The notes beneath the pieces were generated by a model. The model was given only the letters and a program-made list of their open reading frames with translations. It was not told the origin of the DNA and made no database searches. From Bispira polyomma (Eukaryota), in NCBI GenBank assembly GCA_965649765.1, contig OZ287752.1, positions 10,664,001 through 10,728,000 on the forward strand: 64,000 nt of DNA, read 5' to 3'. The position numbers and the translations under genes were made by a program. Of this stretch, positions 1-64,000 are shown one piece after another. How positions within the stretch are numbered: position 1 is the stretch's first letter; each line of letters starts with the position of its first letter.

Positions 1-434
1 ATACCAGAAAGAGTTAACTTGTTGACTTGGTTTGCAAATGTATATATACAGTGTTAGACAGAAGTGTGATTTTATGGAAAAAAACCTCTTTTATCACATG
101 GCAATAATATTGTGCTATTAGAAAGAAACATTTTATTTAGTCTATACACTCATCACAGGTGCACTTATCATAGGTGTTTTAATAGTTTAGGGGTAACACT
201 GTTGTCTCCCTCGTCCGATGTCTGCAGTTGTGTATTTGAATCCCAGCACCAACATGTGTGTGGGAAAGATAATATTTCACTTACCAGCGGTCGACAGTTT
301 AAAGTACAAAATATTTACAAAGTGAAATGTTCCGGTTTCCTACCCAAGCAAACTAGCTGTCATGCTATGATACAAATCTGTTGAAAGTGTATAATATCTT
401 AAGTATAATAAAATATTTTGGACTTGTTACACAG

Positions 435-594
435 GGTAGTATTTATGAAGAAGTACAATCCTCAAAAACAGGTCCTGTTAGTGGAAAGCTGCAGATGTCT
501 GACATAATACACAAGGGCAGCTATACAAACATTCTGAAGGGCATATTTACATATAGAGATACCCCAATACCTGTTGCTGTAAAATGTAATAAAG
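435..594 (+). CDS. Kinase exon (subdomains I-II): GSIYEEV...[12 protein letters not shown]...PVAVKCNK
   Basis: acag acceptor at 431-434, gtaggg donor at 595; VAVK motif. The acceptor is less certain than the donor. Confidence 0.78.
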
Positions 595-3500
595 GTAGGG
601 GTTTTTTATGTCTGTTTTATGGACCATTAGTAAAACGATTGGTTTTACTTATGCCTAGAGAAAATAGTATAGATATATATGTGAAACAATTTGTCCATTG
701 TGACAAGTTCTAAGTCTCCTAATACATGTATGTGTATTTCCGACGAAAAGAATCTTAAAATTTTGGTCTCTATGGTTTTATTTTGTGTTACTGGCTGTCA
801 TGATTACAACTTCTAATTCTGCCTGTGTATATATTATGGAACTAGCACATATTACTAGTTGAAAGCTTTATGGAACTAGCAACTACAAGATTAGTAGTTA
901 ACTGTCTTATGAGAAAAGTTTCTTTTCTAATCATGTGGCTGTTGTCACTTCCAGTTATTCAGAAATTAAGATGCAGTAATTATTTTGAAAATGTACATTT
1001 TTAACATTATTTTTTGCAGACAATATTCCTGAAAATGAAACTAACTATCTACTCAATACAATATCCTGCTTTCGAAAACTGTCAAGGCATCATCATATTG
1101 TTGAAACATTTACCATAGAAAATGGTAAGTCAATGGTTAAATCTTTTTTGAACATTCTAGGGTTACAGGACTGTTTCTTCATTTTAAAATAAAGCTGTTC
1201 CATAATGGATGTGCCAAAGGCACTTAAATATCTATTAATTATGCATGTTGTATTGATAAAATAAAGTATTGATAATAAAATCAATGTTTTTCATATTTAT
1301 AATATACACGATACCTATCAATATCTTTTTAGTGTCAGCAAAACTGGTAATGAGGTTCTATGAAGCAGGTGATTTAAAACAGTTTCTTACACAGAAGACA
1401 AAAGCTGGTCATACTGTACAAGATGTTGATATCAATCTCTTGCATTTGGCTTTAACTACTGCGAAAGGACTTGCCTTTCTTGACCTAAAAAAGGTATTTG
1501 ATTGATACATTTCCTGAGGTTTCGTTAGGAGGGGATATAAATTTAGATTTTTTTTCTATCCTAGTCCTGCACTCCACAATCTATTCAGAACTTCAAGTAC
1601 TTAATTCATACGCTAACAGATTCTAAGGTCCTACAATCAAAGTATTTAAAAATCATATGTATGACTGTATTGACACAGTGGAATGTTTTCAAGCTGTTGC
1701 AGTTTCTTGTAAATGGCCATGGTCTTGTGTTTAGAGTTTTCCTAGTGATTAAAAGCCTCCTAGTTAGACCACCAATACAGGACTCGGTCTGTTGATGTAA
1801 CATGCCCAGTTTGACTCACAGTAATATGCCATAATTTTTTCTTGGGGATAACATCCTGCCACACCACTGCCTACTGTTGACGACCAATTGGCTATGCCTT
1901 TTGGTCTTGATTTATCAAATCTGATGTTATTCATTAGAAAATACCTAGCATCAGTAAGAAACATAAGAAACAATACAACATTCTTCTTGTGAAACTTTTT
2001 AAGGCTAACACAGTCTTTATGTCATGTTTGCATCTGTTTACATCTGAAACTTGTACGATGTTGTGTTTTTGTGTCTCAAACAGCCTGACATCCTACATTT
2101 CCAACTGTGTGCCGAGCATGTACTTGTTGACCACACACATTCTTGTAGGCTAACTGGGTTTGATTACAAACCACACGTCATACAGAGAGAAATGGAGGAA
2201 GAATATGAAGGGGTCAGTCTAACATTTAGTGTTAACCTGTATTATAAATACATGTTTGTATAATAGAACCTTAATTATCCAAATGTGTTGGGAGAGCAAG
2301 GAGGACAATGAAAGAGTAAGTGTGAGCTTAATAAAATACTAGACCACATTTGGACACAATATTTTTCATTGCATATCCTGTAGAGAAGTAGAAAAATTTA
2401 CTGAAACAAAATTTCATCAATTTACAATTCTGGAGAAGCTTATAACCTTAAGATTTTTGCTATTACCTATTTTCAGTTAAAATATGAGTGCAAGGTAAAT
2501 TGTCACTTAAAATTCATTACTTAAACCAGCCAAAACTAATTCCTAGCAAAACTTTCCACTTACCCAGTAGAATCCTTATCTAAACGTTTTGAAAATGAAT
2601 GAGTTTTGAGTTTGGATCACAGAAAGTTGATCAAATAGAAAGGGGCACTTCTGGTGACTGTCATTATTATGTATAGTATATATAATATAAAATATAGCAG
2701 TAGACTTGCTACATTGTTTGCAGAGCAGTAAATCTTGACCAACTACCCTGCTGTGATTTCCTCCACCTATAAACTGCCTGTTGTGTTATGATGATATAAG
2801 ATGTTTTGAAAGCAAATTTTTACTCCTAAAATAAATAATAAAAGGTTATAGTGTTATCCGATATTTTTTCTTTGTTGTAGTTCTATGGAGCTATAGAATG
2901 GAAGGCCCCAGAGGTGATATCAGACTGCAAAGCTCATTCTAAGTCTTCTGATGTCTGGGCTTTTGGGGTTTTGTTGTATGAGATCTATACAATGGGTAAG
3001 ATGACAATTTGTACAGTACGTATTCAAACAATACATTATAAAAAATCTAGAATTTGTCACCAATAAAACTCTGAGACCTAGTCTACTAGTCTTCTACTTG
3101 ATTTTGTCAAGTTTGTGTAGAAACTCTCTCTGTAATTAGAATTAATTCAAGCCATATTTCTTTATAACTGGAGCCAATTTTCTGGTCCCAACATTTAAAA
3201 GTACAAGTAGTAATACTACTAGTAAATAGTAGGCATAAGTAGAAGTTAGCCAGATGTAGAACCAAATCCTGTGTATATTAGACATTCGACAGTCTAATGT
3301 ATTTCATTCATGGTTTGCTAATTTCATTGTTTAGATTTGATGAAACTTTTCATTACTCTGGATAGGAGGTTTCTTTGATAATGGTGAACTTTGAGGGGAA
3401 GGGGTATCACGTCATAAATACTCAGTTGTTGAGGTGCTGTGATGAAATTACAGCAACCAATAGAAGATCAAACAACCGAGAAAGATCTATCACCAGGAGT

Positions 3501-4488
3501 ACTGCTGTTACTTGTTTGACCTCAGTTTGTAGAATACCTCTATAATGAATCAGTTGACCAGTTGATATCCTGATTGATAGGAGTTAGAACTTTTAGAAGT
3601 AAGAAGGAGTCGTACCATGGATTGCCTTAAAAGTCAAAAGAAGGATGTATATCTAATAAAGCAATACTGAATTTGTTCTATTGTTGCAGGAGGTACACCT
3701 TATGAAGGGATGCCAGAGTGTGATATTGAGACATATGTAAGAAGTGGACAAGTTCTGACCACACCTCCAAACTGTCCCCTGGAAATGTATGCAAACTAAA
3801 ATTGCTCATAAAGTCCATGCCCTTAATTTTTTTTTGAAACCCCAGTGGCAGGGTAAAGAACTTGGCAATGTCAACAAATAGTAATACTCAAGCCTTTCTC
3901 TAAAGTAATAATAGTTACTGGTGCTAGTTGGCTGTACCTGGGCAATCAAGCAAAGGTTAATTAGTTCTTTGAATATGATATAAAGGTAGATACATGTACT
4001 GCATATATATATGTTTAAATACTTATACATTGTAACCTATATTGGGCACATTTAAAGAGATATTACTGGTTTAAATTCAGTGTAAACAAAAGCAGTATTT
4101 GGCTATATGTTGCATCATTGCCTCCACATATATTTTTCCTTTTCTAAGTGCAGCATATAGTCTAGTTGATGTCATTTTGCATATTCCTCATGCTTTACTA
4201 TACCTTTTAATGTATTTTACAAACCACTTTTCTTAAATATTTCGAAAACACCTAACTTAGTGGCAAGTCATTCAACGCATTTATTCTATTTTATTTATCA
4301 TCTAGAATATGTTTTGTTCATATGACTAGTGTTCTTTTTTAGCAACCCTTTTGTCATTGTTCTGTTATTGTTGTATTTTTAAATACTATCACAGCTACAG
4401 CATGATGAAATCCTGCTGGACATATGCAGCTGACCAACGTCCAGGCTTTAGGAAATTGCTTGAACAACTGGAGAGCAGCAGAGTGTAA
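435..4488 (+). CDS. Tyrosine-kinase-family (RTK-like) pseudokinase, 3' part; exons 435-594, 1020-1124, 1333-1493, 2084-2212, 2881-2995, 3690-3786, 4395-4488
   Basis: All introns are GT-AG with compatible phases. The spliced product contains [59 protein letters not shown] and CW...QRP, ending at TAA 4486-4488. Upstream exons were not identified. Confidence 0.9.
1020..1124 (+). CDS. Kinase exon (III-IV): [35 protein letters not shown]
   Basis: tttttgcag acceptor, gtaagt donor, phase 1-1, HxxIV motif. Confidence 0.88.
1333..1493 (+). CDS. Kinase exon (V-VIa): [19 protein letters not shown]...[12 protein letters not shown]
   Basis: tttttag acceptor, gtattt donor; GDLxxFL and AKGLAFL motifs. Confidence 0.88.
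2084..2212 (+). CDS. Kinase exon (VIb-VII, degenerate): [27 protein letters not shown]...
   Basis: aaacag acceptor, gtcagt donor, 129 nt phase 0-0; aligns by eye to the IHRDLAARNVLV...KIxDFG pattern. Confidence 0.85.
2881..2995 (+). CDS. Kinase exon (VIII-IX): [13 protein letters not shown]...[16 protein letters not shown]
   Basis: ttgtag acceptor, gtaaga donor; tyrosine-kinase WxAPE and SDVWxFG motifs. Confidence 0.93.
3690..3786 (+). CDS. Kinase exon (X): [32 protein letters not shown]
   Basis: ttgcag acceptor, gtatgc donor; GxxPY...PxxCP pattern. Confidence 0.92.
4395..4488 (+). CDS. Kinase terminal coding exon (XI): [31 protein letters not shown]
   Basis: acag acceptor, phase 2; CW and RPxF motifs; TAA stop. 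Confidence 0.92.
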
Positions 4489-5369
4489 AAATAGCTATTA
4501 CACTTCTTGTTTATTACCAAACTGTACATGCCCAGATCAAAGGCATGTTAGAATGGTATGATGGTATGGAATGATCTCGTAAACACATAAACTATGACAT
4601 TTGTTCAGTGATGAACAAGTCAATTATGACATTTGCTGTGATGTATCACGGTAGCAAAAATCAAAGACAGCTTAAATATATAAACATGAAGTGGTGAAGT
4701 CCAAACTAACGTAAAACTGTAATCAGGGATAAAGATAGGCTAGAGTGTCGATTAGTTACACATAATTTTTAGCGCAATAGTCTGTAATATTTACAGTGAG
4801 TTCTAGAAATGCGTGATTTCCTGAAAATTTAAAAGGTAAAGATTGAAATTATGCCTACATTATTTTAAGTAAAGCAATTTGACTTGTTCTTGGGGCGATT
4901 TCTAGCTTTCTATCTCCTCCAATTTCTTCGATGTTCCACCATTCTTAAACAAGATGTGTTAATAGACTAAAAGTTAACAGTAAATGTGTACAAGTAGCTC
5001 TAATATTTCATGTGTAAGAATCTTATGATGTAGGTTAATTTTTATTATCTCAGTGATTATTGAAGACTCCTTTTTAAGTATGCTTAAAGGTGTATCTTGT
5101 TTGCATAGACAGTTTCAAATAGATGAGATTTCTTTTTCCCTCTTAGAATTGGTAATATTTTATTTTTTTCTGAAAAAAAAAATATTATTAAAGTCGCTAC
5201 CATCTTAGTAGACTCCTTAAGTGTGCCTTAAACATTTAGCTATTTTGCATCGACAGATTCAAAAGGGTAAGATTTATTTTCCCCAAAGTGAAAGAAGCTT
5301 AGTTATGTTGAGAAAAATATTCAAGAATGTATGGACTATGACTGAATTAAAGTGTCAATTTGATTGTAC

Positions 5370-5375
5370 AATAAA
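5370..5375 (+). terminator. Candidate polyadenylation signal of the kinase gene
   Basis: AATAAA about 880 nt after the stop codon; the AT-rich background makes this weak. Confidence 0.3.
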
Positions 5376-5888
5376 TATTATTTAAATATGTATATTGTTT
5401 AAATATGCAAACCTTTTCCAGATAAAAGATTTGTCGTAGTTGGCAAGAGCTTTAGTTGCAAATGCATCCATGTAAATGCTAGCATAGTCTGGGTTCATGG
5501 CTGTACCAATTATTCAAAAGGTAATGTTTGTTATTGAAATGAAAGCACAGCTTGTGTATCTTTCGTTTAAATAATGCTGTCTGTGTTTGATGAAACACTA
5601 CTACTAATATTATGATTATGAGGACGGTTCTTTCTGGGCTTTTCCATTGATGTGGATATTTTTGGGATGGAAGTGTTAATAAACTGATGGTGAACAGTAG
5701 ATGTGTAAAAAAGAAATTGAATTACTATTTTATGTACAACAATGTTATGTGATGTAGTTTTAAGATTTTTTTTAAAACTCCAAACATGTTTTTGAAAGCT
5801 TTCTTCGTTAGATTTCTGCCTTGCAACTAGTGACATTTTATTATCTCTTTCATTATTGAAGTCTCTACCACCTCCGAAGACTCCGTTT

Positions 5889-8186
5889 CAGGGTTGGCAG
5901 TTTCTTCTAAAGTGGAAGTTTCTGTCTGGAAGAAATAGGTTTCTTCTGGTCCAGAAGAAATACCAATGTTCCATTCTTTCGCCCAAAGTGGAAGAAATAC
6001 CTCAAAAAGAAATTTTTGTAAAAATATGGGTTCTCACTTGGAATTTAACTGGAATGTAATACAGAATTTACTAATGGACTAAAACTAAAATTTAAAAAAC
6101 CCCTAGGTCTTGTGTTTTTTTCCTGTTTATTAAGTTCCAAGCCCATGCTATAAATCGTAAAGCCAAAAAGTATAATATTTGTTACTTTAAGATTAAACCT
6201 AAAGTATATGTATTATGTAGAGCCAAACACAAATTACAACCTATCTTAGCCTATATGAACTAAAAATGTAATGCTCTATTTTAAGGTGAAAAGATTAATA
6301 ATTCCCTCATTATAATTGGCAAGTAGCCATGTTGGCAACATTTATTTGTGGTTTCTATTTTAAATAAAAGTCTATTACTTCAACATTTTGTCAAGTAAGC
6401 CATCTTATCCATTGTAGTTAAATGCTTAAAAGTTAACGGTTATAAATAGCACCCCAGTAATTAGTTCATATTCAAATGAACACTTGTTTAACTGTATATT
6501 TCCCAAAATTAACTGATTTTTTAATGCAAAATTCTTCAGAATTTCCAGTTTCTTATATTTCTTCCAGTTTCTTTCACTTATCACTTATGGTTCCAGTTAT
6601 GGCGGCATCTCATCGAAAATTAAAATTTTTTAACAAATCTAGTTTGTTATACCCACGTTTTGGCTTTTGTGTTACTCAAAATTATCCTCATATGTTAGCA
6701 AACAAAAAGTTTTGATAGTAAATGCTTAATCTTAGTACAATATGTTCTTTTTTATAGTTGGGGTTATACTGAAAACCATTGCCTATTATCGTTCCTTATA
6801 CTATATTGTCTTTCATTTTTTTGTGCTTTGTACACCTTTTTGTACCATAACGCAATATATTTTTTTTACTCTTTGTTGTTCACTTTTTGTGCTTGGTAGG
6901 CCTTTTTGTACCTTCCTGCAATTTTTTACTCCTTGTTTCTTTCCACATCACCTTGTTTACACTTTTACCTTTGTACATTATTGTTTTTCACTTCTCCCCT
7001 TACAATATGTTTGCTATTAGGGCTGCCATCTTGTACCTATCCTTCCTTCTGTTTTGCTACCGCAAAACCTCCAAACTATTTGATACATTGTCAATGCAAT
7101 TACACCTGGAAGACATTAATTTGTCTTGCCATCTGGTTCTATACTTCTCTTCATACTGTTAATTTCGATCTAAATTTTGCCCAGTCAATTACCTACCAAT
7201 GTCAAAAACATTCATACTTATTACGATCTTACTGGCGAGTGATATCGTGAGTAACCCTGGCCCAATTCAGTTCGGATTTTAAAATGCCCGCTCATTGCGG
7301 AATAAAGGTCCTGTCATAGCCAATTTGATTAACTCATCCTCCATAGATATATTTGGCATCACGGAAACACATATCAGGAGTTATGATACTCCATTATTCC
7401 TCTCTGACCTTACTCCAGCTGACTTTCAGCTATTCCATACCCCTCGTGTAGGAAAACAGGGTAGGGTGGGATTCTTTTATTAAGAAGAACTATGAATGTC
7501 AGTTAGTTGCTACACCTAGTTTTACATCTTTAGAACTCATCCTTGTCTCTGTTCACTGGAAAAACCATTGTTTAAATTTTGCAACAGTTTATTGGCTCAC
7601 ATTTCACTAAATTTTTCGAAGAATTCATGTCTTTTGTTGGGTTTACTTCCTTATTACCCTCTCCTACTATATACTGTCATGATTTCAATATCCTCATGGA
7701 CTCCACATCAATTTTCTCACATTAATCCTGCACTTAAGTCACTCCACTGGCTCCCAATAAAATATTGTGTTGCTTTTAAAACTGCAACAATTGTATACAC
7801 ATTTCTAAATTCTAGATTACCCACCTTTTTAGCCCACATCTATCCAAATATACATGCTGAGTCAGGACTAGGTGCAGTAACCCTGACAAATTATGTCTTA
7901 ATATTCCCACTTTCGACCCTTGCATCTACAAATGCAAAGTACATTTCAATCCTTGCCTAGCTCATGATGGCCCCTTCATTTGGAACAGCCTGCTCATGTT
8001 TGCGTGGCTCAAACTTTCTCCTCTTTCAGGAGTAAGCTGAAGGCTTACCTTTTAAAACAGGCTTTCCACCATTTTTGATTTTTTTGATTAATGCTTAGGT
8101 TTGTCGCGCCTTAAGATTAAGCGTTTTAAAAATACGACTAGATTATCTGAAAGAAAAATCTTTCTTCCGGAAGAAATCCAACCCTA
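5889..8186. mobile_element. hAT-like non-autonomous DNA transposon carrying a nested LINE relic
   Basis: Termini cagggttgg..tttcttc / gaagaaatccaacccta; 8-bp flanks ctccgttt (5881-5888) and ctctgttt (8187-8194). Confidence 0.65.
7020..8146 (+). mobile_element. L2/CR1-group LINE relic, internally deleted (APE endonuclease joined to the ORF2 C-terminus)
   Basis: NARSLRNK, GITETH and DFNI endonuclease motifs, then HINPALKSLHWLPI, WNSL, FRSKLKAYL and a 3' tail ending tagatta; stops and frameshifts present; 5' boundary approximate. Confidence 0.88.
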
Positions 8187-10740
8187 CTCTGTTTTAACTG
8201 AATTTTTAAAAGATTTAAATGGATAAGAAGATTGGTTATTTTATTAATAGTATCAAAGAAATCAACAGAGTGTGACTGTATTCAAGTGGGTTCTGGCCGC
8301 TCTGGGTAGGCGAGCTACCGGTGAGCATACACTTACACTGGGCAAGTACTTGTATTGCAATAAAACTTTGGTGCACAGATCAAATACTGGTGGACAAAAT
8401 AACAGTCAAATTTGCAAAGGTGGATACAATGCTGGCCAGCTTTGGGGGTAGGTGGACAAAATGCCAGTATTGTCAAAACTGTTACTGATGTTGCTGCCCT
8501 TGTCATACTTTTACACAAGCATAAACTATGATTTTTTTAATCTTAGTTTTTCATGACTTTGTAATCATGTCCTATTCCATTCAGAAAATTCAAGAAATTT
8601 CAAGGGATATTGCCTCACTGGATCTCTGAACACATAGGTTATGCAGTTTCTTTTGGGGCCTTAGGTGTATCTATGGTGCTTATCAACAGGTTACTTGCAG
8701 TAAAATTGTAGTGACCAGGGCCAAGAAGGTCAAAACCATAAAGCATGCCACAAAAGTGTCTGAAGTCTTAATATTCTTTATACAAATGTTTATAGAGTCC
8801 AAGCGCTTGAACTTTGCGCTGTACTTTGTATTATATGGCAAAAGCATTGTATTATATTGAATTGTTTGGTATTGCATCAAAACGTTGTTTTTGCTAATAT
8901 AATGTCTCTAAAATGTGATGTCATTGTTTATGGTACTGTCGTAGCAAAATATTTTGTTCTCTATTGAAATTAAAGTACATATTGCGTAAGACTAATTTCA
9001 ATAAGTCTCATTTTGTTCATCTGAAAATAATGCTATGTTTGGTGAAATCTTGTCCGAGTTGATCAACTACTACTACCAAATGTTTTGGGGGCATTTTTGA
9101 CGCACACAGAGTCCTTAAAAAAATAGAGTCACACAAAAGCTGCCAATCGTGAAACTTTGTACACAAACATTATTAGTTTCCATAAAGTGTGTATTTAACA
9201 TTATTTTTTATTAAATGGAGCAATGAATGAGGAGCATACATATCAATAAAATAAAGACATGGGGTAGAAATGTTAGTGGATGCATAAAAGAACTTCTAGA
9301 GAAAGAGAAACGGGTGGAGCTTCTGCACAGGCCTTGTAATGGAAACAATCGGGTCAAGCACAAAATGGTGGAGAACACTTGTAACATTATTTCTGTTACT
9401 TGTTATATGAATGGCGTCAAGATTCTGTCATCATCTTGGACACATATAAGTATTGTTGTCAAGGTGACGACAGAAGAATACATAGTTTAAATGTTTCATT
9501 AATTTTTACCATGTAATCTACCAAAAGAATCGATTCTTTACAGAACATTATCCATATATTGTAAGATATGTACATTTTTTAATAAACACAATAAATAAGA
9601 CAAAACAGATGCAAAAGCAAGTTTTATTTCAAAAACCATTTGTACAGTTATTTTTCAACATATATTTCTATTGTTGCTGGCTCAATAACTTCAAGGACTA
9701 TTTATTTGTGTACTTAGCTCATCAAATAACACATATTACATTCACAAATCCACACACTATTCTACTTCTATTTCCAAGTAAACACCTTTTTTTCAATCCA
9801 CTCTGGACACATTTTACAAACCATAACCATACACATTCCAATATCTCTGTAGGCGAGACACAATGCAATCCATGGAAATGGGACACAGTAAGGAACATAC
9901 TAAAACTACCACTCTGGACTATTCAACATAATATAGGGTTTTTCTTTTGTACAACCTTAAATAAAATGTTCTAGTAGAGAAAACTACTCTAAAAGTCAAT
10001 AAACACAAAATGAGAGGTTTTACAAGTAGATCCTCAATAAAAAGAAACAAAATTTGACTGCCTATGTTACCCACATTCTATCTAGAATAGAATGCCAACT
10101 TGAGTTTTTAATTAAGTAAGTTAAAATTAAACTGAAATCTGAATTTAAATTTTAAGTGTTAACTAAATTTTGAGAATACGTGCGCTGATATATTTTCCTG
10201 CTGAAAAGACAGTTCAAAGGTTACTTAAATCTCTCCATTTTGTATCTGATTAATATACAAGTTAGTTAACCCAGTAAAATATCAGTGACTAAATAGGAGC
10301 AGATAGAGGAACACAAAATGAGACATATATGTAAAACATGTAAATATAAACAGGTACATTAAACGTAATATTGAGATTTTCATACAGCAGATCTAGCAAA
10401 GTTTAAGAAAAAGTAAAACTTCAAAAATATATAACTTGGACTAGTAAATTATTAGTAACTCTTCATGTGATCAATTGATAATAGACAAATCAAACTTATT
10501 CCATAAAACTGAACAAAAATCTGCAAAACATGCTTCTTCACAGAATGTGCAAAAACTGCTTTAATTTAAGCGGAGTATATTTAACAAACCTTAGGGTCAT
10601 TAGCAGCACTAAACAGTGCCATTAGACAAACAAAAATTAATACATCAAATATCCATGTTTTCTGCACCACTGTTACATACAAGAAATATGTAATAAATTA
10701 GACGTTTACTTTCTTTTCTGTGTGTACATAATATAAAATA

Positions 10741-10842
10741 CAGTAGAACCTCTATTATCCAGAATTTCTATTATCTGGAGATTTGATTTTATGACCTCAT
10801 TTCCAACTCTCCCTAAGTGCTCAGATAATACAGGTTCTACTG
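10741..10842. mobile_element. Tc1/mariner(pogo)-type MITE, CAGTAGAACCTC family
   Basis: TIRs cagtagaacctctattatc / gataatacaggttctactg, TA on both flanks; many further copies and fragments in the window. Confidence 0.75.
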
Positions 10843-11219
10843 TAAAACTAAATATAGTATACAGCTTGTTTCTACAATAGCTTTCTGCTGTGGATATGCG
10901 TTTACATTAGTGTCTCAATATTAACTCAATATCAAGAGAAACAAGGTTTAGGAGTTAAAAAGAAAACTAATCTACTAGATTTGGTAGATTTGATACAACA
11001 CCGGTTATTGGACATTTTACTGTAGATGGTTACAGCACTTAACAAATAACATCTGTGTCAAGCTACAGATCTTGCTATGTTTACATTAATACAATACCTG
11101 AACAATGGTACATTGGCCAATTTCAATGTTGCATATTTTATTTAGTTATATTTTGGTATAATTTTGCTTCCTACAACCAAGTTTTTATATCAAGCTTTTA
11201 ATTGGTCAAATTTTCATTT

Positions 11220-11471
11220 ATTTGGGTTTTACCATATTGCAATGGCCAGGTTTATAGTGGTGGGGTCACAACAGTCCGGGAAAAGCAGAACAGGGTAGTT
11301 GGTCAAGATGTCTGCACTGCAAGCCACCAACCTTCAGCCAGTCTACTGCAACTATATCATGTGCATACTGTGGCTGAGATTCAAACCCAGTAACTACAGA
11401 GATTGGAGTAACTACAGAGTAACTACAGAGATTGGAGACAAGAGTGTTACCACTACACCCCTGAGACCCCC
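11220..11471 (-). mobile_element. tRNA-derived SINE (old copy, internal duplication of gtaactacagag)
   Basis: Minus strand begins ggggtctcaggggtgtagtggtaac (A-box) and has gggtttgaatctc (B-box); tail boundary approximate. Confidence 0.65.
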
Positions 11472-14400
11472 TCTGTCCTCTGTTATCAATTCTTCTTTTC
11501 TTGATGTACTCCTTGTTTTATACTAATTGAGAAAAGCTGATACATATTTAAATAATTTATTTAATTATTTTGAAATACGGCCAAACAATACTGCATTCAA
11601 TATTTGGCAGATATAAGATGAAGGAAAAAGAAAAAAAAATTCTCAAGAGAAAATATATATAAATATAAGTAATAATATGTTAGGTGCTAGTTCTTTTTTG
11701 GTTAATGGCATTATAACTATAAAACTATTTTGAGATATTCTAAATGCCACACAATAGAATTTCCTCACATTTATGTTACATGGCTCTAGCTACTAAAAAT
11801 CTACTCCAGCTACATCATAGCACTCAGAAAGTAACGTTAAGGGCGAAAAAAAAAAATTAAAATGAAAAAAGAAATACATAAAGTAAAAGCAGTAAAAATA
11901 ACCTCATAGCAACAGCAGTTTTTTTATATTGACTAAATACTAAATAGAAAGTGGTTTAAAAAAAAAATATTTATCAAATAACGGACATAAAACACCCAAT
12001 TAGGTAAGAGTTAGTTTAAGTGGTCAGCAGTTAGTAATTGTGTAGGCAAGTTAGTAAGACAAAAGTAAAATAGTGTATATGTCGCATAGAAATTGTTTTG
12101 TGCTTTGTTATTAGTAGGTCGGCAGGTAATGTTAAAATGCACTAACTGTAACAAAATTAAACTATTCTGCCATATTAAAGGGTTAGGTCTATTGCCTGTT
12201 ATCTACTATCACAGAATTAGGGGGTTATAGTTTTAGTCCTAAAGTTTAGTGGTCATCATTTTTTTTTATTCCAAAACAAAATATTCACGTGCTGAACTAT
12301 CCAACAAAATCTGAAAAAAAAATTAAATCTACAAAAATTCAATTTACATTAAACACTTGTGTGGACTTTCCCTTATGCAAACACGTTAGTCTGTCAGGAT
12401 AGTTGGACAATTGACTTCCTACGCAGTACATGAGTTTCTAATTCAGGCATAGACACAACACTTCTCATCTTTCTTAACGTACGGCTCCAGAACCTCCATT
12501 ATCCAAACTGCTTATTATCTGAGTATTCAATTTGATGGACACACTGCACACTCTTCACAATTGACATATATTCATTTTTGTTGTATAGTGAAATTACTCT
12601 TTAAGATTTTTATTTCTACATTTTTGTTGTATAGTGAAATTACTCTTTAAGATTTTTATTTCTACAAACATTTTAATACAAAATCTTACCCCTGGAACAA
12701 GTTTGGATATAATAGAGATTCTACAGTTTTTCATCAAATTGAACCCTTTTTTTATACGAGATAAGCTATTTCCAGCAAATGCTAGTACCAACAAGTGTCA
12801 GTAAAAATATTTGGTCATACTAAGTTGCTGTGAAATAACAGTTAACTATACATAGTGGTCCCCGTTTGATATTATTATTGACGCTCTCAATAAAACGTCA
12901 AACCCAAGATGGCATGGATATCGATTCAGGTCACAACCCCAAATATTTCTCAACATTAGAAATAAACATTCTGGTACATTCTGGTCCACTATAAGCAACG
13001 AAAAATGAACATGTTAAAACTATCAAGTTATGGACAATAAATTTGCATTCAATGTGATGAAATAACAGAGAAATAGTCATCAAAAACAAGCTTGATTTAA
13101 AAACACTCTCCATAGTGCCAACAAGAACAAACCGCATAAGTCGGAATTATTACAAAGCCAGCTCAAGCCAATCACATACTAGGTAACAGAAGAATTCTTT
13201 TATGATTTTAACACAACAAACATTTGTGTCCTTGATTCCGATTAGTTCAAAACTATGGTAAAATCTAGGACATACGATGTATTCTAGCATGTTGTCGATG
13301 CCAAAATAAAAAGCTTCCTCGAGTAAGATGATTTTCTTTTTTTTGAAAGATGATTAAATTTTAAATGCTGCACGATTTAGGGAATACACTTTGATCTATT
13401 ATGTTAGAATTGTAATAAACAAATTACAGAAACACAGTGAATTTTAGCACTTTTTGAGTCGTATAAACAACCAGGAATCACCTTTATGTTCCTACACCTC
13501 CAATTGTGGTAAAATTCCCCACATGTCCTTGTTTTCTCATGAATTTATGTCTTAAATACTATGCTGTAGCATACGTCTTTGCTGGTGCTGTATCTCACTT
13601 ACAATATGTAGGACTCTGGATCAATGCCATTATTTAGAAGCCATAGTTCCTAGTTACCATATAACCACGAACAACAAAAGGTTAAAAAAACCACAGAAAA
13701 CATAACCACAGTGGGCATTTCCAACAAAATCTACCTGACTTTTATAACAACACAGTAAATCACTTGAGGTATCTACCCAAGAAAAAACAAAAATGAAGAA
13801 AAAACATGCAACTTGACCCTATCCAACTTCAAGTTCTGTGCCAATTTGTTACTGTTGACTACTATTTTATACTTGGTCGTCTTAATCAACCACCTCAGTT
13901 AGCATAAATTGCATATAATGTGAATAAAATAACCACAATGTACAGAATTAGTACAGATACAGAAACTTTATCTTGTTACAGATAATTGAACAGCAAGTAA
14001 AAATCACATCTACACATACCACACATAGTTTAGGTTTATTACCACCAAGTTACGCTACCACCCAAATCTTGTTTAGTGGAATCCGAATACCCAATTAACC
14101 TAGAAATAGGATGCCCTGTTAAGAGTAGCTGCAACATATGAAAAGAAAAAGGATAGCATAGAAGTACACACATTAGCATGTGTAATGTCCACCCCATGAA
14201 CCTTTTGGAACAATTGCACAGTAGTCTTACAGGAATGTTTTGTTTGTAAAATATATCAACGATGCTCCAAAATTTATTAGTATACATGTAAATTATTTCA
14301 ACTGCACAGACAAAATGTCGTCGGACAAAATACCGAGGGGACAAAACGGCAGTCAAAATTGCAAGGGGGACAAAATGCTGTCTAACTAAATGGTACATAA

Positions 14401-14669
14401 CACATTTACACAAGCACTGCATAGTAGTGTACACCATGTAACAGATTCCTGAAAAAAGCCCATCAGGAAAAATGTCCATCAAGTGAATCCCATCAGCAAA
14501 AAATCCCATCAGGAAAATTGGCCATCAGCTAAAGTGATGGGTGGGAAAATTGGCCATCAATTTTGCAAAATTTCTTCACAACAGATAATTTAACTATTAT
14601 TTATAAAAATCAGATGTAAGGTAATGATAAACTACATTTACAATTGATTTAGGTATGTGAGAGTAATAA

Positions 14670-15280
14670 CAAATTGCTCTATCTCGCACGGTTAAGGAGA
14701 TAGAAGCAAATTTGTGTTTTTCCAGTTTTGGCAAAAATTCGAAAATTCAAAATGGCCGCCATTTTTGGGGAGAGGAAACTTTTTTGAAAATTGCCTATAG
14801 TACATTTCTTAGATACCCTGTGGGTCTAAAATTTCGACGAAATCGCTCTATCTCGCACGGTTTAGGAGATAGACATATTTATGTTTTTTGCTATGTAGCT
14901 ATTACTACTAAAAGTAGCTTAGCTATTGCTGAGTCAGTTATACAGCTATTATCACTAAAAGCAATCCCAAGCAAGCTATTGACCTAACTATTGCTCATAC
15001 CAAATTTGGTAAAGATATGTCAAATATTTTTCCTTAAAATGCCCGGAAACAAAAGAAATACATAAAAGTAAGTAAGTAGCTATTACTCAGTTAGCTATGG
15101 AGCTATCTTCACCAAAAGCAATCCCATGCAAGCTATTAACCCAATAAACACCCATACCAAATTTGGTAAACATAGGATAAATACTTTTCCTTGAAATGAC
15201 CGGAAACCAAAAGTGACGGACGGCGGACGCCGGAAAAAGCAAAAATAATATGTCCACCCCCCACTGAGGTGGACATAATT
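14670..15280. mobile_element. Helentron/HINE-like non-autonomous element(s)
   Basis: Internal tandem units (gctctatctcgcacggtt; gcaatccca..caagctatt..ccaaatttggtaaa), a gacggacggcggacg microsatellite and terminal hairpin tatgtccacc/ggtggacata at 15249-15277. Confidence 0.65.
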
Positions 15281-17250
15281 AAGCTTCATTTATTGCACAA
15301 AACAATTTTGTACCTCACAAACAAGACTATTGACTATTCCTTCCAAAATGATAAAACAGACAATATTTTCATGCTACAACACTGCATACACGTGTATGAT
15401 TATTATTAAGATTTTCTCATCACAATGTATGATGGTTCACCATATTTTTGGCCTATAAAGCAAATAATTAACACTAAGTCTACGTTTCCATGTCGGCAAC
15501 GGCGACCAGCTGACGTCTGACGGACAAGAGGCAATTTTTACGTTTCCATACAATAAATTTGAGAAAAATAGATACCTGTATTTTAAACTTTAAATATTTT
15601 AGCCATTTCTCAACTGATTTTGATGCAACAAAAAGTACAATATACCCAATACAATAACCTTTCTCACGATATTTACACAAAATTTTTACCTTTAGTAATT
15701 TCTGTCCAACATTGTGAAAACATCTGTTCGTTTACAGACAATACAATTTAACCTCTATTTAAGACCCAAAAAATTTATACGGGCCGAAATATGAGATAGG
15801 CCGAAAATACAAGGATTGACTCTAACATTTGTCAGGTTTTTTTCTGAAGCCATCTTTGTTTCAAAGTGGAGTGTACTAAATCGACCAAGAATCGGGTAGC
15901 CAGCAAGAAACCACCCAGGTAGAAATACCAGTAGACATTGTGAGAGCCCTACAAGATACATACTATTACTGATCAGCGCTTGAGATAACATAGTTACCAA
16001 ATATACATACATGTACACCACACACTGGGCTAAACTTAGATCAGCCAAACTGATGATTACGTTAAGTCATTATTACTGTTCTTACCCTGTGGAAAATACA
16101 CACATAAAACGACACTATCATACATATTGGTCTTAACATCCTAAACCAGACTGTGGAACTTTCAACTGTAGTTATAACTCAACCTCCTTGAAAAAAAAAG
16201 TTTTTAACATCTTAAAATTTTCATTTTAAATTTAAAGTTTTCTATGAAGAAATAAAACTCCCACTGAGAATATTTTACATAGTTTATAACTTTTTCTTTC
16301 ATTACATTTTAATCATTACTCAAACTTATAACTAATCCATAAGCATTACTCAAACTTATAACTAATCCATAAACTGTCTGTCACTGAATCAAGTCAGATC
16401 TATTATCTATAAAATTGACCTTGTTAAATCAAACTAATGTAGTTACACGTCACACTTTATAACAACAAAAGCCCCTGAAACGTGTGTGAACCAGTACTAT
16501 ACATTAAATATGTTTGAGTACTAATCAGGATAACCTTAACTAAAGGTTAATCATAAACCCATTCAACACACAAAAACCCAACAGAGTCCTGACAGTGTCT
16601 TTAATTAGTTAACAAAAGCATTCGGTTGATATTTTACCTGACACACGCGAGATATGCCAAATAGTAAATAGATTCTTGTAAATAATTACAATAATTACAG
16701 CTATTTGGATATATACACAAATCAAAACTTAACAAATGATTGTTTTATAGGACATACAGAAAAAGACAGCATCTCTTTGATCACCATCCATCAAGTGATA
16801 AAACACATCATGATTTGATAGTATACAAACAAGATTCCAGCCCTGAAAAAGTTGTTCAACAAGTGTCAGTGTCCCAAACCTGGATTCAGTAAAGAAAACA
16901 CTGAACATAAAGCCAGAAAGTATATGTACAACTTACATTACACACTTGTTCTTTATAATTGTCTTCATAACAATCTATATATTTCTTCAGTTGTTTTTTT
17001 TTTTAATATCATTTTTTTTTTCTCTTTAATTTTAGCACACACACACATCCCTAAACAATAATGTCTAAACTAACATAGGTTTTCACTGCAAACTTCCCTT
17101 CACTATATACATACATATATATTTATATATATAAACGTATGTACGCGTGTCTCACACAGTCTCCACCCTCTCTCTCTAGTTTATACACACAGTTTGCCAC
17201 AGTCTATGGATGATAATGGGTTTACAGGTTTGGTATGTGTATGCCGACAT

Positions 17251-17315
17251 TCAGTCTACCGACACTTCTTCTACAGCCTCGCATTTAGGGAGGTTCGTGT
17301 GCTGCGTCTCTGGAC
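17251..17315 (-). CDS. NDRG-like terminal exon H: GPETQHTNLPKCEAVEEVSVD*
   Basis: tttttctag phase-1 acceptor, GC-richer open frame to TGA at 17251-17253. Confidence 0.65.
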
Positions 17316-20300
17316 CTAGAAAAATTTGAAATTTGCATTGTAAGTAGAATTTTTTTAAATTAAAATACTTACCTCGTCCTAACATGACCATCAACTATAT
17401 AGCAAGTGTTAGGACGAGGTAAGTCTATCTTTATGCAAATAACATATACAATGCACAACTTCTACATTTGGATGAAATCTTTAATGATTTTGATTAGCTG
17501 TCTAAATTCGACAGTTTTCTTCCATCAATCATGCCAAAAGAATAGTGTAACATGTACCTGATTTAAAATACAACTTGAATTTTTATTGAGAAAGGTATTA
17601 TTAAAAGGTTATAGAAGCCCCCATAAAAAGAAGGTTAAAACTAACAAATTTAGGAGACTCAAGGCTATTTAAGGCTTTCAGACATGACAAGCTTGAGTCG
17701 CGGATTCTGGGTGGTTCAAAAGTAAATTATAACATAAAACTTCTATACTTGGTTAAAATCATAACAATTTGATAGCCTTCCAAATTTGATATATTTCACT
17801 TTAATCTAAGTCGACTTCAAGTATAATGAGCTAGCTATATTCCTTGCCATATAGACAGACCTATAATGATCTGGGCTGACCTGATGGAACACAGATGTCC
17901 TTTGATTAAGCATTCTTCACATTTTGGAGAAACTTTAAACATATGTTCAAAATGATAGCCGAAATTGAAAGATTGTGCATACTATTTATTGTATTATTGT
18001 ATATGTTTTTAACGTGCTCTATTTATGCGAAGCAACAGGCGAATCAATCAACCTATCATCTGCCCTACAACAAAGCCTGGGTCGTCCTCAGTAGGCAATG
18101 GCCTGTTGTCATCTTGCCCAAGAGACGTTATCCCAACAATAAACCTTGAGACATTAGCAAGAGTCAAACTGGGGATCTTGCGAACAACAGACCAACTCCC
18201 CCACTGGGAGTCGAACTGGGGACTTTCTGGTCACCAGACTAACTCCCAAACCACTAGGCCATGAGAGATGGCGACTGCTAGGAATGATAAGAAATGTAAA
18301 CGGTAAAATATCAAAAATATCAGCCAATCAGAATCAAGGTAATTAGATTGTACCCTGTGCTCCTACCTCAGGGATGGAGTACTTAGCAAAGATAAATCCC
18401 ACACCCGCCAGCGTTACGAAAAATGATTTTGCACAGTGCAGTAGGAGATATACCAAATGTGCCAATTATGCAGATGACATAATCAAACAACATCCGAGAG
18501 GACGATACCACACTTGACCTAGTTTTACTCCTCAAAGGTCAAATTTGAATGCAAAGTTTTTTGGGCCAAACTCTTGTAATTCTCTTAAGACGACATGCTT
18601 TTCAACCTTGTATGTTGGAAAGATCATCATATCAAGCTTAACATCAGCAAAACTAACTCCAATCCTGGCCTCTTTAGCATTTATCGCCAGATCCAGAATA
18701 AGCCGATCTGCATGAACATAATGACCTTGTAATATACCAATCCTAGCCCAATGAGTTTTACATATCCAGATGTAAATACATGTTCATCAACACACTGGAC
18801 TTGATATTTAATACACAGACCACAGATTTGCTCAATAAGTTCTATGATGCATAACATTTGAATGGGTTACTATTTTCATCTTCACCTCAATGATATTATG
18901 CCCCAAACTTAACTTCACAATTAAAGATTCTTGTGTTCAATACTTATAATTTAAAATTTTGCACATTTATTTAAATTTTAAAATTTCATAAATTAACTCT
19001 TCTTTTTTTTAAACATTTTCTTTTCTTTCAGGTTTCAACTTGATACAATCTACATTGAAAACAATTTCATTGCTTTATTTATGCAAACTTGTGTATAACT
19101 TTGCTTTGGCTAATTCTACACTGTTGATGAAACATATTATTCCAATTTTACATTATTTAAAAAAAAAAACACCAATACCTACGCATTTTTCCAAACAAAA
19201 CAAAACCTGCTTCATGCCCTCAAATAGCGAACATTCTACTCAATCTAATATGTATAAATTAAAAACAATCAATATCTGTCATCAATCCTTGGCTCTGACT
19301 AAAGAAAAAATACACTTTAAAACTAAAGCTTTTAAACAGATACACGATTAACTACTGGGGGTAAATAACTAAATAACAAAAAAAAAAAGTCAGGAACATG
19401 CTAAAACACAAACCATTGCCGTTGGCATCACCTCCGGACAGACTGCGAGTGCGTGCATACTTGGGTTGGTCTGCTTCCTCCATGGAGAGAGTCCTGATAC
19501 GCGGCATTGCCCGCTTCACATGGGCCATGGGGATGGAGGAGACTGTACATAGAGAGACGACAGGAAGTGGGGGGGGTCAGAATCACACACACACACCCAG
19601 CCAGACAGACACACAGACACACACACACATAGCCACACATGTACACAGGGTATAACATAAAGTGGGGGCGGTAGTCAAAAAACAAATTGGTCGATTTTTT
19701 CCATAAACTCACACCTACTAAATTTGTTTGACAGAATAAATATAGTCCCATTTAGTTTCATTCAAAACATTACCCCTTGTAATATTGTTACTACTGATAT
19801 GGGTGGATTACAAAGACTGTTTAATGGATGTACATATAAAACATTTTTATTTGTGGTTTGAAACAATCGACCCAGTTGACGATACCGACCCACCATTTGT
19901 TAACCTGTGTACAACAGGTAGAGAAACTATATTATCCAAAGTTCAACGATATACAGTACACATCACTGCAATGTTCTCATATCCACAGAATTTGATTCTA
20001 ATTATGGCTAAACTTTTTGGGAAATACAAACTTGGTTCCATTCATAGACAAATTTGACCTGTACTGGTTCTATGACCACCATCCGCCCACCAATTTTTGA
20101 TTTTTTGGAAAAAAGCTTAGGTTTTGTCGTTCCTTAGAATTCTTGTACGAAGATTAAGCGCTATAAAAGAATGATCAGATTAGATTAGATTCTAGTTACA
20201 GAGAATCAACCATGGTTTTAAAATGTTCAAATTTGATTTAACTTTTTTTTAAGATGTGCCTCAAATATATGTATGTAAAATGCCTCTTCCTATTTTATCA

Positions 20301-23300
20301 ATTGTTTTGCATGATGGATGTTCTACTGGATAATTGGGGCAATTTCCCGTTTTTTTTTTCCTTTGGATAATAGAGATTAATCTATTGTATATAATATATA
20401 TACATGTCTATATAAAAAGCCAGGCCCACAACTCTACAAATTGACAATAGTAAAAGCACACAAAAACATTATCCACAAAAATAATTATTAATTGCAACTC
20501 CAGACAGCTAGCCACAAAAGTAGTACGTGATGTGTGGTTTCGCTTAAATTGAAATCACCAGATTGATGTTTTAACTAGGAATTTAGTGAAATGAGCCTAA
20601 GATGAATGTCAATTGAAAATTTCAACAAATAGATCTAATATCCGAGTATGTGGAGACAAAATTACAGGCATTAAAAATATATTGGTGTTTTGGCAAAACC
20701 ACAAGCAGTGAACTTTTGGTGCATCAAGTCTTGAGGTCTAAATTCACTATATAATATTGGTGCTTTTGAAATTATGAAAAGATGAACAATTTAGCATGAT
20801 GATAATTTTGTTAAATTTTTACATTAAAACTTTAATCTCATTCATTGAAATTTTCTTTATAAATTATTCCTAGTTCCATTACTAGGCCAATATGTATACA
20901 ACACCAATACTTGACGTGAATACAAGCCTCTAACGTTAATATACACTAACAAAAGACACACAAGTATATAATCATATACACATATGTATGCCATAAGTAC
21001 TGAATCAACACATGATCTAACTCAACTAAAATATAAAAACAAAATCAATTTAAAACACACACAACATCTTTATTGCATTGTAGCTTGATGCAGCAAGATT
21101 CCAGTGAATCTAAGGCAGTTGTCATGGTAACAAACCTTATCTGGAGGTAATGGTTGTCATGGTAATAAAACTTATCTTGAGATAACAGTTGTCATGGTAA
21201 CAAACCTTTTCTGGAGGTAATGGTTGTCATGGTAACAAACCCTATCTAAAGATTATGGTTGTCATGGTAATAAAACCTATCTGGAGATAAAAGTTGTCAT
21301 GGCAATAATCCCTATCTGGAGATAATGCTTGTTAGGGTAATAAAACCTAAAAAACTGGAGAAAACAGTTGTCATGGTAATAAACCCTATCTGAATATAAT
21401 GGTTGTCATGGTAACAAACCTTATCTGTAATAAACACTGTTTTTTGTATGGTACTACGTAAATTTAGATGAGTAAGTCAAAGTGTTTTTAGCTGTTTGTG
21501 ATTTTGACACTGACAAGAGGACATCACTATTAATTACTGTCCAGAAAGTAATGCTAGAATCACTGCTTCAAACTAGATGCAGTTTTTGGCCTCTAAGGTA
21601 GTATGCTACCATTTTTTCTATCCTACAGATTTTCAAAAAATTTTTAGCTATAAGAGATCAAATAATAGACAAACCAAAAATTAAAAAAAAGTACACGTTA
21701 CCGCGCTATTTTTCAAATTACATGAGGATCAAAATGATATGTTCCAATTCCACTTCCCCTATTGAAAATACAGGGAAATAGAGCTTCTAAGACCATGACT
21801 TAAGATAAAATGTACAATAAAAGAAGTTTTAACCCACAGATTTTGTGTATTTTTTTTTACATTTGCTATGATGTATGTATTAATAAATCATAATGAAAAA
21901 AATAGGGGTCACCAGACTCATTTTCATTTCACAAGCCACAATAGTAGGTAATTTTACTAGTGAAATCTGAAAAATCCCTTGGTCAGTCATGTAGTATTTA
22001 CATTGAAGTTACAATTCTTGACTAGGCATAATTACAATCATAGGAGTATGGATCACCACTGTATGTTTTCTGTTGGTGTTTAATCCAAATAACATTTAAT
22101 TAAGTATAAACCTAAATTTAATTTTTGGCGCCATATTTACACACCAGGAACAACGTTCAAATACTTTATGATATCAAGTTCAACCAATAGGTCATGTCAG
22201 TCTAATTTGCACTCAACAAAATGGCGATTTTTTATTAATAACTCAGAAATTACTGAAGATAAAAACTACATGAAAATAAGGTGAGAAAGCTTATTTTATT
22301 GCGATTCCTGCGCTGTTCGTTGCATCAAAATCTGTTGATAAACGGCTAAGATATTGAAGCTTAAATACAAGTACCCAGCTTTCATAAGCAGGACGGTAGT
22401 ACAGGTCGGCAGTACAAATACTGGGGAATCCCTGTAATGTTTGTGCCAGTCGCTAGGTGGCGCAAAGAATAGCCGCGAACTATGTTAAATCCAATAAAGA
22501 GTCCAACTGGGAAATTATGTATTACTACTACTATTATTTAAGTACTCTAGTGGTAAACTCAAGAAGGCTTTCACTCCATAAATGTACTGGAAAGTATTCA
22601 TCTTATATTTTATTTTAATATCGTAATGCCCCCAGCCCTCCCCCCCCCCCACCCCAAAACTCAAAACTTAACCAGACAATAGTGACTGGGCTCTTGTAGA
22701 TTTCAGTACAAACTTTTTCCTAGCTTTATATAGGATATTGAGGGTGGTCTCTACCGGGAAAGCGTGGGTTGTACTGAGAGAGTTTGGTGTATCTTTTTCT
22801 GGCAATACTCTTATTGACGTATTTTTTTTTTTTCACTGTACTAAACTAGAAAGGGAACTGGAGGTGGGCGTTGTTGAGGGAGGGGTGTAGCCCTGCAGCA
22901 TTGTATTTCTCAATTGACGCATCTGAAGGAATCATTTGCTCCCTAATTTGGGAGCCTAAAAACTGGACAAGGAAGCCGTTAGTGTTGGCAAATAGCTTAA
23001 CAAATTTCATTGTCTGCAGTCTAGTTTTTTTCTCATTACTATGTATATTGTTGTGAGTGTCAGAGGGGGAAGGGAATCTGATACTTGTCAAACCTGTCAA
23101 ATTTTTTTCAGAAACTAAAGTAAAGGAAATGAAGACCAAATCATACATAATAGTATTTTTCTCAAAAATTTGCTATGGGTTTTACAGTGTTGCAAATTTT
23201 AGCTATGCGGCTCCCCAAAAAATCTGTAGTGACTAGTAAATAATGGGATCTACTGTAGTGGTATTACCTAACCTCCACCAGGGAGGTGATGTTTACGACT

Positions 23301-26300
23301 GTGTGTCTGTTGGTTTGTTTGTTTGTCACCAGGATTACACAAACTCTCTACCAAACCGATTTAAATGGAATTTTGCTAAAGTGATAAAGCATGGACCAAA
23401 GAAGAGGTAATAAAATTGCGGACTGGATCTGGGTAAAACGAATGTTTTCTTTTCACTTTGAGGAAGCCATGACAGAGGTATATGTCCTGGTGGAATATCT
23501 CTGATTACTTTTCATACTTACATCTCATTTGATTTTGACTTAAAACAGTGCTATCCTTTTCTTTGTTAGAGGTTGATGTAGTGATAGCAAATTGTTCAAT
23601 GAGATTGAAAAAAATCAAATAATCAGACAACAGAAGTTCTGATAATAGAGGTCATACTGTAATAGTATGCTCCCTAAAAAATCTCTGTCCCATGTCAATA
23701 GTTGGACGACCTTCATGCATTACAAAGGGGGCCGCGGTCGCCTAGTGGTTAGCAAGCACTGCGCTTCACAATCACTGGTCTCTCACCTCTGGGCGGCGTG
23801 AGTTCGAATCCCGTCGATGTCTATGTGGGAAAGATGGTAGTTCCTTACTGTGGGCTGCTGGTTTCTCTGCAGAAACTTGACCGACTGTATGCAGTGTTTC
23901 CTCCAGCGTTTTCAACTACCCATCCCAATATAACCTACTAAAAGGTACTAGAGTGGACGTTAAATATCCAAATTCAAATTCAAGTATGCTCACTAAAAAA
24001 TCTGTCCCATGTCAACAGTTGGAAGAGTCCTTCATGCATTACAAAACTTTTACAGACATGTACAATATATAAAACAAATATGATTATTATGCATCGCAAA
24101 AAAACAACACGTTTCACCACCACATAACTGAATATATATGTTATATATAATATATCCTGCAATAAAAATCTATCTGTCAAAAAGCCCAAAAACCTACAAA
24201 AAAAATGTAATATCCAAGGCAATCAAAATATGGAGCAACTTGCAACAAACACAGATTTACAAACTGAAATAATGCCAAGCACTAAAAATATCTTTTATTT
24301 AATCCAAGATACACAGTGCCACCGTTTCATCATGATTTCAAGTTTAGATTAAAAATTAACGAGACAGATTTTCCATTTTTCACCCATTACTACTTCTATT
24401 TCACAAGTAGGCCTTCAAAAAGTTAATTTTTTTACAGTATACCATTGATGCTCTGATAACCTATTTTGTTGTGCTTTAGAACAAAGGTTCTCTCTAGCAA
24501 ATCAAATCAAACATCTGGCCATATTTCAGTTTGTAAACGACAAATAAATCAGAAAATATGTATCGATACAAAAAACAAAAATAATTCCCACATAATGTTA
24601 AGCGTATCGGTATATAATAGTATAACCTCTGTTATCTGAACGTGTTGGGGGAGGGGGGGTGAGGGGAGAGCAAGTTTCGTTTGGAGATAACAGAAATATT
24701 AAACAAAATAGAATTGGCATTTTTGTAAAATGTATATTTGGGAAAGTAAAAAGGAGGTTCATAAAATCAAATATACATATAATAGAAGTTTGTATAATAA
24801 AAGTTCAGATAATAGAGGTTCTACTATACTCATAGCCCCACCGATATGCACACAACAGAATACCACACACACACACACCACACCACACATGATCATCAAA
24901 AACCTCTGGATTCCCACACACTGCAGCACATAAAAAAACGACTCTATGCCCTTGGACTCTATAGATGTCGCCACAGTCAAGAGTTACCATGGTAACACCC
25001 CGCCATGTAACCCAAGGCGACACACACACTATAGTACCTATAAGGTGGGGGTACCTGAGCTTCCCCCCGAGAGGGTTCTTGCTTTTCTAATTCGCTTTGG
25101 GAGGTCGTACTCTTCCATACTGGCTGCCCGGGCGTAGGGCATACGCGAGACGTTTGGCATGGGGAGGGAGGAGACTAAAAAGTCAACAACAGACACACAC
25201 CCATTAACAGCAGGTGCTCTGGTGATATGCATGTGTATATACAGTCCATTGAATGTTTAACCCTACAAAACTGTCAAGATTTAATTGATATTTTATACAG
25301 AAAGTCAGAAATATACACCCATTAAGAGCAGGTGCTCTGGTGATATATATATTGTATATAGAGTCCACTGAATGTTTATCACTATAAAAACTGTAAAGAT
25401 TTGATTGATATTTCATGTTTCTCCCTACAAAAATGTCAAGATTTGTATTATATTTTATACAGAAATATACACCCATTAACAACAGGTGCTCTGGTAATAT
25501 GAATGAATATGAATGAATGTTTATCGTTCGAAAACTATTAGATTTGATTTTGACTCAACGCATGAATGTTTATCCTTCTAAAACTGTTAGATTAGATTTT
25601 GTTCAATAATTACTTGCCATTGCCATGTGTTGGAGCCATATCCAACTCCCTCACCAATGAAGAGAAACGTTTTTTGCTACCTTAAGCATATCAGTGAATT
25701 TTAGGTATGTGTGTAGTGGACAATGGTCAGTCCTCCCTTGAGGGTTAAGGGAGAACCCCAAAGTAGGTCACCTTTTATATTTTTTTCGTTGGCCGTCCGT
25801 GATATAGCTATTGTCGGGAAATGTTAGGTGCAATTTTCGCAATAGAAACACCCATTAGCAGCAGGTGTTCTGGTAATATGCATACTGTATATTATACAGT
25901 CCGTTTATATCCCTATAAAATTGTTCAGATTTGATTGATATTCCATTCAGGAAGCCATAATTACAAACCCAATTGAAACAGGTGCTCTGGCGATACACAC
26001 ACTGTATACACAGTCCACTGAATGTTTTTTCCCATAAAAATTGTTCAGATTTGATTGATATTCCAGACAGAAATTCATAAATACAGACCCATTCCTAGCA
26101 GGTGCCCTGGGGTGATAATAGCAAGATGATTCGTTTTGTGTGTGATAAGTGCCGTGTCAGATTTGTTAAGGATTCCTCGGTGGCTACTTTAGTAAACGGT
26201 AAACTATATCCCGCAGAATCCCTAGTGTCTCAATCTACACGTCTACTCAATATTAAGATTAAGGAAGGGACTTGGGTATTTTAAATGATTTCTTTTAAAT

Positions 26301-29300
26301 AATGCATTTACCATTTATCAAAAATAGCCATTAATAATGCTATTAGTAACAGGTGTTTGGGTCTTATGTATAGATATACTTTACAGTCTATATACTGTGT
26401 GAAATAAGCATACATGATCTCCCTTCTAATTGGGTCCACTCCAAGATTTAATGGATTCTTCCTTGACGTAATTGCACCCTTCCCTCAACTCAACTTCATG
26501 TAAATCGGTAAAGTAGTTTTTGCGTACCCCTGATGGGAGGCCTTGATAAGTATTAGTGGTAACACACTTGCCTCCTACCCCTGCAGTCGTGGGTTTGAAT
26601 CTCGATCCAGGAGCATGTAAGTGGGAAAGTTGGCAGTAGACTTACAATGGTTTTGCAAGAGCAGAAAACCTTTGACACCAACTACCCCAGGGCCCTTATT
26701 CACGAAAGGACTTAGCCAGGTCTTAGGCTTAAATCTAGCACAAAAGTATACTGATTTAAGCCTAAAACCTGGCTAAGTCCCTCCATGAATACGGCCCCAT
26801 GGTATGATTTCCTCCAGTAATAAACTGCCACATCATGATATTACACAAGACACGTTAAAATCGACGTTAACCCCAAAACTAAGTGTTTATTCCTGTGGCA
26901 GGTCTTTCTCTGGTGGTACAAAGTGTTGACAGTTCATCTATTGTTTGTATCCCCTGTGTTATATAAGTGCCATTCTATTCCAGGGACCTGTATTCACAAA
27001 CAGTCTTATTCTTAACTCAGTCTTAAGCTTAACATTTATGTCTAGAATATTTAAGGCTGCCTACTGTTAGTCTTGACTGTTAAGTGCAAACTTGACATTA
27101 ACCAAGGATATTTTCTTACTGTCACTGAGACTAAGGCCACCTTTTAGGCCAAAATGTTCACCTTTTAGGCCAAAATAAAAGACAACATGTATAATGTTGA
27201 ACTTAAGACTAAGACAGTTTTTGAGAATATGGCCCATGTTGCTTACAACCCCAAAGTTTGCTTATTTCCACACATAGAGGAAGTCAAACTTGCTTAATAA
27301 TAATAATATTTGAAACATTTATAGAGCGCCAAATTGATGAGAACATCCTCTAAGGCGCTGGTATCCAAAAAGGGAAGCTCCAGGGACAAAAGGTTGTTAC
27401 CAGAAAGCATCCACCAAGGGAAGGGTGACTAAGGTAGGGGGATAGGCCACAGTCTGAAAGGTAAGTTTTCAGATAGCTTCTGAAACCAGTGATTTTATCC
27501 TGGGATCTGACAGTGTGTGGGAGTTTGTTCCATTCAACAGGAGCCGCAACAGCAAAGCAGCGCCTGCTGATTTTACTATTTGGTTGGATTGTTGGTTGAG
27601 TTTGATAGATTGCTTCACCAAACTTCTATACAAAGGATTGTGGGGCAGTATCCAACAGTGTCATTTCATATAGTGTTGTATAGTATTTATTAAAATAACC
27701 AGTTCCATTTATGGGCTATTCTATTTCTTACACAAGGTGTAAAAAAGCAGGAGCGCTTGGCATAAAAATTTTGAGTTGATGTTTAAAAAAACCTTAAAAG
27801 ACCCTGTGGTGTATTGCAATTGTTTGTGTTAACCCGATAAACTGGATTCATTTACAAGATTTATTTTACTAGAGATATATTCTGTATTTTTATGACTCCA
27901 GGTATGTGTCTCAATAAATGTGTTTATTTTTTTCAAAATTGCTTAGACTTATTCTCTATCCCATATAGATTCAGTTATGTGGTGGGGAGCTTGTTATTCT
28001 AATATACTATTTGTTTCATACTAAAGACACAGTAACAAACTGATATTTAATCAATCAAATAATTTTTATTCGTTTGCATTTTTGTTATATTATTTTAACT
28101 AATGGTTTTAGCTTGGGGGATGTTTTAAAGAACTATTCCAAAGTATTGATAAATGTACGACGCAGTATGCAATCTTTCCATCAATATATAGAAGTTTGTA
28201 ATATTCAGAATTTTTTTTGGATTTCTTTTGCGCTGTCAATTTAGAAGTGTTTATCTAGTGTAATATATTTAAACATTTTAGCTTGAAAAAAATTCCATTA
28301 TTTTCTACTGTACTCAAGATGAAAATCAATATAAAAAAAGTTCAACATCAATTTATCTAGCAGTTTTACTAGGTATACAGTGCCAATAAACTTTCTGGTT
28401 CTTTTTTGCTATGTAGCTGTAATTGATCAAAACATTAAAAGTCAAAAACTGTAGATTTACTAATGTAAACGGATTGAAATACATAAATATGTTAAAATAC
28501 AATCAGTGCACTTAACCATCACTTATGATTAGTGAAACAAATACATGAAAACAACAATTATGTGAGACATGTATGAACTTTAAGGGGCGGCTCTTTAGTC
28601 TACAGACTGTATAAATATAGTGTATAACACATTCTAAGTACATACAAATAAAGTGCTCATATTGTATGTGTGGGCATAGGATGACCAAACACGTCTCTTT
28701 ACAATATCACACACAGCAAAAAGATGGACTTTAGGGGTGGCATTTACAATAGATCTGAGTCTTAACTTCTATGTCCAAAAATATTTAAGACTGCCTACTG
28801 TTAGCCTTAGTGTTAAGAGGGAAGTGAAAACTACTAAACAAAGACATTTTTTTATCGTGTCACTGGGAGTAAGACCAAAATGTTAAACCTTTTTGAACAA
28901 AGACCAAATGCTAAGCTTAATGCTTAAGTTTAGACTAAGACCTTTTGTGACTACGTCCCCTGAAGATACATAATTTTCTCTACTTAAGCAGGATTTTTAA
29001 TTCTACTGATTCTATTTTTGAACAGAAATAAACATTTTAAAGTCAACACTATTACTTAATTTACATTTTGTGGAAAAACTGTGATTTCAAAGGTATTGAA
29101 TTGCATGATAAGCTTTCATAGAGTTGGACATAGTAAAGTTTTCAAATACATACATAAACATCCAAATATTTAACTTAGTTTACAAGCCTAAATTTTGAAT
29201 TTTCATTTTTACTTCAATACCAAGCTAATTCTTATATTTTTAAAGCTGTTTATACATGTATCAATCCAAATTTTAAAGATGTAAGAGAATGGGCTATGAG

Positions 29301-32300
29301 TATTAAGTCTTTGACTTAGTTTGTGTCCTTCATCTTGGTGTGTGTGTGCTTTAGTACTCACCTAAACCGAGTCCCTGAAGGAAATACTGGAAGCTCTCAA
29401 TGAACTTGTCTGCCTACAATAAAACACACATATTAGGTATAATTCTGTGAATAAGACATCAGTGATCAGTAACTACTTCATTTCTTGGAAAAGTACTTCA
29501 GTAATATCACTCAGTTAACTGTTGTAATTTCAGTCCTCTTTCAGTACATTAATACAGCCATTAATACAACTTTAAAAATGGACTATGATTTTTACAACTT
29601 TGTCCCTGATGTTGCGCTTAAAAGATGTCTGGCATTATTTAGGCGCATTAAAAATCTCTCATATAACATCATTATATCAAAAGTAGCCGACTGTGTTTAT
29701 GCACTGAAAAGATGGGGGATTAATACATTAACCAGGGGCTATCAGCAACCATACCTTTTCCCCCAGTAAATCAGAACTCATAGCTACCCTCCAGCACATT
29801 AGCACCCGCACCATTTACACCAGCACATTATCACTCCGATACATTTGCACCCATACATTTTTTCACCAGCACATTAGCACTCTAGCACATTAGCACCCTA
29901 GTACATTAGCACTCTAGTACATTAGCACTCCAGTATAATAACACTCTCAAACATTAACACTCTAAAACATTAGCACTCTAGTACATTAGCACTCTAGTAC
30001 ATTAGCACCCACACTTTTTCCTCCAGTACATTAGCACTCTAGTAAATTAGCACACATACCTTTTCCTCCAATACATTGTCACTCTAGTACATTAGCACTC
30101 TAGTAAATTAGCACTCTAGTACATTAGCACTCCAGTACATCAGCACCCCTACCTTTTCCTCCAGTACATTAGCACTCTAGTACATTAGCACCCACACTTT
30201 TTCCTCCAGTACATTAGCACTCTAGTACATTAGCACACATACCTTTTCCTCCAATACATTGTCACTCTAGTACATTAGCATCCTACCTTTTCCTTCAGTA
30301 TATTAGCACTCTAATACATTAACACCACTACCTTTTCCTCCAATACATTAGCACTCTAGTACTAGCAGTCTAGTAGATCAGTACCCTACCTTTTCCTCTA
30401 GTACATTAGCACAGCCTGCCACCTGCAGTAGTTCTATCTTCCCTTTGTCAATGGCATGTTTCATCATATGTTCGTGCAGGCTGTGGGTGGTCTTGTGAAA
30501 CACAGACTTGCTGCCAGTCACAAACAGCACAGGGCATCTGCCAAAACATAAATACAGGTGTACTCAGCCATACTCAAAATGTACTGTACGTGTGCTCAAA
30601 ATGTACTGTAGATGTACTTAAAATGTACTGTATGTGTGCTCAAAATGTACTGTAGATGTACTCAAAATGTACTTTACAATCAAAATGTACTGAATGTGTA
30701 TTCAGTAAGTACTCGGTCTGTACCTTTTGTGTACTCAGCTTCACTCCGGGTGCATTAACATGTACTATCTACCTACTTCGAGTGTACTCAAAATTGTATT
30801 TAAAGTGTATCTAGTATGTACTTAATGTGTATTTAAGAGTGCACTCAGTGTGTACTTAAGTTGTGGTCTTTTCACAACACTCTTTTACACAATACATTTG
30901 CAGCATGTCTTTATTTATTACAGGATTAAATCAGTATAATAAGAATGTAGACTGTAACTTACTTCAGTTTCCTGATGCTATCTGCCACATTGCTTCTCCT
31001 GTAGAAACAAAACACATTCCATTAGAACTAAAACTCTATACTGTGCACAGTATCTCCATACATCCAGAATACCCTGGTAAACTTAATGGGCTAATTACAA
31101 GTATCAAATGCTTTAAAATTCGATTCACACTGTATAATTTTAAAATTTCAGTAACAAAATCTTGAAAAGGATCCTAGGTTTAACTTTCAGGGACAGAGTT
31201 TAAAATTTAACTAAGTTCAAAGTAATTGATCAATTCAATGAAGTGGTAGAACTAGGAAATTTAATTCCAGCTAAAATATCAATGCATACAGTATAAGAGC
31301 ATATGTAAAAAAATACGTAATAGAGTAAATGGAAAATGTGTTTATCTCTACCACAAATCAATTAGCCTAATAGACTTTGATAATAATGCAACCTTCAGTG
31401 ACAGTCATGCGGCAATAGATATACAGAATTCCTGTGACCAAAGTCACAAACATCCTTGGATTGAGGCCAATGTTCTTCAATTGGTTTTATTACCCTTACA
31501 AGGCAATGTGGTGGTACAATGGAATTAACACCTGTGTCAAGGAGATTAGGTTTTCACCTGTGTCCATTGATTTCTTTGTTTAAGTGTCACAAGGATTACG
31601 AGGTGTTTTGTTATGGGTGTGTAATGTCACTTGTGTTGTGTCCCGTGTTGTTCACTGCTAAAGGAAATCAGAACAGGGCAGTTCATCAATGGTTTTTTGC
31701 ACTGTTAAACATGGTGGTCTCTGTGGCCGAGCAGTTAGGGTGTCGGACTTTGGATTTTAGAGATCTTAAGAGCCCAGGTTTGATCCTCACTGCAGGCCTG
31801 AAAATTGTACCCTTGTGACACGGTGTTTTACACAGTTGTACCTCTCAACCCAGGACTATAAATGGGTACCTAGGTACCCGCTAATGGAGTTTAGTCTTTG
31901 AGCGCCGCATGTGGCAGCATGGCTAGTATGATTCCTGAGGAAGCTGAGACTGAACAACGGGTTGATGAGTGGAAGAGCCCAGGCTTGGGGTGTAAACTGT
32001 AAAGTCAGCTGAGACCTCAATAGAGGTGATATCAGATTATAAGTCACACACACTACACACACACATTTACAGAAGCCAAATTTCCCATAAACACATCAGG
32101 GCCGAGATTCAAACTCACAATGGCAGAGGTGGGAGGCCAGTATGTTGCCCTATACACCTGCGAGGGAACCCATCAGAATAAACATTAAAACTATTTAACC
32201 GATTTACATAAAATTCAGTTGAAGCATCAGGCATGGGCCAAGTAAGAACTAGACCTAGTGCATCGGAGAACCGATGCATATTTGTATCCACCAGAAAGAC

Positions 32301-35300
32301 AAAGCACCCTAGGTAGCAAGCACCTTAGGTAGCAAGCACCCTAGCTAGCACCCAAGCAAGGAGCCTATGATTTCCTATAGGGCATTTATGCTAAAGCCTT
32401 AAATCGCACAAGTGGGTTTCACATTGCAAACATGTGGGAGATAGGCACTTTAAAGTTTGGACTACCCGTTTAACCTTGTACAAGGGATCCAAGGTCAAAT
32501 CTGACCACAGCAAAAGATTAGCAGCCCATGATTTCCTACAGGTCGGTTTCACATTCCAAACCTGTACGACCAATAATAAGCGAAATATAGGCACTTTTAA
32601 GTTTGACCAAGACTGACCTTGAACGAGGGGCCAAAGGTCAAATCGGACCAGATCAAAAGATTTCCAGGCCTTGATTTTGTACAGGTTGGTTTCACATTTG
32701 AAACCTGTAGGACCAATAATAAGCGAGATATAGGCACTTTTAAGTTTGGCTATCCGCATTTGACCTTGAACAAAGAGCCCAAGGTCAAATCTGAGTACAT
32801 CAAAAGATTCCCAGCCCATGATTTTCTATATGTTGGTTTGGCACTCCAAACCTCTGGGACCAATAATAAGTGAGATATAGGGACTTTTAAGTTTGACCAT
32901 AAGCATTCGACCTTGAACGAGGGGTCCAAGCTCAAATCGGATTACATTAAAAGATTCCTAGCCCATGATTTCCTATAGGTTGGTTTCATATCAAATAAAA
33001 TGATCAAATAGATTTTTTTAATTTGTGATGTAATCAGTTGTTGCAAAAAAAGTCATTTGTGACGTCAAGACGGTAGGTCAAAGTATTCTCCCTCTGTATA
33101 GTTGAATTAGTCGCCATCGGTGGTGAAGGTGTTAATAAATATTTTTTAAAGAGCTGAAATGGAAAGCCAGATTAAGTAACTTTTTTAGTTAAATATTTTT
33201 TTTGGGTGGGAGGGGAGGTATTTGGCACCATGGGTGTCTTTGGGGAGTTATATAAAAGGGTTGTGTCCTTGCCGTTTCATAACTGGGTTATGTAGTTTGA
33301 CTCCACTAACGGTAACACACAATATCAAACCTCCCTGCCTTATGACAGTGACTTAGATTAGATTAGTTAAGGTTTAACATCGCTTTCCACACGAGGAAGT
33401 TAATCAGGGGTATTTGAACAAGGTTTTGTATGCCGGGCTTGGACCTGGATCATCAGAGGCTCACCTAGAACGAGTTTTTGACTACAATGAATTGCTGTAC
33501 TAAACAACTCTGTCTCTCACCATGTGAACAGTCAGTTAATCAAACGCATTGTCAAGGACAGAAAACTTGGTGTAGGGGTTCGCCAGGGTTTGTATTGATC
33601 ATCATTCTCCGAGGCCAGTCAAGGCTAAGTAATAGGCTTGTCAAGAGTTTCAGCATTGTGATCGACTGGCATTTAGGACCTAGGAATGGCTTTCACAAAG
33701 GGACTAAGCCAAGACTTTGTCTGACATGTGACATACTTTTGTGCTAGATGTAGGACGATGTCCATTATGTGAATACTTCCCCTGGGCCCGTATTCACCAA
33801 CAGACTTAGCTAAAGTGTAAGACTTAAATCTAACACAAAAGCATACTAGATTTAAACCTAAGACTTCGCTAAGTCTGTTGATGAACACTGACCTCTGGAG
33901 TTTTAGAGTAAACATTCCACCACCTCCCAACACACACTCACTTGAGGAAAGCCTCCACAAACTTCTTGAGGTTTTTAGGGTTGACTTTAGTTCTGAGCGT
34001 GGTCTGGTAGTTTTCTATCACCTTCTTCAGGGAGTCCTGATCTTGTACACTGGAAAACTGGAAAACAAAGAAATTGGTATAGAAAGAACCTTTATTAGCT
34101 AGAAACTAGCACAGTCAGAACCTCCGTTATATGAATATATTGGGGGAAGTCCTGACCTTGTACACTGGAAAACACAGAAACTGGTACAGTAAGAATCTGT
34201 ATTATCTGAAGCTGGTGGGGGGAGTAAGCTTTGTTCAGATAACAGAACATTGATCAATAATCGATAGGAGTTTTAGTATAAAACAAGAGGAAAATATAAC
34301 TTTGGAACAGTGAAAATATGTGTAGACAAACATGGAATATTTGGTAAAAAAAAAAAAACAATCTAAATTTGGGACACTGAAAATGTATTTGTAAAATTGG
34401 ATATTTGGACAATGAAAGTTCAGATAATAGAGGTTCTACTCTACCTTATCCACAGTAGATATACAGTACAGGCTTTAACTATAATATTTAACTTTACACA
34501 TTTAACTGTAACGTTCATCATATAAAAAACAGGAAAACCTTTATTAGCCGAACTTCTATTATCTGAGTATTTGAGTTTATAAACTCTAAATTCACTCTCC
34601 AAAATTTAAGTCCTCATATTGGTTTGAACAAAAATAGCTCATCTACTTGATTAACCTTCTATTATCCTAAACAAAATCTTTGATAATAGAAGTTCAATTG
34701 TACACCTTGTATATATTTGGTAAGGCAAGACGTTTACAACAGACTACAAATAGGTGTGAAAAAAATATTATTGATTTATTAAATTAGACAAAAAAAACAA
34801 ACAAAGTTTGGCTGGTATTACTTACAGGTTTAAACAAGAAAGTATTTATTGGGAAAATTTAATTAAAAACGTATCTTGTATAGATATGGATTAAATCTAT
34901 TACATGTATTTATTACATGGTTATATATATATAAGTGTACATAGTTGTGGATTGTTCTTCAAGTGTTGATCAAGTTGGGTAGTAAGCACAGGAAGAATAA
35001 ATTTTACAGGTATCTCTACACTTTTGACAACACTTTCTCTTTGGATATATCAAGTCATTAAAAAAAAGTCTAATCATTAATCAAACCTACTAATCATATT
35101 CTACTAGAATAATATTTTTGAACTGCTGTTAATTGAAAAATGATTAATATTAATAAAGAAAGCAAAAGAAACCATAAAAAACATACACATAAACAGCAAA
35201 GATCACAAAGTTACCAGGAAATATTCTGGTAACATTAATATTCCACTATCACCTATACTAGATGTAGCACACAAGAAACACTACCAATGTCTTGTTAACT

Positions 35301-38300
35301 TTTACATTAGTAGTGGTGCCAGTATTTATATGCATGAGTGTATATTATTACAAAGAACAGCAAAGAAACAAATTGATAGTCTAATGTATAACATACCGTA
35401 TTCACCTGTATAACTGCCCAATCTCTACTAACTGCCTTCGTTCACTTTTATACAAGTGAATTTTGTTACAAATATCACTTTTGGATAAGCTTGTAGTAGC
35501 AAAGGTCAGTTAGGTCAAATAGTGACCAGGAAATATTTGTTTACATCAATACTAGATACACACACACACACAAGAAACAGAGCAATGTTTTATAAACTTT
35601 GTATTAGTAGTGGTGCCCGTATTTATGTGCATGAGTGTATATTATAAAGAACAGCAAAGAAACAAATCAATAGTCTGTATAAATGTATAAATGCCCTGAA
35701 TCTCTAAAATTTTAAATGTATTGTGGTATTTATTCATTCATTGTTGTACATATATTTATCTGCATACAAAAGACAAATTTGGTATTTTCTCACAGAAAAT
35801 AGTATTTCTCTTTTATATTATCGCATGTAGTTATAAATAACTTCATCAAAAAAATTATAGGTATAATTCCTGCAGGTAATATACGGTTACATCATGTAAA
35901 CTTGACGAAGGTAAAAAAAATTTCCCCATGTTAAAGAAGACAACTACCAAAAGTCATTTTGATATTATTAATGTTAAAGGAGATATTAAAGGCAGCCTAT
36001 AATGTGGAAGCAGAAAGAAAATCTCACTTTTTCAAGGGACACTTAATTATCGTCCAATAGACTAAACCTCCAATCTTTACTCTCAAGCTGTGCCCCCTTA
36101 TTTAGAACAAATACATGGCATTGGGCTTATATTCAAGCGAATACGGTGTGACAAAGATTTAAGTATCAATATCCCACTCTATTAAAAAGATTTTAGAACA
36201 GTAAAAAAGCAGTATGAAGGATTAAATAATATCACTTAATTAATAAATATCTACAACAAAGAACAGATCTATACATATTATGATCTCTTAATGGAACTTA
36301 ATGTTAGTAGTCAAACCCAGTTGAGTACAGTAAAACCTCTATTTTACGGACATCTTGGGAGAGTGAGAATTTGTTTGGATAATAGAAGGTCCGTAAATTA
36401 GAAGTGGCATTTTAGTACAAAACAATAGGAAAAATAGGTTTAGGAGAGTGAAATTAAGTCTAAAAAAACCGACTATAATTTTAGGACAATAGAAGGTCGG
36501 ATACTAGAGGTTTTACTGTATCGTAAACTCTGGTCAGTCAATTTATCCTTTATGCAGAGACAAATCTGCCGTCCCACAAAGATCTTCGCTTTTAAACTCC
36601 ACCCTGTTAAGTAATGGTGTTTCTCTTGGCCCAGTGAGCTTCGACTTAAATTTTGAATTGGGATATTTAACGTCCACTCTAGTACCTTTTAGTTGGTTAT
36701 ATTGGGACGGGTAGTTGGAAACGCTGGAGGAAACACTGCATACAGTCGGTCAAGGTTCTGCACTGAAACCAGTGGCCCACAGTAAGGAACTACCACCTTT
36801 CCCACATAGGCATTGATGGGATTCGAACTCACGCCGCCCAGAGGTGAGAGACCAGTGATTGTGAAGCGCAACGCTTGCTAACCACTAGGCCACCGCGGCC
36901 CCAGCTTCAACTTAAAAGGGGTTATTACTGTATATCAAGAGGTCAGCGACTATCTAGAGACGTATAGGGAACCAAGAAGATAACTGTCTGAGGATTTCCA
37001 GACACTCACGAAAAAATTTTAAATTAACTATTTTTTAAGTGAACAAATTAAATTTAATCTAATTATAATAAAATAATTTTAACTACTAAAGAAGAGCAGA
37101 GCTTGTGTTTGTCACCAATGCATTTCTTAAATTTGAGACATTATTTGAGATATTTTCATCTATTTTAAATTGCCTTACAAATTATGCAACACTGAGTCAT
37201 TTACACACATTTCTGAGAACCAAAATATCAACTTGGATCAAAATATACTAAAAGTCAAATCTCTTGTTTGGCCTTTTTTTTGCAACATTGGCCAGTAGCA
37301 CTGGACTCTGATGTCACGAAAAGCTCCTATTTACACTATTTGTAGGCGACCCAGATCTTTCGGTGATGTCTAAAAGCTCATGATACATCTTCTGTTTCCC
37401 AACAGTTTTCCCTCTTTAATAGAATAATTGTACAGTCATGCAAACTACAGATCATAGTGGGGTCCCTGGATATTGAATCAGGACAGGTGGGAGGAATGGG
37501 GGGGAGGGGTGGGGGGTGTTGATGATGTTACAAGAAATTCTTAAGCACATTTTGTCATCCTTTTAAATACCATAACCTTTAATTAATTAACTGCTGATAG
37601 AACTGTATTCCAAACAAGAATACAGACATAAAGTTATGGGAATTTTATTCCAATTTTGGTTATATTCATCATTTCCAAAGTCCTTATGATTAATTAGTCA
37701 CTGAGACACCCAAAGGAACACATCCATAGTTTCTGTGTCCTTGAGTCAGAGATCAGAAGGAACTATCATCCACCGGCTATTGTAAGCACCGCACCAATGC
37801 ATAGAAATTGAGAAATAATGAAGGAGAACTAATGACCATTTCTGGGAAAAACTTGTATTTATGTCAAAGAATGACAAAATATCATTGTCCCTTTTTGTCG
37901 AGTTAGTGTACAGAGAGAGAGGACAAAAAATACTATACGGTCATCAGCTACATCAATGATTTAATGGGCAGACACTTCAAAGTGCCCTTCTTCATTTCAG
38001 CAAATTACAAAGACATGGCCCTTTAATTGCTACAAAAGAAATTTTTGCAAATCAAGTAACACACGTTTGGACAAAGATGTGATATTTTACATAATTTTTT
38101 CCCAGTTAAACTAGGAATGTCTTTGTTATTTCAATCATAAAGTATTTTTTAAGTCACTTACTAAATATTACTAAAAATTGCAAATTTTAGCTTGAAGTGT
38201 TTTTTTTTTCTTTTTCAAATACTAAAGTAGTATCCACAGATATATTGCCCCCAATTTTATGTTACTAAAGGAATGTAGTCGAATGTCTAATAGCCACATG

Positions 38301-41300
38301 ATTTGGTTCTAGTTATGGCTAACTTCTACTTACACCTTATTTACAAATAATTTTGGGACAAAAGAATTAGTTCTAAATTCTAAATAATTGAGAAATTTGA
38401 CTTATATTGGTTCTACATTATACCAAGTCTACTGTACAATGAGACCTTCAAAGCAAGTATTTTTGTAAACCTAAAAAATCTACCTAAAAATTTACTAATT
38501 TTAGGCAAAAATACTAATTTTTTATTTGTTTATGTTCATAACAAATATATATATTGTATATCACTAGTCCCTCCAATTTTAGGCTGATACAAACAAATAC
38601 TGTAGCATAATACACATATATAAACTCCTTGTCTTAACATACATCTTTTCCGAAGTGTGCTACACATACTGTTTACCAGTCCCCCCCCCCCCCCAATCCC
38701 CTCCCCGAGACTGTATCAATGTTGTTTGGGTGTTCAAGTCTGGCAAGTTTCCAGGACAAGTATATATAGAGCCAGCCATAACAACCTTGATCATAAGCTT
38801 GGCCTCATTTTTATTATTCAGAGATATACTGTATTTTCTGTAATAAAGGCCCCCCTCTCTAATTATAGCTCCCTCCCCCCACACTCTTTTAAAAAGAGAT
38901 AATTAGGTCACTAAATGCCAATATTATAGCAGGTACTGCTGTAACAGTAAATTGTAATGAGAAATCATTACATCTCTCCATCAGAGGCAATTTGAACATG
39001 TTACAATAAAATTTTATTGACCTACGGTTAAGCACCTAGATATTCTGTGGATTACCCTGGCGGCATTTATTACAGAGGTTATAGTATATTCTTCTGCGCG
39101 TCCATATAGAGCAATAGGATCATAAACAGAGTGGCCATCAAGACACCCGAGACAGGTTCAAGGCTAGTCGTCTTATAGTGACAAATATTAAACTGTCAGG
39201 GACTTAATTACACAAGAGTTATCCTAAATGTGCCAAAAATAGATTAGAACAGTAGTACAAATTGATTGTCCAGATGTTTAATAAAACTTAATCAGAATAT
39301 GTGATCTTTTCTTTAGTTTCTTACAAATAGGCGAAATGTCCTATTATGCAATTTTGGTCTAAAATGTTGTGGCGAGAAATGGACTACATTTTGAAGATCT
39401 GGGTCGAAAATCACTAGAGGGTATTAATGAGGAACAGTGATTATGAGGACCAACCAATTATTACAATTTATTTGAATGTTTAGTAAAATTATTCGAATAG
39501 AGAAACTACATATTTTATGGCTAATAATACCTGTTGTCCTATGTCATTGAATTTCAATGTTTCTTTTGCCATTTTTCGCGAGTAATGAGCTTGAATAACA
39601 TGACTACTAAGAATAAACATTGTATACATAGACAGTTTTCAGACAGAGAAGGGGTATAATAAACCTTTTAGCACAATTTATGTTAACTTTAAAATAGGTA
39701 GACAGTAAACAGATCACACCATCTCCATGTATAATACCAGTCACTTGTGACATAATCAGATGATATATGACGACTGATATATGTTCCTTGCATGCCATCT
39801 TACGTTGCCCCTATTTTTTGTACAGTTTTGCCCTTTTACAGATAACGACGCCCATACTCTATAGATGATCTGATGAACAAACAATTAGGGGCTAGCCTTG
39901 AGAGTGTTCACATCTGATGTCTTAGGTCCATTCATGTCCCCGTATTTAGCCTTGACTATCTTATTAGTAGAGCCAATGTACATTATCCCTGTCACCACAA
40001 AGGAGTCGTATTCACACAAGGACTTAAGTCTTCAAAGCTTCAAACATTTAGGTCTACAATATTTAAGACTGTCTATTGATTGAGTTTCAGTCTTAAGAGC
40101 AAAGTTAACACTAAAGCAAATTATTTTTTCTTACTGTCGCACCGGGACTAAGACCAAAATCTTAATCATTTCCAACAAAATCAAAAACTAAAATCTTAAG
40201 ACTAAGTTAAGACTGAGAACTTTTGCATTGAATTTGATACCAGGGGCTTTCTCCACAATTATTATTGTTGCTGGAAGATTCCAATTTCAAAGCCATAGTT
40301 TGATCCTTCCTCGAAGGAACTTCTATTTTCGTCCATTATGATGATCTGTTGGTTTGGTTTGTTCAGTACCAGGATTAGAGGTAAACTACTAAACTGATGG
40401 ACATGAAACTTGGTGGAGGGATGGGGCAGCTTGGGCCTTGGAATAATCATCTGGGTAAAAGGAGGGATCCATGAATTTTTTTGTTCGCACCTTGGCGGAG
40501 GTATGTACTCCACTGAGTGCTCCTCTACTATTGTAAATTGACATATTCTTTATGTGGGGAAAAAATAAAAACATTTAGTTGAACTATACATGTGTAGTGA
40601 GAAAACTAAAACTTTTAGTTTTGTTTTTATTCGTTTTAATAATTTTAACTTTTGAGACTTTCAAAAACACTGGGGCCGTCTAGACATAAAGAAAGTAATA
40701 AATATTTATACACACAAGAAAAAAAGTTAAAGGCACAATGCCAAAAAAAAACTCCCGACAAAGATGGTGGATTGATTACAGTAAATTAACCTAATAGAGT
40801 GACATAGTGCATTATTAGTTGTTGTTTTTTATAATAAAGTGTGCCAAAGTAACAATTAAGAAAAGAAAACCCATAGATGGCATAGCATGTGTTTTACCTA
40901 CATGAAATGCAGACAATAACTGTGGAACCCATTTAAGTGGAACCTCAAAAGACCAGAAGAAATTGGTCTACTTTAGCAGGATTTTCACTCAACAGGAGAG
41001 ATTTGAAAGGAAAAGGCCTTAGTGGAACCACAAATTTTTCCCAACTTTAAGTTTTTTTAACTACGTTTTCACGTGCCAGATGCACCTAATGGCAGAATAC
41101 CTGGCGGCTGCTTCTAATGTTTCGATAGTGTTAATTTAATTAGTCTATTTTAGGAGGTAAATTAGGCTTTTGAAAACCCCTGTAAGTTGGCATTGATTCA
41201 CTACAGTGGAAACGGGGGCTTTTAGTGATATGAATTATTCATTTTATTCAAGTTATTAAATGATTTAGAATAATGTAATACAAAATTACAAATCAACATA

Positions 41301-44300
41301 AACGTGATCATCTACCACTATTTCATATTATAAACCAATCAGAAATTACACAGAATGGTGCATCTAAGTTCTCCTTAAGTGTTTTTACAGAGTCTCAATG
41401 TGTGATCTACATGTGAAAACACATTTCCTATAGTAAAATAGAAAACATATCTACAGTGGAACTTCTATTATCAGAACATGTTAAGAGAGCAAGATTTTGT
41501 TCAGATGACAGAAAATTTGTAAAACTAAAGTAGCAACTTAGTAATTATACCAATAGCAAATTATAAATTTAGAAGAATGAAAATGTGATCATCAAATTGT
41601 ATATATAGACATTTAAAGAAGGTCCAATAATTGAGGTTCTAATTTGCCTATATATATATATATATGAGTAGTGCTAATTTATCAGTGACACATAAGTAAT
41701 TCTATGATTTGTCAGCTCTTAACATGATGGCTTTTTCTCAGGTTTTGTCCAAAAAAAAAATTTAAAACACTTTGAATCAAGTGAATTAAGGACTCTTCAA
41801 TGTTTTTTAGGGTTGATAAGAGAGAAAACTCATCAGGAAAAGTATATACATGACAAAGTGCCCATAATTTAAATAAACAGTGCCATTCTTTAGAGTTTTA
41901 TAAAGCATTAAATTACTTAGATAAAGAACGTCACACAAAAGGTTATATACAGTTGAACCCCTTTAAGTCGAACCACAAAGGACAAGGAGAATTACTTCTA
42001 CTTAAGCAGGCTTTCCACTTGACAGGGTAGATTACTAGATTTGAAAAGAAAATGCCTTGATGGGACTACATATTTTTCTCCACAATAAAGGGAATTGGCT
42101 TTTCACAGTTCTACTTAAAGGGGTTTGACTGGATAGAGATGTTGTTACACACTACACGCAGCTAAGATGTGACATAATATGCTGGATTGTTTCTGATACA
42201 ATATCAAAAAAACCAAACACTGCAATGTTATTAGAAAGTTATAACAAGCCCTACACTGCATATTGGTTACACCCCCACAAACTGCAATGAATTAGTGTTC
42301 ACCCACCCACACAAATGACAACTATTATCTGTCTACACTTGCTAATTATGGATATATAGTATATACATGTACATACACTTAAATACACACACACACATGC
42401 TTACCTCACGTCCAATCTGTCATCACCAATGGTAACATAACAACAGTATAACAATGACAACATTGCTTTTATATCAAAAGTTTCAAAACAATTAAACCAC
42501 ACAGTGAAATACTACACACAACCTCTATTATCTGAACACTTGTATTATCAAAATGTTTGATTTGTTATATAAACTCATTTCCACTCTCTAAAATTGATAG
42601 TTTTCCTATAATGTTTTCTACAAATTTCTAATTCATAAAAATTCAATTACCCAAACAACAACCTTGCTCCTCTAACACATTTGGATAATAGAGGTTCTAC
42701 TGTACTATATAACATAAGGTGAAGCTGCAACAAAAAGACGGGATGGGGGGGACAATTATAGGATTTACTGCGGCAAAGTTTCAACATCAATATTTACACT
42801 GCCCAAATCACCAACTTCAGGACTACATTACAAGTTTCAAACATACTAAATTCGCATTTGTGGTTGTATTAATTTTCTAAAGGGTTCATATTTAGAGGAT
42901 ACTGTAGACAAACAATGAGGTTCAATATACTCAACAAAGCTAAATAAAATTGGACTCAGCCAAAACCATACATTTTCCAAAACCAAAAAATAAGTGACAC
43001 GTATACGCGTAATCAATAATAATTCAATGTTAGAATGTTACTGTAATATCTCACAACATCAACAACCGTACAAATTCATCTACAGGAGCAGGAGGCGGGG
43101 TTAACATTTGATTGGCAGCCAAAAAATAACAACACAATTGAACAAGGTACACAGTCAACAAATACTGGTAAAATTTCGGGAAAGATGATACCGCGTAATT
43201 TGGTTATATTACAACTTTAGCTTGGAAACACGACATCACGTATAGTTTGCAATGACATCAGTGCTATCAATAGATTCAATTGATACTTTCTACCGTAGCA
43301 AAATTATGGTTGCAAAAAGACCATAATCATTTACTGACCAAATATAATTTGTCAGAATAAGACTATACTACTGAGACTGGGAGGGAACATTGTAAATAAT
43401 TTTTTACCCAGACTATCCCGTGCTCACAGATTAAAATACCGTGTGCACAGTCTATAATCTGTGCACACAATTATTAATCTGTGAGCACAATTTATAATCC
43501 GTTTATTTAATTGTGAGCACAATTTATTAAACCGTGAAAACAGATAAAATGTGTGAGCACAGATTTAATCTGTGATCACGAACGATAACCTGTGCACGCG
43601 TTTAATTAATTTTGCTCAGGAATGATAAACTGTGAGCAAGAAATAATCTGGGCAAAAAATTATTTCCTATGTCCCCTCCCGGGCTCTGTAGTATATAGCT
43701 TGTTGTGTGCAGAAATAGGAGCTTCCAGAAATCTTACAGGTAAAAACCAAAGACACTTAAAACAAGGAGGGGAGCATACCGTATCCCTGTGGTGATCCTG
43801 AATAGTAACCATAGCAACGGAATCTCAATTAAATATTTTTCGAAAGGACTACCAACTACTTCATTAAACTGGTGTGTTTATAGTAGCTGACAATTGTACA
43901 GAACTTTACAGAACTAAAACTTTTACAATGATGCGACTTTTTTTTTTATTATTATAATATTTACATTATCTTAATTATTATTGTACAAAATTGTATATAG
44001 TTAGTGGCAAATTGACATAGCATCCTCTGTTAGGCACTAATTGTCCTAATGGTTAGTCGGACGACAGAAATGGGTCATGGCCAGAAGGGCATGGTCCAGC
44101 ATCCAACTGAAGAAGATGTTAGAATGATGGAAGGACATTGGAATGATCTGATGGACAAAAATGTCCAAAAATCAATAGTATTATAATACTGAAACAGTTA
44201 AGCACCAATTTATTTAGACCATTTAATATTTTCTAGAAATTCTGGTTAAATAGTACATGGGTGGTGGGAACTCAGGACGGTTTTAACAAAAATTTTTAAT

Positions 44301-45830
44301 TCAACTGAAGCTCATCTTCCAGGCAACATCACTTTCAAAATACATTCATTGGTCAGATTAATAGTATTACATAAAAATGTCCGAATTAAAACCGTCCCAA
44401 GTTTCCATGACCTGTGTAGATGTTGGATTGCTATCGCAATGTCTGCATTAGAATTCCTTAATAACATAAAGCAGAACTTGCTCCATTTGTTCAAAATTAA
44501 TGGGTTTTTTTTGCCCAATGTTTAAAATGCTTCTACAGTAACAGTTTGAGTCAATATTGAACAAAAGTGGCTTTGTAAAAATCGGTGAACACCTTGCTTT
44601 TGACAGAAATTAATAGAACTGCTTGTTACATACATGCTCCTAAGTAGTGTATGGTAGTATCACGTAGAAAAAACAAATACTCTAGGTCATTAATTTTTTT
44701 AATAAGTACAGGCATCAAATCATAAGGGGATCAATGTTATATAGGAAATACCCCTCCTGGTTGAATGTCCTGCAAAACAAAATCATTTGTCTGGCGTTTA
44801 ATATTTATTATTACTGCAACCAATTTATCAATGACAGTGCCCAAAAATAATGTAAAGAGTTCCTCTTTTCATTCTTTATCCAGGAAACGGTATTATTATA
44901 GGCCATCAACCTAGGCCCAGGGAAAGTTAAGTGTTTTCACTTACAGGGACAGTGTTAAAATCTGGCCACTGGCCCGAGTTTTGAAGCTCAGGGGCCGTAT
45001 TGACTTAAGTTTGTATACTTAGAATAAGAATTTTTGGTATTCACTAAATTCTTATACTTAAAATTTTTTCTTATTCTTAGAAAATTTTCTAAAGAATGAG
45101 CTTTGATTCTAAGAATGATCAAGACCTTACTGAAGTAAAGAAAAAGATTATGTATTTCTTTTAACTATTCTTAGCTAAGAAATTTTTATACTTAGAAAAT
45201 TTTCTAAGTATAAGAATGATTCTTAGTCTAACTATAAGAATGATTCTTATTCTATGTATATGAACTTTAGTGAATACGTCCCTATGACAGAAACTTTATT
45301 ACAATCAAGATTATGTTACTTTTATCAGTCAGATCATTGAATTTTTGGGCTGAGACAGCAAGAAGTTTGTATAAATTAGGGGTGGGACAGTAGTAAAAAT
45401 TTGCGTCCAGGATACCGTTTAACAAAAATCTTTCTGATTCCGAGATACCGCCAAAAAAATAGACCCAAAATACTGCCAATCAAATGGACCCACCAGAACA
45501 GGAAGTATGCGAAACCAAATCAAAACAACATGTGACTTTGTCCGTTTTGCCTAAAAACGATCAAAAAGTGCTAAAACTAACCTATTTTCTGATTCAATAC
45601 ATATAGTTTGTTGTTCGTTTACAGTAAAAAGCCTGTATTTCGAAATAATGGTATTAACTTTCGTAGTTGGTTGCCACATAAAATGGTCCCGTGCTGATGC
45701 AGCCCTAGTAAAAATATACACATACAGTGTATATATATGGCATAGCAAGAGACGATTTATGAGAGAATCGCAAATTTAATGCAGAAACACTCTTATTTCC
45801 AATCAACTAAACTACATCCCTAGAAGCCGC

Positions 45831-45875
<45 letters not shown>

Positions 45876-48800
45876 CATATACGACCAGTGATATATCCAT
45901 GTATGATTATGCAAATATATGTAAATCTGAACATTGCTCAAATTCACAGATCTCAAATCTGAAGATAAATGGCCTCAATTGAACTCCCAATTAACTTTGA
46001 CACACTAAATAATAAATATTATGTTGTATACCGGCAAACAGGTACACTACTACTATAGTACTATTTACCAACATGGAGGATCTTTATCAAACCATCGTAG
46101 ATGTTGATGTATCTGAACTAAGAGGGGCCTTTCTAACTTGTACATGGGTATTTTGTTTTTAGCAAAATATTGTCTTGCCAAATATTGACTCATTTTATAT
46201 CAGGTGTAAATCAAATCTATAGAGGATCACATTTAGCTGCATGACATTTCTTTACCCATTAGTTTTCAAATCTTTGATTTTTTAGGGCTTCAATGTCACG
46301 TGGTAAATCTAAGTATGAGTGTTACCAATTTTTAGGCCGATTTTAAAATGTCATGTGTGATAAATTTGAGTATGTTACAAATTTTAGGCCCCTTACTGTG
46401 TGGGCCGTTTGTTATCAAAGTGTTCAGTTCGGTTTATTCCTTGTCTTTTCTTTATGTAAAAGTGCATTTATAATCTTCAGACAAACATGAGAAATGCAAA
46501 GAGACTACATTTGATTAGCAAAAAGTTGACAAAAAGGTTATTTTTAATATATTTGCATATCAAATAGTGGGGAGTCCTTTTCAATAAATCTCTGAATCTT
46601 AAACATTACATGACCACAGATTTATTCTCGAACTTAAAAAATTTTTTTTTAAACTGTTTTGTATTACATAATGGCTTTTCTCTGGATAAAAATTTGTCCT
46701 AACAGAGTTAACTTTTTTTCAAGCTAAATGTAGTTCTGAAAGAGAATGTTGTTGCTCTGTTGACATATTGCTTAAGCTATTTGAGATAGTCGGAAAATTA
46801 CCCAATAATGGTTTGGTAATGCCGAGCAGATTGCTGTGCATGACGATGCATTCCAGCAGTCTATTTACCACATGACTGTGAAAAAGAGTAACATCAGAAA
46901 TTCCAACACGTATACCTGTGATGTAACACGTTAATAACAACCGGGCCCATATTCTCCAACATAACGCAAGCTTAAACCTCAGGCTTCGACTCAAACGAAG
47001 GCTATATGGAAGTTCCTATATGGAAGTTCCTTGCACGTGGACACAACCTATGGTTGTAACAAGGGGTGAGACAGGGGGGCTGGTTACTCGATTATGGGCC
47101 GAATTTTTGGGGAAACTGGAGTAAAATTTGCAATTCTGGGACTAAAAAATGTGTACGTTTTATGTTAAAACTCTTATATTACCACCTGTAGTTATAAATA
47201 AGTTCATCAAAACAATAAATGTAGGTCTAATTCCTGTAGGTAAAATACATTTTCCTCTAAATTTCCAATATTCCCCAAGATATTTGCCTTTATTTTTCGA
47301 TAGATTTTGTGTACATTAGCTGCCATATTGTTAGAATGATTTCTGAGATTGGTGCAAACGAAATTTGCGGGTAGCCGAATTCAAACGGTTAGATGCTAGC
47401 GATTACTCAGGCCACATTTTAAGTACCCATCTTACCCCTACTTGTAAGTTGTCACTATTCATTTTAGAAGAGCTTTCAGCACAGCATACAAATATACAGT
47501 CAGAATTTTGCTCTAAGTCCATGGTAGCAAAATATAACGAGACCCTAGGGTTGAGTTACATGTCATTTTTGGAAAACATATATACTTTTTATACTGTTCC
47601 AATCACACAGGTTATTTACTGGCTGTGGCAAATAACAAGCAGACTATATACATTCAACATAAAAACACCCAGTAATTTCCCTGAAAAAAAGTTATGTAAA
47701 TTATTACTTATAACATATACTTGGTACACAAAAATATTTATACTCTAAAACTGAACGATTTACAGAACATGTTTAAATTAAAAAAATACCCAGTATCTCA
47801 CTAATAACAAACATTCAGATGCCCCCATTTAAAGTAACAAACACAGACTATAAATTAAGGCTCACATTTATAAAAACAGCCACCATGAAGTAAGACTGGC
47901 TTATAAAAGAGACTCACCGAGCCGAATCTGTGGAGAACTAAGTAGGCCTCTGCTGTTGGGTTCATCCCAATGTGGTCCAGTTTCCAGTTGATCACCTGAC
48001 GTAGTAAAAATCAAGAACCGTTATAAAAAATAGCATAACCCGGAGCTTTACAAACCACCGACTACACGATATGGCAAAAGAAATAGAAAAAAGGTTGTAC
48101 GTCAAACCCCTTCAAGTAGAACTCTAATAAGTGGGAATTACCTGTTAAGTAGAAGTTATTTTAAGGTCCCATTGCTGCATTTCTAATCAAAAATTTACTC
48201 TGTTAAGTAGAAGTTCTGTTAAGTACAACAAATTTTCATGGTCCCTTCAAATTCGACTTAACAGGGTTCCACTGTGTAAAGGTTATATACAGACTGCTCC
48301 CTACACTACACAACACTATACTGCACACCACTGCAATTTAACTTGGAAAAAGTTGTATATACATATGCAATATGCAGCAAAATCATTATGATGAGGGGGG
48401 GGGGGATTCCAACACTATACCTTAAGTTTGCATGTCTGCGTTGGCCAATGACTTGGATGGCTACAGCAAATAGCTATTGTTAGAAAATGGTAGAAGTATT
48501 TCGCTCTGAAAATATGGATTTTGTAGTGCTGTGTCGTGTTTGATTTGAATAGTAGTGTTGTGTAGTCCTGTGTAGTGCAGTGTAGTATAGTTGTGTTGTG
48601 TAGTTGGCGCTATATATAGTTCTTAAGGTTGTTCGCTACCATTTTTTTTCTCAAAAAAAAAATTTCAATATATTTTCATGAAAATTGCAGAAAATGTGCT
48701 TTGTTAAATTGTCTATGGGGAATGATGTGTCATTTTGCCCTTTTATAAGCCACTATGCTATAAATATAATGTTTATCTTCAGATAAATTCGAGAAGTTTC

Positions 48801-51800
48801 CTATTATTTCAATAGAAACCTAAGGTTTTGGGCCCTAAAAATTCTAAACAAACTGAAATTTAGAAAAATTTAGCACGGTGACCCCCTGTTTTTTTGTCAT
48901 ATTTAGTTAGAGTTCATAATTTTTTTTGAAAGTACCTTTTTATGGAATTTTTCCTTCCCAAAACAGCCTTTTCCATTGAAAACAATAGGCAAATGAATGG
49001 AAATACAAACCATATTTAAAGCTCTGTAGGTTTTGAAAGAGCGTGCTGATATATAGTTTTTTTAATATTTTTGTTAAACATTTTAATCAAGCTTTTCATA
49101 AAAAAATTATTTTTAAAATCTGTGGGGTAAAAAAAAATGGTAGCGAATAACCTTAAGAGCTGTCATGACCCTCCACAGACTTGGGGTTAAATCAGATGGT
49201 ATACAGACAGGTTGTCCCCAAAACAAGGTAGTCCCCAACCAACTCGTCCCCGGCACTACAAACTCGGACCCATTATATATTGCCAAGTTGTCCCTATATA
49301 ATTGCAATTGATGTTTTGATAAGTACCTATATTTAAACTTAAAAATCTCAGCCCTTTCTCAAAGGATTTTGATGCAACAAAAAGCACAGTAATCGCAACA
49401 AGAGGAGGATGGCCTGGCGGCCATATATCATGATAATGCCACCAGTACAAAGCAAGTCTTAAACAAGATCGGTGCAGCCCATGGCCACTGACTAATTTGC
49501 CAAGCGTGAGGGCCAAATTCTGGGCTGCATAATCGAGTTTGAGATTTTGTTGTGAAACAGTAAACAAGACGAGAATCCAGCGGAAGTTCACAAGAGCATT
49601 GTTAAGAAGACTGCTGTATAATTTTTTTGGTGAACTGTTTATTTAAATGCCGAAAAATGGAGTGGACCGGATTTGGGTACAAGTAATAACCATGTATAAA
49701 AACTTTGAATGCTTATATCGCCCTCAATAATTGTCCGATTTTAAAATTTCTTTCAGTTTTGTGATCAGTAGCACAGGCTGAGACAAACTACATAACCAAT
49801 GTCCTAGTACTAGGGCTTTTTAAAATTGGACCATAAAGCATGGGCGAAAATTAAAAAATTTCCGATTTTAGCACAAAGTATCACTACTAAACTTACCCTA
49901 GACTGGTCATGTGTCAATTTGATCACATAATCACTCTTTATATTAAATTTATTGCAAATGCCTTACTATTTAGAAGTTTGGTTTCAACATTGGCAGTTTG
50001 TGTTGTATTACGAAAATGAGCAGCTTATATCATATATAACAAGCACATGTCATTTTGGATTAGTCCCAATTAGTATTACAACTATTAAGTAGGTATTTTA
50101 TTACATAATCACCCTTCATATTAAATTATATGGTAAATGCCTTACTATTTAGAATTTTTTTTTCATCATTGGCCGTTTAAACTATGAAAGCCAGCCCTCT
50201 ATACCATATATAACAACATACGTTTTGGCATGCAGGTAGAATTCACAGTAAAAGATTTGTGTATAATATAAAGACTACTATCTCAGTCAATAGTGAACAA
50301 AATTTTATTCTGTAAAAAGGGCCAGAAAGTGTATTAATTGCTGTTTTATGATATATAAATCTTAAAATTTTAGCTTAAGTAATTACAGAGAAATCACAAT
50401 TTCATCAATGCTTATTTATCTCAAAACTTTTTACAACGATTTCTTCACAAAGCTCAACTAATATTTATTGGATCTGGAAACTGTTTGGACAGTCAAAAAG
50501 CACAAAATAATAGCTTTCTGGTGATACAAAAACGAAAATTTTAGGTTAAATATTGATGTAAATACCGCCTTTTAATGCAGTAGAATATTAAGTAAACTAC
50601 TGATCCGTACCAGAATATTTTCGTTACACCAATTCACGACGTTTATATCAATTGTATGGGTGCGTTATGGCAAGTTAGAACGAAGTATACAATATATATA
50701 CTTCAAAATCCGCAAATAAGATGTTTAAAACAAACGTTATTGTCCTTTTTGTTGCATCAAAATCCGTTGAGAAATGGAGATATTTAACTTTAAAGATATT
50801 TCAACCCTTTTTTGTGTAAATATTTTCCTTTTTTATTGTACGCTAACAAAAGACAAGATTTAAGGTAATAAATGTAGGCGGTTCTGGCCGAGTCAAAAGA
50901 TCAAAAGCATTTTCAGGTATTTCCGTTAATTGCTTTCTTCTAAAGACAGTCAAATATCCTGTGTATTTATGTATAATAATTTTTGCCAAGAACGATCTTT
51001 TCAATGTCAAATAAGCCCATAAAGAAATGGTTAAAACTCACAAATCTACGAGACACAAGGCTACTATATATAATATTTAAACATGTCTAGGTTAAAATAC
51101 AGCTCCAATTTTCCCCAAGAATGATCTTTTCAATATCAAATAAGCCCATAAAAAATGGTTAAAACTCCAGAATCTACGAGACACAAGGCTACTATATGTG
51201 TGCATTATAGCGATCGTTAGAAGGTTCTAGCAACGTCTTTGTAAGAATAAATTAGGAAAATGTATTGATCGCGTCACTGCTCATGCGCGGAAGATCGTGT
51301 GACCTTACTACGTTTTTCTACTCCCATTTACAAAAACTATCCATGAATGAACCAGCTGATGAGATTGTTCTAGAAACCGAGAAACCAGAAATGGGCGGTA
51401 ATAGACCCTTCAATCAAAGCTCACGATCCCCAAACAGGAAATGGCTGTTTCTCACTTATTTCTATCTATATTGACACCAAATTAAAAATGGACCGTCACT
51501 GAAACAGACCACATATGTATGCCAAATATTAAAGCTGAAATCCTTGCAAGTTCAGACATTACCCTGTCGACAGAAAATTACCATGGTTACATGTTTTCCC
51601 CACTATACCCCCACTCTCCCCCTCTTTTCATAGGAAAGCATGATTGTGCCAATAAGCATTGGCATAATCATGCAATAAAACAGGCTTTCTCATCGCATTT
51701 TTGCAGAATTTTTAGCTTCAGTAATTTCTAAGTTATTATTCACTAATTTTCTGTCAAATCTGTATCACCTAATACTTAATAATATATGAGCATTTAATCA

Positions 51801-54800
51801 ATAATATACATTGTAAAAACTTGTATTTTATCTTTTAACAAATTACTTAATTAAAATTCATGGAACCTATCATAAAGTAGATATTAAGAGCTTTCTGGCG
51901 ATACCAAAACGCACATTTTGGGTGAAGTAGTCATAAAGATAGTCGTTTATCAATTGGTGCCGACTTGGTAATACATATGGGGCCTATATGGAGTTTGTAG
52001 TGGTGGGGACGAGTTAGTTGGGGACGACCTTGTTTTGGGGATGACTTGGCCCTAATTCAATCAGACCATGACGCTGCACACCTAAGAAGTGGGCAAAACT
52101 TTATTTATTGCTAATTTTCTCAGTATAAAAGCCATACATTATATATACATTTGAAGACCAAATGTTGCAAAATACTATAATTGCAAAAGATAATTCCAGG
52201 AGAAAAAACCCACGATACGGATTCCATTATTCCATTTTTGCTTTATTTCTAAAAGAAAACATTTACTTGCTAATCTTTATTACTATACACTAAATCTGCC
52301 CAAAAACAAATAGTCCCTCCAGAATTAGAAGCAGAAACCAGTTCTACAACTGCTACCTAAAGCTTAAGGAAGTTTGGCACAACTTAAACTTATGTTATAT
52401 ACATGTATAATATATGCATGGAATTAGACTCCATATAATTGCACCCCATATTTATTCCAATATAATATTTAATGGGCACTCTTCTCAGAATCATTCTCTG
52501 TCAAGTCACTTTTATTATGATAGAGAAATCACAAGAAAAAAAATATCATGCAAGTTCACGTTATAATTTCTGACTCAAGCATTTTTTGGCTCCCAAGTAT
52601 AGAGATGGCTTATAAAAAGGGGAGACTTCTCTATCACCTGTTTTATCATGTACATTCCTAGTATATAAACCACTGCTTGACTTGGTGCAGCTATCTCTTG
52701 GGATACAAGTGTATTAGTTACATAACATTACTGCCTGAATAGAATCTAGAACTAACAGGAAATACAACCATTGCAAACCCAGATAACAACAGAACTATTT
52801 GAAAAAAATTGCACCAAATTGCATCAAAACTAGTTTTTATTACTGTTTTGTATCGAGTGGAACTCAAATTGATATACTCCGCGCAATAATCTCAATTAGT
52901 CTGACATTCCAAATGTCAACAAAGAATTGTTGGACAACATACACAAAAAGATAAGATTGCTATGAAACTGATACATTGCAGAAATTGAGATGCTTAATTT
53001 ATGGGGTTTTTTTTAAGAAAATCAAAGAAATGTACACCACAAATCACATACCTTTAACCTGGTCTAATATGGAATTCTCTATAAAGACTATCAAGTTCAG
53101 AAACGGCACACCAACATGTTTTTGAGATGTGACTCTATCTGGCTCTGTTTTCAAGATACTGACCATTTTCATAAAACTTAAGGCTTTAGTAACGTAAACC
53201 CATAAAACGATCCCTGAGAACCACGTTATGTGTGTTCGAGCTTCTCAGAAACTTTTTTTTGTGCCCTATAACATATTTACATTTTCATGAGTAGAAATAA
53301 TAAAGAATGACATAATTTTAATTATATACTAATTCATATATTTTACGTGTCATTTTGATAAATATTTTCAGATATGCAATGCATGTATCAGTGTGTCAAA
53401 TGGTAACTAAAATGTGTAATATTTTCAAAGTACATGCTTCACAAATGTAACACAATTCATATACCAAGAAAAACTTAATACTGAAGTATTCGGCATAACT
53501 AGAAAAAGCAAAAATCAGCATTATTTTGAATGAATTTGTTTTTCAATAATAGCACAAAAACAGGGACAATTTTAGAAAAACATTAAAGTTACACTCTTCA
53601 AAACAGAAAGATGTTTGTATTCTTGGTTTTTACAAAATAAGGAAACGTATTGAAAAATGTAAATCATTCAAAATAATATACACGTTCTCTAAATTTGTTT
53701 AGCCTATGTAATGTCTGCATCTGTGCTGGATCAATAGCTGTATTATGTCACAACAGAACGGCTCCTCTTCGAGATTTGTCTACAAATATGATGTTTTACA
53801 TAGATTTTCAAATTGTGTGACGTCACAATACAAGAATCGTTACAGGGGCGTTATTATAGTTTTATAGCACAGTATTAAAGTTTTAAATTGTTTAGACACA
53901 TAAAAATAGTTGAAAACCTCACTGAAGTATCATTTTAAGGCTGCTATAGTGTGTATATAGGTGAAAATGAACGTGCACAAATGCAGTATGATCTATTGGC
54001 GACGTACTTGTGTGTTTACGTTACTGAAACCTTAAAAGATGGTTGTACTGTTGACAAAATAGTTTATTTTGACTTTTTATATCAGTTCTACTTGTTTACT
54101 CTTGATATCCTCATTTTGAGATATTGGGCATTTGTATAAAATTGCTCACAAAGATTTAATTTTTTCTCAAAGTTCACATGATGTTGATAGCTTGTTGCGT
54201 CAAAAATAATCAGGAAACTTCTCTAACTAGCATTTTTGCCAAAGAGGTGGTCCTTTTATACAGCTGACTGTACATTAAGATGCTAAAATCGCTCAACTGA
54301 TCAAAATAGTTTCACAATAATCTATAACAGATATAAGGATGTCATCGTGTATCGCGATATCAGGACATCATAGAGAGAAGGATTAAGTTTAGGTATCGTG
54401 ATTACAGTTTGAAATCCCAATATTGTGGGCACTTTTAATTCACTTTTTCTTTAAGGTACTTCGATGTAAAAGACTAAATTTAATAAATGCATAGTTTACT
54501 AATTCTAAAGCTTTGTATAGAAGACGTGACCAAGTAGTGCATAAACATATTGGTATTTTTTAAAATATATCCAAAGAATTTGGAAAGAGATTTTATGTAG
54601 ACATATCAAATCATGATATCATGATATCAAATAGTAGGGTTGTGACAGGGGGGCCTGATTACTCAATTATGGGCCGAATTTTTGGGGAAACTGGAGTGAA
54701 ATTTGAGGGACTCGAAAACATGTATGTTCTAAGTTAAAACTCTTGCATTATTGCCTGTAGTTATTAGTGATTGGACGATTCGACAAACATCTAAGTAATC

Positions 54801-55802
54801 GTCGGTATATTAGCCCAAAAACGTCGATCGGTAAAGATCATCAGAAAATCGACCATTACAAACCCAAAACACAGTAAAGTTTTGAATTTCAACTAAAAGA
54901 TATTTTTACGTTTTTATATAATTTAACATAGTTTTTAAGTTAAATAAAGCAATTTTTGTCACTTTTATATTTGTTTTGTTTACCGCTATTGTTTACCGGA
55001 AGTCATATAGGTTAAAGGTTGATACTAAATGTCGAACATTTGAATTTAACCAAATTCTTACCGGATCACAATATATTCGGCCCGGGATGGCAGGATAGGT
55101 AACTCAACAATATAAAAGTACATACTTATGTGAATAATCGATTGCAGGTCGATCATCGGTCAGACAATTAAGCAATTAATCAACCTGCAAAATATAGACC
55201 AATTCCACTCACTAGTAGTTATAAATAAATTCATCAAAACAATAAAGAAGGTCTAATTCATACTGGTAATATATGTTTTCCTCTTAATTTCAAATATTCT
55301 CCAAATTATTTACCTATATTTTTTAATAGATTTTGTTTACATCAGCCGCCATATTGTTAGACTGGTTTCTGAGATTGGTGCATACTAAATTCGAGGGTAC
55401 CCAGATTCGAAAACGGTTAGATGCTAGTGATTACTTAGGCCACATTTTTAGTGCTCTTATCATCGCTACTGATTAGTTAAAAGCCATTTTCTGTGGTCTC
55501 ACACTGCCAGTGAGTTGTACAGTACCTCTGAATTAAGTGTACACCTCTTTATTGTACTGAAAATTGTGGCTGAGTCGTGTGAGTGTTCACAACATGGAGG
55601 TTTTACTGTATATCCTTACCTAAAGAAATTTTAACTTTCGATATTATCCTACCAACGTTTAAGTGTATAAACAGCTGAACCATTAACCGGTATAGAGAGA
55701 CACCATGACTGTTACCTTGTCTTTTATGGACTCCATGAAGCCAGCTGTGGTTCCTGTACAGTGGATCAGACACACACCCAGGATACGTTCTTGATGAGCA
55801 AT
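17251..55802 (-). CDS. NDRG/Ndr-family alpha/beta-hydrolase-fold protein (ZK1073.1-like), 5'-incomplete; exons 55802-55716, 47995-47918, 34057-33942, 30998-30963, 30537-30390, 29413-29362, [25174-25038 and/or 19542-19414], 17315-17251
   Basis: GT-AG exons in continuous frame: ERILGVCLIHCTGTTAGF; MNPTAEAYLVLHRFG; VNPKNLKKFVEAFLKR; CPVLFVTGSKS; ANVLEEK; FQYFLQGLGL; SMEExDxP. I recognise these from memory of Ndr-family proteins; no database search was run. Confidence 0.88.
17367..17424. repeat. Perfect 18-bp inverted repeat (22-nt loop) containing a consensus 5' splice site
   Basis: acttacctcgtcctaaca (17367-17384) / tgttaggacgaggtaagt (17407-17424). Confidence 0.9.
17985..18267 (-). mobile_element. 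tRNA-derived SINE
   Basis: Minus strand: tggcctagtggt A-box and agttcgactccc B-box at 18200-18262, followed by a non-tRNA body; tail boundary approximate. Confidence 0.65.
19414..19542 (-). CDS. NDRG-like alternative tail exon G2: VSSIPMAHVKRAMPRIRTLSMEEADQPKYARTRSLSGGDANGN
   Basis: tacag phase-1 acceptor after a pyrimidine tract, gtttgt phase-1 donor; paralogous to G1. Confidence 0.8.
20078..20192 (+). mobile_element. 3'-tail fragment of the same L2-like LINE family
   Basis: Matches 8067-8146 (ccaccaatttttgattttttgg..gcttaggttttgtcg..aagattaagcg) and ends in (agatt)n. Confidence 0.65.
21116..21428. repeat. 35-bp minisatellite, about 9 copies
   Basis: Unit gttgtcatggtaacaaaccttatctggaggtaatg recurs at 21118, 21153, 21188 and onward. 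Confidence 0.92.
23262..23495. mobile_element. Short HINE/Helitron-like dispersed repeat
   Basis: gtttgtttgtttgtcaccaggattac core and ggcggaggtatg-like end shared with 40305-40533. Confidence 0.5.
23727..23982 (+). mobile_element. tRNA-derived SINE, full-length
   Basis: ggggccgcggtcgcctagtggttag A-box, gagttcgaatccc B-box, (aaattc)n tail; closely similar inverted copy at 36651-36902. Confidence 0.88.
24618..24826. mobile_element. CAGTAGAACCTC-family MITE
   Basis: Degenerate TIRs tagtataacctctgttatctgaac / gttcagataatagaggttctacta. Confidence 0.65.
24983..24996. promoter_or_regulatory. Perfect palindromic RFX X-box-like motif GTTACCATGGTAAC
   Basis: 14-bp palindrome fitting the RFX X-box consensus; function not shown. 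Confidence 0.35.
25038..25174 (-). CDS. NDRG-like alternative tail exon G1: VSSLPMPNVSRMPYARAASMEEYDLPKRIRKARTLSGGSSGTPTL*
   Basis: tttttag phase-1 acceptor; runs to TAG at 25038-25040; possible weak internal donor AG|gtaccc at 25054. Confidence 0.8.
25193..26117. repeat. Degenerate ~118-bp tandem repeat abutting the G1 acceptor
   Basis: acacccattaacagcaggtgctctggtgatat recurs near 25197, 25315, 25469, 25848, 25965 and 26085. Confidence 0.85.
26535..26882 (+). mobile_element. tRNA-derived SINE interrupted by a palindromic MITE
   Basis: tagtggtaac A-box, gggtttgaatctc B-box, tgggaaagttggcag body, gacgttaacccc end; insert at 26690-26798. Confidence 0.7.
26690..26798. mobile_element. Palindromic MITE, GGGCCGTATTCAC family
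   Basis: Near-complete foldback gggcccttattcacg..ggacttagccagg / cctggctaagtcc..tgaatacggcccc. Confidence 0.75.
26983..27235. mobile_element. GGGCCGTATTCAC-family MITE (longer subtype)
   Basis: gggacctgtattcacaaacagtctta / taagacagtttttgagaatatggccc; related copies near 28735-28960 and 40003-40245. Confidence 0.65.
27295..27660 (-). mobile_element. 5'-truncated L2-like LINE 3' end
   Basis: Minus strand encodes RCFAVAAPVEWNKLP...FRSYLKTYL, then agcgccttagagg..ggcgctctataaatg and a (tta)n tail. Confidence 0.8.
29362..29413 (-). CDS. NDRG-like exon F: ADKFIESFQYFLQGLGL
   Basis: ttgtag acceptor, gtgagt donor, 52 nt phase 0-1; FLQGxG motif typical of Ndr proteins. Confidence 0.92.
29790..30411. 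repeat. Minisatellite of 16-bp (agtacattagcactct) and ~29-bp (taccttttcctccagtacattagcac) units overlapping the 3' end of exon E
   Basis: Visible tandem units; the last unit is the exon E end plus its donor site. Confidence 0.92.
30390..30537 (-). CDS. NDRG-like exon E: CPVLFVTGSKSVFHKTT...IELLQVAGCANVLEEK
   Basis: ttggcag acceptor, gtaggg donor, 148 nt phase 2-0. Confidence 0.9.
30559..30860. repeat. ~21-bp degenerate minisatellite (gtactcaaaatgtactgta..)
   Basis: Repeated tactcaaaatgtactgt units in the intron between exons D and E. Confidence 0.8.
30963..30998 (-). CDS. NDRG-like exon D (36 nt): KRSNVADSIRKLK
   Basis: ttctacag acceptor, gtaagt donor, phase 2-2, bridges exons C and E in frame. 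Confidence 0.85.
31716..32065 (+). mobile_element. tRNA-derived SINE with CORE-like central domain
   Basis: tggccgagcagttag A-box, ggtttgatcctc B-box, ctcaacccaggactataaatgggtacc core, (ca)n tail. Confidence 0.7.
32247..33000. mobile_element. Helentron/HINE-like element with an internal ~145-bp tandem array
   Basis: Terminal aactag followed by hairpin tgcatcgg-agaa-ccgatgca; aaggtcaaatc-containing units at about 32491, 32634, 32781 and 32928. Confidence 0.75.
33784..33893. mobile_element. Palindromic MITE, GGGCCGTATTCAC family
   Basis: Foldback with caacagacttagc / gctaagtctgttg; homologous to 26690-26798. Confidence 0.72.
33942..34057 (-). CDS. NDRG-like exon C: FSSVQDQDSLKKVIENYQTTLRTKVNPKNLKKFVEAFL
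   Basis: ttttccag acceptor, gtgagt donor, 116 nt phase 0-2. Confidence 0.9.
36328..36518. mobile_element. CAGTAGAACCTC-family MITE
   Basis: cagtaaaacctcta / tagaggttttactg TIRs, TA flanks. Confidence 0.75.
36651..36902 (-). mobile_element. tRNA-derived SINE, full-length, with 14-bp TSD, inserted in a MITE end
   Basis: Reverse complement of the 23727 family; flanks agcttcgacttaaa (36637-36650) / agcttcaacttaaa (36903-36916). Confidence 0.88.
40305..40533. mobile_element. Short HINE/Helitron-like dispersed repeat
   Basis: Same family as 23262-23495; ends ccttggcggaggtatgtactccactgagtgctcctcta. Confidence 0.55.
41950..42131. mobile_element. Tc1/pogo-type MITE (CAGTxGAACCCC family)
   Basis: cagttgaacccctttaagtcgaac / gttctacttaaaggggtttgactg TIRs; relatives near 40920 and 48100-48274. 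Confidence 0.7.
43368..43691. mobile_element. Long-TIR MITE with internal gtgagcac/gtgcacag repeats
   Basis: ctactgagactgggagggaacat..ttttttacccaga / tctgggcaaaaaa..atgtcccctcccgggctctgtag; tata on both flanks. Confidence 0.75.
44991..45282. mobile_element. GGGCCGTATTCAC-family foldback MITE
   Basis: ggggccgtat / gtgaatacgtccc ends; internal ttcttag/ctaagaa palindromes. Confidence 0.65.
45834..45871. repeat. (TA)n microsatellite
   Basis: About 19 TA units. Confidence 0.95.
47061..47440. mobile_element. hAT-like non-autonomous element, copy 1
   Basis: aggggtgag / cttacccct termini; imperfect 8-bp flanks gttgtaac/cttgtaag; second copy at 54635-55468. Confidence 0.65.
47918..47995 (-). CDS. 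NDRG-like exon B: VINWKLDHIGMNPTAEAYLVLHRFGS
   Basis: gtcag acceptor, gtgagt donor, 78 nt phase 0-0. Confidence 0.9.
48627..49152. mobile_element. Kolobok-like non-autonomous transposon (TTAA target)
   Basis: ttaa|ggttgttcgctaccatttttttt ... aaaaaaaatggtagcgaataacc|ttaa; related fragment begins near 21597. Confidence 0.75.
49197..52055. mobile_element. Long-TIR (MULE-like) element with nested insertions
   Basis: ~85-bp inverted ends (tccccaaaacaaggtagtccccaaccaactcgtcccc / ggggacgagttagttggggacgaccttgttttgggga); flanks ttaaatcaga (49187-49196) / ttcaatcaga (52056-52065). Confidence 0.6.
49397..51675 (-). mobile_element. Helentron-associated non-autonomous element (HINE/DINE-1-like), copy 1
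   Basis: subTIRs catgataatgcc / ggcataatcatg; extra inverted repeat at one end; hairpin atggcc-tggc-ggccat next to aacaagag at the other. Confidence 0.75.
54635..55468. mobile_element. hAT-like non-autonomous element, copy 2, interrupted
   Basis: Colinear with 47061-47440 apart from a 450-bp insertion. Confidence 0.7.
54765..55214. mobile_element. hAT-type MITE with perfect 8-bp TSD
   Basis: TIRs tagtgattgga / tccactcacta; gtagttat at 54757-54764 and 55215-55222; empty site at 47188-47195. Confidence 0.82.
55716..55802 (-). CDS. NDRG-like exon A: IAHQERILGVCLIHCTGTTAGFMESIKDK
   Basis: cttcag acceptor, gtaaca donor, 87 nt phase 0-0. Confidence 0.9.
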
Positions 55803-56108
55803 CTGAAGAGACACAATACTTTGGTTAATAAGGTTCATGGGTATATGTAGATGACGGGTCTATCTTCTTAAGGGCCTTGCTAACCTGAAATACGATCCGA
55901 TTAAAAATGTACGATATCATCAGACATTCAGACCATCTCAGTTGGAGCTTTTTCACCACATCCAATACTGGCTCGGATTATGGGACAGTTTTCAATTAGG
56001 TAGATGCCTGTAATTAGATGATTATTTAGCAGTCTGCAGACAAAAATGAAAAAACAACTTCCAAAGTAATTAAAGTCAGTTTGTATTTCACAATAAATAT
56101 TATTACAT

Positions 56109-57385
56109 AACAAGAGGAGAATGGCCTGGCAGCCATATCATGATAATGCCACAACAAAGCAGTAGTCCGAAAATAGTGACCAAGTCACTAGTTAGCGGTC
56201 GAAATTCACAAGGACACAGTCGCTACAGGGTCGGTCTTTAGTGGGCGATAATACAAAATGAAAGAAAGATCAGAGAATGCGGTTTACGTTTTTATCCTCA
56301 TTTTAATTTTATTTTTAATTTTAAATCCCAAAATAAGAGATTTCCTAGCAGAACTGGTGTTCGTTAACAGGAAGCGTATGCTAACAGGACGCTTGACGAT
56401 ATATAAGCAAAGTCCACATTTTCGTTTCAACTCGTTATGGCGGGACAATAAAAAATTTTAAATGTAGTAAAATTAAAGCATACAATTCATCCACTAGGAC
56501 GCAGACTTCATTTGGTAGTAATGAACTGCCATTTTCCCGTTTTATTTTTTATATATTTTGAAGTTTACGCGACACCAACTCATCGATGGTTCTTACAACT
56601 CGTGTACTAGTCTTCAAAGGCAGACATATGGAATGACGTAAGTATTCTGGAACTGATTATACTGTCGAAACAGGCCCCTGTCTAGACATATAAAGCCAAG
56701 GTCTCTTAGAAACTTCAATGTTGAGAAATATTTCAAAATGGACTTCAAACAATTGCTAATATATCTATGAAGTAGAAGGTTTGGAGCGATTTCCTTAAAT
56801 AACGTGTTATTTCTATTTTTATATGGTTTTCGCAGAATTTTTACTGCAAACCCAGACAAGTGACGAAGCTTTTTCCGGAAACATCAAAGTGATCTCGATT
56901 AGTAAAAGGTTCTAGCAATGTTTTTGTGGGAATAAATTAGCAAGAGGGTATTGATCGTTTCACTGCACATGCTCGGAAGATCACGTGACCTTACTACGTA
57001 CTCTAAATTTCATTCACAAAAACAACGAAAACTATCCATGAATGAACCAGCTGATGAGATCGTTCTAGAAACCGAAAAACCAGAAGTGGGTAGTAATAGA
57101 CCGTTCAATCACAGCTCACGATCCCAAAACAGAAAATGGCTGTTTCTCACCCTTTTCTAGCTGTATTAACACCAAATTACAAATGAATCGTCACTGGAAC
57201 AGAATCATTATGTATACCAAATATGAAAGCTGAAATCCTTGTAAGTTCTGAGATTACCCTGTCTACAGAATTTGACGATGATATAACCATGGTTACTACC
57301 TTTCTTCCACTATAGCCCCCCCTCACCCCCCCCCCCCCTATAGGAAAGCACGATTATGCCAATAAGCATTGGCATAATCATGCAA
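56109..57385 (-). mobile_element. Helentron-associated non-autonomous element, copy 2
   Basis: Same termini as 49397-51675 and about 450 bp of shared right-hand sequence. Confidence 0.75.
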
Positions 57386-60355
57386 CAAATCCTACGATAT
57401 CTAAATACTCCTGTTAAATGGCAATATAATTTAATATTTTGTTCAAATCCTTCATATTTATTTAGTATTATTTTAATGGTTAAGTGGACACTTGTAAAGT
57501 TTGAATGACATGACAGTACATGTGAACATAAACACCCGAAATCAGTCCCAAACGATGTGCAACTCTATTCAAATTACAAAAGTATTGTAAAATATTAACA
57601 AATAAAAATGTTGGGGCATCTGTCAGGAATGGGGCTTTATTCGAATGAATATGGTATATTTATCATACACGGGGATACAATACTGATGAACAAACTGAAG
57701 ACTGATTACTGGGGTAATATGTCTACGTTACACAAAACACAAGTTTGATGCAAAACAATTTAAAGCACAAGTACCAGATAAAAAATATCACTAGTCATCT
57801 TACATAAAAGGAGGTAATATTTACAACTTCAAATTTTAGTCAACCTTAATGTTTGCATATATTGTGACTTTAGTTTCATTCGATATTATAAATATGTAAT
57901 TTCTACTTGAAAAAAAGTAAATAGAAAATAACACAAGTTAAGCTCAAATCACAACTTTCATACACATGTTAAATAAAAAGTGGTTACAAGAAAGCCTTTA
58001 AAACATTCAACGGTCCTAACCTACACAACAGTATAAGGGTAATTTCTGAATATAACCCAAATGGACAAAGAGGGATTAAAAAAAGGTCTTTGAAAGCTCA
58101 TACCAGCTACTTTATCTTACAGCTACTTTATCTAACAGATGAAAGACAAACTATATAGAGACATATGGAAGTTCAGGTTTCTTTTGAGGAAGCAGCTTTG
58201 AGAAATATTCTATATTCTGTTATTTCTAAAATATTCAGCATGACTAATTTATATAACATCCCCCCCACACACACACACCCCACACCCCTACACACCCATT
58301 TTCAAGGGTCTTATCAACTAAAACTGCTCAATATCATTTTAATCAGCAAATCTATTGAAATACATGCTATCTACTCTTTGTAATACACGGCCATTGCATA
58401 TTTTTTTTGTGCTTCTACAAAACAAAGAACATTGGCAGTTTTTCATTTGATGTCTATATGAATAATACATGTGCTCATGATTTACTGTAATAACAAAAAG
58501 TTAAAAGGGGTTTTGTTGATGGCAGCCCAACCCCAATTAGTTTAAATACATTCTATAAATACTACTGACGACCGGGGGCTTTTAAAGACGCAAATACTCG
58601 TCTATTAGGACTAAATTTCACAATTCAACCATCACTTAGAAGCCAATAATGGGATTCATTATCTCTGCAAATATCCCACACTGGGTGTCATAAATATAGA
58701 AAACCTTCCCTTTATAAGCTCCGAATACATTGCTTAAAACTAATCTTTTTTTAAAAGTTCTAGTCTTTGCTTCAGGAACAGTGGAATCCATTATAGACGA
58801 GATGCCGGGAAGAGACACAAAACAATACAATTATTTGCTGGTTACTCCAACATACCGGTTGCGATCTCGATATCGTCCATGCTCACAAAGGCACCCAACC
58901 ACAACTTTCGGGATTTTATGTAAATACTGCTCATTGACAAATTGTTTTAGGTGTGTTTTAGTTTACCCCGTTATAGAAATAAAACGGTAATATTCATTCA
59001 GTAACAGTTGGAGATGAAAACAACAATTTGAAAATGTGTCTGTGTTTTGCAAGGAATTATATGCATTTGTTTTTTGTTTTTGTTTATTTTACAAATCAAA
59101 TAGGTGAGTTTTATGTACTTCATGACATTTTATACTGTTAATACGGACTAAAATGAAAAACGCTCTCATTATCACCCATGCTTTCGTTATCGCCATCTCG
59201 TAATGACCTATGATCTCGCAAACGCCCACCCCCCACTTCATTGAAGTTTCTGGGTACTTCTGAGAGCGGAACCGGTAATTAAATACCAGGGCTTCCTCCA
59301 TATCTCCAAAGAAACTCAAAGTAAAGGAAATTTGTGATTTGTTTTAGCATATGAAAAGAACCTATACCTGTGACCATTCATTTCAATGAAGCTTTTAGCG
59401 CTGAATTCAAATATGCAGTCACATTTTAGTTTTAGTTTAAAAGTTGGCCACAAATATAACGTCTGATCTGTTGCAAATGTGATGTAAGAAAGGTATTATT
59501 AAATCTGTTGCAAATGTGATGTAAGAAAGGTTATATTAAATAAGGACTTATAAATTCGACCGACGTCGGCTGACATCGACCGAGAAAATTATGCTGAAAG
59601 GAAGCGTAGGCTTAGTGGAAGACAAAACTGACGAAACCGTTTGACTGCAAAAATTTATATAAAGTAGAATATTATTGTGGAAAATTGTCTATCGGTTAAT
59701 TTAATAAAAATTTTGCATAAAATTTTTTGTCAAAACACATTCAGATATAGCCACAGAATTTGACAGATCCAATGGTGAACATTATATCTTTACAAATCCT
59801 TAAGAGCTATTTTTTATAGCAAAAAACTAAAATCATCTGGTTAATAATACTAGAATTAAAAGTTACTTACGGCAAATCGAGCCAGTATGTTTGCCCCAGC
59901 ACCCTCACCAAAACATACCACTTCTCGAATCCTGAAAAACAGTAGAAACCCCAGTTAGGTAAAGGTATAAAGCTATGACATATTTGTGTTAATAAAAATA
60001 TATATGTGTAGAGAAAGGAATCCAACATATGCCACTGTATCTTATCAATACTAACTGGTGAAAAATTTAGGTAAGACAAAATAGTCACGAACATCTCAGT
60101 TTTAGCAAATATTAACCACAATTCTACCAAAAACACAATTTTTTGGTGGCGAATTTTACACTTCAGACACAGTGGCAAATTTTAGATTCCTTACTGTACA
60201 TTTATATTTTTTTTAATTTTTCGCGGGGATGGGGGGGGGGGGTGAATTTTGGTATAAATGTTCTAAATGTTAAGCACACTTCATCCGCTCATATTTAAAG
60301 AACTGAGCCACTTCAAAATGTGTGTTTTATAATAGGCATTATGAAATCTCTATTA

Positions 60356-60552
60356 CAGTAGAATCTCTATTATCCAAACTTCTATTATCCGAAAATTTGA
60401 TTTTTTTTTATAAAGATACTTTCTATATTCCTATATTTACATTTTCCTATTGTTTTGTACTAAAATTTCTCTTCTATTTTATGAACGTTCGATTATCCAC
60501 ACGCAAAAGAACTTGCCATCCTAACATGTTCGGATAACAGAGGTTCAAACTG
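60356..60552. mobile_element. CAGTAGAACCTC-family MITE
   Basis: cagtagaatctctattatcc / ggataacagaggttcaaactg, TA flanks. Confidence 0.7.
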
Positions 60553-61524
60553 TATTTAAGCTCACTTACAGGTGTAAAATAGAGGCAAAAGTGAAAACCC
60601 AAAAAAGTGTAGCTTAGTAATTAAATAAACAACCCTACTCTGTGTCAGTATTAATGTATCAATATGTACTCTATAAATGAGTATGTAAACCATATGTTTG
60701 ATTGTGACAATAGATTCTAGTAAGTAAACAACCCAGTCAATCAGCTAATTTTTTTTTTGTATTCTCTGATGTGCTTCCCATACTTAACTTATAAAAAAAA
60801 ACAGTGAATATAACATTTGTTTTCAAAATAAACATGTGTTCATTCCCATCTAAAAAAATGTCAATCAGTGGCAATAAAGAAAAACCCCTTCCATCCATAT
60901 GGTGTGATATCGGATAAATGATTAGGATATCGGTTTATAGACCACTTCCCCTGCAGAATAATGTGTGTCCTTTAAGGCTGGTCTTTGGCTCTGATCACCA
61001 GACTTTCAAAGCTGTTCTCTTTCCTACCTCGCTGCGGCGCCTTTCATTTAGCAACCTTAAAGAGGGGGAAAAAGATAATTTCTGTTTCCTCTTGCTAAAC
61101 CTACCAAGAGAGCTGGATCTAGAGCTTTCTCTATTGCTGACCCTATGTTGTGGAATAGTCTCCCGGCTTAGCATAGCTCACCAGACAAATACTCCTTTTG
61201 AGCACAAAAGATTGACTTCTACTGACATAACTAAAAGCCATAGAAATAGATATATGAGCTTGTCCTTGACAACGCAAAGCAGTCACACATAGTGTGTGGC
61301 AATGGACAGCTCTTTCAGGGCCAACAATAATCCAATAGCAAAGGCTTAACTGCCACTTGTTTAGCAGCGGAGTTCCGGTCAGTGAGTAAATTAGAGGGGG
61401 GGGGGGGGGAGCTTCTGTAAAACATAATACCACCCACACACACCATAGCCTCATCACAGCTCACCAAATATCAGTACTGGGTAGACCTTAGTTATTTTAC
61501 CGTAAACGGTTCTATAGACTGCAA

Positions 61525-61963
61525 GACTTGGCAGCCATCTTGTTTTTCGGAATGGGCCCAAATACAATCCCAACCACGGTATTGACATGATACAGCTCTT
61601 CAACAAATTTGGTGATGACAGCTGCAATACTTTTACTTTAAATGTCCGGAAACCGTTTTCAAGATGGCGGCCATCTTGTTTTTCGGAATGGGCCCAAGTG
61701 CAATCCTACGCAAGCTATTTACGTGATACACCTCCACAACAAATTTGGTGATGATAGCTGCAATACTTTTTCTTTAAATGTCGGAATGGGCCCAAATACA
61801 ATCCCAACTAAGCTATTGACATGATACACCTCCACAACAAATTTGGTGATGATACCTCAAATAGTTTTCCTTTAAATGTCCGGAAACCTGTTTAAATGTT
61901 GACGGTCGAAAGTCGGACACATCAATCTAATAGGCGTGTTGGTTACATGCAACCCGCCCAAAA
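61525..61963. mobile_element. HINE-like element with internal tandem units
   Basis: Three units containing cggaatgggccc..caacaaatttggtgatga; terminal hairpin ggcgtgttg/caacccgcc; related to 14940-15280. Confidence 0.65.
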
Positions 61964-63062
61964 ATAACCTTAAATGGTCAAATAAATTGAATATAAATAA
62001 AAATATATATATGTTGTGGCCTATATTTTCAGTGTGGAAACCAGCACAGATAACACAATTTATTGTTGGCAAAGTTGATTTTTTTTATCCATATATGTGC
62101 ATTCTTCTGTATATCGCTAGTACTGTGAGTATAGAGTAACGAGGAGAGTAATGGGTGACGAGTAATCTAATTCACTTTAGGGTACTCCTGGCAGACCTAT
62201 TACTAAAACATTGTACAGACAGAGTCAAGCCAAAGACAAACTCTACTGAAAAGTGGCACGGATCTACAACATGGGGTCCAACAGCCCTGGAATGGTAGTT
62301 CAAATCAGTTATTTTTTCAATGCACTGTTTGTGTGTAAAACCAGGAGAACAATATGCATCCCCAGATAGGAAAGAGAAGATATGACCTGCAAAAAAAGCT
62401 TTGTGGGAGAGAGGAGTTCAGGATTGTTGTAGGATGTAATCTTGAAATTGTACACCAACATTTTAAAATAGTAACTGGGAAGACAGGTATAACCAGAGTG
62501 AGTTTCTCTCTTGATTAATAGCAACAACTAGTTGAAAAAATCTTCTAAACCAACAGTTCATTTCAAAATTAATGGATAAATTTGGCATCAACGTACACAA
62601 CGGTTTCGTGTTCTAATGGAATTGTTAAAGTTAAAGGCCTTTTAACTGATTTATAATAAATACATTAATTGGTTTTGTTTTGAAAACCAATAACTGGTCA
62701 AAAGAAAATTCTAAACCAACTGGACTTGTATACCCATCATTATAATACATCTTTGCAAGGCTACTAGTCCCAATTTAGAGGCAGTCAATGTTGTCTGCTG
62801 AGGTAGTGTCATTCACTTAGTGTCATATGGACAGCTTATATTGATTTCTAATAGACTCCAGGGCCTTAAGTAAACAAAGCCTCAATAGTTAGTGGGGGAG
62901 GTGAAAGCCTAGACCTTAATGTGCAAAAACAAAGAGAAAAAAACCCTCACAAATATAATATACCCATAGATCACCAGTCACCATCTTAAGGTACTCTGTT
63001 GAAAAACCACAACGAGCAAACAAAGACAGACTGTCGCAGCCAAATGTCAACCAAGGAGTTTA

Positions 63063-63548
63063 TGTGTCAGTCACACTGTCCACGTTCTAAAAGGTCGTTT
63101 TAACTTCCGATGTGAAGGACTTGTGTGGTCTGGAGGAAACGTCCAACATCTGGGCATAAACTGGTAAAATCGGTAAGAATGGGAGGCAGAGCTCGAAATT
63201 TTGAACATGTTCAAAACTTCCGTGGGTGGTCGGCTCAGAAAGCACATCTTGAGAGAACTGAAGAAAAGGGGTGTGGTCGGGGCTTAAACGGGGCATAAAC
63301 TGCTTAGAACTTGTGTGATCTGTTCAGAATTTGAGTAATTTGGTGTAATCTGGAGCAAACGTTACATGAACATGTGATAAACTGCTTAGATCTGGTCTGG
63401 TCTGGGCATAAATTTGTCATAAACTGATGACATCTGGTCAAAACTAATTAGAACATTTTCCCCCATTCTCTCCCGACCAGTCACGCTCTAATGATCTGGA
63501 GTAAACTGGTATAAGCGTGGCAAAAACTTGGACAGTGCGACTGCGACT
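63063..63548. mobile_element. PIF/Harbinger-like MITE
   Basis: cagtcacactgtccacgtt / aacttggacagtgcgactg inverted ends, TTA on both flanks. Confidence 0.55.
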
Positions 63549-63810
63549 TTACTTTACAAGTTTAACCAAAATAATAAGACCTCAAAATCAAACACTGAAA
63601 AAAACATGAGATTCACAAGTTATTTATACACAGACAGTATGATTTGGTGGGTGAATAAATATCAAGACAGACGAGTCTGACAAGTCATATGCTTTATAAG
63701 TTCCTTTCTGTCAATACAGGAGATTTCTATAAATACTACATAATATTATGCAAGAAAATGAAAGTACTTGTTTATGATTCTTCTTCTGTGTTGTGACTTT
63801 TAATAACTTG

Positions 63811-64000
63811 GCAGTACATTTTGTGTATTTACTGATATCGTTAAAAGTAGAACCTCCATTTTGTGTATTCACTGATATCATTAACAGTAGAACCTCCATT
63901 TTGTGTATTCACTGATATCGTTTAACAGTAGAACCTCCATTTTGTGTATTCACTGATATCGTTAACAGTAGAACCTCCATTTTGTGTATTCACTGATATC
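63811..64000. repeat. 40-bp tandem repeat containing the CAGTAGAACCTC MITE terminus; runs off the window
   Basis: cagtagaacctccattttgtgtattcactgatatcgttaa at 63845, 63885, 63926 and 63966. Confidence 0.92.

Follow-up and report, generated by a model that had tools for sequence, protein, structure and literature searches.

Alternative tail exons that arose by duplication are well known, and the mechanism proposed below is in itself unsurprising. According to PMC9013439, the Drosophila genes pip, PGRP-LC and CG42235 carry tandemly duplicated, mutually exclusive terminal exons, of which one enters each transcript; competing RNA structures are reported for all three, and the proximal exon of PGRP-LC carries a 5' splice site that needs masking. 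The internal mutually exclusive exons of Hatje et al. are neighbouring, similar, of the same phase and of similar length, and terminal exons, chosen by cleavage and polyadenylation, are set apart from them (PMC5740500). In the NDRG family (human NDRG1-3; PDB 6L4G, 6ZMM and 2XMQ), an Ndr domain with Gly at the nucleophile position is followed by a basic, Ser/Thr-rich tail. The tail of human NDRG1 contains a repeated motif, and its sites are SGK1 targets (PMC12272907). In Dimorphilus gyrociliatus, two annotated proteins known from protein records, DgyrCDS6935 and DgyrCDS6936 (CAD5118212.1 and CAD5118213.1), have identical cores and paralogous tails that differ from the F/G exon boundary onward; the splice variants of this annotation were built using transcript assemblies, as described in PMC7854359.

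The locus described here lies in a window (the whole stretch of DNA analysed) of 64,000 nt from Bispira polyomma. It shares with NDRG1-3 the Ndr domain, the Gly at the nucleophile position and the basic tail behind the fold, and differs from them in a GEGAG elbow and a SMEExDxP-type tail. Instead of the in-line repeats of NDRG1, it has two paralogous tail exons, G1 and G2, both on the minus strand. They are homologous 3' variable exons like those of the three Drosophila genes, and they resemble the exons of Hatje et al. in proximity, similarity, phase and length, whereas neither frame incompatibility nor steric interference comes into play for them. As in Dimorphilus, two paralogous tails start from the same exon boundary behind one core. 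The features of the gene, in window positions, are as follows.

59871..59931, minus: core exon A (FGEGAGAN elbow motif, Gly at the nucleophile position)
55716..55802, minus: core exon B
47918..47995, minus: core exon C
33942..34057, minus: core exon D
30963..30998, minus: 36-nt core exon between D and E, the top phase-correct candidate, in frame
30390..30537, minus: core exon E
29362..29413, minus: exon F, last exon of the folded domain, phase-1 donor TAG|GTGAGT
25188..26116, unstranded: six diverged copies of a unit of about 120 nt (family D2), adjoining the G1 acceptor upstream
25055..25174, minus: tail exon G1 up to a possible donor CAG|GTACCC at 25055; 120 nt, phase 1-1
25038..25054, minus: G1 run-on GTPTL to its own TAG (25040-25038)
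24909..24959, minus: F', a decayed copy of exon F, by sequence comparison
22624..22662, minus: G-rich intronic tract, a weak candidate that could pair with the G1 or G2 acceptor
19414..19542, minus: tail exon G2; 129 nt, phase 1-1, donor ATG|GTTTGT at 19414
17251..17315, minus: candidate last exon H, acceptor TTTTCTAG, in frame, ending in TGA

The first base of G1, 25174, follows TTTTTAG, and that of G2, 19542, follows GTACAG, which gives a spacing of 5,632 nt; the phase 1 of both equals that of the exon F donor at 29362. The acceptors of G1, G2 and H have 12-14 pyrimidines in 19 positions, and those of the seven core exons 11-15. The candidate 36-nt core exon scored 27, compared with 0 for the next candidate, sited elsewhere. 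The G2 donor is in frame with exon H, and the G2 to H splice is likely on sequence grounds; a homologue of exon H was looked for and not found, and an ATTAAA lies 220 nt past it.

The assignment to the NDRG family in the initial annotation was upheld and could be narrowed to the ZK1073.1-type NDRG-like subfamily. The window core (192 residues) is 79% identical to that of its closest relative, P0001, which carries PF03096 (Ndr) and matches the NDRG1-3 structures, with an E value of 7.7e-35 to NDRG3; the core exons are short, and they escaped detection when the genome was searched directly with Pfam. The elbow in exon A lacks a catalytic nucleophile, and G130, G132, A133 and G134 were invariant in 44 homologues. 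The top named matches were annelid proteins and mollusc records named ZK1073.1-like, and fly CG2082 is a putative orthologue of this gene. In a core tree built without canonical NDRG, the gene fell in an annelid clade with a support of 96 and Owenia outside. A canonical-type NDRG is a separate GVGAG-type gene on another contig, C4, and the genome search found one set of core exons. In the structural model of P0001, the pLDDT was mostly above 90 in the domain and 48-59 in the tail, and the G1 and G2 tails are likewise predicted to be disordered behind the common folded core. In the literature searched, there was no paper on the G1/G2 exon pair and no functional test of this subfamily in annelids.

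G1 and G2 are intact, long-diverged copies of one tail exon. The twin exons with phase-1 acceptors that had been proposed at the outset were confirmed on the minus strand: they start with VSSLPM and VSSIPM, share SMEEYDLPK and SMEEADQPK in the middle (SMEExDxPK) and end in RTLSGG and RSLSGG, respectively. Their protein identity is 54-58% and their local score of 84 was reached in none of 20,000 shuffles (maximum 58). A tail HMM found exactly two tail copies in the window, and the flanks of the two exons showed no clear alignment apart from simple repeats. The suggestion of an old duplication under selection was borne out. Synonymous sites are saturated (pS 0.85, pN 0.32), and when neutral evolution was simulated along a branch of 0.75 substitutions per site, none of 5,000 simulations remained both open and at least 54% identical. 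As in a tandem exon duplication, the exons are neighbouring and homologous, have the same phase, and are both open and constrained. Three sequencing runs were examined; they behave as genomic DNA, and the joints displayed for them included no exon junction. Since two of them (X1 and X2, one study and possibly the source of the assembly) yield contigs that span G1, and also G2 together with its acceptor, at a depth of about 14-20x and with zero differences from the window, neither exon looks like an assembly artefact.

Twin tails were also found in two other worms. In Dimorphilus, each tail ends at its own stop shortly after SGG, unlike here, and one of the two stands directly behind the core in P0023, an unnamed protein of a 1,295-nt Logan contig. 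The Dimorphilus tails are reciprocal best matches of the window exons: G1 scored 91 with DgyrCDS6935 and 70 with DgyrCDS6936, and G2 scored 57 and 93. The match of G1 to DgyrCDS6935 runs past the possible donor, through GTPT. In the third worm, metagenome contigs L029 and L031 share 111 identical bases where one ends and the other starts. No other terminal overlap occurs among 42 loci, although this one could be a graph branch; joined, the two contigs give the order E-F-Ga(stop)-943 nt-Gb(stop), and an AATAAA follows the Ga stop at a distance of 11 nt. The same exon is duplicated in at least three worms, a setting in which ancient retention can be cleanly tested against repeated duplication.

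We favor, with a probability of roughly 0.6, a reading in which exon F splices to either G1 or G2, giving two proteins with a common folded core and different tails. The splicing, polyadenylation and phosphorylation that we infer here would proceed as follows. G1 would serve as an alternative last exon whose own TAG ends the reading frame, and the transcript would be cleaved and polyadenylated within the G1-G2 intron; when G1 is skipped, G2 would be joined to H. All six exon paths tested were in frame, including G1-H, G2-H and F-G1-G2-H, and hence exclusion would come from the choice of 3' end and not from the reading frame. The proximal exon G1 has its own stop, and its run-on resembles the tails of relatives. 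Eleven poly(A)-like hexamers occur in the 5,495 nt of the G1-G2 intron, the first 734 nt past the stop, a number close to the AT-rich background. The initial annotation's expectation of at least two C-terminal isoforms gains indirect support, by analogy, from the Dimorphilus pair, the Ga/Gb pair and the lack of tandem tails in homologues described below. If correct, this means that an NDRG-like protein, itself uncharacterised, should have a second isoform that is easily missed.

The initial annotation had left the choice between mutually exclusive and alternative terminal exons; use of G1 as an alternative last exon is better supported than strict internal exclusion, in which F would be joined to G1 or G2 and either of these to H, in the case of G1 by way of CAG|GTACCC. 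Both the TAG and the donor that had been pointed out for G1 are present. The donor has 6 of 9 matches to the U1 consensus, as do four of the seven core donors, and this is above the 5 of 9 of G2, so that an in-frame G1 to H splice is feasible as judged from the sites. The position of F' close behind G1 also suits an intron better than a 3' UTR, and whole F+G blocks may then have been the original alternatives. However, the run-on keeps [ST]P, its similarity to the Dimorphilus tail extends past the donor, and a stop of its own ends each copy in both relatives. Neither frame nor steric hindrance would enforce the exclusion, as the exons are multiples of three in length and 5.5 kb apart. Strict internal exclusion is thus unlikely, at about one chance in five.

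RNA structures of the kind reported in Drosophila were looked for. Unlike in those three genes, the sole candidate helix here involves the weak G-tract, which was calculated to pair with the G1 and G2 acceptors at -45.2 and -37.1 kcal/mol. Its sum was the best of 110 G-rich tracts (111 minus the antisense of G1) by a margin of only 1.8 kcal/mol, and shuffles of its non-G letters reached this sum in 82 of 2,000 cases. Its role as an acceptor-pairing element is weakly supported, and no comparable helix was found in the Ga-Gb interval of the third worm (-18.7 and -21.2). A local masking of the G1 donor, as in PGRP-LC, was looked for and not found: local structure was unremarkable (z 0.56), and the donor was unpaired with a value of about 0.5, as were other donors.

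The two tails differ in the conserved basic kinase motifs of the family, which makes the difference directly testable. G2 has two RxRxxS motifs of the AGC-kinase type and an Ala in SMEEAD. G1 has no RxRxx[ST] motif, has lost conserved arginines, and has in SMEEYD a Tyr that is missing from G2; a switch of tails would consequently alter regulation. RxRxxS at the SME serine was present in 137 of 145 distinct tails, and within the window only the G2 tail appears to keep the predicted kinase target sites. This difference is seen in neither relative's pair, since all four of their tails keep RxRxxS, each Dimorphilus tail having two. A [ST]P within 10 residues after SG[GAS] was found in 19 of 21 annelid-type tails, the exceptions being P0001, the best match of G2, and the Dimorphilus match of G2.

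The arginine loss of G1, together with its longer branch (0.85, compared with 0.41 for G2), could reflect decay, and G1 might be recently relaxed or dead, with F-G2-H as the sole product. The neighboring F' is dead, both RxRxxS motifs are missing, and the tail of P0001 is of the G2 type (134 vs 86). But the G1 frame is open, its acceptor is intact, pN is far below pS, and SMEEYD.P and SGG are kept, all of which makes a dead G1 quite improbable. The Ala-containing SMEEAD of G2 had been considered as a link to mollusc tails; this was unsupported, its best match being the annelid-clade P0001.

Inclusion of both exons in tandem (F-G1-G2-H) would repeat the phospho-tail, much as the tail motif is repeated in NDRG1, and the path is in frame. 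Two tail motifs in one protein were found in 0 of 237 fetched homologues, and with a stop closing each copy in both relatives, tandem inclusion is very improbable. A single tail exon was seen in 24 of 26 genomic contigs, 23 of the 24 having the same clitellate-like tail, and these contigs reach at most 5,329 nt past the stop, short of the 5.5 kb that the present arrangement would require, so that a second copy may lie beyond them. A search with a two-tail profile returned 3 proteins and 17 representatives; the tails of the three are, we presume, arthropod-like, and the 17 comprised 14 single tail pieces and 3 unrelated repeat proteins. That the twin tails are an artefact of the assembly, or belong to the ends of two different genes, is barely credible: the partial duplicate F' indicates that G2 once had its own upstream exon, but DNA contigs of single-copy depth match both exons, the genome has one core exon set, and the G1-G2 interval holds only the F-like piece and no other core exon.

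With regard to the origin of the pair, a 40-column tail tree did not discriminate, as AU tests rejected none of four groupings (G1 with G2, p = 0.25; G1 with Dimorphilus type 1, 0.43; G2 with DgyrCDS6936, 0.48; the Dimorphilus pair, 0.28), and a quartet gave one site for a shared and one for an independent origin. Ga and Gb scored 129 with each other and at most 114 with any other tail, which, together with a dS of 1.39, tends to favor an independent duplication within that worm. A more elaborate scheme, in which the twin tail represents an ancient annelid switch that arose from a duplicated two-exon block in common with Dimorphilus, toggles here between an Akt/SGK-type phosphorylated tail and a siteless one, and is set by one G-rich intronic strand masking either acceptor AG, is in its entirety highly doubtful.

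The F' relic, an observation beyond the initial annotation, sits 78 nt past the G1 stop. Its acceptor is one base off the frame needed by exon E, and there is no GT where F has its donor. It scored 12.7, and one chance-level F-like score, in another locus (L050), was 11.2; no F relic was found in the Ga-Gb interval. Because of its position, the duplicated unit was likely F+G, and as judged from the sequence the pair likely arose by tandem duplication of this block, after which the second F decayed. The short distance also suggests that no 3' UTR was inherited by G1. The relic records how such a pair can begin as a two-exon block.

Within the 1.04-Gb genome, the NDRG-like gene is encoded on the minus strand of contig C5. 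Seven exons were mapped in the window, namely A to F plus one of 36 nt between D and E, and these join into an open core of 192 residues; additional 5′ exons lie outside the window. Exon F ends at 29362 in phase 1 and is followed by two tail exons, G1 and G2, with the following elements in and around them:

G1 acceptor: 25174, minus strand, phase 1
F′, putative decayed copy of exon F: 24959-24909, minus strand, 78 nt past the G1 stop
G-rich tract: 22662-22624, minus strand, able to pair across the G1 or the G2 acceptor
G2 acceptor: 19542, minus strand, phase 1

G1 and G2 were 54-58% identical in alignment, and their alignment score was equalled in 0 of 20,000 shuffles, which bears out the initial annotation of the two as paralogous phase-1 tail exons. 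Both were covered by genomic contigs from public runs at single-copy depth with zero differences, and the acceptors of G1, G2 and the candidate last exon H (17315-17251) were similar to those of the core exons. The pair is a genuine feature, and literature searches listed no publication on it. The two exits described for G1 are both present: a run-on to its own TAG at 25038 and a possible donor at 25055. The G2 donor at 19414 is in frame with H. All six exon paths tested were in frame, including tandem G1+G2 and skipping of both. At exon D (34049-34057, minus strand), a second AG lies 8 nt within the exon (TTCCAG is repeated), and the outer AG alone keeps the frame.

The core was 79% identical to the relative protein P0001, which carries the Pfam Ndr domain and matches the human NDRG1-3 structures, and the assignment to the NDRG family is thus upheld. 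The elbow motif in exon A is GEGAG, without a nucleophile; the catalytic triad is absent from NDRG proteins according to an excerpt of PMC12272907. A canonical-type NDRG (TYHDIG and GVGAG motifs) is a separate gene on contig C4 at ~14.06-14.08 Mb (L001, L002). Named relatives were annelid proteins and 'ZK1073.1-like' records of mollusc, nemertean and brachiopod. A quick core tree grouped the gene with P0001 (support 97), nested in an annelid clade (96) including Dimorphilus, siboglinids, Paralvinella and Helobdella, with Owenia outside, so that its source is likely an annelid. The fly orthologue is presumably CG2082. An excerpt of PMC9751288 calls that gene uncharacterised.

Twin tails were also found in related sequences. 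The Dimorphilus gyrociliatus proteins CAD5118212.1 and CAD5118213.1 have the same sequence as far as the F/G boundary, beyond which they carry two paralogous tails (Dg6935 and Dg6936) with one stop each. Since transcript-based splice variants bring the peptide count of this genome to 17,409 from 14,203 loci (excerpt of PMC7854359), the two proteins are likely isoforms of one locus. In a metagenome scan (42 loci), contigs L029 and L031, which overlap by 111 identical terminal bases, carry in order E, F, a tail exon Ga with a stop, 943 nt, and a second tail exon Gb with a stop; an AATAAA lies 11 nt past the Ga stop. The remaining 24 genomic contigs show a single tail exon running to a stop, and none of them reaches as far as the G1-G2 distance. 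Annotated isoforms changing at the F/G boundary to short tails were found in Lingula (P0125, X3), Tubulanus (P0130, X4) and oyster (P0168); the P0125 tail begins with VSGIPM and resembles a truncated paralogous tail exon. Two tail motifs in one protein, the product expected of tandem inclusion, occurred in 0 of 237 fetched homologues, most of them from species of unknown gene structure.

We consider it probable (about 0.6) that G1 is used as a terminal exon, in which case it would end at its own stop. In relatives, a single-copy tail exon continues to a stop, and in both relatives with pairs both copies have stops. The G1 run-on matches Dg6935 through GTPT. [ST]P occurs soon after SGG in 19 of 21 annelid-type tails, and the exceptions, P0001 and Dg6936, are both nearer G2 than G1. 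Alternatively, G1 may splice to H, making G1 and G2 internal mutually exclusive exons. The G1 donor matches U1 at 6/9 positions, equal to four of the seven core donors and compared with 5/9 for G2, and no outstanding poly(A) site was found between G1 and G2; both points speak for this alternative. However, the stops of the relatives' tails, including both copies in the two pairs, and the run-on match to Dg6935 favor a terminal G1 and leave the alternative unlikely, although both uses could occur together. G1 and G2 show neither frame incompatibility nor steric interference and so differ from internal mutually exclusive exons by those criteria (excerpt of PMC5740500). Their arrangement is like that of Drosophila pip and PGRP-LC, which have duplicated, mutually exclusive terminal exons (excerpt of PMC9013439).

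Across 36 aligned codons of G1 and G2, pS was 0.85 (saturated) and pN 0.32. On a simulated neutral branch of 0.75 substitutions/site, none of 5,000 runs left a copy that was both open and at least 54% identical. These values agree with the old duplication under selection that had been claimed, and we infer that selection retained both copies. Since shorter neutral branches of 0.5 and 0.3 substitutions/site left 0.6% and 22% of copies in this state, G1 may have lost its function recently. Reciprocal cross-species scores favored G1/Dg6935 (91) and G2/Dg6936 (93) over the swapped pairings (70 and 57); within-species scores were similar (84 and 93), and tree tests on the tails rejected none of the topologies tried. 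Ga and Gb appear to have duplicated separately or to have been homogenised, and by these comparisons shared and independent origins of the duplications seem about equally likely.

F′ was the top match to exon F, F itself aside, among 645,138 six-frame positions of genome DNA, scoring 12.7 bits (profile) and 38 (BLOSUM) with no other match within 3 units. An exon F-like score of 11.2 occurred once in another locus, and by score alone F′ is little above chance; because of its position behind G1, the match is likely real. F′ and F share 27 of 51 bases without a gap. Identity by codon position (9/17, 12/17 and 6/17) hints that the relic was once constrained as coding sequence, although the protein-level search biases this count. 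The AG of F′ is one base off the frame required by exon E, and the position of F's donor site lacks GT. This relic suggests that the duplicated unit was likely F + G: the second F would then have decayed, leaving G2 dependent on the first. Splicing into the F′ AG, from the G1 donor at 25055 or from F, would give an F-like frame and a hydrophobic tail, and its use is unlikely.

The AlphaFold model of P0001 places the end of the domain near residue 311 and gives the G-exon tail a pLDDT of 48-59; hence, a G1/G2 swap would leave the fold unchanged and alter a tail that is probably disordered. RxRxx[ST] is the Akt/SGK consensus. RxRxxS stands at the SME serine in 137 of 145 distinct tails, and two such motifs are present in each of G2, both Dimorphilus tails, Ga and Gb, with zero in G1. 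The Tyr of SMEEYD is kept by G1 (86/145 tails) and is Ala in G2 (57/145). Since G2 has two RxRxxS motifs and G1 has none together with the Tyr, the isoforms would likely answer to different kinases. The human NDRG1 tail is phosphorylated by SGK1 (excerpt of PMC12272907).

Predicted pairing of the G-rich tract gave -45.2 and -37.1 kcal/mol, with -9 to -25 for the gene's other acceptors. Of 110 G-rich tracts, this one ranked highest, though narrowly (such tracts occur at ~1 per 5.8 kb; p ~0.04 post hoc, by shuffling non-G letters), and the Ga/Gb interval contained no similar pairing element. As a regulator of the G1/G2 choice, the tract is a weak lead. The G1-G2 intron also holds a minisatellite of a 35-nt unit (21083-21471), and six diverged copies of a ~120-nt unit (25188-26116) end exactly at the G1 branch-point region. 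Local exon-end duplication is a recurrent event here, as two core exons have their 3′ ends tandem-repeated in the next intron: ~nine copies at ~60-nt spacing follow the YTFPSM exon (L004, C5 ~10,733,100-10,733,800), and short copies follow exon E (window 30015-30243).

Elsewhere in the window, fragments at ~7160-7480 (plus strand) and ~27350-27660 (minus strand) resemble, by their motifs, retrotransposon endonuclease or reverse-transcriptase ends. Exons at ~2050-4490 (plus strand), oriented toward the NDRG-like gene's 3′ end, appear by their motifs to encode a tyrosine-kinase-like C-terminal lobe.
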